NCBI GenBank assembly: GCA_965115915.1
Contig: OZ220483.1
Span: 1,211,067-1,275,066 of the forward strand
DNA: 64,000 nt
Reading direction: 5' to 3'
Source: Gammaproteobacteria bacterium
GTDB taxonomy: Bacteria; Pseudomonadota; Gammaproteobacteria; Eutrophobiales; Eutrophobiaceae
A program made the translations under genes and the position numbers. Below the pieces are notes generated by a model. The model searched no databases. It saw only the letters and a program-made list of their open reading frames with translations, and was not told the origin of the DNA. Shown in pieces: positions 1 to 64,000 of this stretch; the stretch's first letter is position 1; each line of letters opens with the position of its first letter.

Positions 1-541
1 GAAAACATCCACGTAGGTACGCAGTATATTCCTCGATGCCTGCCCCGGTAAAGACCTTGACCAGCAAATCACCTCCAGGTCTGAGCACTTTTCGGCAGAA
101 ATCAGCCACCTGCCCGGCCAGTTCCATGCTTTGCGCCTGATCAACATCCAGTATACCTGTCATATTGGGGGCAATATCGGACAAAACAAGGTCTGCATGC
201 CTGGCCCCCAGCAACCTTCCACACCGAAGCTGCACATTTTCCTCCTTAAAATCCCCCTGCACAAAATGTACATTGTCAATCGGGGGCATTGCCAATCTGT
301 CTATCGCCAGCAGACAAGCCTCTCTGCCCATGCGTTCAATGGCATACTGGGACCAGCTCCCGGGCGCCGCACCAATATCCACGGCAACCCTCACACGCCG
401 GAATAAGCCGTCCCGGACATCAATTTCTCGCAACTTGAATACGGCCCTTGACCGATAATGGGTAGATTTTGCCTGTTGCACCCACGGATCTCGATGCCAA
501 CTCTGCAACCAGTTGGAACAACGGCGCTTCACCACAATCAC
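1..541 (-). CDS. rlmE: 23S rRNA U2552 2'-O-methyltransferase RlmE/FtsJ (C-terminal end runs off the window)
   Basis: Manual minus-strand translation from GTG near 541: VIVVKRRCSNWLQSWHRDPWVQQAK..FKLREID..VAVDIGAAPGSWSQYA..DLVLSDIAPNMTG. It carries the SAM-binding GAAPGxWSQ and DxAPN motifs of RlmE. Absent from the ORF track because it is truncated by the window edge. Confidence 0.85.
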   Translation of the reverse strand, partial: MIVVKRRCSNWLQSWHRDPWVQQAKSTHYRSRAVFKLREIDVRDGLFRRVRVAVDIGAAPGSWSQYAIERMGREACLLAIDRLAMPPIDNVHFVQGDFKEENVQLRCGRLLGARHADLVLSDIAPNMTGILDVDQAQSMELAGQVADFCRKVLRPGGDLLVKVFTGAGIEEYTAYLRGCF

Positions 542-608
542 GTTGCTCCACGTCGCGAGACGTTCCGTTCCAAACTAACAGCCAACACCACGAGCCACCA
601 GAGTCGGA

Positions 609-1088
609 CTATCCCGCATAACAAATCTTGATGATCTCGTACTCAACAGGTCCCTTGGGCGCAGTCACCTCGACGGTATCCCCTACATGTTTGCCGATCA
701 ATGCACGAGCAATGGGTGAATGCACCGAGATCAGTCTCGCATCAATATCCGCCTCGAGTTCACCAACAATCTGATAACTGACCACTTTGCCATCAGCAAC
801 CCCCAGCAATTCAACGTTGGCCCCGAATACCACACTATCGCCAACATCCAGTTTGCTGATATCCACCACCTGGGCCTCTGCCAAACCCGCCTCCAACGCC
901 GCGATTCGGCCTTCCAGCAGACTCTGCTGTTCGCGTGCGGCATGATACTCCGCATTTTCACTGAGGTCCCCGTGTGCACGGGCCTCGGAAACGGCGTTTA
1001 TGATCTTCTGGCGTTCAACAGTCTTGAGAACACGCAACTGCTCCCTGAGCATCTCGGCGCCTGCGCTGGTTATTGGTTTTTTACTCAC
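609..1088 (-). CDS. greA: transcription elongation factor GreA
   Basis: 159 aa; PITxxGxxxLxxEL..[20 protein letters not shown] coiled-coil followed by a C-terminal FKBP-like domain. GTG start overlaps the carB stop (GTGA). Confidence 0.95.
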
Positions 1089-4000
1089 TGTCTCATTTCC
1101 TCATGCAAAGACTGGAGCATATGTGGCAAAACCTGCTCCCGTTGACCTATGGCCGCAACTGTCGCCCGTGCTCCCGCCATAGTAGTGGTATAGCATACCC
1201 GGTATTGAAGCGCGGTGCTTCTGATCGAAAACGAGTCGGCAATCGCTTTCTTTCCTTCTGTGGTGTTAACGATAAGGCTGATCTGAGCATTCTTCAACCG
1301 ATCAACAATATGCGGCTGTCCTTCGCGTACTTTATTCACCCTCTCACATTCTATGCCCGCAGCACGGATAGCAGCGGCGGTACCATGCGTGGCACACAGA
1401 GTAAAACCCAGTCCGACGAGTTCTCTGGCCAACGCTACAGCCGCCGGCTTATCACTGTCCCTGACACTGATGAAGGCGCGTCCCTCCATTGGCAAGATCT
1501 GTCCAGCGGCTTCCTGGCTCTTGGCAAAGGCGATATCAAAACGTCTGCCAACACCCATCACCTCACCCGTGGATTTCATCTCGGGACCAAGCAAAGGATC
1601 GGTTCCCGGAAATTTGGCAAACGGGAACACCGACTCTTTGACCGCGTAAAAAGGCGGCTGCGGTTTGCCGGAAATTCCCTGCTCATGCAGGCTTTGCCCA
1701 GACATGCACCGCGCCCCCACCTTTGCCAATGGGATACCGATCGCCTTGGAAACAAACGGTATGGTCCTGGATGCCCGCGGATTTGCCTCCAGCACATATA
1801 TTTCTCCCTCCTTGACAGCAAACTGCACGTTCATCAGGCCAGACACCTTGAGGCCCAAAGCCAGTCTGCACGCCTGTTCGGCCAGACGTTCAACAATCTC
1901 TGAAGACAGGCTAAACGGAGGCAAGCTGCACGCGGAGTCTCCGGAGTGTACTCCCGCCTGCTCTATGTGTTCCATAATGCCCGCAACAAAGACTTCCTTT
2001 CCATCACAGACAATATCTACATCGACCTCGACCGCTTCGCTCAGAAAATGATCCAGCAACACCGCGGTACGTTCAAACACCATGGTGGAAGAATCAATCC
2101 AGGCAGCCAGTTGTTCTTCGTCATAGACGATCTCCATGGAACGCCCGCCCAGGACATACGATGGACGCACCACCAAAGGCCAATTTATGCTGGCGGCACT
2201 CTCCAGTGCCTGCTCCTTGCAATACGCGATCTGGTTGTCCGGCTGTCGTATACCCAACGCCTTGACCAGGGCCTGAAATCGATCCCGATCCTCGGCCAAA
2301 TCAATGGAATCGGGCGAGGTACCGATTATCGGCACCTCGCAGGCCGCCAGCGCCTTCGCCAAAGCCAACGGTGTCTGCCCTCCATACTGCACGATAACCC
2401 CCTCTGGCTTTTCCAGCGAGACGACCTCAAGGACATCCTCCAGACACAAGGGCTCAAAATACAGACGGTCCGCAATATCATAGTCGGTAGAGACAGTTTC
2501 CGGGTTGCAGTTGATCATAATCGTCTGATAGCCGGATTCCCGCATGGCCATGGCCGCCTGCACACAGCAGTAATCAAACTCGATCCCTTGACCGATACGG
2601 TTAGGACCGCTCCCCAATACAACGATCTTGCTGGCGGTTTCGGGTCTTGCCTCACACTCCTCCTCATAGCATGAATACATATAAGCAGTAGTTGCCGGGA
2701 ACTCGGCCGCGCAGGAATCCACCCGCCTGTAGACCGGACGAACACCCAGCAACCAGCGCAGCGTGCGTACAGAGCTCTCCTCCGTACCGACCAAGGTCGC
2801 GATGCGAGCATCGGAAAAACCTTTGCGCTTGAGCATACGCAGGGTCAAACCGTCAAGCATGTCCTCCCCCCGCTCACGCAACGTCTCCTCGGTCGCGATC
2901 AGATCGGCAATCTGTACCAAAAACCATGGATCAATGGCACTCAGGGCATGGACCTCCTCGATAGACATGCCCGCTCTCAATGCGTCCGCCACGTAGCGCA
3001 AACGCTCAGCGCGCGGCTCACGTAATTCATTGCGTATCCGATCCATATCCTGCTTCGGATCGGGCAGGCAAATTTCATCCAGGCCGGAAAGCCGCGTCTC
3101 CAGTCCACGAAGGGCCTTTTGCAGAGACTGCTGAAAATTGCTGCCTATAGCCATTACCTCACCCACCGACTTCATTTGAGTGCCAAGGCGGGAATCCGTC
3201 ATCGGGAATTTTTCAAAGGCAAAACGCGGCATCTTGGTAACAACATAGTCTATGCTGGGTTCAAAAGACGCGGGGATGGCATTCCCCAATATCTCGTTAC
3301 CCAATTCATCCAGGGTATAACCCACCGCCAACCGGGCAGCCACCTTGGCAATCGGGAACCCGGTCGCCTTGGAAGCAAGAGCCGATGAACGTGACACACG
3401 AGGATTCATCTCAATGACAACCATTTCACCCGTATCCGGGTGTAATGCAAATTGTACGTTGGAACCACCAGTATCCACCCCGATCTCCCTGAGCACTGCG
3501 ATGGCGGCGCTTCGCATACGCTGATATTCCCTGTCAGTCAGGGTCTGTGCCGGAGCCACAGTGATGGAATCACCGGTATGTACACCCATCGGATCGAGAT
3601 TTTCAATGGTACACACGATAATACAGTTATCTTTACGGTCACGTACCACTTCCATCTCGAATTCCTTCCAGCCCAATACCGACTGCTCCAGCAAAACACG
3701 GTGTACCGGGGAGACATCCAGCCCGCGCCGACATAATTCCATTAGCTGCTCACGGTTCCAGGCGATACCACCGCCGCTGCCACCCAGGGTAAACGAAGGC
3801 CGGATAATAACGGGGAAACCTGTCTTCTCCTCCGCTTCTCCAAGCTGCTGCAGATTGTCAACCATGACGGAACATGGCATGGACAGGCCGATACCCTGCA
3901 TTGCGTCACGAAACTTCTCCCGATCCTCCGCCTTGTCTATTGCCTCCCGACTGGCACCGATCAGTTCCACACCATGGGCTTCCAGCACCCCTGCGGCAGC

Positions 4001-4306
4001 GAGGTCCAGGGCACAATTCAAGGCGGTCTGTCCTCCCATGGTTGGCAATAACGCCTGTGGACGCTCACGTTCCATGATCTTCTCCAGCGTACTGCTATTG
4101 AGCGGTTCAATATACGTGGCATCCGCCATATCCGGATCGGTCATAATGGTCGCGGGATTGGAATTGACCAAAATAATGCGGTAGCCCTCCGCACGCAGCG
4201 CCCTGCAGGCCTGCACCCCGGAATAATCAAACTCGCAAGCCTGACCGATAATGATCGGCCCTGCACCTATAATGAGTATGCTGTCAATATCCGTGCGTTT
4301 CGGCAT
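1085..4306 (-). CDS. carB: carbamoyl-phosphate synthase large subunit
   Basis: 1073 aa; [30 protein letters not shown] N-terminus, duplicated ATP-grasp halves, and a C-terminal MGS-like domain. Confidence 0.98.
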
Positions 4307-4313
4307 GACTGAA

Positions 4314-5450
4314 CTATTGCATCAGCGCGACAAAATCGCTGAACAGGCTCTTGATATCGTCCGGGCCCGGGCTGGCCTCGGGGTGTCCCTGGAAACCCAG
4401 GATGGGCCTGTGCCGGTGGCGAATGCCCTGCACAGAACCATCAAACAGGGAGATATGCGTAATCTCCAGTTCCGCGGGGATGGACCCCGGGTCTACCGCA
4501 AAGCAATGATTCTGACTGGTAATATACACTCGTCCATGCGCCAGCTCACGTACCGGATGATTCGCCCCGTGGTGACCAAATTTCATCTTGAAGATATGTG
4601 CGCCACAGGCCAGCGCCAGCAACTGATAACCCAGGCAAACGCCCAGCACCGGAAGCCCTGAATCGAGACAGCCGCGGGCAGCCGTGATGGCCGCTGCACA
4701 AGCACTCGGGTCACCCGGGCCATTGGACAGCACAATCCCGTCCGGCTGTTCAGCCAACACCTCGGCAATCGGGGTCGTGGCCGGCACGACCTTTATATGG
4801 CATCCCTGATCGACCAACAGGCGAAGGATGTTGCGCTTGACCCCGAAATCATACACCGTGACCCGCCGTTCAGGCCGGGTCTGTCCCTGCCTGCCGTTAG
4901 CACCACCCCAACAGCCCGCGTTCCACTGATATGGCCGGGAAACAGTCACTCTGCTTACCATGTCCACTCCCGACAGACCAGGACAGTCACGGGCCGCGCC
5001 GACAGCGGCGGCAGGATCAAGCTTCTGGCCATCCACGGCACTCATGATACAGCCACGCATGGCGCCCTTCTCACGCAACCGGTGTGTCAGACGGCGGGTA
5101 TCAATGGATGCCACAGCCATGCTGTCACGCTGTTCAAGCCAACGTACCAATCCCTGTTCGGCGCGCCAGTTGCTGTACTGCAAAGGGTCACTGCGCATGA
5201 TCAGGGCCAATGCATGAACATGCCCGGATTCGTCATCATCGACATTCACCCCGACATTCCCGATATGGGGATTGGTCAGCACGATCATTTGACCACTGTA
5301 GGATGGATCGGTAAGTATCTCCTGGTATCCACTCATCGCGGTGTTGAAGACCACCTCTCCCAGGATCCGGGATTGAATGCTGCCCAGCGCGTTTCCATGA
5401 AACACACTGCCATCCTCCAGTGCCAGCATCGCGGCAACATCAGAGGTCAT
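4314..5450 (-). CDS. carA: carbamoyl-phosphate synthase small (glutaminase) subunit
   Basis: ORF 4314..5579. The likely true start is Met44 ([19 protein letters not shown]) at 5450, which gives about 378 aa. Class I amidotransferase motif GVCLGYQLL. Lies 7 nt upstream of carB. Confidence 0.93.
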
Positions 5451-5636
5451 GGATAATTTTCTCTGTACATTAAAAAAGGAGTAGCCATCATCCTGACCAC
5501 TCCCCGGGAAACTCTGTGGGCATCCTGTCATCTTACTGTATTCCCGGCATTTGCGTCCATGCCTTTCCCACATGGACAACCGGGACAGTCCTGTACGGGT
5601 TCAAGACCGCCTCAGGTCATCACACTCCTCTTCGGG

Positions 5637-6095
5637 GCATCCCCCCGCCGCAACAGTCAGCGCCCTGCGCCCCGGCTACTGCGACTCCCGGGGGGAGTGA
5701 TGGATAGCGGCATTGTGCGTGGCCACAACAATGTGACTGCAGGGGCATGGTCTCCCCCATCGCAACCGCCGTCCCCTTTCGGCTCGGCTGCTGCGTACTC
5801 CCCCTCAAAGGGGGGCGATGGATTGTGCAACGGCTCGGTGGTTTGTTGGCTGGGCGGAGGGCACCGCATACGCTCGAGGCCTTGGCTTTTGCCCCCCACC
5901 GGCGCGCCTGCGGGCTGGCGCCCTTGGCTTGCCGGCTCCCCCTCGAGGGGGGAGCGATTGATGGCGGCGTTGTGCGGGTCCACGACAGTGAAACTGTCGG
6001 GGGCGCAAGTCCCCCCGCCGCAACAGTCAGCGCCCTGCGCTATCTGCCGTGCGACTCCCGGGGGCATAATTGACAACGGCACGAGACCATACAAA
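5637..6095. repeat. degenerate GC-rich tandem repeat array, about 4 units of roughly 110-140 bp, in the carA/queF divergent intergenic region
   Basis: Identical 31-mer tccccccgccgcaacagtcagcgccctgcgc at 5640-5670 and 6010-6040. gcgactcccggggg at 5681-5694 and 6051-6064. C5/G6 palindromic cores at about 5685-5697, 5800-5815, 5938-5952 and 6055-6065, each followed by a GAT(G/T)GAT(A/G/T)GxGxxxCGGC-like segment. Confidence 0.8.
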
Positions 6096-6161
6096 AATGG
6101 TATATACTTCGCGGCACCCAGTGGCTGCCAAAGCATGTGAAAAACCGTCTTGCAGTCCTGA

Positions 6162-6974
6162 TTGCCGATGAAGCCTTCCGCGAGCAAATGGCAGGATCCC
6201 GAACAACATGAGCCCGGCCTGCTGCGTCCATTACCCCGCACACCGCTGTGGAAAGCGTATGGCTGCCAGACCAGCCCTTTCACACACGGTATGGATGTAT
6301 GGTTCGCCTGGGAGCTGTCCTGGCTTAATCCGCAGGGATTGCCACAGGTGGCGGTAGCAGAACTGCAATTCCCCGGCGAGACGCCATACCTGATTGAATC
6401 CAAATCACTGAAATACTATCTGTGCAGCCTGAACCACCAGCACTTTTGCAGCCGGGAAGAACTCATCCATACGGTGGGTACCGCACTCGGGAAATCGGTG
6501 CACATGCCAGTGGGGATCACACTGTATGATGTGGATGAAGCCCCGGGGCCCTGTCCCACCACCGCTGCCATTTGTCTGGATAAACAGGATATAGCAACGC
6601 ATATCTATGATCGGGATCCCGCGCTGCTGCAGCTCTGCGATACCCGGGTTGTGGAAGAGTCTCTATGCAGTCACCTGCTGAGAAGCCACTGTCCGCTGAC
6701 TGGCCAACCGGACTGGGCGAGTGTATACATAGGTTATCGTGGCAAGGCGATCGATCATGCCGCTCTGCTGCGCTATATTGTTTCCTGGCGCAATCACAGT
6801 GGTTTTGCGGAGCATTGTACCGAACATATCTTTCTGGACATCCTGCAGCAATGCGGGCCACAGAGGCTGCATGTCTGCTGCCGCTACCTGCGACGCGGCG
6901 GACTGGACATCAATCCCTGGCGCAGTAATTGCGGGGACTGCTGGGGGTTGCCCACACGCGCAGTCCGGCAGTAG
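6162..6974 (+). CDS. queF: NADPH-dependent 7-cyano-7-deazaguanine (preQ0) reductase, two-domain type II QueF
   Basis: 270 aa; WxLxELSWLNxxGLPQVAV, LIESKSLKYYLxS, SHLLRSxCPxTGQPDW and RRGGLDINPWRS match the E. coli-type QueF along the whole length. Confidence 0.93.
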   Translation: MPMKPSASKWQDPEQHEPGLLRPLPRTPLWKAYGCQTSPFTHGMDVWFAWELSWLNPQGLPQVAVAELQFPGETPYLIESKSLKYYLCSLNHQHFCSREELIHTVGTALGKSVHMPVGITLYDVDEAPGPCPTTAAICLDKQDIATHIYDRDPALLQLCDTRVVEESLCSHLLRSHCPLTGQPDWASVYIGYRGKAIDHAALLRYIVSWRNHSGFAEHCTEHIFLDILQQCGPQRLHVCCRYLRRGGLDINPWRSNCGDCWGLPTRAVRQ

Positions 6975-7001
6975 GCACTCTGGCGCATGATTTTACCCGA
7001 G

Positions 7002-7922
7002 TCAATCCGCGGCATAGCCAAGTTCCCGCAGCATTGATATCGAATCGAACCATCCCTTGCGCACCTTCACCCATGTGTTCAGATGTACCCGAGAGTGAAA
7101 AATGGCCTGCATATCCTCCCTCCCCGCTTTGCCCACCGCTCTGAGCACACTGCCTCCCTTACCAATTATCATCGCTTTATGCCGTTCGTTATCCACCCAG
7201 ATAGTCGCCGACACACGCAACAGGTCTTGCTGTCGGCAAAAAACCTCCACGGTAATGGTCAGCCGATAAGGCAATTCATCACCTAGCCTGCGCATGAGTT
7301 TTTCCCTGATTAGCTCGGCGGCCAAAAAAGATTCATCCCGATCACTGAACTGGCGCGGAGGATACCGGGGTTCCGCGCAGGGGAGACAGGTGCTCACCAC
7401 ACTCTCCAGGCGCGACAGGCTGATCCGTCTCAGCGCGGATACCGGGACAATCTCCGAAAAATCGTATATGCGGGCACATGCCGCCATCTGTTCCAGCAAG
7501 GCGTCTCGCCGAGCCAACAGGTCAATCTTGTTGATCACCAGGACTATCGGGCAAAAGGCATAGCGACGCAGCCGATCCAGCACCAATGCGTCCAACCGAT
7601 CCCAGCGTCCAGCCTCTATCACCAATAGTGCCAGCTCAGCCCCACCAAGGACCTTGTCAAGCTCCCGGTTCATATACCGGTTCAAGGCAAACCTTGGCAA
7701 CTTCTGAAATCCGGGTGTATCAATCAACGCAAGCTGGTACTGACTGGACGATTTGATCCCGAGCATACTCCACCGCGTTGTCTGCGGCTTGGCCGAAACG
7801 ATGCTGAGCTTGCGACCAAGAACGGCATTGACCAACGTGGATTTGCCCGTATTGGGCCGACCGGCCACCACCACATGGCCGCTACGATAAACCGGTGCGG
7901 GACGCACCAGACAATCTGTCAT
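7002..7922 (-). CDS. era: GTPase Era
   Basis: ORF 7002..7955. The likely start is Met12 at 7922. G1 motif GRPNTGKSTL, DTPG, NKxD, and a C-terminal KH domain. Confidence 0.93.
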   Translation of the reverse strand: MTDCLVRPAPVYRSGHVVVAGRPNTGKSTLVNAVLGRKLSIVSAKPQTTRWSMLGIKSSSQYQLALIDTPGFQKLPRFALNRYMNRELDKVLGGAELALLVIEAGRWDRLDALVLDRLRRYAFCPIVLVINKIDLLARRDALLEQMAACARIYDFSEIVPVSALRRISLSRLESVVSTCLPCAEPRYPPRQFSDRDESFLAAELIREKLMRRLGDELPYRLTITVEVFCRQQDLLRVSATIWVDNERHKAMIIGKGGSVLRAVGKAGREDMQAIFHSRVHLNTWVKVRKGWFDSISMLRELGYAAD

Positions 7923-7973
7923 CCGGGCCACACCCCGGCCAAAAACCGCTCCCAAAGAAAACTGCCTGCCCCC

Positions 7974-8414
7974 CTACTTCTCATCATCAAGCAGCCGCAC
8001 AGTCTCTCTACTGTTCTCCCCCAGCGTGATCGCCTCCTTCACATGAATCTTCAGATAGAGGTTGTAAGCAAGGTGATTTTCCTGCGTATAGTCAACGACC
8101 AATACACGTTTATCCTTTTTTTTGATGAGCCGTACGCGCCCCTTGTTCTCCCGGATTGCACTTGCTTCCAGCGCAGGAAACAGGTTGATCTGTGCCCGGC
8201 GATCTATCGCCTCCACCACTTTTGAGTATGTGGAAACCTCCGCAAGTGGTAACTGTGCCACACCCACCATGATGGTCTTTGCCTTGAAGTACCCGTTATA
8301 CAGCGGAAAGGCCATCAGTAGAAAACCTGCAAAAATGGCCCCAATGGCCAGGGAGATGCAAAATCCCATAAACGTCAGACCTGTCTGGCGCCGTATTACC
8401 GAAGGTTTCATCAT
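7974..8414 (-). CDS. DUF4845-family small membrane-anchored protein
   Basis: ORF 7974..8465, probable start MMKPSVIRRQTGLTFMGF at 8414. It has an N-terminal R/Q-x-G-x-T/S-FxG TM anchor followed by PxYxxYxKxK. This resembles the DUF4845 protein that sits between lepB and rnc in many gammaproteobacteria. Confidence 0.6.
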   Translation of the reverse strand: MMKPSVIRRQTGLTFMGFCISLAIGAIFAGFLLMAFPLYNGYFKAKTIMVGVAQLPLAEVSTYSKVVEAIDRRAQINLFPALEASAIRENKGRVRLIKKKDKRVLVVDYTQENHLAYNLYLKIHVKEAITLGENSRETVRLLDDEK

Positions 8415-8614
8415 TGCACTGTTATCACTTTTCGCTCGCAGACCCAACTGCCAACCGCGGCCCATTCAAACCCGTTACAACACACGAGCCTCAACCCTAA
8501 GGTGGGTGGTATGAAGAGTCGGGCCAAAATCACACCACATCCCGCATACTTGCCGGGGAAGACATCCCGGCAAGTATGCCGGAATACCGAAATCCGCTAT
8601 CAGCCACCGTTCTG

Positions 8615-10033
8615 TCAATCCCCGTAATGGCAGATATGCTCGATGGCCTGATCCAGTCTTTGGAGGGTACGAGATTTCCCCAACAAATACAAGGTATCTC
8701 CGATACCCGGTGAAACATCTTCACCGGTAACCGCAACACGAATCGGCTGCGCCAACTTGCCCAGTTTCAATTGATGCCTGCTGGCACAGTCTTTTACACA
8801 CTGCAATAATGCCTGTTGATCCCATGTCTGCAAGCCCTCGCAGGCATTGCGAAAATCTCTGAGCGGCCTCAACAAAGCCGGAGGCAGATACTGTTTGAGC
8901 GCCTGCCTGTTCACACATTTCTGCTCCCGCAGATAGAAACACACACTCTGCTCCGCCATCGCACGCAGCGTATTGGTCCGATGTTTCTGCACCCCCACCA
9001 GGGCCTCCAAATCCGGACCATCCTCGGTATTTTCAACCCCGTACTCAAACAGATAGCCACGCAACAAGCTGGCAAGCCTGGCATCATCGGCAGCACGCAG
9101 ATAATGCTGATTGAGCCATAGCAACTTGTCGGGATTCAGTCTGGCAGCAGACTTGCTCAGTGCCGATAGATCGAACAGCTCGATCATGCGCGTACGATCA
9201 AACAACTCTTCGTCTCCATGCGACCAACCCAAACGCAGCAGATAGTTCAACAACGCATCAGGCAAAAATCCCTGCTGCCAGTAGTGCAATACATTGCTGT
9301 CACCCGAACGTTTGGACAGTTTCCCCCCTTGTGCATCCAAAATCAACGGGATGTGCGCATATGCCGGGGGGTCCCAGGCAAAGGCCTGGTATATATTGAG
9401 CTGTCGAGGCGTATTATTCAGGTGATCATCACCACGAATGACATGCGTGATACCCATCGCATGGTCATCAACCACCGCGGTCAGATTGTACGTCGGCAGA
9501 CCATTGGAACGCATCAATACCAGATCGTCCAGTTCCTGATTGTCGAACACCACGGAACCCTGAACCAGATCGTCCAGAACCACCATCCCCCGCTGCGGGT
9601 TCCGAAAACGGATCACCGGGTTCGAATTCCTGTCAGCGGGCCGCCCGCGTTCACGACAACGCCCGTCATAGCGTGGCTTCTTCCCTTCTCTCAAGGCCGC
9701 TTGACGCATCTGATCCAGTTCCTCCCGGCTGCAATAACAGTGATAGGCACAACCCGATTCCAGCAACCGGCCAACCGCCTCCTGATACAGTGAAAGCCGT
9801 TTGGATTGGAAAATGGCACCCGTATGGTCAAGGCCAAGCCAGTCCATGGCGTCCAGTATGCCTTTCACCGCATCCTCACTGTTACGCTCCACATCGGTAT
9901 CTTCGATACGCAACATGAATTTCCCACCGTGATGCTTTGCATACAGCCAGGAAAACAGTGCGGTGCGCACGCCGCCTATATGCAAAAAACCCGTCGGACT
10001 TGGAGCAAAACGGGTCCTTACCGTCACCATCAT
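8615..10033 (-). CDS. gltX: glutamate--tRNA ligase
   Basis: 472 aa; RFAPSPTGFLHIGGxRTALF (HIGH) and KLSKR (KMSKS-like) motifs. Start overlaps the leuD stop by 4 nt. Confidence 0.97.
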   Translation of the reverse strand: MMVTVRTRFAPSPTGFLHIGGVRTALFSWLYAKHHGGKFMLRIEDTDVERNSEDAVKGILDAMDWLGLDHTGAIFQSKRLSLYQEAVGRLLESGCAYHCYCSREELDQMRQAALREGKKPRYDGRCRERGRPADRNSNPVIRFRNPQRGMVVLDDLVQGSVVFDNQELDDLVLMRSNGLPTYNLTAVVDDHAMGITHVIRGDDHLNNTPRQLNIYQAFAWDPPAYAHIPLILDAQGGKLSKRSGDSNVLHYWQQGFLPDALLNYLLRLGWSHGDEELFDRTRMIELFDLSALSKSAARLNPDKLLWLNQHYLRAADDARLASLLRGYLFEYGVENTEDGPDLEALVGVQKHRTNTLRAMAEQSVCFYLREQKCVNRQALKQYLPPALLRPLRDFRNACEGLQTWDQQALLQCVKDCASRHQLKLGKLAQPIRVAVTGEDVSPGIGDTLYLLGKSRTLQRLDQAIEHICHYGD

Positions 10034-10686
10034 TTGTCCTGTGTCCGTTTCGGAAAGAGCCAGGGCACCTCGCTGGCACGCCTGCTTTCATAAGCCCGTA
10101 TCGCCTCGGCATCGCGCAGGGTCAAAGCAATCTCGTCCCAGCCATTCAACAGCCGCTCCTTCAGTTCTGCCGCAATAGCAAAATTGATGGCAGACTCCCC
10201 TTGTGGATACAGTTCCTGCCGCTGCAAATCCACTCCAAGACGCCAGGCCGGATCAGCCAGACTGCATGCAAACAGACGATCCAGTGGCACATCCTCCAGA
10301 CAGATCAGCAACAATCCGTTTTTGGCCGCATTGCTGGAGAAGATATCACTGAAGGAAGCGGCTATAACAACCTGAATGCCATAATCCAACAAGGCCCAGA
10401 CCGCATGTTCCCGTGATGAACCACAGCCAAAGTTCTGCCGCGCCAATAAGATGGCCGCCTCCTGTCGGCCTGGCCGATTAAGGATAAAGTCGGGATTCAA
10501 GCGCCTGTCCGCAGGTGCGACAGTCAGACTGCCAGGGTCCAGATATCGCCAATTATCAAACAAAAAGGCCCCATAACCCGCACGTTCGATGGATTTAAGA
10601 TACTGCTTGGGAATAATGCTGTCAGTATCGATATTCGCCCGGTCAAGTGGCAAAACCCGGGCATTGAGAGATTGGAATACCCGCAC
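10030..10686 (-). CDS. leuD: 3-isopropylmalate dehydratase small subunit
   Basis: 218 aa; NIDTDxIIPKQYLK and NFGCGSSREHAxWAL motifs. Confidence 0.96.
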   Translation of the reverse strand: MRVFQSLNARVLPLDRANIDTDSIIPKQYLKSIERAGYGAFLFDNWRYLDPGSLTVAPADRRLNPDFILNRPGRQEAAILLARQNFGCGSSREHAVWALLDYGIQVVIAASFSDIFSSNAAKNGLLLICLEDVPLDRLFACSLADPAWRLGVDLQRQELYPQGESAINFAIAAELKERLLNGWDEIALTLRDAEAIRAYESRRASEVPWLFPKRTQDK

Positions 10687-10689
10687 TGA

Positions 10690-12132
10690 TCAGGCAACCG
10701 AAGACAGTTCGCGGACATCGACCAGATGTCCGGCGATGGCGGCAGCCGCCGCCATCGCCGGGCTTGCCAGATGTGTACGTCCACCCTGCCCCTGTCTCCC
10801 CTCAAAATTACGGTTTGAGGTCGACACACAGCGTTCCCCCGGTAACAAACGGTCCGCGTTCATTGCCAGACACATGGAACATCCGGGATTGCGCCACTCA
10901 AAACCCGCGTCCACGAAGACCTGCGCCAGACCTTCCGCCTCTGCCTGCTGTTTGACCAGACCCGAGCCCGGCACGACCAGTGCCTGACGAATCGACCCCG
11001 CTATACGTCTGCCCTTGACCACAGCCGCCGCGACACGCAGATCTTCGATCCGGGAATTGGTACAGGAACCCAGAAAAACCTTGTCCGGCCGAATCCCGGT
11101 GAGCGCCATGCCAGGCTGCAAATCCATGTACTCCAGCGCCTTCAACATCCCCTCCCGCCTGACGACATCCGGCTCCTGCTGCGGGTCCGGGACGCTTCCA
11201 TCTATGTCCAGCACCATCTCCGGGGATGTCCCCCAGGTAACCTGCGGCACAATGGCTGCCGCATCCAGTTCAATCGCACTATCAAACACGGCATTATCAT
11301 CGCTATGCAACTCACGCCAGTGAGATACCGCCTGTTCCCACAATTCCCCATCCGGCGTGAATGGCCTGCCACGCACATAGCGAAGCGTCTCATCGTCCAC
11401 CGCCACCATGCCATAACGGGCACCCGCCTCAATGCTCATATTGCATACCGTCATGCGTCCTTCCAGGGACAATGCACGGATCGCCTCCCCGGAAAATTCG
11501 ATCGCATAACCCGTCGCCCCGGCAGTACCGATTTGACCAATAATCTTCAGAATAATGTCCTTGGCATACAGACCCGATCCGAGACGATTATCAACCCTGA
11601 TGCGCATATTACGCGCCTTTTTCAGGACCAGGCACTGGGTAGCCAACACATGTTCCACCTCGGAAGTGCCAATACCAAACGCCAGTGCACCCAGGGCCCC
11701 ATTGGTCGAGGTGTGAGAATCTCCACAGACTATACTCATGCCTGGCAGACAAGCCCCCTGTTCCGGCCCCACCACATGGACTATGCCCTGTCTCGGATCT
11801 CCCATGGCAAAACGCACGATCCCCGCCTGCCGACAATTGCGTTCCAGGGTGTCCAAAGACAGCCGCGTGACAGAGTCATCGATGTCGGCACGCCCACCAA
11901 TAGTGGGGACATTATGGTCCTCCACAGCCAGGTTGGCAGACGTTCGCCAAAGCTCGCGTCCCGCCTGTGCCAAACCGGAAAACGCCTGGGGCGAGGTCAC
12001 CTCGTGCAACAGGTGGCGATCGATGTATATCAGAGACGAACCGTCGGCATTTTCCTGCACCAGATGCGCCTGCCACAATTTGTCATACAAGGTCTGTCCC
12101 GATGACACTGTCTCCAATCCCGCCATTTGCAA
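10690..12132 (-). CDS. leuC: 3-isopropylmalate dehydratase large subunit
   Basis: 480 aa; TLYDKLWxAHLV, VCGDSHTxTxGA, and aconitase-family Fe-S ligands GSCTNxRIEDL and CxMCLxMN. Confidence 0.97.
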
Positions 12133-13134
12133 TCAGTCCAACGCCATATCCAATACTGTACGTCCCCGGGTCCGACCAGCGAGCATATTGTCAAACACTG
12201 CCGGGAGTTCACTCAGACCCACTTTCCCTGTCACCACGGCATCCACATCGGGTCTCCATACCGTTGCCAGTTGCTGCCACAACTGTCGCCGCAAGGCGGT
12301 AGGACAATTGGCTGAACTGACCCCCAGCAAAGACACGCCACGAAGAATGAATGGCATGACTGTAGTCCGGAGTTCGCTGCTTTCCGCCAATCCCACCGAC
12401 ACGACATTGCCCCAGGGACGAGTGGTGCCAAGCAACCAGGCGAGCATTTTTCCCCCCACATTATCAATGCCTCCACCCCATTTGCCTTTTTGCAGTGGAC
12501 CATGTTCAAAATCAATGTCGCTGGCAGAGATAACACGTTCGGCACCCAGAGCGCATAACCATTCTGCCACATCGCGCTTCCCACTGACACAAACCACCTT
12601 ATAGCCAAGTCGGCACAACAGGCTGACCGCAATACATCCCACCCCACCCGAGGCCCCGGTAACCAGAATTTCTCCATGCTCCGGTCGCTGGCCATTCTGC
12701 TGCATGCGATGGACACACAAGGCCACAGTGAACCCGGCCGTGCCAAGTGCCATAGCGGTATACGGTGTCAAGCCCTCCGGCAACCGGACCACCCATTCGG
12801 CAGGCACCCGGGCATATTCCGCATAGCCTCCATCATGGGACACGCCCAGATCGTAGCCCGTAACCAGTACCGCAGCACCCGGCTGCAAATCCGATACTGA
12901 AGACTCGAGCACCTCTCCCGCCAGATCTATGCCGGTAGTCAACGGCATGGAGCGCACGATCTTTGCCTTGCCGGTAGACGCCAGCGCATCCTTGTAATTC
13001 ACACTGGAATGGCTGACCCGGATCAAAACTTCCCCTCCAGGGAGGCTGTCAAACGGCATCTTCTGCACCGTGGCAGACACCACGTCCCCCTGCCTGGAGA
13101 CTCGCAATGCTGTAAAATCTTTCTCCATCTTCAC
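12133..13134 (-). CDS. YhdH/AcuI-family NADPH:quinone oxidoreductase / acrylyl-CoA reductase-like MDR protein
   Basis: 333 aa; VxHSSVNYKDALA and VTGASGGVG Rossmann motif, as in the YhdH/YhfP subfamily. Its stop codon directly abuts the leuC start, with 0 nt between them. Confidence 0.8.
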   Translation of the reverse strand: MKMEKDFTALRVSRQGDVVSATVQKMPFDSLPGGEVLIRVSHSSVNYKDALASTGKAKIVRSMPLTTGIDLAGEVLESSVSDLQPGAAVLVTGYDLGVSHDGGYAEYARVPAEWVVRLPEGLTPYTAMALGTAGFTVALCVHRMQQNGQRPEHGEILVTGASGGVGCIAVSLLCRLGYKVVCVSGKRDVAEWLCALGAERVISASDIDFEHGPLQKGKWGGGIDNVGGKMLAWLLGTTRPWGNVVSVGLAESSELRTTVMPFILRGVSLLGVSSANCPTALRRQLWQQLATVWRPDVDAVVTGKVGLSELPAVFDNMLAGRTRGRTVLDMALD

Positions 13135-13348
13135 TCTCAGTTCGGTTCGCGGCTGCGCGACAACTCCCAGGTTTTACAAATATAGACAAGCATGCAACAA
13201 TAGCGTCCCATATCCGGCGGCCAACTTCCGATCCGGCCACCATCGGAATCCCCGGCAGCCGCTACCTCAGGGAAGCAGCACTGGGCCGGGTCACACACTC
13301 GGGCATGGTATTTTATTGGTATTTTATCCGGTTATAAGGCAAAACCAA

Positions 13349-13888
13349 ATGCGTATAAGGCACCTCAGGCAGACAGTGAGACTGACGCTGGCGCTCGCGC
13401 TCCTGCTCCTGCACTTGCCCACTGCACATGCCGACTTCAACGACGGGGTCGTCGCCTACCTGATGGGCGACTACGACAAGGCGTTTACCGTAATGCAGTC
13501 TCTGGCCGAATCAACCGAACATGGCTATGCCCAATACTATCTGGGGATGATGTATCTGAGAGGACAAGGGGCGGAACAGAGTGATGCCAGTGCAGGCAAG
13601 TGGTTCCGGCGGGCGGCGAAAAACCGTATCTCACAGGCGCAGTATAAGCTCGGCAAGCTCTATATGAAGGGGCGCGGAGTCCCGAAAGACAATGAACTCG
13701 CTTATGCCTGGCTGCTGACCGCCACCAAGCATCAACACCAGCAGTCCATGGAAGAGATTGGCAAGGCACAATCGGTACTGTCTGTGGAAGAAGCCGCTGC
13801 CGCAGAGAAACTGGGCCAGGAATTCATCGAAAAATACGGCCCTCAGGCAAGCATCGACCCGTCACAACCGATACAGATTGACAATTAA
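13349..13888 (+). CDS. secreted Sel1-repeat (SLR) protein
   Basis: ORF 13070..13888. Probable start MRIRHLRQTVRLTLALALLLLHLPTAHA (signal peptide) at 13349. Contains YYLGMMYLRGQG, KWFRRAA and YKLGKLYMKGRGVPKD Sel1 repeats. Confidence 0.8.
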   Translation: MRIRHLRQTVRLTLALALLLLHLPTAHADFNDGVVAYLMGDYDKAFTVMQSLAESTEHGYAQYYLGMMYLRGQGAEQSDASAGKWFRRAAKNRISQAQYKLGKLYMKGRGVPKDNELAYAWLLTATKHQHQQSMEEIGKAQSVLSVEEAAAAEKLGQEFIEKYGPQASIDPSQPIQIDN

Positions 13889-13991
13889 CGGGGTGATGCG
13901 AGTCGCAGGGCCATCTGATCTGCCCGGGCTCCCCACAACAGTATGCGACAAGATGCGATCCCGCTCCGCCCACCGCATCCATTGCCCCGTG

Positions 13992-15674
13992 TCACAAGTA
14001 CCAGAACAGACAGACCATCAACATACACAGGGCCAGCAACAGGACCAGGCCCACAGAACCGTACTGCGGCAAACTCTTCACCAAGTGTTTGCCATTGCTG
14101 AAGGCGCCGGCTGTAAACCGCCTGAAGTCGTTATCCATGCGCCCCAGCCAGGGTATCAATGAACGCCAGGCGGCAGGGAACAGGCAACGATAAAACCAGT
14201 CAAAATCCAGGCTGATGGTCGATGTGCCCTGCATCCAGCGTAACAACAGGAAAAACGCGCATCCGGAAAACATCAACAACTGCAACTGTGCCAAAACATG
14301 GTCTGCGGTATAGGGCACATAGTCCACCGGATACGGCAACATCGCATACAGACCATCGGGAGCAAGCCCCAGCAGCAGACAAAGCCCGGACAGCAACAGC
14401 ATCGCCACACACATGTTGGCAGGCGGATCGGTACATCCCGGACCGGACGCCTTCTGGACAAAGACAAACCACGGAAACTTGAGCCCGGCATACAAAAACA
14501 CACCCACAGACCCCGCCTGCAACAACAGCCATGTGTATAGCAGATGCTCATCCGCGGACGCCTTCACCACCATGGATTTACTGACAAATCCCGATGTGAG
14601 AGGAAAAGAGGATATGGACAATGCGCCAATGACGCAACAGGCGGCGGTAAATGGCATGGATCGTATCAGTCCGCCCAGTTCGCTCAGCCTTCTCCGTCCT
14701 GTCATATACAATACCGCACCCGCCGACATAATCAACAACGCAATAGTTGGATTGAATACATGAGCCACCACACCATTCAACGCCATCGCAGTACCTATGC
14801 CCACACCACAAACCATGAATCCCACCTGATTGACGATGCCGTAGGCGAGGAGACGCCGCATATCGTTCTCCAGCAATGCGTAGACAATGCCATAAAAAAT
14901 CATCCAAAGACCGACAGCTATCAGGATCTCGGTCCCGGGGAAAGCGCGCACCAAGGCATATACTGCCGCTTTTGTGGTAAAAGTCGAAAGCAGTACCATG
15001 CCACTGAACGACGACTCCGGGTAGGCATCTGCAATCCAGGCCGACAGTGGGGGCGCTCCCGCATTGATCAGGAAACCTGCGAGTATCAGCCAACAGTAGT
15101 AATATTCCATACCAAAATAGTCAAACAGCAGGCTCTGTTGCGCGTGGTAATACCCTGCCAATCCGACCATCAGCAACACACCACCAAATATATGTATCAG
15201 CAGGTAACGCATCCCGGCAGCACTGGCCCTTGCCGACCCCTGCGACCAGATCACCAGAGTCGAGGCAATCGCCATGAGTTCCCAGAATATAAACAGACTG
15301 AGTATGTCAGCCGCCAACACAACTCCCATTGCGGACCCGGCATAAATAAAACTGACCGACAATTCCAACGACCGAATTTGTCGGTAACAGAAAATCATTG
15401 TTGCCGACAATATCAGAGCAAAAAAAATCAGAAACAGTCTACTGAGCGCATCGACCCTGAACAGAACCAGTGTCATGCCCAACCAGTCAATCTGCATCCC
15501 TTCAGTTTTGTTAACAGACAAAATCAACAGCAGCACCGCTATCGGAACGACAAGGCTTAGCCACATCCGCAGCCGTTGCTGAAAGAATGGCAACAGTGCC
15601 CCCGCCAATATCAGTAACAACCCCGGATGCATGTTATCGAGCATCGTAATAATCCTGTTTGCGTTTGATGACAC
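13992..15674 (-). CDS. antiporter-like (Proton_antipo_M, MrpD/NuoL-like) membrane subunit with a C-terminal extension
   Basis: 560 aa polytopic protein; TM5-type motif LFIFWEL and TFTTKAAVYAL lysine. The tail has an amphipathic stretch DFDWFYRCLFPAAWRSLIPWLGRMDNDFRRF followed by a final TM. An alternative start MHPG at 15632 would sit 1 nt after the stop of the upstream small ORF. Confidence 0.85.
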   Translation of the reverse strand: MSSNANRIITMLDNMHPGLLLILAGALLPFFQQRLRMWLSLVVPIAVLLLILSVNKTEGMQIDWLGMTLVLFRVDALSRLFLIFFALILSATMIFCYRQIRSLELSVSFIYAGSAMGVVLAADILSLFIFWELMAIASTLVIWSQGSARASAAGMRYLLIHIFGGVLLMVGLAGYYHAQQSLLFDYFGMEYYYCWLILAGFLINAGAPPLSAWIADAYPESSFSGMVLLSTFTTKAAVYALVRAFPGTEILIAVGLWMIFYGIVYALLENDMRRLLAYGIVNQVGFMVCGVGIGTAMALNGVVAHVFNPTIALLIMSAGAVLYMTGRRRLSELGGLIRSMPFTAACCVIGALSISSFPLTSGFVSKSMVVKASADEHLLYTWLLLQAGSVGVFLYAGLKFPWFVFVQKASGPGCTDPPANMCVAMLLLSGLCLLLGLAPDGLYAMLPYPVDYVPYTADHVLAQLQLLMFSGCAFFLLLRWMQGTSTISLDFDWFYRCLFPAAWRSLIPWLGRMDNDFRRFTAGAFSNGKHLVKSLPQYGSVGLVLLLALCMLMVCLFWYL

Positions 15675-15843
15675 TCCCCAAAAGTCTTGTCAACGCAATA
15701 ATCAGCACACAGCAGAAAAACCCGAAGACCGCGTTGAAGCCCAAAAAATCCGCAATGCCAAAATGCGCATGCAACTCTATCAACGCTTCCGCACAAACAC
15801 TCATAAGCAGCAGAAAACAGCCTGTCCCGCGCAGAGCTTTCAT
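15634..15843 (-). CDS. 69-aa predicted membrane protein wedged between two antiporter-like subunit genes
   Basis: C-terminal part of ORF 15634..16140 from Met at 15843: MKALRGTGCFLLLMSVCAEALIELHAHFGIADFLGFNAVFGFFCCVLIIALTRLLGSVIKRKQDYYDAR. It fills the only gap (15675-15878) between the flanking genes. No family recognised. Confidence 0.45.
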   Translation of the reverse strand: MKALRGTGCFLLLMSVCAEALIELHAHFGIADFLGFNAVFGFFCCVLIIALTRLLGSVIKRKQDYYDAR

Positions 15844-15878
15844 ACTTATCAGGCCACGCAGGTGTTCCGCTCGCATAA

Positions 15879-17333
15879 TCACACCTTGATTATGGACAGG
15901 CATAAATCCAGCAGACTCTCCGGCAACAGGAACACCAGCAAACTCAGAATAGCTGTTGTACCCATCGCCAGCAGCATGGTTCTCGGGAGTGGACGCGCCG
16001 TTTCTCCCTCCGGTGCGGCGCAGAAAAAACCACGATAGATTACAGGCACGAAGTACGCCGCATTGAGCAGTGTGCTCAACACGATAATCAACATTGCAAA
16101 CCACTGTTGCGCATCCCACGCGGCCAACAGGATAAACCACTTGCTGACAAAGCCCGCAGTTGGCGGCAGACCTATCATGGAAAGGCTGCCTATAGTAAAA
16201 CTCAGCATGGTTATCGGCAACGCACGGCCGATCCCGTTCATCTCACTGACCCTGGTTTTGCCGCTGGCGGTATAGATCGCGCCAGCGGCAAAAAACAGTG
16301 TGATCTTGCCCAGCGCATGAGACACAATATGCATAGCCGCACCCGCCACCGACAGGGGTAACAGCAAAACCGCGCTCAAGATCACATAGGACAACTGACT
16401 AATCGTTGAATACGCCAGCCGGCGCTTGAGATTGTCCGCATACAAAGCCACGACGGAACTGAAGATTATCGTTGTCCCGGCAATATAGAGCAGTGCATTG
16501 AAATCCATACTCGATGCAAGGAAATCCACGCCAAACACATACACTATAACTTTCAGCATCACAAAAACACCCGCCTTGACCACAGCCACAGCGTGCAATA
16601 AGGCACTGACCGGTGTAGGCGCAACCATCGCGACAGGAAGCCATTGATGCACCGGGAGCAAAGCCGCCTTGGCCGTACCCCACGCAAATAGCAGCAACAG
16701 TGGCAGTACATACACCGCCGCCACTTTACCGCTCAAAATCCCCCCTGCGGTAAATTCGAGTGTTCCAGCAAGGTAATGGCACAGAATAATCGCCGGCAGT
16801 AACAACACTATCGAACTGGATAACAGAAAGCCAAGGTATATCCTGCCAGCTTTTTTTGCCGCGCTGTCTCCCTTATGGCTTACCAGGGGAAAGGTCGACA
16901 GTGTCAGTCCTTCGTAGAAAATGAACAGCGTCAACAAGTTCCCAGCCATGGCAATGCCGATCGCGAAGAAAATGGCGAGCGCGAAAAAACAGTAGAACCG
17001 GGTCTGATGCGGTATCCGGTTACTACGCATATAGCCGATGGTATAGAGTGAACTGATAACCCACAATACCGATACCAGCAGCGCAAACAGCAAACCCAGT
17101 GGCTCTATCACAAAATGGATAGGCAAGCCAATGATCGGTTCAATCATGGACAACTCGGGACGGAACCCCCGCATCACCGGGGTCCAGAGTTGCAGCACCA
17201 ATACCAGCAGGGCCCCACCACCCAACAGCGTCGTCAGCTCACGCACATCCGGATGACGATGCAGCAATAAAACAGCGGTTGCCACCAACATCGGACATAG
17301 CAGAATCGCAAATATCATCCAGGGATCAATCAT
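15879..17333 (-). CDS. monovalent cation/H+ antiporter subunit D-like (MrpD/NuoN-like) membrane protein
   Basis: 484 aa; LFIFYEGLTL (TM5 Glu) and GTAKAALLPVHQWLP (TM7 Lys and HxWLP) motifs of the Proton_antipo_M family. Confidence 0.9.
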   Translation of the reverse strand: MIDPWMIFAILLCPMLVATAVLLLHRHPDVRELTTLLGGGALLVLVLQLWTPVMRGFRPELSMIEPIIGLPIHFVIEPLGLLFALLVSVLWVISSLYTIGYMRSNRIPHQTRFYCFFALAIFFAIGIAMAGNLLTLFIFYEGLTLSTFPLVSHKGDSAAKKAGRIYLGFLLSSSIVLLLPAIILCHYLAGTLEFTAGGILSGKVAAVYVLPLLLLFAWGTAKAALLPVHQWLPVAMVAPTPVSALLHAVAVVKAGVFVMLKVIVYVFGVDFLASSMDFNALLYIAGTTIIFSSVVALYADNLKRRLAYSTISQLSYVILSAVLLLPLSVAGAAMHIVSHALGKITLFFAAGAIYTASGKTRVSEMNGIGRALPITMLSFTIGSLSMIGLPPTAGFVSKWFILLAAWDAQQWFAMLIIVLSTLLNAAYFVPVIYRGFFCAAPEGETARPLPRTMLLAMGTTAILSLLVFLLPESLLDLCLSIIKV

Positions 17334-17387
17334 TACATTCCCCTATCAGGAAAATCCGCAAAGGCCGAGTAAACCAACCGCCAGACA

Positions 17388-18878
17388 TCAACCCGCATAC
17401 AGCAACTGGTGTGCAACAGCATCGGCAAACCCCTGCAAAGGCGCACTGCCCACCCCTAAAATCAGAACGGCCAGCACGAAGACAGGCAGTGACATACACA
17501 AAGCGTGTGGAACCACAATTGCCTCCGCCGAGGCGCCAGCGCTGTCCCTGGCCACCAACGCAGACCTGTCATACAAGACCTCGACCGCCTTCCATACATA
17601 AACCAGGGCCAACAACGAGCTGAACAAAATCACAGGAAGCAGAACCCATATACCTTGCTCAACGGCCGCAAAAAACAGCAACCACTTACTGATAAAACCA
17701 GCAGTCAGTGGCATGCCCACCAGTGATAACCCGAGGGTCACGAAACACGCAGCCAGCCAGGGAGAATGCCGCGCCATGCCTCGAAGGCCCCGTAGCGACG
17801 CTGTACCATGTCGATATTCGATCACCGCCACCGTCATGAACAAACCCGTCTTGGTCAATGCGTGATTGCACATGAACACAAGGGCCGCGGCCAAACCGGC
17901 AGGACTCCCCAGGCTGACTGCCAACAGCATATAACCTATCTGGGAAATGCTCGACCACGCCAGCAGATAACGGATATTGTCCTGACGCATGGCCACACAC
18001 CCCCCATAAAACATCGCACATACCGCCAATGTCATGAATATCCAGTCCATACGCATCTCCTGAAAAGAAAACTCGACGCCAAACAGGGAATACAAGAAGC
18101 GTATCAGCACATACAAAAACACTTTGGTGGTAGTGCCTGCAAAGAAAGCGGCAATCGCCGTCGGCGACTGGCCATAGGCACCCGGAAGCCAGATATGAAA
18201 CGGGAATATTGCACACTTCAGCATTATTCCCAGGGAAAAAAACGCCAGCGCCGTCTTGATTACCGAACTGTCTTTCGATGTTGCCAGCTTCGTGGCCAGA
18301 TCCGACATGTTCAGGGTCCCGGTAAGTGCATACAACAAGCCAACGGCAATCAGGATAAAACTGGCTCCAATGGTGCCATATATCAAGTATTGGTAAGCGG
18401 AAAATAATGCCCTTCGCTTTCTTCCAATACTGATCATCGCATACGAAGACAAGGACGCGATCTCGATAAAGACATACAAATTGAACACATCGCCAGTAAC
18501 CAGAACACCACTGATACCAGCCAGATTCAACAGGAAACAGGTGTAAAACAGATAGACCCGATCCTGAGCGATCTCCTTTTCAATCAAGGCGCGACCAGTA
18601 CCCAGGATCAGCGATGCCAGGGCCGTAACCAGCAACAACATCAAAACGCCCAACCGATCCACTCGAAGTTCTATGCCCAAAGGTACCGGCCACCCACCCA
18701 ATAGATGAGAAACCCTCCCCTGATCGATGACCTGGAAAAACAACATGCCGGCAATCAAAAAACCGGACAGGCTACCAACGCAGGCGAGCAACCACACCCA
18801 TCTGCCATGCCGAACAAGGACACACAGTGGCGCACAGATCAGTGGAATCATGACCTGCAAAATCGGCAACTGACTCAT
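17388..18878 (-). CDS. monovalent cation/H+ antiporter subunit D (MrpD/MnhD-like)
   Basis: 496 aa; LGGWPVPLGIELRVDRLGVLM, typical of the MnhD N-terminus, plus YVFIEIASL and MLKCAIFPFHIWLPGAY. Confidence 0.9.
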   Translation of the reverse strand: MSQLPILQVMIPLICAPLCVLVRHGRWVWLLACVGSLSGFLIAGMLFFQVIDQGRVSHLLGGWPVPLGIELRVDRLGVLMLLLVTALASLILGTGRALIEKEIAQDRVYLFYTCFLLNLAGISGVLVTGDVFNLYVFIEIASLSSYAMISIGRKRRALFSAYQYLIYGTIGASFILIAVGLLYALTGTLNMSDLATKLATSKDSSVIKTALAFFSLGIMLKCAIFPFHIWLPGAYGQSPTAIAAFFAGTTTKVFLYVLIRFLYSLFGVEFSFQEMRMDWIFMTLAVCAMFYGGCVAMRQDNIRYLLAWSSISQIGYMLLAVSLGSPAGLAAALVFMCNHALTKTGLFMTVAVIEYRHGTASLRGLRGMARHSPWLAACFVTLGLSLVGMPLTAGFISKWLLFFAAVEQGIWVLLPVILFSSLLALVYVWKAVEVLYDRSALVARDSAGASAEAIVVPHALCMSLPVFVLAVLILGVGSAPLQGFADAVAHQLLYAG

Positions 18879-19243
18879 GCTTCTTCCTGCTTGCTCAATT
18901 CATCGATACGACTCTCCTCCATAACTCCGAACGATTTATGTATGCGAATCACCATGGCCAAACCCAAAGCAGTAATGGCAACACCAACAACGATCGCAGT
19001 GAGTATCAACACATGCGGCAATGGACTGGAATACACGCTGTATGCCGGAGACAGAATGGGAGCGGTGCCACCAGACTGATTACCCAGAGAAATGAACAGG
19101 ATATATATGGATGCCTGGAACAGGTTCAGGCCAATGAGTTTTTTTATCAGATTGTCGTGAGTGATGACAACATACAGGCCTGTCATCATCAGCACCACCA
19201 CCATCCAATAGTTGTAATAGGATAATAGGTAGGTTGTTATCAA
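18875..19243 (-). CDS. cation:proton antiporter subunit C (MrpC/MnhC, NuoK-like)
   Basis: 122 aa with 3 TMs; LIKKLIGLNLFQASIYILFISLG matches the MnhC/NuoK signature. ATGA overlap with the downstream D-like gene. Confidence 0.85.
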   Translation of the reverse strand: MITTYLLSYYNYWMVVVLMMTGLYVVITHDNLIKKLIGLNLFQASIYILFISLGNQSGGTAPILSPAYSVYSSPLPHVLILTAIVVGVAITALGLAMVIRIHKSFGVMEESRIDELSKQEEA

Positions 19244-19598
19244 TATAAAATCTCCAAACCCGGCAGCCCGTTACGCATAGTCGGTAAGTTCGGCAACCGC
19301 AAAAACAGCCTGCAGCGACCAGCAAACGAGAAACCACGGCTCAATCATCGGTGCCCGGACCTGCCTCAAGCACCACATGCGACCAAAGCGGATGCATATT
19401 ATTCGGCTTTCTGATAGTATTGCAGCACGGCGGCACTACAAAATCCTCACGGGCACGCATTCTCCAAGGATATACATAGATGACACCGCAGACCAAGCCA
19501 CCATCCGGACTGCCAGCTTATGGGACAAACGGTATCCCTGCGGAATCTTGCCTCACGGAAACCATGACCACCCTCCCTTGAACAAGCGGTAGCACTCA

Positions 19599-20075
19599 AT
19601 GGCTGTCAATTCTAGCATCCTGCGGGGCATATTGTGTGGCTGTCTACTCGCAGCGGCGGCGCATGCCATGCCGGACCCCGGGACACTGTACGTCCAGGCA
19701 CTGGATTTCTACGAACAGAAGCAGTATGAAAAAGCCGTGTCACTGCTGGAAGAAGCCATTACCCTGGCACCGGAACAGGCTGACTACTATCATCTCCTCG
19801 GGAAAAGCTACGGGAGACTGGCAGAACAGGCCAGTTGGTTCACCGCACTACCTCTGGCCCGCAAAACCGGACACGCCCTGGAACGTGCGGTAGCACTGGA
19901 CGCCAACAAAATACAGGCCCTTGCCGACCTGATTGATTTCCATCAACGCGCCCCGGGCATTGCCGGAGGCAATGCGGAACGTGCAAAATTTCTGCATAAG
20001 CGGTTGATGGAACTGAAAAAACCCATATCGGCCGTGTCCTCGGCACAGAATCCCTCCGCCTATCCGGAAGACTGA
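19599..20075 (+). CDS. secreted TPR-like repeat protein
   Basis: 158 aa; signal peptide ILRGILCGCLLAAAAHA, then YEKAVSLLEEAITLAPEQADYYHLLGKSY TPR-type helical repeats. Confidence 0.65.
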   Translation: MAVNSSILRGILCGCLLAAAAHAMPDPGTLYVQALDFYEQKQYEKAVSLLEEAITLAPEQADYYHLLGKSYGRLAEQASWFTALPLARKTGHALERAVALDANKIQALADLIDFHQRAPGIAGGNAERAKFLHKRLMELKKPISAVSSAQNPSAYPED

Positions 20076-20328
20076 GACCCTGCACATGCCCACACCGGCG
20101 CCTCGGTACAAGCCGGTAAGACCCTGGCAAAACGCGAAAAACATCGCTCAGCCTCGGCAGACAGAAGCACTGTCCATAATATGCTAGACTGCTGAATATC
20201 GCGTTCCGCCATTAGAAGCACCGTGGTCGGGGTCGATGGACCTCTGACAACTGGCAATTGTCAGACGGTGGGACATGCTATCGATTTTTTGCATCCAGTA
20301 TCCCAGCGTGGCCAGATGCCCAAACAAT

Positions 20329-22482
20329 ATGGAAATACAACGGCAAAACAAGCAATTGTCACAACACTGGAAAACCGCCTTGCCGCATACCTGCCGGGGC
20401 CTTGTATTGGCGCTGTTGCTCTGCACAGGGTCCGCCTACGGCATTGTGCCCTATGTGGACCCCGCAGACCTGCGCCAGACAGAGAAGCATCAAAGCATCC
20501 TCGGCGTCGTCCACAAAATCATGCGCAATTATCACTATCTCAAATTTGAACTGGACGACGAGACCTCCGACACCATCTTGCAGAACTATCTGGAAAGCCT
20601 CGACCCTGGCCGATACTGGTTCTCCGGTGCAGACATTGAATATTTCATGCGTTATCAGTATCAGCTTGATGACATGATTAAACAGGGCGAACTCGCTCCC
20701 GCTTTCGACATATTTCTCACTTATCGAGAGCGATTGGAAGAACGCATAGCATATGCGCTCGACCTGCTGAAACAGGACTTCGACTTCACCCGGGAGGAAA
20801 ACTATCCGTTTGACCGAAAGAACACCACATGGGAAACGGATCGGGGAGCCCTGGACAGTCTGTGGAGAAAACGGGTCAAAAATGATTTTCTCAGTCTGCG
20901 ACTTGCGGGGAAAACCACACCGGATATCCGCGATACCCTGCAGAAACGTTATCGGCGTTTGCTGAACAGCACTCAACAGCTTAATAACGACGACGTTTTT
21001 CAACTCTTTGTCAATGCCTACACCACGGCAATAGAACCACATACTTCCTATTTTTCACCGCGGCATTCTGAAAATTTCGACATCAGCATGCGCCTCTCTC
21101 TGGAGGGGATCGGGGCCGTGCTGCGTGCAGAAAACGACTATACCCAGATCGTCAGGATCATTCCTGGAGGACCCGCGGATCGCAGCAATCTACTGGGACC
21201 CGAGGATCGAATCATCGGAGTTGGACAAGACACCCATGGCAAAATAGAAGATGTAATCGGCTGGCGACTGGACGACGTCGTTGACCTGATTCGAGGTCCC
21301 AAGGGGACCATTATCCGTCTGGATGTTCTCACTAAAAAATCCGGATACTCCTCCCCCAGTACCGTCATTCAACTGGTTCGTGATGAAATCAAACTGGAGG
21401 ATCAGGCGGCGTACTCCACAGTGCTTGATGCTGGAAACAGCCGTATCGGAGTGATATCGATACCCGCGTTCTACATTGATTTTGCCGGCCAGTCACGGGG
21501 TGAAATCAACTACAGAAGCTCGACTCGTGACGTAAAAAAACTCATTCTGGAACTTGAACAGCAAAACATCGATGGGCTCATCATGGATCTACGCAATAAT
21601 GGTGGCGGTTCACTGAGCGAAGCACTATCGCTGACCGGATTGTTCATTGACCAGGGCCCAGTGGTGCAGACACGCGACTCCACCGGACGTGTGGAGATAA
21701 ATATCGATCCCGAACCTGGCGTTACCTATTACAAACCACTCGCGGTACTGGTGAACAGACACAGTGCCTCGGCATCGGAGATATTTGCCGGAGCCATACA
21801 AGACTACCAGCGAGGCGTCATCATTGGAGAACCCACATACGGCAAAGGGACTGTGCAGAATATTATCGACATCAACCGTTTTATCTCAAGCAGTGACGGT
21901 GATGACTTTGGCAAACTAAAAACCACCATCGCCCAGTTTTACCGTATCAGCGGCGGTAGCACCCAGCACAAGGGGATAATTCCGGACATCATTCTGCCTG
22001 CTGGCCCCGGAGTAGAAAAACACGGGGAACGCGCTCTGGACAATGCCATTCCCTGGGATCAGGTACAGGCCGCCAAGTACGTTCTTGCTGGTGCCCCGGT
22101 AGAAAAATTTACGCTGGTACGCAAAATACATCAACAGCGGATCCTGGAGGATGAATTGTTCCAGCTTTATCTGGAGCAGATGGAATTGCTGCATGAAAAC
22201 GCAAATCGCACCGAGATCAGTCTGATGGAATCCAAGCGCAAGGCCAACAAAGAAGCCTTCGAGGAGGCCAGAAAAACCATTCTCAACAAGATGCGCCTGC
22301 TGGTGGATCTGCCAGCTCTGGCCGAGGATTCGGACGACGAAGATATCAGCGCAGAGCAACGACGGCGCGAGGAAGAAAAACTTGATGCCATATTGAAAGA
22401 GGCATCATTGATCCTCAACGACCTGATCTATCATCCATCGGACACGGTTCGTCGCAGTCTACAGAGGAAACATCCGGCATAA
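20329..22482 (+). CDS. prc: carboxy-terminal processing (tail-specific) protease Prc
   Basis: ORF 20275..22482, probable start MEIQRQ at 20329. PDZ region, S41 catalytic block DLRNNGGGSL..SASASEIFAGA, and TVQN..K dyad context. About 717 aa, as for Prc. Confidence 0.92.
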   Translation: MEIQRQNKQLSQHWKTALPHTCRGLVLALLLCTGSAYGIVPYVDPADLRQTEKHQSILGVVHKIMRNYHYLKFELDDETSDTILQNYLESLDPGRYWFSGADIEYFMRYQYQLDDMIKQGELAPAFDIFLTYRERLEERIAYALDLLKQDFDFTREENYPFDRKNTTWETDRGALDSLWRKRVKNDFLSLRLAGKTTPDIRDTLQKRYRRLLNSTQQLNNDDVFQLFVNAYTTAIEPHTSYFSPRHSENFDISMRLSLEGIGAVLRAENDYTQIVRIIPGGPADRSNLLGPEDRIIGVGQDTHGKIEDVIGWRLDDVVDLIRGPKGTIIRLDVLTKKSGYSSPSTVIQLVRDEIKLEDQAAYSTVLDAGNSRIGVISIPAFYIDFAGQSRGEINYRSSTRDVKKLILELEQQNIDGLIMDLRNNGGGSLSEALSLTGLFIDQGPVVQTRDSTGRVEINIDPEPGVTYYKPLAVLVNRHSASASEIFAGAIQDYQRGVIIGEPTYGKGTVQNIIDINRFISSSDGDDFGKLKTTIAQFYRISGGSTQHKGIIPDIILPAGPGVEKHGERALDNAIPWDQVQAAKYVLAGAPVEKFTLVRKIHQQRILEDELFQLYLEQMELLHENANRTEISLMESKRKANKEAFEEARKTILNKMRLLVDLPALAEDSDDEDISAEQRRREEEKLDAILKEASLILNDLIYHPSDTVRRSLQRKHPA

Positions 22483-22549
22483 GCAGGATCGTTGAACCCT
22501 TCGCCTTGATAAAGCAAAAATCCGAACTTTCACTTCTCGGACCTCGATA

Positions 22550-23572
22550 ATGGATACAATCCCTGCCACCCTGATCGAAGGTGATGGTATAGGCGAGGAA
22601 ATACTGGATGCCACGCTTGAAGTGCTTGACGCGCTGGGCGCCAAATTTGATTGGCATCGATTCCGGGCGGGCGAACAAGCCTGGAAAGAACACGGTGACC
22701 CACTTCCCACCGCAATGCTGGATGACATCCGGCAAACCCGAATTGCCCTGAAGTCCCCCTTGACGACACCGCTAAGCTCCGGATTTCGTTCTGCAAACGT
22801 CCGACTAAGGGAAGCATTCCAGCTTTACGCCAATGTGCGACCCGCCAAAAGCTATACCCATGATCGCAGACGATATGACAATATCGATCTGATCCTGATA
22901 CGTGAAAATACCGAAGGGCTTTATGTGGGGGTAGAGCATTTCATACCCATCGACGGGGACCCCAAGGCGGTCGCTGAGGCAGTTGGCATCATCACCCGTT
23001 CAGGTTGCCGCCGTATCGCGGAATTCGCTTTCAAACTGGCCTCCGACCAAGGCCGTAGGAAAGTCACCATCGTGCATAAAGCCAATATCCTCAAAGCACT
23101 TACCGGCCTGTTTCTGGAAACCGCGCTGGAAGTCGGCAACGATTACACTGACAAGCTTGAAATCGAGGAACGGATCGTAGACAACACCGCCATGCAATTG
23201 GTCACTAACCCACATCAATTTGATGTAATCCTGACAACCAATATGTTCGGCGACATTCTGTCGGATCAAATCGCTGGGCTTGTAGGAGGACTGGGCCTGG
23301 CTCCAGGTGCAAATATCGGCAATGATGCAGCCATTTTTGAAGCCGTACACGGATCAGCCGCGGACATTGCTGGAAAAAATATCGCCAATCCAACTGCGCT
23401 CATGCTCGCCGCGGCCATGATGCTTGAACATGTGGCCGAGCAGGAAATGGCGCAATGTCTGCGCAACGCGATAAAACAGACTTTGAGGACTGACCGGATA
23501 CTGACCCACGACCTCGGAGGGACCGTTGGCACCAAAGAATTTTCCCGTGCTGTAATTTCCCGCTTTCGCTAA
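22550..23572 (+). CDS. icd: isocitrate/isopropylmalate dehydrogenase family enzyme, short about 340-aa NAD-dependent isocitrate dehydrogenase type
   Basis: 340 aa; LIEGDGIGEEI, RSANVRLRExFxLYANVRP, IRENTEGLY, and NMFGDILSD..GGLGLAPGANIG. The length and motifs resemble the homotetrameric NAD-IDH type described in Methylococcus and Acidithiobacillus. Confidence 0.8.
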   Translation: MDTIPATLIEGDGIGEEILDATLEVLDALGAKFDWHRFRAGEQAWKEHGDPLPTAMLDDIRQTRIALKSPLTTPLSSGFRSANVRLREAFQLYANVRPAKSYTHDRRRYDNIDLILIRENTEGLYVGVEHFIPIDGDPKAVAEAVGIITRSGCRRIAEFAFKLASDQGRRKVTIVHKANILKALTGLFLETALEVGNDYTDKLEIEERIVDNTAMQLVTNPHQFDVILTTNMFGDILSDQIAGLVGGLGLAPGANIGNDAAIFEAVHGSAADIAGKNIANPTALMLAAAMMLEHVAEQEMAQCLRNAIKQTLRTDRILTHDLGGTVGTKEFSRAVISRFR

Positions 23573-24468
23573 AACAGAAAGATCATCGCGATAACACAAA
23601 GCCAGAGTATGAAAACCCGCTGTAGTATCGTATAGACCGGGACCAATCTATCCAGGGAACTCTTCAGGGAGCCAGGATCCAGTTCGGTAACCGTTGCCTG
23701 AGAACCTGTAAACTGCAGTGCCGCCGCCATACAGTCCGAAAGCAGCCGGTCACTGGAAAACAAGACCTGCCGCAGTGGAACCGACCGCTTCCAGAAAGCT
23801 ACCGGATTCCAGACATTCAGCAGATTCTGCATATCACCTACCAAAGCCAGCATCACTACCATCAAACGCGCAGGTATCCAGTTGAACAATTCTTGCAGTT
23901 CGCGCAAGGAAGTATGAAAACCACCCTCCACATCATCCGTGTCGCGACACAGTTCCAATACAACGCGGTACCAGATAACACCCACACCACCAAGCGCAAT
24001 AAACCAGAATATCGGGGCGAACATTCGCCTGATAGCCTCACCCGACAACAACGAGATACTTATCGCCTGTCCATGACGAGATGGGAAAGAGCAGGCGATG
24101 ATCGCCTCACCGGTGCTGTCCGCCAACTCCTTGTCTTCAAGCCGCAGTGCCTGAATGTGATCCCGCAATTGCCGGAACAGATCGACAGGACCCAGAGACC
24201 ACAACAAAACCAACAAAGCGAACAGTTCAGCAGCCAGCGTATGAACCCGAAATAGTAAATACCATATGAACCAATAAACCAGTGCAACCGGGACCAGACA
24301 AACCAGGACACCCCAGGGACCATTCCACCACGGTTGTGCACACAGCTTGCGCTCCACAAAATTAAAACCGAGCTTGATCCAGCCATGATCCCGCAAGGAT
24401 AGCGGTATCACCAGACAACGCTCCATGCAGCATGCTAGAAATATTTGAATAATAAGTATCGCATTCAC
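23569..24468 (-). CDS. ampE: AmpE-like inner membrane regulatory protein
   Basis: 299 aa polytopic protein immediately downstream of ampD. FAPIFWFIALGGVGVIWYR parallels E. coli AmpE LAPLFWLIVGG. The 3' end overlaps the icd stop convergently by 4 nt. Confidence 0.7.
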   Translation of the reverse strand: MNAILIIQIFLACCMERCLVIPLSLRDHGWIKLGFNFVERKLCAQPWWNGPWGVLVCLVPVALVYWFIWYLLFRVHTLAAELFALLVLLWSLGPVDLFRQLRDHIQALRLEDKELADSTGEAIIACSFPSRHGQAISISLLSGEAIRRMFAPIFWFIALGGVGVIWYRVVLELCRDTDDVEGGFHTSLRELQELFNWIPARLMVVMLALVGDMQNLLNVWNPVAFWKRSVPLRQVLFSSDRLLSDCMAAALQFTGSQATVTELDPGSLKSSLDRLVPVYTILQRVFILWLCVIAMIFLF

Positions 24469-24539
24469 GGTATGCCGACTGCCTCATTCAAAATGTACAC
24501 GGCCCACATGCAATTCAGTATATGAAAATCAATTCCTCA

Positions 24540-25130
24540 TCACAATCGGCCACACAAAGAAAAATAAAAATCCCAGGAAAAAGACTCCCCCGGATCCGTT
24601 TTCCGACCTGGAGCAACGTCCCTGTGGCCGACAACACGACTACGACAGATCGCTGGCCAACGCTCCATCAGACAGTCGGTGATCCCGGCCAAAACCCGGT
24701 ACTGGATAACAGTATAGGGTATCGTGTCGGCTCCTTCCAGTTCAATCCCGATAGAAAAATCATTACAGTTCTCCCTCCCCTGAAAGGTGGACTCACCTGC
24801 ATGCCATGCACGTGCCTGCAACGGAACAAACTGGGTAACCGAACCCATGCGATCAACAAACATATGTGCCGATACCCGCACCTCGGACAAGCTGGCAAAA
24901 TCCGGATGCGCCGTGGTGTCCAGCGTATTACAGAATAACTGTGTCACATGCGTGCCCCCGAACACACCCGAGGGCAAACTGATCCCATGAATCACCAGCA
25001 GATCAATGTCCGATGTCTCAGGCCTTGCGTCACAGTTTGGCGACAACTCCCTGCGTACTCCATGGAACCACTGAGAGTGTTGATCGATATACAGATCGTT
25101 TGTCATACAAAAACCTGTTTCCCCAGGCAA
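24540..25130 (-). CDS. ampD: 1,6-anhydro-N-acetylmuramyl-L-alanine amidase AmpD
   Basis: 196 aa; LLVIHGISLP, VSAHxxVDRxG..QFV, AWHAGxS and NDFSIGIELEG (amidase_2 fold). Confidence 0.92.
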   Translation of the reverse strand: MPGETGFCMTNDLYIDQHSQWFHGVRRELSPNCDARPETSDIDLLVIHGISLPSGVFGGTHVTQLFCNTLDTTAHPDFASLSEVRVSAHMFVDRMGSVTQFVPLQARAWHAGESTFQGRENCNDFSIGIELEGADTIPYTVIQYRVLAGITDCLMERWPAICRSRVVGHRDVAPGRKTDPGESFSWDFYFSLCGRL

Positions 25131-25423
25131 CTCCCTACCGGAACGATTTTAGCGCACCTGCCCGCATCCGTCATTTTGCATTCCGCTGACCTCTTATGCT
25201 ACACTGCGCCATCTTATTCTCAGTGTGCGACTCCATGACTTTGTTGTTTGGGATCTGAAGGCTGTCGAGCACGATCCTGTCTTGGCCACACCTGCAAGTA
25301 GTAGCTGTTGACATTTTGTGCGCCGCACAACAAACTATGCAGTGGCATGCCCTGAGGCAGAACAAATGTTCCCGCGGAGGGAAAACCCGTATTTTCATAA
25401 TCAAAGAACGGGCGGAGGTAACC

Positions 25424-26719
25424 GTGACAAGACAAGAGCAAATAGCAGCACTGGAAAAAGACTGGAATCACAATCCACGTTGGAAAAACGTACGCCGTGA
25501 CTACTCAGCAGCCGATGTTGTACGTCTGCGCGGGTCTGTGCAGGAAGCATACACTGTTGCCAGTCTTGGAGCGGAAAAACTTTGGAAACTGGTCAACGAT
25601 GAAAGCTCGTATGTCAACTGCATGGGAGCCATTAGCGCCGGTCAAGCTCTGCAACAGGTGAAAGGCGGGCTCAAGGCGATCTATCTTTCCGGGTGGCAAG
25701 TTGCTGCCGATGGCAATACTTCGGAAACCATGTATCCGGATCAATCCCTGTATGCCTACAATTCTGTGCCCTCGATGGTACGACGCATGAATAACAGTTT
25801 CCGCCGTGCAGATGAAATTCAATGGGCACGGGGCAAAAGTGATATTGACTACTTTGTTCCCATCGTTGCGGACGCGGAAGCAGGGTTTGGCGGTGTGCTC
25901 AACGCCTTTGAATTGATGAAAGCGATGATCGAGGCAGGAGCCGCTGGTGTACATTTCGAGGATCAGTTGGCTTCTGTAAAGAAATGCGGACACATGGGCG
26001 GCAAAGTACTCGTGCCTACGCAGGAGGCCATTCAAAAACTGACCGCTGCCCGACTGGCTGCAGACACCATGGGGGTCCCCTCCATCGTGCTTGCACGTAC
26101 CGACGCCAACGCGGCTGGTCTGTTGACCTCTGACCACGATGAACGTGATGCGGACTTTGTCACTGGAGAACGTACTGAAGAAGGGTTCTACATAACCCGT
26201 GCCGGGCTGGATCAGGCCATTGCCCGCGGTCTGGCATATGCACCTTATGCTGATCTGCTCTGGTGTGAAACTGCAGTACCAGACCTTGATGAGGCAAAGC
26301 GCTTTGCTGAAGCCATACGAAAAGAGTTCCCCGAACAATTACTGGCCTACAATTGCTCCCCATCGTTCAACTGGAAGAAAAATCTCGATGACGTCACCAT
26401 TGGTCGCTTCCAGCGCGAACTCGGTGCCATGGGCTATAAATACCAGTTCATCACCCTCGCCGGGATCCATAGTATGTGGTACAACATGTTTGATCTGAGC
26501 CTGGACTATATGCAACGAGGCATGTCCGCTTATGTTGAAAAGGTGCAGGAACCGGAATTCGCCGCTGCTGGAAAAGGCTATACTTTCTCCAGTCATCAAC
26601 AGGAGGTTGGTGCTGGCTACTTCGACGATGTCACCACGGTGATCCAGGGCGGAACATCATCGGTGACAGCACTCACAGGTTCAACAGAAGAAGCACAGTT
26701 TGCCACCAACAGTGGCTAG
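25424..26719 (+). CDS. aceA: isocitrate lyase
   Basis: ORF 25316..26719. The likely start is GTG at 25424, preceded by GGAGG (ggcGGAGGtaaccGTG), giving [13 protein letters not shown]. Catalytic KKCGHMGGK motif. About 431 aa. Confidence 0.94.
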
Positions 26720-27876
26720 GCACTTGGTGTCGCCGCCGCTGGATGCGGACTGAGCAACCGCTCAAGCACTGCCTGGTATATCCTGCACAGTGTCTCCAGT
26801 TCACTGATTGCCACACACTCATCTACCTGATGGATAGTGGCATTCACAGGACCAAGCTCGATCACCTCAACTCCCGCAGGGGCGATAAAACGGCCATCAG
26901 AGGTCCCGCCACCGGTAGAAAACGCTGTTTTGAGCCCAGTGTTGTCAGCAATGGCGCAACTCACCGCCTTGCGGAGTTCTCCAGCCTCGGAGAGAAACGG
27001 CTCTCCCGATAGATGCCAGTCCAATTCATAATCCAGTCCATGTTCCAACAGAATGGCACTGACACCGGCACACAGGCTATCTACACTGGATTCGGTGCAA
27101 AAACGGAAATTGAATGTCGCCCTGAGTGTGGCAGGAGTTATATTATCCACCCCATCACCGGCATGAATATCGACAATCTGAAATGACGTGGGCGGATAGT
27201 CGGAATTGCCATTGTCCCAATGTGTACGAACAAGCTCAACTAATGCAGCACCAGCACAATGGATCGGATTTTCCACCTTAGAAGGATAGGCGACATGGCC
27301 CTGCTTTCCATTCACCCGCAACCTGCCAGTCAACGAACCACGTCTGCCAATACGTATCTGATCTCCAACTGTCTCCACGCTGGAAGGCTCTCCCAGCAAA
27401 CACCAGTCCATTACAACCTGCCGTTCTTTCAACCATTGCATGACCCGACGGGTACCATTTTCCCCGGTCCCTTCTTCATCACTTGTCAGCAACAGCGCAA
27501 TGGAACCCCGATGCGCCGGGTTACGCTGAATAAAACGTTCCATGGCAATGACCATCGCCGCCAGGCTTCCCTTCATGTCAGCCGCTCCACGACCATAGAT
27601 CATGCCATCGCGCAATGCTGGAACAAACGGCAACGATGTCCAGGCATCGGATGGTCCCGGTGGTACAACATCCGTGTGGCCGGCAAATACCAGCAGTGGC
27701 GGAACATTGCCTCGGCGCAGCCAGCAATTTTCCGTGTCGGAAAAACACAGTCGCTCAGCATGGAATCCCAGCGGCTGCAACCGCTGGCTTATGATCTGCT
27801 GACAGCCTTCATCACGAGGAGTAATGGAAGGACGGCTGATCAGATCCTGTAAAAGCTCAACCAGAGATGGCATCAA
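26716..27876 (-). CDS. dapE: succinyl-diaminopimelate desuccinylase
   Basis: 386 aa; [20 protein letters not shown] and SDEEG M20-family metal ligands. Convergent 4-nt overlap with aceA. Confidence 0.95.
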
Positions 27877-27878
27877 TC

Positions 27879-28736
27879 TCAGAGTATTGTCTTCTCCAGC
27901 CTTAGTGTCTCCTCCAGCCGTGAATCCCTGGCATCAGCAAGGCGAAACAAGATCACCGTAGTGTCGTCCGGCTTGTGCGGCATCCCGGGCTCGGTACGCT
28001 GCATGCGGTTCCGACATTTGCTCCTTAGTCTCTTGCAATTGTCCATCAATTTCCCGGCACAGACCAGTTGAGAAATCTCTTTCTTGTAGAGATTGTCGAA
28101 CAACCCGTCACTGCCCAGTATCAATGTGTCATAAAGACCCAACTGGAACGATTTGCCAAACTCAAGCGTCATATTGGTCAGACCGACAGCGTTGTATATC
28201 ACACTGCGCTTGCTGTGAAACATTGCCTGTTCCTCGGTCAAAAATCCTTCCGACTCAGCTTTTCCGACCGGTGAATGAGGAACAATGCCGTATTTCAGTT
28301 TGCCTCTCTGCCCGGCAACCATAATTTCCGAGTCTCCAGCATGACAGGTAGTCACAGTGGCATTGCTGATAACGCTGATGGCCACTGTTGATCCCGCGTG
28401 GGGATAATCACGATGAATGACCGAGCCTGCTTTCCTGATTCCCTCAATCAGTGCGGCACGAATTTCTTCGGCCGGGTTTGCATACAGGCTTTCAACAATA
28501 GACTCCACAGTAATACGCGACGCCTCCGCACCATTGGCATAGCCACCCATACCATCCGCAACAATCAACACCGTCATCTTCTCACTAACCGATACCACGG
28601 CAACCGAATCTTCATTACCAGTGGTCTTGTTCGGCGCCTGCTCGGTATACATAACACAATGGCCAAGCGCAAGATCAAGCCCTGTGCATTCCTGCATATT
28701 GTCCCCAAACATGCTTTTCACCATGCGTATTTTCAT
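27879..28736 (-). CDS. PP2C-family (PPM) serine/threonine protein phosphatase
   Basis: ORF 27879..28811. Probable start MKIRMVKS at 28736, after the bolA stop. Motifs: EDSV, VADGMGGYANGAEAS, GSTV, HAGDSE and LGSDGLFD. Its stop is 2 nt before the dapE start. Confidence 0.85.
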   Translation of the reverse strand: MKIRMVKSMFGDNMQECTGLDLALGHCVMYTEQAPNKTTGNEDSVAVVSVSEKMTVLIVADGMGGYANGAEASRITVESIVESLYANPAEEIRAALIEGIRKAGSVIHRDYPHAGSTVAISVISNATVTTCHAGDSEIMVAGQRGKLKYGIVPHSPVGKAESEGFLTEEQAMFHSKRSVIYNAVGLTNMTLEFGKSFQLGLYDTLILGSDGLFDNLYKKEISQLVCAGKLMDNCKRLRSKCRNRMQRTEPGMPHKPDDTTVILFRLADARDSRLEETLRLEKTIL

Positions 28737-28761
28737 CCAACCCTGCTTCCGGAGAGAATTT

Positions 28762-29031
28762 TTATTGTTCCTCTGGTGTATGAGCCTGTATCCGCACCGC
28801 ATGAATTTCACCGTGCATCAAATCACCCAGCGCATCATAAACCAACCGGTGTCGCTGAAGCAGAGAACGTCCATGAAACTTGTCGGACACAATGCGCAGG
28901 GAGAAATGCCCACCTCCGGCACTGGCACCCGGATGTCCTGCATGTAGTGCCGATTGATCATCGATTTCGATCACCAATGGGGCCAATTTTCCCTCCAGGC
29001 GTTTGCGGATCAGTTCAATCCGGTCAGGCAT
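28762..29031 (-). CDS. BolA-family protein
   Basis: 89 aa; DxSxxHAGHxG...HFxLxIVSxxFxGxSxLxRHRxVY signature. Confidence 0.88.
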   Translation of the reverse strand: MPDRIELIRKRLEGKLAPLVIEIDDQSALHAGHPGASAGGGHFSLRIVSDKFHGRSLLQRHRLVYDALGDLMHGEIHAVRIQAHTPEEQ

Positions 29032-29330
29032 CAGGGGAACACCTTTTTGAAGGGCTTCACCTCGACGCTGGCATAAACACCAGCGATCGTATACGGGTCC
29101 TCATCGGCCCATTTTCTGGCTTCTTCCAGGGACGCAAACTCCGCAATGACCAGGCTTCCAGTAAATCCAGCAGGCCCCGGGTCCTCCATATCCATGGCCG
29201 GATGAGGGCCAGCGGTAAACAGTTGCCCTCTGTGCTGCAATGCCTGCAGTCTCGCAATATGCTGTGATCGAACCCGCTTACGCAATTCCAGGCTGTTCTC
29301 CCGATCAACCGCCATGATAGCGTAGAACAT
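29031..29330 (-). CDS. YciI-family protein
   Basis: 99 aa; MFYAIMAVD..RxxHxARL..G.L..AGP...G..GSLxIAEFxSxEEAxxWAxxDPY, typical of YciI-like proteins. Confidence 0.85.
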
Positions 29331-29426
29331 CAGACATTTCTCCGATTAAACACCACATGAGTATCGCTCCGGCCCCTGCCCGAGCAACCAACATTCCTGA
29401 CACCCGGCACGGCTTGTCAACTACTC

Positions 29427-29987
29427 TCAAGGATCATCGTCCTGAACAATCATGTGCCTGCTGATAAACACGGCCTGTAACAGGGCGAAAATGACGGTCA
29501 AAACCAATGTCCCGAACAATTTGAAATTGACCCAGACTGCTTCCGGGAAATTAAATGCCACCAGTAGATTCAATATCCCCATGAACACGAAGAACAGTAC
29601 CCAGGCACGGCTGAGACGGAGCCAGAATGTTTGCGATAGTGAGATGCTCCCCTCCATAAAACGTTGTATCAACGGTTTATTGCCAATCCATTCGCTGGCC
29701 AGGAAAATCAGGGAAAACAACCAGTAAACCACGGTGGGTTTCCACAAGAAAAATCGTTTGTCTTCGGTCAGCAGCGTTGCCCCACCCAAAATCAGGATAG
29801 CGACCAGACTGATTAAATGCATGGACTCGAAACGCCGATAAATCAGCCACCACAAAAAAACCTGCATGCACACAGCCACCATGGCGACTGCCGTAGCAAA
29901 CAATAACCGCTGTCCTGCGTCTACCTCCGGGATATAGTAGGCGAGAAAAAAAGCGACAATCGGAAAATAGTCAAACAGTGCTTTCAT
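29427..29987 (-). CDS. yciB: intracellular septation protein A (YciB/IspZ)
   Basis: 186 aa; MKALFDYFPIVAFFLAYY N-terminus and 5 TMs. The yciB-yciI-bolA order is conserved. Confidence 0.88.
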   Translation of the reverse strand: MKALFDYFPIVAFFLAYYIPEVDAGQRLLFATAVAMVAVCMQVFLWWLIYRRFESMHLISLVAILILGGATLLTEDKRFFLWKPTVVYWLFSLIFLASEWIGNKPLIQRFMEGSISLSQTFWLRLSRAWVLFFVFMGILNLLVAFNFPEAVWVNFKLFGTLVLTVIFALLQAVFISRHMIVQDDDP

Positions 29988-30229
29988 GCGTAATTATCGG
30001 ACGGGACGGCGGTCCATAACGGATTGTAGCTGCATATGGCAGACCAAACAAGCAGACCAATAGTATTCAACACCATACCCGAACTATCCGTCACCATTTA
30101 TTATAATATGATGACAGCCCCAGACGGCGATCCGTGTATGGCCCTGGCTCAGCCCGGAGTTTGGTTGCCAACGCAATCGCCATGCTGGCAGCATCTCGAA
30201 TACAATTTGGATTTAAGGGGGGATTCCTG

Positions 30230-30853
30230 ATGATCAAACAGCTTACATTAGAACAGTACCTTGATGACCTGGGCGCCAAAAAATCAACCCCTGGGGGAGG
30301 TAGTACCGCTGCAATTTGCGGTGCCATGGGGGCCGCACTGCTTGGCATGGTGGCTCACTATACGCTGGGGAAAAAAGGCTACGAGGCGGTACAAGACGAA
30401 TTCGCGCAGATCCTGAAACGCGCAGAAGCGTTGCGAGAAGCCATGCAACAGGGAATACAGGATGACATTGATGCGTTCAATCAAGTGATGAACGCCTATC
30501 GATTGCCAAAAGGCAGTGCTGTCGAACAGGAACAAAGAACAGACGCGATACAGCGAGCATTAAAACAGGCCACTGACACCCCTATGGAATGTGCCCGCTT
30601 ATGTCGAGAAACCATGGAGCTTTGCCAGCCTTCCGCCGAAAAAGGCAGCAAGGCGGTAATCAGCGACGTCGGTGTCGCTGTGGCATCCGCCTATGCGGGA
30701 CTGAAAAGCGCAGTCCTGAATGTGCAAATAAATATCGGCAGTATCAAAGATACGACCTTTGTCAATCAGCGACAACAAACCATGGCGAAATTGCTGAATG
30801 GAGCAGACGCACTGCTTGATTCGGTTTACACTACCACCCAAAGTCGCCTCTGA
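30230..30853 (+). CDS. cyclodeaminase/cyclohydrolase (FTCD_C) family protein, methenyl-THF cyclohydrolase FchA-like
   Basis: ORF 30134..30853. Start MIKQLTLEQYLDDLGAKKSTPGGGSTAA at 30230, preceded by AAGGGGGGA. The STPGGGS motif is characteristic of the FTCD C-terminal/FchA family. Confidence 0.8.
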   Translation: MIKQLTLEQYLDDLGAKKSTPGGGSTAAICGAMGAALLGMVAHYTLGKKGYEAVQDEFAQILKRAEALREAMQQGIQDDIDAFNQVMNAYRLPKGSAVEQEQRTDAIQRALKQATDTPMECARLCRETMELCQPSAEKGSKAVISDVGVAVASAYAGLKSAVLNVQINIGSIKDTTFVNQRQQTMAKLLNGADALLDSVYTTTQSRL

Positions 30854-30925
30854 GCATGTGCCACCGGCATTCAGCCAAACCGGCGTATAGCGGGTCTCCG
30901 GATAGGCACAGACCGTCCGGAATGC

Positions 30926-31765
30926 TCAATCCAATCGCAGAGAAAAATCTATGGCCCGGATATGCTTGGTGAGCGCGCCAACAGAGACCTCGTCTATTCC
31001 AATGCTGGCAAGCCGCGCCAAATCCTGCTGACAGACATTGCCTGAAACCTCCAGCCTTGCCTTTCCAGCATTGATCCTGACCGCTTCACGCAAGGCATCC
31101 TCCGACATGTTATCCAACATGATGTGAACCGCGCCTGAATCCAGCGCCTGCTGAAGTTGTGACAGATTTTCCACCTCGATCTGCACTGGCACCTGGCAGT
31201 CTTTTGCCAGACTCAAGCCGGGTTCGACCCCACCCCAGGCACGAATATGGTTTTCCTTGATCAGACACAGATCATACAGGCCCATGCGATGATTCTCCGC
31301 GCCACCACAGCGTACCGCATATTTTTGGGCAAGACGCAAACCCGGGAGGGTCTTTCGGGTATCAGTCAAACGTAGCCCACTGTTTCCAGGAAGCTGCTGC
31401 ATCCAGGCTGCCACCGCGGTAGCAGTCCCCGACAGCGTCTGCAGAAAATTCAGCGCGGTCCGTTCCGCACTCAACAATGCTCTGGTCAAGCCACTCAGGC
31501 GACAAACCAACTGGTCCGCAGCGACGGCATCCGCATCCTTGACCCGCCAATGTATCTGACAATCCGGATCCAATGTCCGAAAACAGGCGGAAAACCACGC
31601 TTGCCCACACAATATCGCAGATTCTCGACATATCAAGCTCGCTGTGCCGCATGCATCCTCTGGCAACAGCGTGGAGGCAACATCACCACTGCCAATATCT
31701 TCCTTCAAGGCTTTGGAAACATCCGCTTGAATCTGTTCCGACGATGGTAACCCGGTAACGTTCAT
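30926..31765 (-). CDS. nadC: nicotinate-nucleotide diphosphorylase (quinolinate phosphoribosyltransferase)
   Basis: ORF 30926..31777. Start MNVTG at 31765 forms an ATGA overlap with the upstream symporter stop. Motifs: LKEDIGxGD, ERTALNFLQ, DTRKTxPGLR, KYAVxxGG and IMLDN. Confidence 0.94.
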   Translation of the reverse strand: MNVTGLPSSEQIQADVSKALKEDIGSGDVASTLLPEDACGTASLICRESAILCGQAWFSACFRTLDPDCQIHWRVKDADAVAADQLVCRLSGLTRALLSAERTALNFLQTLSGTATAVAAWMQQLPGNSGLRLTDTRKTLPGLRLAQKYAVRCGGAENHRMGLYDLCLIKENHIRAWGGVEPGLSLAKDCQVPVQIEVENLSQLQQALDSGAVHIMLDNMSEDALREAVRINAGKARLEVSGNVCQQDLARLASIGIDEVSVGALTKHIRAIDFSLRLD

Positions 31766-33111
31766 GGCATCCCGCACGAGGAACCCGACAGATATTTTTT
31801 GCTGAGGCTTACAACCAGTGGACTAAGTAACAACAGCGCAATCAGATTTGGCAACGCCATCAGGCCATTCATTATATCCGCAGCGAGCCATACCGCTTTG
31901 ACATCGCTTGTAGCACCAACCAGTACCACCAACACCCATAAAAGACGGTACGGTTTTATAACCAGTGTGCCAAACAAAAACTGGGCACAGCGTTCACCAT
32001 AATAACTCCAACCCAACAATGTGGTCAGTGCGAACAGGCACATGCAAATACTGACAATCATATCACCCGTCTCACCAAGAACACTGGAAAACGCGACCGA
32101 GGTCAACACCGCTCCATTCGCCCCGCTCTCCCAGCTATTGGTGAGGATAATAACCATCGCCGTCATGGTGCATACAATCAATGTGTCTATAAAAGTCCCC
32201 AGCATTGCAATCATGCCCTGTTGCACCGGTTCACGGGTTTTGGCGGCGGCATGAACTATGGCCATGCTCCCCAAACCCGCCTCATTTGAAAAAATACCTC
32301 GAGCCAAACCAAAACGAATGGCCTGGGCCACCGTTGCGCCAACAAAGCCTCCCGTTGCCGCACTGCCATTGAAGGCATCATGGATTATCAGTGCAAACGC
32401 GGCAGGCACTTTCCCTATATGCAGCACAATCACCACCGTTGCAGAAAATATATACAGCAACGAAATGAATGGCACCATGCGAGCGGCAACAACACCAATA
32501 CGCCGTATGCCACCAATAATGACAACAGCGGTCAGCATGGCCAACACCGCGCCACTGGCGATATCCGGGACATCAAAATTATCCTGCAGAACGCTGGCAA
32601 CAGAATTGGCTTGAACCATATTGCCAATGCCAAAGGCCGCCACTGTGCCAAACAACGCAAAACTCGTTCCCAGCCAATGCCAGTGCCTGCCAAGACCCTT
32701 GCTGATATAATACATTGGTCCACCAACGTAGTTCCCATTGGCGTCTTTCTCACGGAAGCGTACCGCAAGCACTGCCTCGGTGTATTGTGTGGCCATTCCA
32801 AACAGGGCGATACACCACATCCAGAATATTGCTCCAACCCCACCGAGATGAATGGCCGTAGCCACACCAGCAATGTTGCCTGTGCCAAGCGCGGAGGCCA
32901 ATGCCGCCATCAGGGCATGCCTTGGGGGAATGTCTCCTTCATCAGTGTCTGATGAACGGGACGTACAAAACAAAGCGACCGATTTGGACAGATAACGCCA
33001 TGGCAAGGCGCGCAAACGCAGGGTGAGAAAAACACCGACAAAGCTCAATAACGGGATGAGCAGATATGGCCCCCAGATCAGTGTGGCGATCCGTTCCAGT
33101 AGTACTTCCAT
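31762..33111 (-). CDS. alanine/glycine:cation symporter (AGCS family)
   Basis: 449 aa polytopic protein; LATxxGTGNIAGVATAI, GGPMYYI and FSNEAGLGS motifs of sodium:alanine symporters. Confidence 0.9.
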   Translation of the reverse strand: MEVLLERIATLIWGPYLLIPLLSFVGVFLTLRLRALPWRYLSKSVALFCTSRSSDTDEGDIPPRHALMAALASALGTGNIAGVATAIHLGGVGAIFWMWCIALFGMATQYTEAVLAVRFREKDANGNYVGGPMYYISKGLGRHWHWLGTSFALFGTVAAFGIGNMVQANSVASVLQDNFDVPDIASGAVLAMLTAVVIIGGIRRIGVVAARMVPFISLLYIFSATVVIVLHIGKVPAAFALIIHDAFNGSAATGGFVGATVAQAIRFGLARGIFSNEAGLGSMAIVHAAAKTREPVQQGMIAMLGTFIDTLIVCTMTAMVIILTNSWESGANGAVLTSVAFSSVLGETGDMIVSICMCLFALTTLLGWSYYGERCAQFLFGTLVIKPYRLLWVLVVLVGATSDVKAVWLAADIMNGLMALPNLIALLLLSPLVVSLSKKYLSGSSCGMP

Positions 33112-33306
33112 TGATCTCCCTGTTCTAGCCTGACCGGAAAGTCAGCGGATGCCTGAAAAACGCATTGCTATCGGATATCAAACCCGCTAACGGCACACGC
33201 AACGCTTCGCCAAAGCCAGGATACGACGGACGCATATCCCGGGGCTCACGTCGTACTGAAAAACGACCATACACAAGGGTTCGTCCGGATATACCGACCC
33301 GATGAT

Positions 33307-33906
33307 TCATGGGACAGGCAACTCCGGACCTGCGCCACGCCCCTCCAGTTGCAGCACCAGTGTATCTCCTCTCTTTTCCCAATCCACATGTCTGAGAAAA
33401 TTCATTCCTATCAGGACAAAATCATCACTCATCCCGGGCATGACAACGGCGCGAATATCCCGTATCCGGATATTGCCCACCTGTACACTATCCAGTGCGG
33501 TAGAGAAACCCTCAACCGTCCCACCCGCAGTCTCCGCCAGCATGCGAGGACCAAAAGCGAGACCCAATCGCTCCGCCAAGCGTGCCGACAAGGCCATGCT
33601 ATTGGCCCCGGTATCTACCAGACCCGCCAGCTGCCTGCCATTGATCAGTACCGGGACCATATACTGGCCTGCCCTGTTGCGCTTGAGTACAACCGGGGAA
33701 AGCTCCCCCGGCCCCATTTTCACAACATGCCGGTTCGGATGGTTGCGCCTCTCCAGATACGCATCAAACAGCCAGGTCAATATGCCCAATGCCAGCAGGC
33801 ACGCGAACAGACTCATGCGCATCCCCAACCGACCTGGTCCGGAAAAATTATCCGCAGACATGCTGGAAAAGTGTCGTGTGACTTCCAACAAACCGAATCG
33901 GGTCAA
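33307..33906 (-). CDS. membrane-anchored retropepsin-like aspartic protease (TIGR02281-like)
   Basis: 199-aa ORF; the start may be Met16 or Met29. One TM (LFACLLALGILTWLF), then NGxxxxxLVDTGANSMAL (DTGA active-site motif) and LIGMNFL. Confidence 0.8.
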   Translation of the reverse strand: MTRFGLLEVTRHFSSMSADNFSGPGRLGMRMSLFACLLALGILTWLFDAYLERRNHPNRHVVKMGPGELSPVVLKRNRAGQYMVPVLINGRQLAGLVDTGANSMALSARLAERLGLAFGPRMLAETAGGTVEGFSTALDSVQVGNIRIRDIRAVVMPGMSDDFVLIGMNFLRHVDWEKRGDTLVLQLEGRGAGPELPVP

Positions 33907-34264
33907 TCACTTACACCTCCCCCCTCCACAGTCCATCTGCCACAGCAGACCCGGAAACAGTACAGCAAACCCGGACCGCAGGCAGCTTAAGTCCCGCAGG
34001 GCGGCAGGGATTCCATCATAAATGGTATTCACATTGCTTGCAAAATATGCCAGCATTCGGCTTGTAGTGAGTCCGTGCTGCCACCATGGTAACTGTCCGG
34101 TATCTTGCAGGTGCAAGACGACCAGGCCAAACCATGACCGGGATGAGCCCGTCCGCACCGTAAAGGTATCATCCTCTCCGGATAGTTGCCGGCAGAACAC
34201 ACTTTATCAACAGACATCGACTACGGAACGATAGCGGCTACTTTCCGGCAATTACCTGTCACAC

Positions 34265-34369
34265 ATGAAAATGAAAACCATCATATTGCTCGCCGGATGT
34301 CCTGCTGCAAACCCGCTTCCCCAATACCGGAACCAGAACAATCGTACCATAGCATCAGAGTGGAGTTGA
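34265..34369 (+). CDS. candidate 34-aa lipoprotein-like small ORF (speculative)
   Basis: Manual translation: MKMKTIILLAGCPAANPLPQYRNQNNRTIASEWS*. It has a canonical lipobox L-A-G-C after a basic n-region, and the TGA stop is 2 nt before the clpS ATG. Weaknesses: no clear SD and a very short h-region. Below the ORF-track size cutoff. Confidence 0.25.
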   Translation: MKMKTIILLAGCPAANPLPQYRNQNNRTIASEWS

Positions 34370-34371
34370 AC

Positions 34372-34704
34372 ATGTCAGAAAAATCGACCTCCGGAAATGG
34401 ACATGATGAATTCGTGGCCATAATCATCGAGGAGGAACGTCCCAAACTGAAACGACCTCCGTTGTATAAAGTAATACTCATCAACGATGATTACACGCCA
34501 ATGGAGTTTGTTGTTCGCCTGCTGGAAAAATTTTTCAACCTGTCACAACCAACAGCAACCCAAATCATGCTGGAAGTCCACCAGAACGGGAAAGGCGTAT
34601 GTGGCGTGTTCACCCACGAGATTGCAGAAACCAAGGTCAATCAGGTCAACCAGTATTCACGTTCTCACGAACATCCATTACTGTGTGTGATGGAAAAAGC
34701 ATGA
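34372..34704 (+). CDS. clpS: ATP-dependent Clp protease adaptor ClpS
   Basis: Start MSEKST at 34372 within ORF 34186..34704. PPLYKVILINDDYTPMEFVV..Q.MLxVHxxGxxVCGVFTxEIAETK is the ClpS core. Confidence 0.94.
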   Translation: MSEKSTSGNGHDEFVAIIIEEERPKLKRPPLYKVILINDDYTPMEFVVRLLEKFFNLSQPTATQIMLEVHQNGKGVCGVFTHEIAETKVNQVNQYSRSHEHPLLCVMEKA

Positions 34705-34720
34705 ACTGGAGAGATACCTG

Positions 34721-36988
34721 ATGTTTGATGATGAACTGGAGCATAGTCTGAGCCTCGCCTGCAGAAACGCACAGCGACGCCATCATGAATTTGTCACTGT
34801 TGAGCACCTGCTTCTGGCCCTGCTTGATAATCGCAGTGTGAGCATGATACTGGAGGCCTGTGGCGCCGACATGGATATTCTTCGCACTGAGTTGGAAAAT
34901 TTCATTGATCAGAACTTTCCCACCATTCCAGAGCAAAAAGAACGCGCCAACATGGAAACAACACTGGGTTTCCAGCGTGTCCTGCAACGTGCCATCCTGC
35001 ATGTAAAATCCTCCGGTTACAAGGAAGTCACCGGGGCCAACGTTCTGGTTGCCATCTTCGGAGAAAAAGAATCCTATGCCGCCTACTTTCTTAATCAACG
35101 ACATATTACCCGTCTTGATGTGGTCAATTTTCTATCGCATGGGACAACTATCAGGACCGAGGAAGAAACCGGCCCCGTTGACGAGGAATCGGAACACGCA
35201 TATGGCAAAAAAACCGCTGCAAAGCACAGCTACCTGAAGGAATTCGCCACCAACCTCAACGATATGGCACTTCAGGACAAGGTTGACCCCCTGTTTGGCC
35301 GTGAGCACGAACTGGAACGTACCATGCACATACTGTGCCGGCGGAGAAAAAACAATCCCATCTATGTCGGGGAACCCGGTGTGGGGAAAACCGCTCTCGC
35401 CGAAGGACTTGCCCGACGTATCGTGGAAAAAAGAGTGCCCGAAATGCTGGGTGACGTGACTATTTTTGCCATGGATCTCGGTGCATTACTGGCCGGAACA
35501 AAATATCGGGGAGATTTCGAGAAACGCCTGAAAGGGGTCATCACCGAGTTACACGCCCAGCAAGGGAAACCCATACTGTTCATCGATGAGATTCATACCA
35601 TTATCGGTGCGGGGGCCACCTCTGGCGGAGTAATGGACGCCTCAAACATCATCAAGCCCCTGCTTGTGGACGGTGATATTCGCTGCATCGGCTCAACCAC
35701 TTACCAGGAATATCGCGGCATATTTGAAAAAGACCGGGCACTGGCACGCCGCTTCCAAAAAATTGACGTCAGTGAACCCGATATTAATGAAACCACCCGT
35801 ATCCTCAACGGCCTCAAGCCGCGTTTCGAGGAGCACCACGGGGTTAGATATACTCATTCCGCGTTACGCATGGCAGCCGAGCTGGCCTCGCGCCACATAA
35901 ACGACTGCTTTCTGCCAGACAAAGCCATAGACGTTGTCGATGAAGCAGGCGCCATGCAGCACCTGTCACCTGCATCACGGCGCAAAAAAGTGATCCGCAT
36001 CTCCGATATCGAACGCACTATCGCGAGGATGGCGCACATACCGGTAGCTGCAATCAACGTTTCAGAAAAGAAAGTGCTGCGCAATCTGGATCGAAATCTC
36101 AAACTGCTTGTTTTCGGGCAGGATCACGCCATTGACGCCCTGGCAACTTCCATTCGCCTGGAACGCTCCGGCCTGGGGGAAAAACATCAACCCGTTGGTG
36201 CCTTTCTGTTTGCCGGTCCGACCGGCGTAGGCAAAACCGAACTGGCAAAACAGCTTGCCTATCTATTGGGCATAGCACTGGTGCGTTTTGACATGTCGGA
36301 ATACATGGAACGGCATACTGTTTCCCGCCTGATTGGCGCACCACCAGGATACGTAGGCTATAACCAGGGAGGATTATTGACCGAGGAGATAAACCGCAAT
36401 CCGCACTCGGTACTACTGCTTGATGAAATGGAAAAGGCACATCCGGATGTGTTCAATCTTCTGTTACAGGTAATGGACCACGGTACCCTGACCGATACCA
36501 ACGGGCGAAAGATAAACTTCCGCCACGTCATCATCATTATGACAACCAATGCAGGAGCGGAACACCTCAGCCGGAACTCCATGGGCTTTGCTGTGCAAGA
36601 CCATCAGGGGGATGCGATACATGAGATTAATCGGGTCTTCTTGCCGGAATTCCGCAACCGCTTGGGTGGTATCATCGAATTCAACCACCTTGACAAACGC
36701 ACTATCCTCAGCGTGGCAAACAAGTTCCTGCTCGAACTGGAAGAACAGTTGACCCGCAAGAAGATAAGCCTGGAGGTCAGTGACACGGCAAAACACTGGC
36801 TGTGTGAACATGGCTACAATCCGGTTATGGGCGCACGACCGATGCATCGACTGATCCAGGACAAGATCCGCCAGGTGCTTGCCAATCAACTGTTATCCGA
36901 CAAACTGGGCAAAGGTGGGCGTGTCATTGTGGATGTCGCCGATGACGAGTTGACGGTAGACACCCACATGGACGCACTGGCCGATTAA
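34721..36988 (+). CDS. clpA: ATP-dependent Clp protease ATP-binding subunit ClpA
   Basis: 755 aa; Clp N-domain, two AAA+ modules (GEPGVGKTA and GPTGVGKTE Walker A), and no ClpB-type middle domain. Confidence 0.97.
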   Translation: MFDDELEHSLSLACRNAQRRHHEFVTVEHLLLALLDNRSVSMILEACGADMDILRTELENFIDQNFPTIPEQKERANMETTLGFQRVLQRAILHVKSSGYKEVTGANVLVAIFGEKESYAAYFLNQRHITRLDVVNFLSHGTTIRTEEETGPVDEESEHAYGKKTAAKHSYLKEFATNLNDMALQDKVDPLFGREHELERTMHILCRRRKNNPIYVGEPGVGKTALAEGLARRIVEKRVPEMLGDVTIFAMDLGALLAGTKYRGDFEKRLKGVITELHAQQGKPILFIDEIHTIIGAGATSGGVMDASNIIKPLLVDGDIRCIGSTTYQEYRGIFEKDRALARRFQKIDVSEPDINETTRILNGLKPRFEEHHGVRYTHSALRMAAELASRHINDCFLPDKAIDVVDEAGAMQHLSPASRRKKVIRISDIERTIARMAHIPVAAINVSEKKVLRNLDRNLKLLVFGQDHAIDALATSIRLERSGLGEKHQPVGAFLFAGPTGVGKTELAKQLAYLLGIALVRFDMSEYMERHTVSRLIGAPPGYVGYNQGGLLTEEINRNPHSVLLLDEMEKAHPDVFNLLLQVMDHGTLTDTNGRKINFRHVIIIMTTNAGAEHLSRNSMGFAVQDHQGDAIHEINRVFLPEFRNRLGGIIEFNHLDKRTILSVANKFLLELEEQLTRKKISLEVSDTAKHWLCEHGYNPVMGARPMHRLIQDKIRQVLANQLLSDKLGKGGRVIVDVADDELTVDTHMDALAD

Positions 36989-37000
36989 CGCCTGGACACC

Positions 37001-38698
37001 TTGCGAAACCACCTTCAAGTGAAGCGAAAACTCAACCGCTACAGTGCGCAAATCACACAACCCCGATCACAAGGGGCGTCTCAGGCCATGCTGTACGGTA
37101 CCGGACTGCAACCCGAGGACATGGACAAGCCACAGATCGGGATTTCCAGCGTGTGGTATGAAGGGAATACCTGCAACATGCATCTGCTGAAACTGGCGGA
37201 AAAAGTCAAGGAAGGGGTACACCGGGCCGGCATGATCGGAATGCGCTTCAATACGATTGGGGTGAGTGATGGCATCGCGATGGGTACCCAGGGAATGAGC
37301 TACTCGCTGCAGTCTCGCGATCTGATCGCAGACTCGATAGAAACGGTGATGCACAGCCAATGGTACGACGGAAACATATCTCTGCCTGGCTGCGACAAAA
37401 ATATGCCAGGCTGCCTGATGGCTATGGGCAGAGTCAATCGGCCCGCTCTGATGATCTACGGCGGCACCATAAAACCGGGATTCAGACACGGGGAAAAGCT
37501 CGACATTATCTCGGCATTTCAAAGTTACGGGGAATACATTGCCGGCAATATTGATGACGCGACCCGGGTCGAAATAGTGAAAAACGCCTGCCCCGGAGCT
37601 GGTGCCTGTGGTGGCATGTATACTGCAAACACCATGGCTGCGGCGATCGAGGCGATGGGAATGAGCCTGCCATACAGTTCATCCACGCCGGCAGTAGACA
37701 CAGGCAAACAGGAAGAATGCCTGCGTGCTGGCGCTGCGTTGCGGAACCTGCTGGAACAGGATATCAAACCGCACGATATCATGACCCGCGAGGCATTTGA
37801 AAACGCCATGACATTGGTAACGGTACTTGGCGGTTCAACCAATGCCGTGCTGCATCTGATCGCGATGGCGAAATCCGTGGATGTGCCACTTGAGTTGGAC
37901 GATTTTCAACGTATCAGTGATCGCACTCCCTATCTGGCCGACCTCAAACCCAGCGGCCAGTATGTCATGGAAGACCTGCACAAGGTCGGTGGCACTCCGG
38001 CAGTATTGAAACTGCTACTCGAACACAAACTGATCCATGGTGACTGTCTGACCGTAACTGGCAGTACACTCGGTGAAAATCTGGAGGCGGCCGACGGACT
38101 TGACCCCGGACAGCATATTATCCATTCGCTGGAAAAGCCGCTGAAGCCTACCGGCCATATACGCATACTCAGAGGCAACCTGGCCCCCGAGGGTGCGGTG
38201 GCAAAGATCACTGGCAAAGAAGGCGAGCGTTTCCATGGGCCCGCCCGCTGCTTCGACTCCGAAGAAGCCATGCTCGAAGCGCTGGAGGCAGGCAAAATCC
38301 AGCGTGGCGAGGTAATCATCATCCGTTATGAGGGACCCAAAGGCGGCCCCGGTATGCCGGAGATGCTGACCCCTACCTCCGCCATAGTAGGGGCTGGCCT
38401 GGGCGAACACGTGGCCATGATCACAGATGGCCGTTTCTCTGGCGGTTCGCATGGCTTCATCGTTGGCCATGTGGTGCCTGAAGCACAGGAAGGCGGCCCC
38501 ATCGCGCTGGTGCGCGATGGGGATACGATCAGGCTGGATGCGCATACAAACCGCATCGATATCGATATAGACGAAGACGAACTGGCACGGCGCAGGGCGG
38601 CATGGCAGGCACCACCACCAAAGGCCACCTGTGGCACACTGCGCCGTTATATCAATACTGTCCGACCCGCCAACGAAGGCTGTATCACTGACGCATGA
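37001..38698 (+). CDS. ilvD: dihydroxy-acid dehydratase
   Basis: 565-aa ORF opening at TTG 37001; GTG at 37019 is equally possible. [23 protein letters not shown], CDKNMPG and GRFSGGSHG motifs of the short IlvD type. Confidence 0.94.
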
Positions 38699-38752
38699 GC
38701 GTGGTGTGGCAAAGCACCGCTCCCGTGCCCCGCCCGCAACCCTGCCGCTTCC

Positions 38753-39379
38753 CTAACCCATGGTCTTTCTGTACCGCTGATAAAAATTCAGCACCTTGCG
38801 TACATAACGCTGTGTCTCCCGATATGGCGGGATACGATTGCCATAGGACTTGACAGCGTTTTCACCGGCATTGTATGCGGCCAGTGCAAGTCTCAGGTCG
38901 TTGTCGAACAGACCCAGCAAATAACTCAGATAGCGCACCCCGGCTCGCATATTCTGCGACGGGTCACGGCGGTTGCTGACACCATAATTACGTGCTGTCT
39001 CCGGCATCAGTTGCATCAAACCCATGGCACCAGCACTGGAAACCGCATTCGGATCATACGATGACTCGGCAGTAATCACCGCATGTACCAGGGTATGCGG
39101 GATATTAAACTGCCGTGCCAGGCGGCGTATCTCCTGATCAAAACGTTTCTGATTTGCACGCCAGTCGAAGGCCTTGCCCGAAGCTGAAGGTCGCTTCCTT
39201 ATCGGGTTATGCTCCACCCAACCCCTGGAGCCAGTCAGATACATCTTCGAGGCGTTATTCCCGAGCGGCCGATCGGAAAAGGATTTTCTGCCATATTTAT
39301 CCTCATGCAGATACACCTCCGCCGCACTGACCGCCGACAGCCAAACAAACCACAACAGTAATGTCCCTATCCCCTTCAT
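38753..39379 (-). CDS. lytic transglycosylase (SLT domain) with an N-terminal DUF4124-like segment
   Basis: ORF 38753..39415. Probable start MKGIGTLLLWFVWLSAVSA (signal peptide) at 39379. Motifs: ITAESSYDPNAVSxAGAMGLMQLMPxTA and AAYNAGExAV. Confidence 0.88.
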   Translation of the reverse strand: MKGIGTLLLWFVWLSAVSAAEVYLHEDKYGRKSFSDRPLGNNASKMYLTGSRGWVEHNPIRKRPSASGKAFDWRANQKRFDQEIRRLARQFNIPHTLVHAVITAESSYDPNAVSSAGAMGLMQLMPETARNYGVSNRRDPSQNMRAGVRYLSYLLGLFDNDLRLALAAYNAGENAVKSYGNRIPPYRETQRYVRKVLNFYQRYRKTMG

Positions 39380-39492
39380 GGCCGATATTATAACCGGACA
39401 CCCACACTCGGACATAGCACTTCTTCCTTAAGACCATGATCCCTTTATAAATAAATAAAAACATTTGGAATCATTATTATAACAGATATATT

Positions 39493-39987
39493 TCAACCTA
39501 ATCCTCGAGCAAACAGATGCAACGCGGCCGCGGTAACAAGGCCCGCCAGCAAATCATCCAGCATGATGCCAAAGCCGCCCGCCACCTTTTTATCGACCAG
39601 CCGGATAGGCCAGGGCTTGACGATATCCAGCACTCGGAAAATGACGAAACCCGCGAGTATCCATTGCCAACCCGTCGGGACCAGACTCATGCCCGCCAGA
39701 TATCCCACGACCTCGTCCCAGACGATCGCACGATGGTCATGGCAACCCAAACGCTGGCTGGTGTAGTGACAGATGCCGATACCCGCCAGAAACAGGATCG
39801 CGACCACGGCCAGATACTGTGCCGCAGGCAGTGTGCACAATGGCACATACAGCGCAACACCTGCCAATGTCCCCAGCGTACCTGGGGCCACCGGCGACAG
39901 ACCACTACCAAATCCAAGCGCAAGGCAATGCACCGGATGCAACAGCAACCGGACGGGTATTTTCTGTTCCGTTTTCTTGTCATCCAT
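39493..39987 (-). CDS. pgpA: phosphatidylglycerophosphatase A
   Basis: 164 aa; GFGSGLSPxAPGTxGTL and DIxKPWPI..D motifs. Confidence 0.92.
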   Translation of the reverse strand: MDDKKTEQKIPVRLLLHPVHCLALGFGSGLSPVAPGTLGTLAGVALYVPLCTLPAAQYLAVVAILFLAGIGICHYTSQRLGCHDHRAIVWDEVVGYLAGMSLVPTGWQWILAGFVIFRVLDIVKPWPIRLVDKKVAGGFGIMLDDLLAGLVTAAALHLFARGLG

Positions 39988-40056
39988 ATGCCAACCAATG
40001 TATCATACCGTTAGCGTTTTCCCCTTTATCCATCAACTCGGAAACAGATCCTCACC

Positions 40057-40971
40057 ATGCAAAAAAGTCTCATATCCTTTTGGCGTACTCTGTGCACACT
40101 GTCTCTGGCAGGCTGCCTGACGACGGTGGCACAGGCCGCTATCGTGGAAGAAGCGATTATCCATACGCTGGAAGCTCAACATGCACAGCCAGGTGCCATT
40201 GCACGTGCTGTGGAAGCGGCGTCGCTCACCTCTCTGCTGAACACCGCCCTGAACGGTGACCACCGCAGCGCGAAGAATCGTGCCCGTGATATCTACCGCC
40301 ATCCGCGCGAAACCCTGGAATTTTTTGGCCTGCAACCAGATATGAAGGTGGTCGAGATCCTGCCTGGACGCGGCTGGTATACCGAGCTCCTGGCACCGAT
40401 ACTGCGCGAAAACGGCACACTGATCCTGGCCAGTCACGGGGCGAAAAACCGTTCGGATTACCTGCGCAACATGCATGACACTTTTGTACAGCACCTGCAA
40501 GCACGTCCCGAGCTTTATGACAAGGCGGTTGTCACCCCGTTCCGGGACAGGCAGACCTACCTGTCCGAAGTCCCTGATGCGTCACAAGACATGGTGCTCA
40601 ATTTCCGCAACACACATAACTGGATCCGCTTCGGCGGCATAGAAGCGGCGTATCAGGCGATGTATCGCGTATTGAAACCGGGTGGCATCCTCGGGGTGAT
40701 CCAACACCGGGCAAAGGCGGGCGCAGACCCTGAAAACAGCGCCAAACAAGGCTACGTGCCGGAGAGTTGGCTGATTCGATTGCTGGAAGACACGGGTTTT
40801 GAACTGGTCGAGAAGACGGAATTGAACGCCAACCCAAAGGATACCCGGGAACACCCGGAGGGGGTGTGGACCCTGCCCCCCTCACTCAGGCTGGGAGCTC
40901 AGGACCGTGAAAAGTATCTTGCCATTGGCGAAAGTGACCGCATGACACTGAAATTCATGCGCCTCCCCTGA
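40057..40971 (+). CDS. signal-peptide-bearing class I SAM-dependent methyltransferase (COG4798-like)
   Basis: 304 aa; N-terminal SLAGCLTTVAQA signal or lipobox-like segment, VVEILPGRGWYTELLAP (motif I-like), and LKPGGILGVIQHR. Confidence 0.7.
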   Translation: MQKSLISFWRTLCTLSLAGCLTTVAQAAIVEEAIIHTLEAQHAQPGAIARAVEAASLTSLLNTALNGDHRSAKNRARDIYRHPRETLEFFGLQPDMKVVEILPGRGWYTELLAPILRENGTLILASHGAKNRSDYLRNMHDTFVQHLQARPELYDKAVVTPFRDRQTYLSEVPDASQDMVLNFRNTHNWIRFGGIEAAYQAMYRVLKPGGILGVIQHRAKAGADPENSAKQGYVPESWLIRLLEDTGFELVEKTELNANPKDTREHPEGVWTLPPSLRLGAQDREKYLAIGESDRMTLKFMRLP

Positions 40972-41087
40972 AAAGTGCTGGCGGTCGCCGAGGCCTGCCT
41001 GCAAACTTGTTTCGTTGTGCGGGCTGCGGCCAGAGCCGTCCTCCTGATGTGGGGCATTGTTGACAGCGCTCGGAACAGCGACCAACG

Positions 41088-41855
41088 CTACTTGATGGCG
41101 ACCACACCGATGAAATTGAAATTCCGCCAGAAGGCCTGAATGTCCCGAAAGCCGACCGTACGCAACTGCTCAAAAAGCCAAGCTTCAGTGCCCAATTTTG
41201 CCAGGTGCCGTAATTCCCGCTCCTTGTCGAGTATGTGCTTTTCGGAGAAAAACTGGCGCTTGTAGTCATAATACAGAAATTCCATCATATTCTGTATCCT
41301 GCTGCTATCGGAAAAAACCTTCTCGGAAAGCACCAGCCCGCCACCTTCGATCAACTGCTCGTGGATCCGTCTCAGTAGCCCCAGACGATCCTGCTGCGGA
41401 ATAAACTGGAGTGTGAACAAGGCCGTCACAAAGGACAGGTTGTGCAACCCATCCCAACCACGCACATCCGAGACTTGGTATTCCAGCCCCTCGGCATCCT
41501 GCCAGTGCCCGCTGAACGCGGGATCAATATCAATACCAAAATAGCGGGCATTGCCCGCCTGAACATTAATATCCCTGATACGTCTGATCAGTGTGCCCTG
41601 GCTGCATCCAATATCAACGACCCGGGTTTCATTCTCCACAAAATAGCGGCTCAGCGATACGATATCATCGCGCAACCAGGCGTAACCACGAATGGAACGG
41701 TTGATGTGTTCGTCAAAACGCTCCGCACAGGCGGCAAAGCTGAAATGTCCGGCGGCCTCCGACGCGTCCCTGCCATCTTCCTCCACGGTCAAAATGAAAG
41801 AGCGCCTCGGCGGTACCCGCTGTCCAACACCCGATTTTTCTTCGCCCTTGTTCAA
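41088..41855 (-). CDS. CmoA-like class I SAM-dependent methyltransferase (carboxy-SAM synthase family-like)
   Basis: 255 aa, colinear with E. coli CmoA: FSFxxxAERFDEHINRSIRGY (vs [20 protein letters not shown]), VVDIGCSQG, TLQFI, GGxLVLSEK and FWRNFNFxGVVAIK. No cmoB lies adjacent. Confidence 0.7.
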   Translation of the reverse strand: MNKGEEKSGVGQRVPPRRSFILTVEEDGRDASEAAGHFSFAACAERFDEHINRSIRGYAWLRDDIVSLSRYFVENETRVVDIGCSQGTLIRRIRDINVQAGNARYFGIDIDPAFSGHWQDAEGLEYQVSDVRGWDGLHNLSFVTALFTLQFIPQQDRLGLLRRIHEQLIEGGGLVLSEKVFSDSSRIQNMMEFLYYDYKRQFFSEKHILDKERELRHLAKLGTEAWLFEQLRTVGFRDIQAFWRNFNFIGVVAIK

Positions 41856-42015
41856 TAGCTATGATGCACCCCGTACTACACAGTTATCTTCGCTGAGGCT
41901 GTTTGCCCACTGCTTGAACTCATGATCATACTGCGGGTCGAAACAGTGCATACTATCAACCTCAAGGCCCCCGACCGCCATCCGTATGGGACGGGCCGAT
42001 GTTACAATATACGCG

Positions 42016-43686
42016 ATGGAAAAGACCAGATTGTCGACAGCAGTTTACATGGTATCGCCAAAGCCGGGCATCGTGGCAATGCTGCTGGCCATTTCATGCG
42101 AAATGGCGCTTGCCGGAACCTATGCGTTGGAGATCGGGCAAACCCCCGTTCAGTTCAGCGACGGTACCAGACAGGCACTGACCATCAACGGCACCCTGCC
42201 AGCCCCCACGCTGCGTTTCAGGGAGGGAGAGGAGCTGATAATCCGGGTCAGCAATACACTGGATGAATTGAGTTCGATCCACTGGCATGGACTGATCCTG
42301 CCCTATACACAAGACGGCGTCCCGGGCTTTTCGTATACCGGCATTCAGCCCGGTGAGACATTTACGTACCGCTTCCCGGCACGGCAGGCCGGCACTTACT
42401 GGTATCACAGCCACTCGGCGATGCAGGAACAACGTGGCCTGTATGGCGCGATCATCATCGAGCCAAAGGCGCCGGATCCATTCCACTACGACCGGGAGTA
42501 TGCCGTCGTTCTGTCCGATTGGCATGACACTTGGCCAAAACGCATATTCGCCAAACTGAAACGCCAATCCGACTACTACAATTTCCATCAGCAGACCCTG
42601 TTCGATCTGCTGCACCGTCGCACCGGCGAAAGCCTTGGCAACGCGATAAAAGAACGCCTGGCATGGGGAAAGATGCGAATGATGAAAACGGACATTGCGG
42701 ATGTGTCCGGCTATGCTTATCTCATCAATGGCATGGACCCGAAACAGAACTGGACCGCGCTCTTCCAGCCAGGCGAACGCATCCGCCTTCGCCTGGTAAA
42801 TGCCTCCGCGATGAGTCTGATGGATATTTACATCCCGGGCCTCAGTATGACCGTGGTACAAGCCGATGGTAACAACATACATCCGGTGACCGTGGACGAA
42901 TTGCGCATCGCCGTGGCAGAGACTTATGATGTACTCATCGAACCGGAAAACCGTGCCTATACGCTGATGGCGGAACCCATCGGACGTACCGGATATGCCA
43001 GGGCCACGCTGACACCACACAGGGACATGTCCGCGCAAGTGCCCCCGGTACGCCCCCGTCCACAACTGACCATGGCCGACATGCCCATGTCTCCAGGGCA
43101 CGCGGGACATGCCATGCAGCACGGCGTGGACCATGCCGCAATGGGGCACGATACAGCATCCAACGACGTCCGACCGACAGACACATTTTACAGGGTCGGC
43201 AGCGGGCTGGTGCCGGTCGCATATAACGGTGGCAAATTCCTTTCCTACAGCGATCTGAAGGCGCTGCGGCCGATCTACCCGGAACGTCCGGTAGATCGGG
43301 AGCTCACGCTGCGCCTGACTGGCAACATGGAACGCTATATCTGGTCAATCAACGGCCAGACCTTCGCTGACGCGGAACCTTTGCGCTTCCGGCAAGGTGA
43401 ACGGGTACGCTTCCGCTTTATCAACGACACCATGATGATCCATCCGATGCATCTGCATGGGATGTGGATGATCCTGGACAATGGGCACGGCAGATATCGA
43501 CCCGCAAAGCACGTAATCCTGGTGGCCCCGGCCATGACCGTCACGGCAGAGGTGGAAATCGATGCGGCCGGACATTGGCCATTTCACTGTCATCTGCTCT
43601 ACCATATGCACGGAGGCATGATGCGCCGGGTGATAGTTGAACCTGCCGACCCTCAGGGACAGGAAAATCTTGCCACGCTACGCTAA
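42016..43686 (+). CDS. copA: copper-resistance multicopper oxidase CopA
   Basis: ORF 41986..43686, start uncertain (42016 or 42049). Cu sites: HWHG, YWYHSH, HPMHLHG and HCHLLYHMxxGMM. Met/His-rich insert MADMPMSPGHAGHAMQHGVDHAAMGHD. Confidence 0.92.
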   Translation: MEKTRLSTAVYMVSPKPGIVAMLLAISCEMALAGTYALEIGQTPVQFSDGTRQALTINGTLPAPTLRFREGEELIIRVSNTLDELSSIHWHGLILPYTQDGVPGFSYTGIQPGETFTYRFPARQAGTYWYHSHSAMQEQRGLYGAIIIEPKAPDPFHYDREYAVVLSDWHDTWPKRIFAKLKRQSDYYNFHQQTLFDLLHRRTGESLGNAIKERLAWGKMRMMKTDIADVSGYAYLINGMDPKQNWTALFQPGERIRLRLVNASAMSLMDIYIPGLSMTVVQADGNNIHPVTVDELRIAVAETYDVLIEPENRAYTLMAEPIGRTGYARATLTPHRDMSAQVPPVRPRPQLTMADMPMSPGHAGHAMQHGVDHAAMGHDTASNDVRPTDTFYRVGSGLVPVAYNGGKFLSYSDLKALRPIYPERPVDRELTLRLTGNMERYIWSINGQTFADAEPLRFRQGERVRFRFINDTMMIHPMHLHGMWMILDNGHGRYRPAKHVILVAPAMTVTAEVEIDAAGHWPFHCHLLYHMHGGMMRRVIVEPADPQGQENLATLR

Positions 43687-44392
43687 CACATCGGGCCCAG
43701 GCCTGCTGCTGTCGGTACTGCTTGCCGGTGTGTTCTCCCTGCCGACCTTCGCCAAAGAACCGTTTTTCAGTGCCGAACTGGAACGACTGGAATACCGTTT
43801 TGGTCTTGACACGGCGGATGTGGTCCAGACCGAAGGGGAACTTGCCCTGGGCACAGATGACTGGGAGTTGTCCGGTCGTTTCGAATTCGAACAGATGCAT
43901 GCAGACGGCATCTGGGAGATCATGGAACTGCAACCCAGGCTTTCCATCCCGGTGTCCGATTTCTGGGATGTCTATGTTGGTGTCCGGCACAATGTCCATC
44001 CTCGCCCGGAACGCACCTACGCCGTTTTCGGCGTGGATGGACTGGCGCCCTATTTTATCGACACCACACTGAGCCTGTTCGTATCCAAGACCGGCGGGGT
44101 ATCGGCACGCCTGGAAAGCAATACGGATATCCTGCTAACGCAACGACTGGTAATGCAGCCAAGGCTGGAGGTGGATGCCTATGCCAACGAGGACCAGGAC
44201 ATCGATATCGGCACGGGCATCGTATTGACCAAGCTGGGATTACGCTTGCGCTACGAGATCCATCGTGACATTGCCCCCTATATCGGGCTGCACCATGAAC
44301 GCAAGTGGGGCCAGACCCGCGACTTCAGCGCGGATGACCACGAGCACTGGGAGCAGTTGTTTGTGCTGGTCGGTCTGAAATTGACATATTGA
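43637..44392 (+). CDS. copB: copper resistance protein B (outer-membrane CopB), short form
   Basis: 251 aa; LLLSVLLAGVFSLPTFA signal peptide and a beta-strand-rich body ending LVGLKLTY, with an aromatic C-terminus typical of OM barrels. The ATG at 43637 overlaps copA by 50 nt. An in-frame TTG at 43670 preceded by GGACAGGAAAA is an alternative start. Confidence 0.85.
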   Translation: MNLPTLRDRKILPRYANTSGPGLLLSVLLAGVFSLPTFAKEPFFSAELERLEYRFGLDTADVVQTEGELALGTDDWELSGRFEFEQMHADGIWEIMELQPRLSIPVSDFWDVYVGVRHNVHPRPERTYAVFGVDGLAPYFIDTTLSLFVSKTGGVSARLESNTDILLTQRLVMQPRLEVDAYANEDQDIDIGTGIVLTKLGLRLRYEIHRDIAPYIGLHHERKWGQTRDFSADDHEHWEQLFVLVGLKLTY

Positions 44393-44789
44393 ACGCTCCG
44401 GTCTTCCCTGTTACCATCAGGTTTTGGGTACTCTCACGCCTCGTCCGACCACGCTGTCCCGGCACCATACAATAACACCGCTTCTACAATTGCAGCATGT
44501 TGACTATATAGCATATACCCCTCGTGGCCTGGGTACAGCCCTAATCAGTCCCCCCGGAGGCGCGACAGCCGAGCCATCAGGCGACGGCTGCTGCGGTAGG
44601 AACGTTAGGGACAAGCCCTCTTCCAACAATTTTTACCATAAATAATGCAATACGCTAATATTTTAAGGTATAATTCAAAAAATTTCTCGAACCGATTAAG
44701 ATATTGAGGAAATAATTCTGTCATCAGCTTGCTATGCACCAAAGCTGGATAGCGGCGCAGTACTTTAATAATCACAAAGAGCACTACTA

Positions 44790-47700
44790 ATGATGAAACA
44801 CATACTAATGACCAACTCTTCATTGTACAGTTCCGGCGGTTTGCAGGTGCCAAATGCCAGATGGCAATATTTTCCCAATGAACACGACCCGCACAACACA
44901 AATAGTACACGCCACCACCTGAAAGCGGCACTCACCGCCGCCCTTCTGCTGCTGACACTGAGCGCTGTATTCATCCCACCGACCGCGCAGGCGCAGTCGG
45001 TGAGCAATCCGGTGAGCGATCCCATAGGGCTAACCGCCACACCAATAGGCGACGGCATCATCTTATTGCGCTGGACCACCCGTACTACTCGTGCTTATGT
45101 GCAGTACAAGTTTGGCAGTAACGACTATGATCCAAACGCACTACTCGGAGGCATCGTCGAGTTGAGAGATGGCAGTAACGTTCCCGGGACCTACTTGGAT
45201 GGACTGACAAACGGCGTGGAACACACGTTCCGTGTGGCACTCCTCCTCCCCATGAGAATCGGTATCCACACAAGGACTGTCCACCACGAGGTCACCGCGA
45301 CACCAATGGCGCCCGGCGTCACGGTCTCGGGCTCCCCGCTGACGGTGTCCGAAGGCGACCCCACAGGTAGCACATACACCGTGGTGCTCACTACACGAGG
45401 AACCTCCTGGAATGGCGGGGTGCCACAACCAGCCGATGTCACCGTCAGCGTGGCCGGGTTCGCGGGCACAGCGGTGACAGTCAGCCCGGCGACACTGACC
45501 TTCGCCGCCAACGCCTGGGACACGGCACAGACCGTGACCGTCACAGCCAGGCAAGACGCCAACACCATGGACGAGCGCGTGACACTGACGCACAGCGCGA
45601 GCGGCGCCACCGGCTACACGTCCGCGCTGTCCATTGCCAATGTGGCGGTAACGGTGGCCGACTCCACCCCGACGCTGACACTGGCCACAGACCCGTCTGC
45701 GGTGACCGAGGGCAACAACATCAGTCTGACGCTCAGTTCGGACAAAAATGTGACCGGGACGCTGCGGGTACGGCTGACGCTGTCTGACCGTGACACAAGC
45801 GGCTTCGGCGCGACAGACATCCCGGGCGCGCTGACGCAGACGCTGACTACGAGTGATTTTGGCGGAGGCACGACAGCGACGGTGTCGATCCCGACGCGTG
45901 ACGATAGCATCGTGGAAGGGACAGAGAGCTATCGCATCACGCTGAATGCCGGCACCGGCTATGTGGTGGGTGGCGATGCGGATGCGGATGGCACGTTGAA
46001 CGACAACGACAGTGCGCAGGTGACACTGGGCAGCACGACCATTAACGTGACCGAGGGTCAGTCGTTGACAGTACCAGTGACGATGAGCAGCGCGGCGGAC
46101 ACGGTGGTCAACGGTAAGGTAACGCTGAGCGGTGGAACGCCGACAGATGATTTTGCCGCGGTGGAGGCGAGTTTCCGTATCGCGGTGGGTCAGATGCATG
46201 CGAACGCGGTCTTCATGCCGAAGAGCGCGACCACCGGCGATGGCAGCTACCAGGCGGTGCGCAGTTACACCGCGACGGTGACGCTGGAGACCCCGCCGAC
46301 CGGGGTCACGGTGGGCGGCGACAACACCGACACGGTGCGGGTCAACGACAACACCCCCGGTTCCGACCCGGGCGTGACGCTGAGCCGTTCCTCGCTGCCA
46401 GTGAATGAGGGCGCGAACGGGAACTACACGGTGCGGCTTAATACCCAGCCGAGTGCGGCGGTGATGGTGACGGTGGCCGGGTTCTCGGGTACGTCGGTGA
46501 TGGCCAATCCGGCGACCCTGAGTTTTACCACCGATACCTGGAACATGGCACAGACGGTGACGGTGACGGCGGCGGCGGATGACGATAGCGAAAACGAGAG
46601 CGTGACACTGACACACACGGCGAGCAGCAGCGACAACAACTACAACGGGGCGGTGATCAACAGCGTCACGGTAATGGTGACAGACAGCGACACGCCGGGG
46701 GTAACGCTGAGCGAGACCCGACTGGCACTGCGTGAGGGTGGCACTGCCGGCAGTTACACGGTGGTGCTGAACAGTAAACCGAGCGCCGAGGTGACGGTGA
46801 CAGTGGCCGGGTTCTCGGGTACGTCGGTGATGGCCAATCCGGCGACCCTGAGCTTTGCCGCCAACGTCTGGGACACGGCGCAGACGGTGATGGTGACGGC
46901 CGGGCAAGATGTCGACACCATGGACGAAAACGTGACATTGACACACAGCGCGAGCGGCGCCACCGGCTACGGGTCTGCGCTCAACATCGCCGAGGTGGCG
47001 GTGCGGGTCAGCGACGACGACCGCCCGGCAGGGGTCAGTTTGAGCGTGGCCACACTGACGGTGGACGAGGGCGGCACCGGCAACTACACGGTGCGGCTCA
47101 ATACCCAGCCGAGCGCGACGGTAACGGTGACGGTAGCCGGGTTCGCGGGCAGCGATGTGACGGTCAGCCCGGCGACCCTGAGTTTTGCCACCACCGGCTG
47201 GGACACGGTGCAGACGGTGACGGTGACGGCCGGGCAGGACGCTGACATCACGGACGACAGCGTGACACTGACACACAGCGCGAGCGGCGCCACCGGCTAC
47301 ACGTCCGCGCTCAGCATTGCCGATGTGGCAGTCACGGTAACAGACGATGACGCGGACGGGCCAAGCGAGGATCAGCGCCGGCGCCAGGCCGAACAGCAGA
47401 TCCTGGCCCGGGTCGCCGACACCCTGCTGGCTGGCAGTGTCACCATCATCTCCAGCCGCATCGATGCGACCAATAGCGATGCACCACCCGCCACCACACT
47501 GCGCCTCGGCGGACAATCCAGCCTGCACGCGGCGCTGCAAACCCTGCAAACGGCCTCGCAGAGCGGCACACTGCAACCGGCACAACTGCTAGGGCAATCC
47601 GCTTTCGTGCTGCCACTGGCAGCCGCCGGCGGCAGTGGCACAGCACTGGAAAGTCTGGCCCTGTGGGGCAGCGGCGACTACCGCCAACTTTCCGGCAAGT

Positions 47701-48773
47701 TGCAGAATCCCAATGACCCGGATACCACACTGGATTGGGAGGGCAGTGTCACCAGCGCCTGGATCGGCGCCGACCTGCGACCGCACCGCCAGTGGCTGAC
47801 CGGTTTGGCCTTGTCCTGGTCCCAGGCACCGTTCAGCACCGGGCAGGCCAACCTCAACCAGGACAGCCACCTGTTCGGGGTGCACCCTTATCTGAGTTGG
47901 AACACCGCCAACGGCCGTGGCCAATTGTGGCTCAGTGCGGGCTATGGCTGGGGCGAACTGCGCCCCGAGAAGGACATACCTGATGCACGACGTGACAGCC
48001 ACATGGCATCGGTCGCACTCGGGGGTAACGCCACACTGCTCAGCAGCAACCGGCTGCTGCACGGCGGCAACAGCCAACTGCGCATCAAGGCGCAGGGCGC
48101 ACTGGCCGAGTTCGATGTCGATGGCAACGCCACTAGCCGTGCGCTGAGCGTCATTGCCCGGCAGTTGCGCCTCGCGCTGGAAGGACAGCATCAACACACG
48201 CTGTCCAGCGGGGCCCGGCTCAGCCCCTCGGTGGAACTCGCACTGCGCCATGAACATAACGATGCCACCGAAGGCAGCGGCATGGAAGTCGGCGGCGCGT
48301 TGCGCTATGTCAACCCGGCACTGGGCCTGACCCTGGAAAGCCGCGGCTGGGTGCTCGCCACCCACCGTGACGAAGACCGCAGGGAATGGGGTGTCAGCGG
48401 CCTGCTGTCCATCGACCCGGGTACCGACCAGCGCGGGCTTGCACTCAGCCTGGCCCCGCGGCACGGCCCGGCCCAGCGCACAGACCTCGACCGCCTGCTT
48501 GACCCGGGTACCACACCGACCGCCAACCCGGCGGCACCGGGGCAACTGGGCCTGGAAGCCGAGTTGGGCTACGGCTATGGGCTGGCCGAACGCCGCGGCG
48601 TGCTGGTGCCCTTTGTCGGTACCACGCTGGATGGGACACGCCATGCCTACCGATTCGGCAGCCGGCTGCAATTCGGCCCCGGGCTCAGCCTGAACCTGGA
48701 AGGGCAGCGGGAAGAACCGGAACAACAGCCGATACGCCACAACATCCTGCTGCACGGCACATTGCACTGGTAG
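44790..48773 (+). CDS. large autotransporter outer-membrane protein with a Calx-beta/Ig-like repeat passenger
   Basis: 1327 aa. It has a long N-region and a hydrophobic signal (AALTAALLLLTLSAVFIPPTAQA). Next come an FN3-like segment, four copies of a roughly 110-aa module (PGVTLS..EGG..YTVxLNTQPSAxVTVTVAGF..PATLSF..W.TAQTVTVTA..D.D..VTLTHSAS) and two Calx-beta-like units (DDSIVEGTESY). The protein ends with a C-terminal beta-barrel, about aa 950-1327, terminating in ..LHGTLHW. Confidence 0.85.
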   Translation: MMKHILMTNSSLYSSGGLQVPNARWQYFPNEHDPHNTNSTRHHLKAALTAALLLLTLSAVFIPPTAQAQSVSNPVSDPIGLTATPIGDGIILLRWTTRTTRAYVQYKFGSNDYDPNALLGGIVELRDGSNVPGTYLDGLTNGVEHTFRVALLLPMRIGIHTRTVHHEVTATPMAPGVTVSGSPLTVSEGDPTGSTYTVVLTTRGTSWNGGVPQPADVTVSVAGFAGTAVTVSPATLTFAANAWDTAQTVTVTARQDANTMDERVTLTHSASGATGYTSALSIANVAVTVADSTPTLTLATDPSAVTEGNNISLTLSSDKNVTGTLRVRLTLSDRDTSGFGATDIPGALTQTLTTSDFGGGTTATVSIPTRDDSIVEGTESYRITLNAGTGYVVGGDADADGTLNDNDSAQVTLGSTTINVTEGQSLTVPVTMSSAADTVVNGKVTLSGGTPTDDFAAVEASFRIAVGQMHANAVFMPKSATTGDGSYQAVRSYTATVTLETPPTGVTVGGDNTDTVRVNDNTPGSDPGVTLSRSSLPVNEGANGNYTVRLNTQPSAAVMVTVAGFSGTSVMANPATLSFTTDTWNMAQTVTVTAAADDDSENESVTLTHTASSSDNNYNGAVINSVTVMVTDSDTPGVTLSETRLALREGGTAGSYTVVLNSKPSAEVTVTVAGFSGTSVMANPATLSFAANVWDTAQTVMVTAGQDVDTMDENVTLTHSASGATGYGSALNIAEVAVRVSDDDRPAGVSLSVATLTVDEGGTGNYTVRLNTQPSATVTVTVAGFAGSDVTVSPATLSFATTGWDTVQTVTVTAGQDADITDDSVTLTHSASGATGYTSALSIADVAVTVTDDDADGPSEDQRRRQAEQQILARVADTLLAGSVTIISSRIDATNSDAPPATTLRLGGQSSLHAALQTLQTASQSGTLQPAQLLGQSAFVLPLAAAGGSGTALESLALWGSGDYRQLSGKLQNPNDPDTTLDWEGSVTSAWIGADLRPHRQWLTGLALSWSQAPFSTGQANLNQDSHLFGVHPYLSWNTANGRGQLWLSAGYGWGELRPEKDIPDARRDSHMASVALGGNATLLSSNRLLHGGNSQLRIKAQGALAEFDVDGNATSRALSVIARQLRLALEGQHQHTLSSGARLSPSVELALRHEHNDATEGSGMEVGGALRYVNPALGLTLESRGWVLATHRDEDRREWGVSGLLSIDPGTDQRGLALSLAPRHGPAQRTDLDRLLDPGTTPTANPAAPGQLGLEAELGYGYGLAERRGVLVPFVGTTLDGTRHAYRFGSRLQFGPGLSLNLEGQREEPEQQPIRHNILLHGTLHW
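46368..47348 (+). repeat. three tandem ~330-bp intragenic repeat modules of the autotransporter; a fourth related copy lies at 45312-45662
   Basis: Long near-identical DNA runs. For example, gtggccgggttctcgggtacgtcggtgatggccaatccggcgaccctgag occurs at about 46473 and about 46803. cacagcgcgagcggcgccaccggctacacgtccgcgct occurs at about 45591 and about 47274. Confidence 0.85.
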
Positions 48774-49030
48774 ATCGAGGCACACCACCGGGCCGCTGGC
48801 AAAACGTGTGGCCTGTGGAATGACACCTCCTATCAAAACTCCCGCCCGGGAATCGCAGAAGCCGCGCCACAAGGCGACGACTAATGCAGTGAGGGGAAAT
48901 CCTCCCTATCCGTTAAAGGGAAGGGTCCAGTACTCCGGTTGGATTTTGTGCCGGTGACCGGTGGTTGATGATGTGACAAAAAGCCCGTCTTTCGCATACG
49001 CGCTTTCTGGAAACCATAGTCCAATCACAC

Positions 49031-50875
49031 CTATTCCACGGTGACGGATTTGGCAAGATTGCGCGGCTGATCCACATCCGCCCCTTTGAGCACAGCGATA
49101 CAGTAGGCGAGAATTTGCAGTGGGACCGTGTGCAACAACGGGGATAAAAACGGATCCTCCGCCGTCGGGACACGGAACAAGCCTGTCCAGCGCCTCCTGT
49201 CTGTTTCAATGCTGTCGTCAGCAAACAGGCAGATCTTGCCTCCACGCGCCTTCACCTCCGCCAGGTTTGGCAACATTTTGTCTTTCAGTGTGTTATTCGA
49301 CAGTAATCCAACAACCAACACATCTTCCTCAATCAATGCCAACGGACCATGTTTCAGTTCGCCTGCGGCATAGGCTTCCGCATGAATATAAGACACCTCC
49401 TTGAGTTTCAGCGCACCTTCCATCGCCACTGGAAACAACAGGTTCCTGCCCAGATACAACACATGTTCCACGTGGGAAAAATCTTCCGCAAGCGCATTGA
49501 TTTTTTCGTACTGCTCCAGAATCCGCTGTATCTGCTGTGGCACTTTGGACAAGGCACAGCCCAGCGCCTTGCGTGCTTCCGCAGGTATCCCCCGATGCTG
49601 CGCCATAGCCAGCACAAACAGGAACAATCCCATCAACTGGGTAGTAAACGCCTTGGTAGACGCCACGCCGATCTCAACGCCCGCACGAGTCAAAAACACC
49701 AGGTCCGCTTCACGTATCAAAGAACTCTCGGGAACATTGCAGATCGCCAGGGTGGCAGCGTATCCACACTCCTTCGCCTTACGTATGGCTCCAAGTGTGT
49801 CCGCGGTCTCTCCGGATTGTGATATCGCAATCAGCAGGCAATCCTCCGGCACTATCGGTTTCGTATATCGAAATTCACTGGCTATCTCCACCGAACAAGG
49901 AACACCGGCGATTTCCTGCAACCAGTATCTTGCCACCAGGCCAGCGTGATAGCTCGTGCCACATGCCACCATGGTGACACTACGCACACGGGGGAAGATC
50001 TCCCGTGCGGCACTGCCAAATATGTCGATAACAACAAAATCGTCCAACAAACATCGATCCAAGGCGGCATGCAACACCTGTGGTTGGGCAAATATCTCCT
50101 TAAGCATGAAATGACGATAATTTCCCTTATCCCTGGCCTGTACGTCCTGATCCGATACCGTCTCGGTACGCTGCACAGCTTCCCCGGCATGGTTATAAAT
50201 GACATGGGAAGCAATGCGGATATCGGCGATGTCTCCCTCCTCCAGAATGACGAACTTGCGGGTATACGGCAGCAGACAAAAGATATCCGACGCAATATAA
50301 TTTCCCTCATCACCAATTCCCACAATCAGCGGACTACCACAACGCACCGCCAGCAAACGCCCAGGTTCTTTCTGGCTAATCACTCCCAGTGCATAGGAAC
50401 CGGACAAACGACCAACACAGGAACGCAGTGCTTCCAGAAGACTTGCACCCGCCTCACAAAATGAATGGATGAGCTTGACGATGACCTCGCTATCCGTATC
50501 CGAAGCAAACTCATGGCCCTGGGCCAGCAACTGTTCACGCAATTCCTGGTAGTTCTCAATAATGCCGTTATGCACCAAGGCAAGATTGTTGTCGCATACA
50601 TGCGGATGCGCATTGCTGACATTGGGCTTGCCATGCGTTGCCCATCGAGTATGGGCAAGACCCGTACCCCCTGTTGGTTTTCTTGCGCCGCCATTCAGCA
50701 GCATATCCTCCAACTGGCGAACCTTGCCTGCAACCCGGACACACTGCAAGCCCTGTACCGGATCAACAGTAGCGACCCCGGCAGAGTCGTAACCTCGATA
50801 TTCCAGCCTGTGCAAACCCTCCAGCAGCGGAGAAAGTGCATCCTGCCGTACAACCGCACCAACAATGCCACACAT
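49031..50875 (-). CDS. glmS: glutamine--fructose-6-phosphate aminotransferase
   Basis: 614 aa; MCGIVGAV N-terminal nucleophile Cys, two SIS domains, and the C-terminal ..NLAKSVTVE. Confidence 0.98.
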   Translation of the reverse strand: MCGIVGAVVRQDALSPLLEGLHRLEYRGYDSAGVATVDPVQGLQCVRVAGKVRQLEDMLLNGGARKPTGGTGLAHTRWATHGKPNVSNAHPHVCDNNLALVHNGIIENYQELREQLLAQGHEFASDTDSEVIVKLIHSFCEAGASLLEALRSCVGRLSGSYALGVISQKEPGRLLAVRCGSPLIVGIGDEGNYIASDIFCLLPYTRKFVILEEGDIADIRIASHVIYNHAGEAVQRTETVSDQDVQARDKGNYRHFMLKEIFAQPQVLHAALDRCLLDDFVVIDIFGSAAREIFPRVRSVTMVACGTSYHAGLVARYWLQEIAGVPCSVEIASEFRYTKPIVPEDCLLIAISQSGETADTLGAIRKAKECGYAATLAICNVPESSLIREADLVFLTRAGVEIGVASTKAFTTQLMGLFLFVLAMAQHRGIPAEARKALGCALSKVPQQIQRILEQYEKINALAEDFSHVEHVLYLGRNLLFPVAMEGALKLKEVSYIHAEAYAAGELKHGPLALIEEDVLVVGLLSNNTLKDKMLPNLAEVKARGGKICLFADDSIETDRRRWTGLFRVPTAEDPFLSPLLHTVPLQILAYCIAVLKGADVDQPRNLAKSVTVE

Positions 50876-50878
50876 TTT

Positions 50879-51397
50879 CTACTCCAGATACTGCTGATGC
50901 AGTTTGCGACTATGGAAACGATTCACCGGATCAACAATAAACTGATTTGCTTTAAGTTTGGCATGCAACATCTGGTTAGGCGATAGTTTGTTTTGTCCCG
51001 CGATAGAATCCACCTGCCGTTTGGCCCCCTGATGGCCCTGTTGTGAGGCCGCAAACAACCAGGTAAAGGCATCCAGATAGTCCTGCTTGACCCCGGTACC
51101 ATCATACAGCATGACACCATAATTGCGCTGTGCCCCGGGATAACCCTGTTTTGCAGACTTGACATACCAGGCCGCGGCCTTCTGCATATCTCGCGGCCTG
51201 CTCAAGCCCATCTGGTAGTGAACGGCAATATAATATTGCGCCTCAGCATCTCCCGCCCTTGCCGCCGGCAACCAGGACTGATAGGAACGCTGGTAGTCTC
51301 CTGAAGAAAATGCCTGGAACGGATCCTCTTCAGCCTCCCCGGTACACGCCAGCATAGTGATACAGCAAAAGAACACTAGCGTCCAGGATCTATTCAC
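50879..51397 (-). CDS. Sel1-repeat lipoprotein
   Basis: 172 aa with a GTG start; lipobox ITMLAC. AEAQYYIAVHYQMG, AAAWYVKSAKQGYPGAQRNYGVMLYDGTG and WLFAASQQGH Sel1 repeats. Its stop is 3 nt before the glmS start. Confidence 0.8.
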   Translation of the reverse strand: MNRSWTLVFFCCITMLACTGEAEEDPFQAFSSGDYQRSYQSWLPAARAGDAEAQYYIAVHYQMGLSRPRDMQKAAAWYVKSAKQGYPGAQRNYGVMLYDGTGVKQDYLDAFTWLFAASQQGHQGAKRQVDSIAGQNKLSPNQMLHAKLKANQFIVDPVNRFHSRKLHQQYLE

Positions 51398-51552
51398 TAT
51401 CCTGGCACTATCTGTAGATGGGACATACTGGCTGACACATCTGTGCCAGTATCGTCTGGTACCGACATGGCTATCCGAGACAGTGTGCAGACCGTCTCGA
51501 AATCGAAATGTCGTTTGCGGGTGCGCTGGAATACCACAGCAAAAGACACGAC

Positions 51553-51629
<77 letters not shown>

Positions 51630-51738
51630 ATTCAATACTCCCCCCAGCAAGGGTACACGCAACTCCCAAGCGTTCACCCCACCCTTCAGTTGCCTGTATG
51701 CCGGAGCCGCAGAAAGGCATTCACTCCGTCACTCCAAA

Positions 51739-52095
51739 TCAGCGCTGGAGTATGCCCAGTAACTCTGTCAGTTCACTGCGCAACTGCCGAATAAGCAGCT
51801 TTCTCTGACTGGCATCATCCTTCACCTCATCGCTCTCCAGGCACTGCCTGGCACCACCGATAGTATAGCCTTGCTCATAGAGAAGAAAACGGATGTGTCT
51901 GATGAGAATGACGTCCTTGCGCTGATAATAGCGCCGGTTCCCCCGGCGCTTGACCGGATTTAACTGCGGGAACTCCCTCTCCCAGTAGCGCAACACATGA
52001 GACTTGACAGCACACAACTTGCTGGCCTCTCCGATGGTGAAATACCGCTTCCCGGGGATCGGGGGCAAATCAATCTGGCGTGATCCGTCCAGCAT
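51739..52095 (-). CDS. MerR-family transcriptional regulator (the conserved ihfA-downstream type)
   Basis: 118 aa; [52 protein letters not shown] helix-turn-helix. Overlaps the ihfA 3' end by 26 nt. Confidence 0.88.
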
Positions 52096-52378
52096 AAGTC
52101 TCTACCCGTGTTTTGAGTTTTTGCCCACAGCGAAAGGTAACCACACGCCGGGCGCTAATCGGGATCTCCTCATTCGTTTTAGGGTTGCGCCCCGGACGCT
52201 CGGATTTGTCGCGCAGGAGAAAATTTCCAAAGCCAGACAGCTTGACTGGCTCTCCCGATTCCAGGACACCGCTCATTTCTTCAAAGAACAACTTGATCAA
52301 CTCTTTTGCTTCACGCTTGTTCAGTCCAAGCTCCGCATTCAGCCGCTCCGCCAGATCCGCTTTGGTAACCGCAGACAT
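52070..52378 (-). CDS. ihfA: integration host factor subunit alpha
   Basis: 102 aa; TKADLAExL...[17 protein letters not shown]..[36 protein letters not shown]. Confidence 0.97.
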
Positions 52379-52380
52379 CG

Positions 52381-54771
52381 TTAGTCTTCTCTCAACTTTG
52401 CAAAAAACGCCACTTCTAACTCCGATAGCAACACTGCCAATCGAGCCTCAATATCAGACCGTTGCAGAGTGCCGGAAAAACTTTGAAAAATCAAGGAAAA
52501 TGTCACACCTTTAGTCCCCGGGCCAATCTGCCCCCCATGATATACATCAAACAGCTCCATTTCCACCAGTTCCGCACCCAAAAAATCCCTGATGAAACAA
52601 AACAATTCTCCCACGGGCACAGACTCCGGCACCGACAACGACAAATCGCGCCGCATGGAAGGGAAACGGGATGGCACAAAACCCATCACCGGCCTGGGCA
52701 TATCCACAGATTCCATTTGAATTTCAAAAAGATATATCGGAGAACCGGCATTATTCCAGTACTGGGACGGATGCAAACGCCCGAATGTGGCAATCTGCCG
52801 TTCATGCTGAAAAAAACCCGCCGCCTGTCCCGGATGCAGAAACGGATGCCGAACAGCCTGGCACACCAGGACATCAGTCGCATGCAGGCCCAAGGCACCC
52901 ATCAGCACCTCCAGGTCTCCTTTGACATCATAAAAATCACTGTTGCGTTTCTCCATCCCCCACTGAGTATTGCAATTTTCTCCACAGACAACGCCACCCA
53001 GCGCAAATCGCTGTCGTAATCCCACCACCGGGCTTTCGTCAAAAACCAGACCGGATTCGAACAGACGCACCCGTTCATGCTGTCGATGCAGATTATAGTG
53101 CGCCGCCTGCAGCAGTCCTGGCCAGAGACTACTGCGCATCACCGACATCTCCGGCGCGATCGGATTAAGTAAGCGCAGGCTGCCACAGTCCGGCAACACG
53201 GCCTGCTGTGTTTCGGGATCCACAAAACTCCAGGTCATCACCTCCTGATAACCTCGCTGTACCAGCACCTGACGCATTACCGAAAGGCGGTCTTTTGCCG
53301 ATTCCGCAGCGCGACCATCCCCTGCCATGCGCACGGCAGGTAACGTACTGGGAATGCTCTGATATCCACGGATCCTCGCCAGTTCCTCTATCAAATCCTC
53401 TTCGATGCCGATGTCAAAACGATGGCTGGGGGGAGTCACTTCCCAACCACTCCGGATACCTTTCAGTCGCATCCCCAAACGGTCAAGAATATCCTCCACT
53501 TCCTCATCTGCAATCCGCGTTCCCAACAGCACCGCTATACGCTCCCGTCGCAAAGACACTGCGGAAATCCGAGGCAGACTTTGTAGGCATTCCCTGCACA
53601 CCAACGGTCCGGCCCTGCCCCCACAAATATCCAGGATCAGTTCCGTCGCCCGCTCCACCGCCAGTGTCTGCAAACCCGGATCAACACCGCGCTCAAAGCG
53701 ATAGGCCGATTCCGTATCCAAGCCATGCTGCCGAGCCTTACCCGCAATGTTTTCCGGCACAAACCACGCGCATTCGAGAAAGATACGGCGAGTATCCGTC
53801 TGTACAGCGCTGCCCTTCCCTCCCATAATCCCGGCAAGCGCCAACGGCCCACTATCATCCGTAATCAACAGGGTATCCGGCCGCACCTCGCAAAGACTAC
53901 CGTCCAGCAATACCAGTTTCTCTCCACCGGCAGCCTTGCGCACCCGGATACTTCCCTGTAAACATCCATCATCAAAGGCATGCAACGGTTGTCCCAGTTC
54001 CAGCATAACGTAATTGGTGATATCCACCACGGCATTATTCGACCGTATGCCAGCACCCTGCAGATATCGCCGTATCCAAAACGGCGTCCTGCAGCCCGCA
54101 TCGACCCCTTCGATGATTCGGCCACAATAACGTGCACAGGCAGGGCTATCCAGTACCACCTCCCTTTCTCCTACATTCTCTGTCGCGTTGCTGGCCATCT
54201 CAATCTTTGGTGGCGCACAGCGGTTCACCGCGGCCAGTTCCCTGGCAATGCCCAATACACTCAGACAATCACCCCGATTCGGAGTCACAGCAATATCCAT
54301 CAGGTGATCATCCACCGGCAACAGAGAGTCAGTCGCAATGCCGAGCTGTGTATCATCATCAAATTCAATGATGTGATCGGCATCGTCCGAAAAGCCCAAT
54401 TCCTGCTCAGAGCATAGCATCCCCTCCGAGGCCACACCGCGGATACTGCGACTTTCTATCCGGCGCCCATCTGTCAGCACCGTCCCTGGTGGAGCCCAGG
54501 CAGTGATCAGGCCGGAACGGACATTGTCAGCACCACAAATCACATTTGCCACCATCTGTCCGCCATATTCCACCTGGCAGCACTTAAGCCGCTCGGCATT
54601 CGGATGTTCATGTACCGATACCACACAGGCGGCGATGACACCCGGGGTCTCATAACAGGCGCGGCTAATCTTTTCCACCTCCAATCCAACCATAGTCAAC
54701 TGCGAACCAAGCTCTGCCACATCATGCTGCAAACAAAGCAACGTGCGCAGCAACTTTTCACTGGTTTTCAT
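52381..54771 (-). CDS. pheT: phenylalanine--tRNA ligase beta subunit
   Basis: 796 aa; tRNA-binding OB domain, B3/4, B5 and FDX-ACB domain order. Confidence 0.97.
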
Positions 54772-54793
54772 CGCAAGTCAGGTCGTGAAACAT

Positions 54794-55852
<1,059 letters not shown>

Positions 55853-55909
55853 TCAATAGCCAGGAAACCCGGTCAAGCTGGTAGCATTCCGAAATCCGAT
55901 AGACCGGTA

Positions 55910-56266
55910 TCAGTCCAGGGCTTGCCTTGCCTTGGCGGCGAGCAAAGCAAAAGCGGGCTTGTCAGATACTGCAATATCCGCCAGTATCTTCCGATCCATT
56001 TCGATAGATGCCTTTTTCAACCCGTTAATCAATCGACTATAGGACAGTCCATGGACACGGGCAGCGGCATTGATACGCACAATCCATAGCGCACGAAACT
56101 GGCGCTTGCGTTGTCTACGGTCCCGGTAAGCATACTGCCCTGCCTTGATAACAGCCTGCTTGGCAACACGAAACACATTTTTCCTCCGGCCACGGTAACC
56201 CTTGGCCTGGGCAATAATCTTTTTGTGTCTGGCATGTGCAACGACACCGCGTTTTATTCTGGGCAT
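55910..56266 (-). CDS. rplT: 50S ribosomal protein L20
   Basis: 118 aa; [39 protein letters not shown]. Confidence 0.98.
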
Positions 56267-56327
56267 ACCACTGACTCCTCGTGCTCGCTACTTTCTATTC
56301 ATACCCTGTACTGATGAAACACCTGGC

Positions 56328-56525
56328 TCACAGATATGGCACCATTCTGGCGACCAGTCGTTGGTCCTGGGCGGCCACCTCCTGCATACCACGCAACTGG
56401 CGCTTCCGCTTGCTACTCTTTTTGGTCAGTATATGGTTGCGGTGCGACTGGCGATGGCGAAACTTCCCTGACGCCGTGCGTGAGAAACGCTTGGCCGCGC
56501 CTCGATTGGTCTTCATCTTTGGCAT
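56328..56525 (-). CDS. rpmI: 50S ribosomal protein L35
   Basis: True start [14 protein letters not shown] at 56525 inside ORF 56328..56588; 65 aa. Confidence 0.96.
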
Positions 56526-56679
56526 TTTTCTCTCCAGATTGATGGATTGCAACCAGTCACAAAAACCGTGCAATCCGCCCAGTACCACAAAACCGGTTAC
56601 GCGATATAAAAATACCTGGGACAGGCCATGAACAAGTCACTGTCTCCAGGGAAATACACGGCAATTCCCTGGCCATTTG

Positions 56680-57195
56680 CTATTTCTTGGGGGTCAGGAC
56701 CATCACCATCTGCCTGCCTTCCAGTTTGGGAAACTGCTCAACCACACCATGTGCAAGCAAGTCTTCCTGAATACGTTCCAGCATCTTCAGACCCAACTCC
56801 TGATGCATCATCTCGCGTCCACGAAAACACAATGTCACCTTGGTCTTGTTGCCGCTACTCAGGAACCGGATCAAATTCCTCAGTTTTATCCGATAGTCAC
56901 CTTCGTCGGTTCCGGGTCTGAACTTTATCTCCTTTACATGAAATTGTTTCTGCTTGCGCTTGGCAGCGTGACGCTTCTTGCTTTGTTCGAACTGATACTT
57001 GCCATAATCCATCAATCTGCAAACCGGTGGCTCGGAATCCGGCGCGATCTCCACCAGATCAAGCTCCGACTCGTCAGCATATCTCTGTGCCTCCTCCACA
57101 GGCATTATCCCTACTTGCTTGCCCTGCACACCTATCAATCGCACTGTTTGCGAATCAATATCCTCATTAAGGCGCAACTGCCTATCTACGGTAAT
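56680..57195 (-). CDS. infC: translation initiation factor IF-3, with a non-canonical AUU start
   Basis: The ORF track opens at TTG 57177. Six in-frame codons upstream lies ATT (57195-57193), preceded by GGGAGGA with a 7-nt spacer (tGGGAGGAtggacacATTaccgtagataggcagttg). This gives [13 protein letters not shown].., matching the conserved AUU-initiated infC. Confidence 0.9.
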
Positions 57196-57250
57196 GTGTC
57201 CATCCTCCCATATTCATATATCAATCTATCCTCCGTCAGGAAATATCATG

Positions 57251-59161
57251 TCAAAAACCCGGCACCTCAAACTGCTTATGCGACCGGGAAAGAAACTGTT
57301 CCAGGCTCATTGCTCCCAAATCATCGCCTTCACGGCTACGCACCGCAACCAAGGCTTCCTTCTCTTCACGGGGCCCCACTATCAGCAGGTAAGGTACACG
57401 CTGCATGCTGTGCTCACGGATTTTAAGTCCAATCGTTTCATTTCTCAAGTCTGACAAGACACGCAAGCCCCGAGAATCCAAGGCCGCTTTTATCTGGCCG
57501 GCATAAGCTGCCTGCTTTCCCGTGATCGAAAGCACGACTATCTGCACCGGACTCAGCCATCCCGGCAGACTACCTGCAAAATGTTCCAGCAATATACCGA
57601 TAAAACGCTCCAGTGAACCCAGGATGGCACGATGCAGCATAACTGGTGTTTGCCTGCTACTGTTTTCATCAACATATGTGGCCCCCAGCTTGGCCGGCAT
57701 GGAAAAATCCACCTGTATCGTCCCACACTGCCAGACCCTGCCTATACAGTCCCGCAGGGAAAATTCGATCTTCGGCCCGTAGAAAGCCCCTTCCCCAGGC
57801 TGCAATCGCCAATCCATCTCCCTGGATTCCAGTGCCTGACGCAGTGCCTCCTCCGCCTTGTCCCAAACCGCATCCTCACCCACGCGCTGTTCGGGACGGG
57901 TGGAGAGGCTGACCAGCACTTCATCAAAACCAAAATCCGCATAGGCCGCATACAGCATATCAATAAACGTGGCCACTTCTGACTGGATTTGCGCTTCAGT
58001 GCAAAATATGTGGGCATCGTCCTGGGTAAAATGACGCGCCCGCATCAACCCATGCAGCGCCCCCGAAAGCTCATTCCGATGACAGGAACCAAACTCCGCC
58101 AGCCGTAGCGGAAGATCGCGGTAACTCTTCAAACCCTGATTGAAAATTTCCACATGGCAGGGACAGTTCATCGGCTTGATGGCATAAGATCGGTTTTCCG
58201 ACTGTGTGATAAACATGTCATCCTGAAATTTATCCCAATGTCCGGAACGCTCCCACAGGGAGCGATCCACCAGTTGCGGAGTACAAACTTCCTGATATCC
58301 GCCACGCAACATCAACCGGCGTATATAGGATTTGACAACAGAATACAGTGTCCAGCCTCGGGGGTGCCAAAATACCATGCCTGGTGACACCTCCTGAAAA
58401 TGAAACAGATCGAGCTTTCCCGCCAGTTTTCGATGATCGCGCTTTTCCGCCTCCGCCAGACGCTCCAACCAATCGCCCAGAGACTTTTGATCTGGCCATG
58501 CGGTACCGTATATTCGCTGTAGTCTCTCATTACGCGCATCACCTCGCCAATAGGCGGCAGCCAACTTGGTCAACTTGAATGCCCGCAACCTGCCCGTACT
58601 CGGGACATGCGGCCCCCGACACAGATCAGTAAAATCACCCTGGCTATATAGTGAAAGCGGCTCTCCTTCTGGAATGGACTCAATGATCCGCGCCTTGAAC
58701 TCCTCACCCTGATCCCGGAAAAAATCGATCGCATCGTCACGTGACATCTCCGACCGGGAAACCGGGATGTCCTGGGCGACCAGTTCCCTCATGCGTTCCT
58801 CTATGCTGGCAAGATCCTCCATGGTAAAGGGACGGTGATAGGCATAATCATAATAAAATCCATCACTGATGACCGGGCCTATGGTAACCTGCGCCTGCGG
58901 ATAAAGCTGCTTCACCGCCTGTGCCATAAGATGCGCACAGGAATGACGAATAAGTTCAAGGCCCTCCGGGTCACGATCCGTGATGATGCGCAAGCTGGCA
59001 TCGGTGGAAACCACAAAACTGGCATCAACCAGTTTGCCATCGACCTCTCCCGCAAGAGTCGCCCTGGCAAGGCCATCACCGATATCCCGAGCGATATCCA
59101 TGATGCTGAGTGCCTGCGTATAGTCCCTGCTATTGCCATCAGGGAGCGTGATCACGGGCAT
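57251..59161 (-). CDS. thrS: threonine--tRNA ligase
   Basis: 636 aa; [10 protein letters not shown]-type TGS domain, editing-domain HSCAH motif, class II core, and an anticodon-binding C-terminus. Confidence 0.98.
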
Positions 59162-59338
59162 ATTCGCCTCCTGCCAAAATTACAGCACAACGGCAAAGAA
59201 AACAGGTAAACAGATTCAAGCACGCGCTTGTTTGCGGACAGCCCCAAAAGTATCCCGCATGCGGGAGGAGAAACAAACAGACTAGCAGCCATGTTCAATA
59301 TCGGGCAATATCTTAATACTCCGCTAACACAAAGATGA

Positions 59339-59415
59339 TGGTAGGCGCGATTGGATTCGAACCAACGACCCCCACCATGTCAAGGTGATGCTCTAACCAA
59401 CTGAGCTACGCGCCT
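59339..59415 (-). tRNA. tRNA-Val (anticodon GAC)
   Basis: Minus strand: AGGCGCG-TA-GCTC-AGTTGGTTA-GAGC-A-TCACC-TTGACAT-GGTGG-GGGTC-GTTGG-TTCGAAT-CCAAT-CGCGCCT-A-CCA. A 77-nt cloverleaf. Confidence 0.95.
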
Positions 59416-59574
59416 ACTGAAATTTTCCTGGCTGCACCGCCACCACCGAAGCATCAAAACCCACAAGGCAGCAACAAACCACAACGGGTCACAGTACTTG
59501 ACGATCTCCAACGTCCGAGACAATACGTACCAGCCCGCATTATACAACACGGGAATAGATAAACCATTCAGTAT

Positions 59575-60441
59575 TCAGTTATCCAGGGCCTTGGTACTGA
59601 CCAGGCTCAAACTCTCCTCCATCAATGGGGTATTATCGGAGTCGGAGACGATCAGGGTCCGGATACTGTAAAGACCGCCAGGAATGTGTTCGGAAAGGAT
59701 AATCTCGTACAGCTTGCCGGAATATTTCTCGAAACGGCTCCGGTAAGGGTCATCGACATAGGGATTGAAACTTATCTTGCTGGCAGGCACCGTCTCTCCG
59801 GCAAATTCCACCATGACCGGCTCCACGGTAGTGGCTTCCCGCAAGGCCATCTTGATCCGCTTATGGAAATGCCGCCAGTTGCCTTTGGTCAACCGACTCA
59901 TTTCGTACACATCACCCTGAAAGTAAATGCCGAGTACTGGATTGCCCATGATGTCGGTAACATTAGCGGGGTTTACCTGCTGCTTCCGACTGCCCGTGAA
60001 AAAATCCAGCCGGGCAGTCTTGGTGCCATCATCATTGAGTTGATATACGCTGAGATACACGGCATCGGAAAACCCCTCTTCTACCGTGCCGGTCTTGACA
60101 AACTCATAATACAGTTGCGTGGGTTGAACAATATTCTGCAGATGATCGGACAACCATAACAACTCTTCCGCCTGACTGAATTGGAACCCTTCCGGGATCT
60201 CCTCGACTTCGCCCATGGCCCCGATATGGGCCTGGATCTGCTCCTCGGACAACGGCACTCCACCAGAATGCTTTGTTTCCCCATCAGTACCCTGCGCCGC
60301 CTCTTCCTGCGAAAGCGCCGGTCCGCCGAACCCGATGCAGAACACACAGGCCAGTAAAATGCAGCGCCACGCGAATCGGAACCCGGTCCTCTGCCGACTG
60401 CCAACCTCCACCTGAACCGGCAATAGTCTAGTCATCATCAT
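59575..60441 (-). CDS. secreted hypothetical protein, last gene of the pseudoazurin-xoxJ transcription unit
   Basis: 288 aa; N-terminal hydrophobic signal (WRCILLACVFCIGFGGPALS) and an acidic linker, with no Cys in the mature part. No family recognised. Its start overlaps the xoxJ stop by 14 nt. Confidence 0.7.
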   Translation of the reverse strand: MMMTRLLPVQVEVGSRQRTGFRFAWRCILLACVFCIGFGGPALSQEEAAQGTDGETKHSGGVPLSEEQIQAHIGAMGEVEEIPEGFQFSQAEELLWLSDHLQNIVQPTQLYYEFVKTGTVEEGFSDAVYLSVYQLNDDGTKTARLDFFTGSRKQQVNPANVTDIMGNPVLGIYFQGDVYEMSRLTKGNWRHFHKRIKMALREATTVEPVMVEFAGETVPASKISFNPYVDDPYRSRFEKYSGKLYEIILSEHIPGGLYSIRTLIVSDSDNTPLMEESLSLVSTKALDN

Positions 60442-61321
60442 CCTGCCTGATCGTCTTCCTCAGTGGCACCATGGGGATATTGTACTGCGCAAGTATCTTG
60501 TGAATCTTGTCACGGTTTTTCTCTATCAGCTCATTGATTACCTGCTTCCATTGTTCCTCCCCGTGACGCACTGCCATGGAAAGATTGTAGGAGAAAATCA
60601 TCTGACGGTTTGTCTTGACATCATCTTCCAGCGGCAATATCACCAATTCCTGCTGGTCCCGATACTGCTGGGCATAATAGCCGGCAAATGGCCCCCAAAC
60701 CACTGCCATGTCCAATTTTCCATCCATAATGTCCTTGAGCATGACATACGCAGGGCTCTTTTTTACGTCGCCCGTATGGCCCTGGTAAGGCACCACGAAA
60801 CCCATCATGTCCTGGTAAAAAACCCACAGTTGCCCCGGGCCACGATCCGTCGCACCGATACGCGGCGCAAGCTGCTTGCGCGACACCAGCTCACTCAACT
60901 GTTCGGCATCCTTCAACTCATCGTAGCCCCTGCCCCTGGCATAAACCAGCACCCAGGTCGAGGCATAATAAGGGATCGTGGTGGAAGCCAATTCAAATCC
61001 GTCCGGAACCGTGATCACAAGATCACATTTATATCCTGTACCCTCCTCCAACTGGGCACGCAGGGTATTGCGTATGAAGCCCATACGCTGCGGGAAAAAA
61101 CTGTACTGCACCTCCATGCCGAGTTCCTGCCCGAACAGTTCGGCTATCTTGTTCTCATACCCTTGTTTCCCGATATTGGAAAACGGCAACATGTGGGGGT
61201 CCGCACAGACTTTGAGTGACGCCGGCTGCTCAGCCTGTGCCCCAACCGCGAAAAGCAGCAGCAAAGGCAGATACCACAGGCAGGCAATCAGGCGCCTCAT
61301 ACAACAACCCAGTCCGTTCAT
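60428..61321 (-). CDS. xoxJ: MxaJ/XoxJ-family periplasmic binding-protein-like protein (quinoprotein dehydrogenase-associated)
   Basis: 297 aa; signal peptide, LKVCADPxxLPFSN and GYENKIAELF, typical of MoxJ/XoxJ (PBP type 2 fold). ATGA overlap with the upstream pseudoazurin stop. Confidence 0.85.
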   Translation of the reverse strand: MNGLGCCMRRLIACLWYLPLLLLFAVGAQAEQPASLKVCADPHMLPFSNIGKQGYENKIAELFGQELGMEVQYSFFPQRMGFIRNTLRAQLEEGTGYKCDLVITVPDGFELASTTIPYYASTWVLVYARGRGYDELKDAEQLSELVSRKQLAPRIGATDRGPGQLWVFYQDMMGFVVPYQGHTGDVKKSPAYVMLKDIMDGKLDMAVVWGPFAGYYAQQYRDQQELVILPLEDDVKTNRQMIFSYNLSMAVRHGEEQWKQVINELIEKNRDKIHKILAQYNIPMVPLRKTIRQDDDD

Positions 61322-61758
61322 GCTGTCGGTTTCAGCTTATTGATCTTGCCAAGCAAACGCCGATATGGCCCCTTCAATACCTCCATGGCCTTCTGCTTAT
61401 ACGCGGCGATAGTATCGGCCGATATGTCGCCGACCACAATCAGGCCAACCATGCCAAAACCAATATGTGGGACACAAACGTACGCATAGATGCCCGGCAT
61501 CTCGAGATTCACGACAATGTCCTCTCCCATCTTCCCGCTCCAGTGTTCCGCTCCTTCCGGGATCAGCCCTTCAACCGATACTGCATTGTGCGATACCATC
61601 TTGGTGAACTTGACGCTATCCCCCGGTGCCGTATAAATGATGGCAGGTTCGAACGCACGGGCAGACGCCTTGATGATGTGCGAATCAGCGGTGGCTGTCG
61701 ACAAGGAAGCCAATACCATGGTCGTAGCGAACAAAATATTGCTTACAATTTTCATCAT
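61318..61758 (-). CDS. pseudoazurin (type 1 blue copper protein)
   Basis: ORF 61318..61773, probable start MMKIVSN at 61758. Colinear with Paracoccus/Alcaligenes pseudoazurins: FEPA..PGD.V.F....SHN....G.IPEG.E...PGIY.Y.CxPHxxxGMVGLIVVGD. His, Cys, His and Met ligands are all present. Confidence 0.88.
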   Translation of the reverse strand: MMKIVSNILFATTMVLASLSTATADSHIIKASARAFEPAIIYTAPGDSVKFTKMVSHNAVSVEGLIPEGAEHWSGKMGEDIVVNLEMPGIYAYVCVPHIGFGMVGLIVVGDISADTIAAYKQKAMEVLKGPYRRLLGKINKLKPTA

Positions 61759-61926
61759 TCCAAAACACTCCAAAAAATATTGCGAAATCCAACGCCTTCA
61801 AGCTTTTGATGATACCACAACCACCCTGGCACAGTAGCCTGGACTATCCCAGGCGGCTTGTTTGACCAATAACACCATCCTGGCATCAACAAAACAGATA
61901 CGAAGCACCGAGGGGAAACCACACAC

Positions 61927-61960
61927 AAAAAAACCGGCACCTGAAAAAACAGGTGCCGGT
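61927..61960 (-). terminator. rho-independent terminator downstream of xoxF
   Basis: Minus strand: ACCGGCACCTG-TTTTTT-CAGGTGCCGGT followed by TTTTTTT. A perfect 11-bp GC-rich stem, about 50 nt after the xoxF stop. Confidence 0.8.
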
Positions 61961-62010
61961 TCTGTACTACCTTCCGCGAGGAAAAACTCCCGCGATACTT
62001 CCCCGGCCTG

Positions 62011-63960
62011 TTACGGCAGGCTGAACACCATCAGAATGCCTGCATTCCGAGATGAGTTCAGCAACTTGCGATAGCCACCGACCGCACCCAGCGCAGCCGC
62101 ATCAGGCGCTGCCGCAAGGCCTTCGATGGACACTACCGCACCAGCCCAACCACCAATACCGGAAAGCACACCGACATACTGCTTGCCCTTGTGCATCCAG
62201 GAATGGAAATTGCCGATGATGCCGGACGGTGCCTTGAACTTCCACAGCAACTTGCCATTTCTGGCATCTACCGCCTTGGCATAGGCATCCAGAGTGCCGT
62301 AGAAAACAACGTCACCCTCAGTGCTGAGGACACCGGACCATACCGACCACTGTTCCGGGATCGACCAGACGATCTTGCCCTTGTCGGCATCCCAGGCAAT
62401 CATGTTGCCCATATTGTCCTTGTCCGCATTGTTGTTCGGACATTCCGGGCATACGGCACCGGCAGGATACATGGTCAGATTGGCATTGACATAGGCCTGG
62501 CCAGCAACATATTCGTTGCCACCCGCGGCATACGACACCGGCTCATAGGTCATGCACACATGGTTGGTAGGCACATAGAACAGCCCGGTACGCGGGCTAT
62601 AGGCAGCAGGCTGCTGGTCCTTGGTGCCCAACGCGGCAGGACAAATGTCCTTCGAAACGACATCCTCACCATTGTAGTGTGTGCTGTACTTGTTGACCGT
62701 CTGCGGATAACCGGTCTTCATGTCAACATGGGTCGCCCAGTTGACCGCCGGGTCGAATTTTTCAGCGACCAGCAGTTCACCGCTAATGCGATCCATGGTG
62801 TAGGCAAAACCATTCCGGTCAAAATGCACCAGAGCCTTGCGCATTTTTCCCTTGACCTTCATATCCACCAGGATCATCTCGTTGACACCATCATAGTCCC
62901 ACTCATCGTGAGGGGTCATCTGATAAGCCCAGCGAGCCATGCCGGTATCAATGTCACGGGCAAACATGGTCATTGACCATTTATTATCACCCGGACGGAC
63001 CACAGGGTTCCAAGTAGACGGATTACCCGAACCATAGTACAGCAGGTTCTCCTTGAAGTCCGCAGGCCACCAGCCCCAGGTCGAACCGCCGCCAGTCCTC
63101 CAGGCGTCGCTCAGGCCCTTACATGAGTTGGGAGCGGTCGCAGGTGCTTTCCAATCACTGTTCGAACACCAAGTCTTCAACGAAGAATCTTTCCCCACCG
63201 GCTTGCCCAGTGAAGTGGTTTTCTTCGGATCAAACAGGATGTCATCGTCAGGACCCATGCTGAAGGCACGCCAAGCCAATTTCCCACTCTTGGCATGGTA
63301 CGCAGCGAGCCAGCAACGGACACCGAACTCGGCACCGGAACAACCGGTAATCACCTTGTCCTTCATCGGATGCGGTGCATTCGTCGCAGTGTTCCCGGAA
63401 GCCGGGCCACCACCACCACGGCCGGGCACATCACGGCCATTTTCCGCACTCCACATCACCTTGCCCGTCTTGGCATCCAACGCAATCAGCGTGGTATCCG
63501 CCTGCTGCAGATAAATCTGACCCATGCTGTAACCCAGACCCCGGTTCACTATGTCGCAACACATGACCGGAACAGTCTCTTCCTCATCCTGCTGGGGTTC
63601 GTGGTACCACGTAATCTCCAGCGTATCCAAGTTGATTGCAAAAACATCGTTGGGAAAGGACGAATGGATATACAGCGTGTCATTCGGAAGACCCGTAGCA
63701 CTTGAGGGGAGTACCAGAGGGCCACCCTCATGCCCTTGCAACCGACCGGTGGAAAAGGTCCACGCCGTAATCAGGTCTTTGGCATTCCGGTTGTTGATCT
63801 GATTCAGCTTTGTGTGACGCCAATTCCAGTAGTTGCCGCCCGGGAAAGCCCAGTAATTCGGGTTTTCCGTCAGCTTCTGCACTTCTTTGTTTGCCAAAGC
63901 TGGGGCAGAAAGCCCTAATGCCAATATGGCACAGAGCCATTTCTTTACAGATATATTCAT
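62011..63960 (-). CDS. xoxF: PQQ-dependent methanol/alcohol dehydrogenase, XoxF (lanthanide) type
   Basis: ORF 62011..63987. Start [23 protein letters not shown] at 63960, preceded by GAGGAGG. Vicinal Cys pair [21 protein letters not shown] carries the extra Asp (DYD) diagnostic of Ln-dependent XoxF, against DYA in MxaF. Confidence 0.9.
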
Positions 63961-64000
63961 GATTATGATTCCTCCTCGTTTAATCATCGACGTGATTAAC

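Follow-up and report, generated by a model that had tools for sequence, protein, structure and literature searches.

The canonical xoxF-xoxG-xoxJ operon has been described for alpha- and betaproteobacterial methylotrophs, and the amicyanin gene lies within the mau cluster. In S. meliloti, a divergent gene for a SoxYZ-like carrier is followed by xoxF, a c-type cytochrome annotated as methanol metabolism-related, xoxJ (annotated as "substrate-binding domain-containing protein") and the gene for a CXXCW protein. The gammaproteobacterial methanotrophs (Methylomonas sp. LW13) have no cytochrome gene in the vicinity of xoxF; their XoxG4 gene lies elsewhere, the two are not co-regulated, and the proven XoxF acceptor is this distantly encoded haem protein. 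In addition, XoxG1-4 are unrelated types, showing that the partner of XoxF has been swapped repeatedly (PMC5874918). Azurin is the natural acceptor of a type II PQQ alcohol dehydrogenase (PMC8348568), and PMC12723479 describes amicyanin as the electron acceptor of methylamine dehydrogenase.

The window, which is the whole 64-kb stretch of DNA analyzed here, carries a xoxF cassette that adjoins thrS-infC-rpmI-rplT-pheST (Table 1). The first-pass annotation had named xoxF, a pseudoazurin gene and xoxJ, all of which were found where it had placed them, and the ATGA overlap that it had claimed between the paz stop and the xoxJ start is present in the sequence. ORF4 as a fourth gene, the hairpin after xoxF and the recurrence of the four-gene order in relatives go beyond that annotation. 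The paz, xoxJ, and ORF4 genes overlap one another at start and stop codons, with the start codons of ORF4 overlapping the xoxJ stop by 8-14 nt. The paz ORF reaches back to a TTG at 61773 (61318-61773), and since the relatives of XoxF align from residue 8, translation of XoxF may in truth begin with the Met found at residue 10. By inspection, the products appear to be targeted to the periplasm.

Table 1. Features of the xoxF cassette in the window
Feature	Position	Strand	Remarks
xoxF	62011-63987	minus	658-aa ORF; XoxF5-like lanthanide/PQQ methanol dehydrogenase, predicted periplasmic
Intrinsic-terminator-like hairpin and T-run	61920-61963	minus	directly 3' of xoxF
paz, secreted pseudoazurin-type cupredoxin	61318-61758	minus	146 aa, database-called form P0001
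xoxJ-type periplasmic binding protein (MoxJ_2 family)	60428-61321	minus	
ORF4, conserved secreted protein	59575-60441	minus	no assigned function

The dehydrogenase scored 625 bits against TIGR03075 (cut-off 480), and its best PDB relatives are the lanthanide XoxF structures 6DAM (772 bits) and 6OC5 (746 bits), with 61-63% identity; the MxaF and XoxF2 structures scored at most 522 bits. The sequence has a vicinal CC as well as the WDYDG motif, to which the lanthanide Asp belongs. Extra loops at aa 94-101, ~185-193, 274-291, and 487-491 each occur in 47 or more of the 48 members of the clade, the variable first part of the 185-193 loop excepted, and these loops are absent from the cytochrome-using XoxF5 enzymes. 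The 274-291 loop is bracketed by two Cys residues (C...C, 274-289), and VCPECPNNN is common to the subclade of the window. Judged by their sequences, the dehydrogenases form a XoxF5-like subclade with conserved extra loops, which would be compatible with an altered docking surface.

The gene between xoxF and xoxJ had been described as a pseudoazurin lacking a haem motif, and this identification holds. It encodes the motif FEPA..PGD..SHN..PEG..CVPHIGFGMVG, matches PF00127 (E 1e-12) and PDB pseudoazurins (E as low as 3e-24), and contains no CxxCH, although its score against the pseudoazurin model TIGR02375 (94 bits) is under the cut-off of 110. In the AF2 model (pLDDT 91), two C-terminal helices were seen, and each of the 27 best fold matches in the PDB is a pseudoazurin (TM 0.73-0.79). 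H57, C95, H98, and M103 (precursor numbering) serve as the type-1 Cu ligands; these H, C, H, and M residues are invariant in 81/81 pseudoazurin sequences, among which identity falls to 42%, and the type-1 Cu site of paz is intact. The signal peptide, judged by inspection, ends ...LSTATA/DSH.

The S. meliloti gene order bears out the earlier claim that the pseudoazurin occupies the XoxG position. Since the Sinorhizobium slots are xoxF-xoxG-xoxJ-CXXCW protein, the pseudoazurin sits exactly in the place of xoxG, and ORF4 takes the slot of the CXXCW-motif protein. Both operons encode a XoxF5-type dehydrogenase (55% identical by tblastn), with a xoxJ-type protein following as the second gene downstream. 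In both, a quinoprotein-dehydrogenase-associated SoxYZ-like carrier is encoded divergently on the upstream side, and all products are predicted to be periplasmic. They differ between xoxF and xoxJ, where S. meliloti has a c-type cytochrome instead of a pseudoazurin, and after xoxJ, where it has a CXXCW-motif protein instead of the unrelated ORF4. The S. meliloti XoxJ matches the xoxJ-type protein of the window by tblastn; the latter scored 236 bits against TIGR03871 (cut-off 212) and 90 bits against TIGR03870, MoxJ proper (cut-off 258). The gammaproteobacterial methanotrophs share with this locus a XoxF5-type enzyme (6DAM, 61% identity, is from a methanotroph) and the lack of an adjoining cytochrome gene; the locus described here differs in its inserted cupredoxin gene and in the extra conserved loops of its dehydrogenase.

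Eighty related loci, taken from species-representative genomes, were compared. The order xoxF-paz-xoxJ-ORF4 recurs in 68/80, a pattern far from a chance arrangement: xoxJ follows paz in all 68, and ORF4 follows xoxJ in 66 of them. In these cassette loci, xoxF lies upstream in 58, a contig end cuts 9, and in one (L030) no xoxF lies within 8 kb of paz-xoxJ-ORF4. Thus, the pseudoazurin adjacency is not unique to this genome but is conserved in the clade, with the Cu ligands intact down to the lowest identity. The closest relative, L086, has the same thrS-infC-rpmI-rplT-pheST context as the window, whereas in most relatives the cassette lies between kdtA/h129/SoxYZ-like and fdsAB-fhcCDA, in the order SoxYZ-like carrier (220 bits against TIGR04557), xoxF, paz, xoxJ, and ORF4. 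These two different flanking contexts indicate that the cassette moves as one unit. All cassette loci are from uncultured Gammaproteobacteria, the order UBA4486 among them, and because they come from one broad lineage and share flanking synteny, part of the conservation reflects simple inheritance. The cassette-bearing bacteria are marine and widespread.

As the first-pass annotation had stated, no c-type cytochrome is encoded at the locus within the window. A CxxCH scan of the 64-kb window revealed no credible cytochrome ORF; the only three CxxCH ORFs of at least 70 aa, at 36-49 kb, look like chance ORFs. Because the window stops at the xoxF start, the upstream side was examined in relatives, where a xoxG-like gene, upstream of xoxF or in the operon, was not found: the genes upstream of xoxF in L086 are those of a PLP enzyme, ligA, and zipA, no credible CxxCH ORF of at least 80 aa was seen in the 80 related loci (~8-10 kb around the cassette), and no cytochrome c domain was seen within ±10 kb in four further Pfam-annotated neighbourhoods. 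In addition, a tblastn search of the window and 86 related loci gave no match for the S. meliloti XoxG, compared to 75 matches for XoxJ and 41 for the SoxYZ-like carrier; the S. meliloti CXXCW protein had no detectable homologue in these sequences. The cytochrome search covered the window and the cassette neighbourhoods of relatives, and as XoxG4 of gammaproteobacterial methanotrophs lies away from xoxF (PMC5874918), the lack of an adjacent cytochrome is not proof that the genome has none.

After xoxF, a GC-rich hairpin at 61963-61930 (14-bp stem, 8 GC pairs) is followed by TTTGTGTGTG, and 55/57 related loci have a counterpart after xoxF, a CCCCGG...CCGGGG hairpin (at or below -10 kcal/mol) that also carries a T-run. 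Such a strong, conserved terminator-like hairpin between xoxF and paz suggests that paz-xoxJ-ORF4 may be a separate transcription unit. It is possible that the hairpin is an attenuator that sets xoxF against the dosage of the downstream genes.

The gene context makes it somewhat probable, in our judgment, that the locus forms a methanol-oxidation module whose XoxF has a dedicated pseudoazurin, in place of XoxG, as its one-electron acceptor in the periplasm, and it supports the copper-based exit route proposed in the first-pass annotation. XoxF, with lanthanide and PQQ, would convert methanol to formaldehyde in the periplasm, and Cu(II)-pseudoazurin, docking via the patch that surrounds H98, its exposed His ligand, would re-oxidize the reduced PQQ in two one-electron steps. 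Electrons would then pass from the reduced pseudoazurin to a downstream acceptor in the membrane, either an oxidase or a cytochrome. In most relatives, formaldehyde/formate would enter the H4MPT-linked Fhc complex and a NAD-type formate dehydrogenase, encoded beside the cassette. XoxJ and ORF4 would be accessory periplasmic proteins produced in step with the pseudoazurin, and the conserved hairpin would yield far more dehydrogenase than partners. If true, this would be a previously undescribed copper-based electron route out of a lanthanide-dependent methanol dehydrogenase; a full-text literature search found no paper linking pseudoazurin to XoxF as its acceptor. The replacement of haem by copper may be an iron-sparing adaptation of marine lineages.

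The azurin and amicyanin precedents, in which cupredoxins accept electrons from quinoprotein dehydrogenases, were counted in favor of the pseudoazurin as acceptor, as was the repeated swapping of XoxG types. According to PMC12723479, the methylamine dehydrogenase system likewise combines a periplasmic C1 quinoprotein dehydrogenase with a small type-1 copper protein. Its cofactor is TTQ instead of PQQ and lanthanide, and its partnership is experimentally proven, whereas ours is read from gene context. The type II quinohaemoprotein alcohol dehydrogenase is also a PQQ enzyme with a cupredoxin acceptor, as proposed here; unlike XoxF, it passes electrons out via its own fused haem c domain, and since XoxF lacks a haem domain, direct transfer from the PQQ site to the cupredoxin would be needed. 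The typical potential of pseudoazurins (~+230 to +280 mV) is near that of cytochrome cL (~+250 mV), which was also counted for XoxF as the donor. So was the presence of V, S, and V in the aligned paz at the positions of K38, K57, and K77 (A. cycloclastes numbering), which we take to be the basic ring of the pseudoazurins that donate to nitrite reductase; the role of pseudoazurin lysines in nitrite-reductase docking was reportedly studied by Kukimoto and colleagues in 1995. Counted against were L030, the hairpin, the unlinked XoxG4 precedent, the shared lineage, and global charge, which did not clearly indicate complementarity.

Alternatively, the pseudoazurin could be a second carrier, receiving electrons from XoxF through an unlinked XoxG-type cytochrome and passing them to the oxidase, in the cytochrome cH position of the classical chain. 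This arrangement would agree with XoxG4 of gammaproteobacterial methanotrophs, neither linked to xoxF nor co-regulated with it (PMC5874918), with the origin of 6DAM, the closest solved XoxF, in such a methanotroph, with the hairpin that parts paz from xoxF, and with the pseudoazurin of Sinorhizobium sp. NGR234, whose gene lies four genes away from that of a PQQ alcohol dehydrogenase and is co-induced, cytochromes also being present (PMC3732241). We nevertheless consider it unlikely, given the pseudoazurin exactly in the xoxG slot, the lack of a cytochrome in the window or any of the 86 related loci, and the distinct surface loops of this XoxF clade. Moreover, the cassette-bearing genomes have a separate, general 'solo' pseudoazurin paralogue in a housekeeping context, which, on this reading, would make a dedicated paralogue beside xoxF hard to explain.

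The translational coupling of paz, which links it to xoxJ and ORF4 rather than xoxF, the lower, accessory-level expression suggested by the hairpin, and the extra Cys pairs of the XoxF clade (C...C loop 274-289; VCPECP) would also fit a role of the pseudoazurin, XoxJ, and ORF4 in the maturation or maintenance of XoxF, via Cys redox state or reactivation, rather than in respiration; the targets might be the vicinal Cys-Cys or the Cys pairs specific to the clade. Such a role seems quite improbable, because a classical type-1 Cu site with a pseudoazurin fold, for which we know of no other role, points to an electron shuttle. In addition, the canonical XoxG holds the same slot ahead of xoxJ, so that coupling to xoxJ is normal for an acceptor gene. 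It is very improbable that the pseudoazurin serves an unrelated process (donation to nitrite or nitrous-oxide reductase, or copper handling) and owes its place to an inherited accident of one lineage, even though a single lineage with conserved flanks supplies all loci and pseudoazurins are best known as donors to denitrification enzymes (PMC3732241; PMC12848317). The linkage outlasts both the relocation of the cassette and divergence to 42% identity, the 'solo' paralogue is available for general duties, and no denitrification genes were seen in five Pfam-annotated neighbourhoods. The presumed nitrite-reductase-docking lysines, furthermore, are not conserved in paz.

Among related copper-protein models, the cupredoxin-like family PF23509 ('MSMEG_3727, PQQ-associated'), so named because it is associated with PQQ enzymes, gave 25 bits (E 1e-5) with the paz homologue P0064, below the family cut-off of 27, and only 12.8 bits with the window pseudoazurin; the amicyanin model TIGR02657, tried with a homologue of this pseudoazurin, gave only 21 bits. 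ORF4 matched no family in Pfam or NCBIfam, and every one of its 198 homologues is annotated as hypothetical. The mature protein has no Cys and is therefore not a redox protein. Its AF2 model (pLDDT 84.6) showed a weak likeness to the open beta-barrel of LolA/LprG (TM 0.2-0.37).

The product of paz, the gene between xoxF and xoxJ, belongs to the cupredoxin family PF00127 and matches pseudoazurins of the PDB with E-values down to 3e-24. The type-1 copper ligands H57, C95, H98, and M103, with the C-x2-H-x4-M spacing, are invariant in our alignment (A1) and in 81/81 sequences. The AlphaFold (AF2) model (pLDDT 91) consists of a beta-sandwich and two C-terminal helices, comprising residues 114-127 and 130-140; two such alpha-helices on the beta-sandwich distinguish pseudoazurins from plastocyanins and amicyanins. 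Pseudoazurins make up all of the top 27 PDB structures matched by fold (TM 0.73-0.79, 122-128 aligned columns), and plastocyanins rank next (TM 0.61-0.71 over ~100 columns). Among the structural matches is 1PMY, a pseudoazurin from M. extorquens AM1 that has reportedly been investigated together with methylamine dehydrogenase. The equivalog cut-off of TIGR02375 (109.85) is reached neither by the window protein (94.1 bits) nor by its homologue P0064 (80.8 bits), and the window protein represents a divergent branch of the pseudoazurin family.

The first-pass annotation had described a secreted pseudoazurin devoid of a haem motif, translationally coupled to xoxJ, in a locus that shows no c-type cytochrome gene inside the window. 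This observation proved correct in every particular: a Sec-type signal peptide is recognizable by inspection, CxxCH is absent from the products of paz, xoxJ, and ORF4, and the paz stop and xoxJ start codons share an ATGA. In addition, the entire 64-kb window contains only three CxxCH ORFs of at least 70 aa, which lie at 36-49 kb and are chance-like, none of them being credible.

Coordinates of the xox cassette and of other features in the window and in related loci
Feature	Record	Position	Strand	Description
xoxF	window	62011-63987	minus	658 aa, PQQ methanol/ethanol dehydrogenase family
Terminator-like hairpin	window	61920-61963	minus	directly 3' of xoxF; 14-bp GC-rich stem (61963-61930), T-run
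paz	window	61318-61758	minus	146 aa (database call), cupredoxin, PF00127
xoxJ	window	60428-61321	minus	MoxJ_2 (quinoprotein-dehydrogenase-associated), TIGR03871 236 bits vs cut-off 212
ORF4	window	59575-60441	minus	no Pfam or NCBIfam family
thrS-infC-rpmI-rplT-pheST	window	54794-59161	minus	adjoins cassette
thrS-infC-rpmI-rplT-pheST	L086	11030-17875		adjoins cassette
Split xoxF, ligA, Cys/Met PLP enzyme genes	L086	1300-8069		221 + 437, 809 + 172, and 145 + 243 aa
paz-xoxJ-ORF4 with xoxF absent	L030	1-8000		
Spaced xoxF and paz	L079	5817-8000		~2.2 kb between the genes
Fused SoxY-SoxZ gene	L081	6333-7172	minus	divergent from xoxF
h129	L081	5906-6295		~129 aa, four Cys
h129	L084	7239-7622		~129 aa, four Cys
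Solo pseudoazurin (example)	L038	7848-8366		
Isocitrate lyase family gene	window	25316-26719	plus	
Multicopper oxidase	window	41986-43686	plus	three-domain, 566 aa
1327-aa ORF	window	44790-48773	plus	weak fibronectin type III match only
Antiporter subunit genes	window	13992-18878	minus	row of three large Mrp/NuoLMN-type genes

In pseudoazurins that donate electrons to nitrite reductase, mutagenesis work has reportedly identified a lysine ring, K38, K57, and K77, around the hydrophobic patch. At the positions corresponding to these lysines in the alignment with 9M62, the window pseudoazurin has V, S, and V, and thus lacks the ring. The V preceding the Cys ligand is nearly invariant across its family. 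When XoxF and the pseudoazurin were compared for global pI and net charge, no clear complementarity emerged; the sole charge pattern is that the core of the pseudoazurin is acidic and its C-terminal helix basic.

The window XoxF belongs to the PQQ methanol/ethanol dehydrogenase family of eight-bladed propellers (PF01011; 625 bits with TIGR03075, whose cut-off is 480). Its top PDB relatives are 6DAM from Methylomicrobium buryatense (772 bits) and 6OC5 from Methylorubrum extorquens (746 bits), at 61-63% identity and with conserved insertions, whereas MxaF and XoxF2 (4MAE) score at most 522 bits and ExaA/PedH-type ethanol dehydrogenases at most 267 bits. The lanthanide-ligand Asp, which lies two residues past the catalytic Asp and is replaced by Ala in MxaF, is present in the D-x-D of the WDYDG motif (residues 363-367; the same motif in 6DAM, WDFDG in 6OC5). 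The vicinal Cys-Cys over PQQ is also present (residues 143-144, VPVMCCD), as in 6DAM and 6OC5. Scores and motifs underlie the XoxF5-type assignment, by which the window XoxF appears closer to XoxF5 enzymes of known function than to ethanol dehydrogenases, MxaF, or XoxF2.

The paz-linked dehydrogenases also carry insertions that are missing from 6DAM and 6OC5: LPxSATGL after GGPLV, AAGGN, a loop at ~185-193, and, following SSLKTW, a loop of 18-40 residues with a Cys at either end. At least 47 of the 48 sequences contain each of them, the one exception being the loop at 185-193, whose first part is variable. A VCP[DE]CPNNN motif characterizes the XoxF of the window's subclade.

Downstream of paz, the window XoxJ scores below the cut-off for MoxJ proper (TIGR03870, 90 bits against 258) and falls to the MoxJ_2 family. 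The ORF4 start codons lie 8-14 nt inside the 3' end of xoxJ. All of the 198 ORF4 homologues are annotated as hypothetical, and the ORF4 model (pLDDT 84.6) shows a sheet-plus-helices domain with weak likeness to LolA/LprG lipid-binding barrels (TM 0.2-0.37). ORF4 was considered as a hidden redox partner and rejected, as it has no family and its fold is weakly LolA/LprG-like, and its mature part contains no Cys and is therefore not a redox carrier. Between xoxF and paz, a strong CCCCGG...CCGGGG-type hairpin with a T-run follows xoxF directly in 55 of 57 related loci (L002-L078). The hairpin may be an attenuator that yields more dehydrogenase than partner proteins, or may mark the boundary of a separate paz-xoxJ-ORF4 transcription unit.

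The megaplasmid record of S. meliloti (labelled pSymA) has a divergent SoxYZ-like carrier, a few genes, and then xoxF, xoxG, xoxJ, and a CXXCW protein, the last three being annotated as "c-type cytochrome, methanol metabolism-related", substrate-binding protein, and "PQQ-dependent catabolism-associated CXXCW motif protein", respectively. This locus and the cassette loci have xoxF, xoxJ, and the SoxYZ-like carrier in common. By gene order, the pseudoazurin thus stands exactly in the xoxG slot, as the first-pass annotation had proposed, and ORF4 in that of the CXXCW protein.

Since the window ends 13 bases upstream of xoxF, the upstream side was read in relatives. In the nearest, L086, the thrS-to-pheT context is the same and the C-terminal part of XoxF is 92% identical to that of the window; on the upstream side, its xoxF is followed by genes for a PLP-dependent Cys/Met enzyme, LigA, and ZipA. 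No cytochrome c domain was found within +-10 kb in four further Pfam-annotated neighbourhoods, and no credible CxxCH ORF of at least 80 aa across 80 loci from species-representative genomes. A xoxG-like gene upstream of xoxF, which would have contradicted the first-pass annotation, is thus absent from all of these relatives. By tblastn at an E-value of 1e-3 or better, S. meliloti XoxG (one XoxG type, the "methanol metabolism-related" cytochrome), the CXXCW protein, and the cytochrome c encoded upstream had no match in the window and 86 related loci. Searched alongside them, XoxJ of S. meliloti gave 75 matches, to the xoxJ genes of the window and related loci, and the SoxYZ-like carrier 41. The annotated remainder of the window is mostly housekeeping (carAB, gltX, leuC, Mrp antiporter, prc, clpA, ilvD, glmS, and thrS-infC-rpmI-rplT-pheST). 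In L086, xoxF, ligA, and the Cys/Met PLP enzyme gene are each split in two, either through frameshift errors of long-read sequencing or because genes are decaying in this small genome.

A homology search with the window pseudoazurin returned 293 relatives, many of them of 146 aa, and a profile of the family scanned over one genome per prokaryotic species yielded 80 loci, all from uncultured Gammaproteobacteria. In 68 of the 80 loci, xoxJ comes after the pseudoazurin gene on the same strand, with ORF4 next in 66 of these. Among the 68 cassette loci, xoxF lies directly upstream in 58, nine end at a contig edge, and one (L030) lacks xoxF. The co-occurrence of XoxF and pseudoazurin, for which the first-pass annotation had suggested a neighbourhood survey, is thus conserved and not confined to a single genome. 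Identity to the window proteins is 68-90% for XoxF and goes down to 42% for the pseudoazurin. Two loci depart from the tight linkage. In L030, the absence of xoxF extends over 8 kb and a DDE transposase gene is nearby. L079, with its wide spacing between xoxF and paz, contains an identical 97-aa ORF twice. The Legionellales bacterium SP289 MAG has the full cassette on two contigs with near-identical flanks (L022 and L023), representing either duplication or assembly/binning redundancy.

In most relatives, one flank of the cassette contains kdtA and the genes of a small secreted protein with four Cys and of a divergently encoded SoxYZ-like carrier; the other contains formate dehydrogenase genes resembling fdsAB, together with the H4MPT pathway genes fhcCDA. 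The carrier is of the "quinoprotein dehydrogenase-associated SoxYZ-like carrier" type (TIGR04557, 220 bits against a cut-off of 140). A fused SoxY-SoxZ protein is encoded divergently from xoxF in L081 and 36 other loci; the gene is that of the TIGR04557 carrier and not a sulfur-oxidation gene. The family-less four-Cys protein, h129, is encoded between kdtA and the carrier, upstream of xoxF, in 42 loci; it was rejected as a cytochrome, since its four Cys form no CxxCH. In one small genome, the cassette adjoins pqqBCDE.

In the window and L086, the cassette lies beside thrS, whereas in most relatives it lies elsewhere, and it has therefore moved as a unit. Relocation as a block argues for a functional unit over mere inherited order.

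Twelve loci (L019-L021, L028, L031, L035, L036, L038, L040, and L042-L044) hold a longer "solo" pseudoazurin paralogue of 172-249 aa, located among speA, speE, gidA, and gidB, with M20 peptidase and hexapeptide transferase genes also as neighbours. A rough neighbour-joining tree places the solo paralogues inside the cassette clade, and solo and xox-linked copies coexist in five MAGs. Pseudoazurins thus appear to be in general use in these bacteria, with a dedicated copy kept for XoxF. For a plasmid pseudoazurin of Ensifer canadensis (L087), no xoxF-sized ORF was found within 12 kb; therefore, the general pseudoazurin family is not linked to xoxF.

Some of the cassette carriers are named UBA4486 or Candidatus Eutrophobiaceae, and other members of the lineage are sponge-associated and groundwater MAGs. 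'Candidatus Methylospongiales' was discarded as the source lineage, being alphaproteobacterial. The order UBA4486 has been described as putative facultative or dissimilatory methylotrophs (PMC12542740, PMC12120059, PMC8371827). UBA4486 xoxF transcripts exceeded those of Methylophilaceae in hydrothermal plumes of the Guaymas Basin (PMC12120059), and methanol/ethanol-family dehydrogenases of UBA4486 were abundantly expressed in North Sea metaproteomes (PMC8371827). The xoxF5 transcripts of the order in globally distributed seawater samples (PMC12542740) and in the Guaymas plumes (PMC12120059) provide supporting context for the lanthanide-dependent methanol oxidation predicted for the window XoxF. 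A term search of the main text of these three papers found no mention of azurin or xoxG.

In the surveyed literature, the acceptors proposed or shown for XoxF-type enzymes are all c-type cytochromes, XoxG1-4 (PMC5874918). A full-text search for pseudoazurin or cupredoxin with xoxF, lanthanide, or PQQ found no functional link, and a broader search on any two terms gave no xoxF-containing work among the matches listed. Azurin is the acceptor of a type II PQQ alcohol dehydrogenase (PMC8348568), and amicyanin is the cupredoxin acceptor of methylamine dehydrogenase (PMC12723479). The nearest published case to the cassette is that of Sinorhizobium sp. NGR234 bacteroids, where a pseudoazurin gene lies four genes from a PQQ alcohol dehydrogenase and is co-induced; the authors read this pseudoazurin as a nitrite-reductase donor (PMC3732241).

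The most economical reading, which comparative genomics supports and which we favour somewhat, is that the pseudoazurin would be the dedicated electron acceptor of the paz-linked XoxF clade. The exact replacement of xoxG by position, a linkage that has survived both divergence and relocation, a periplasmic location combined with an intact type-1 copper site, the altered surface loops of XoxF, and the precedents of cupredoxins serving quinoprotein dehydrogenases all argue for it. The case is weakened by the conserved hairpin between xoxF and paz and by a possible unlinked XoxG-type cytochrome in the cassette genomes. Should such a cytochrome exist, the pseudoazurin might be a second carrier in a relay. 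Gammaproteobacterial methanotrophs have no cytochrome genes near xoxF and encode the acceptor, XoxG4, elsewhere (PMC5874918), so that among Gammaproteobacteria a xoxF with no xoxG beside it is nothing exceptional; what is unusual is the cupredoxin gene inserted in the cassette. We consider such a relay unlikely. An accessory or maturation role of the pseudoazurin seems more doubtful still, and a role unrelated to XoxF, which the persistent linkage speaks against, is the least probable and would surprise us.

Together, the comparisons support the cassette as a putative xox methanol-oxidation module whose cytochrome partner has been exchanged for a cupredoxin, in an environmentally important uncultured lineage. 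Beyond direct acceptance of electrons by the pseudoazurin, we advance only tentatively, at somewhat under even chances, that in UBA4486-type marine methylotrophs it would be the sole physiological acceptor of XoxF, that the XoxF loops would be a docking adaptation, and that copper in place of haem would serve to spare iron. If the pseudoazurin is the sole acceptor, the periplasmic leg of methanol respiration would be haem-free and copper-based. A cupredoxin partner would tie marine lanthanide-dependent methanol oxidation to the supply of copper, not iron, would constitute a new class of redox partner for lanthanide enzymes, and would provide a small, easily expressed, and spectroscopically convenient partner for an XoxF clade never yet purified. 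The xoxF-paz-xoxJ-ORF4 unit is usable as a metagenome marker of these methylotrophs, and ORF4 is flagged as an uncharacterised, system-specific component.

Elsewhere in the window, the multicopper oxidase gene, at a distance of ~18 kb from the cassette, adds a further periplasmic copper protein to this small genome. The isocitrate lyase family gene may bear on carbon assimilation in a putative methylotroph. The 1327-aa ORF spans the stretch where the GC content of the window is highest (0.65 at 46-48 kb versus ~0.54 elsewhere), and the AT skew over the antiporter subunit genes, 0.24-0.30, is much above that of the rest of the window.
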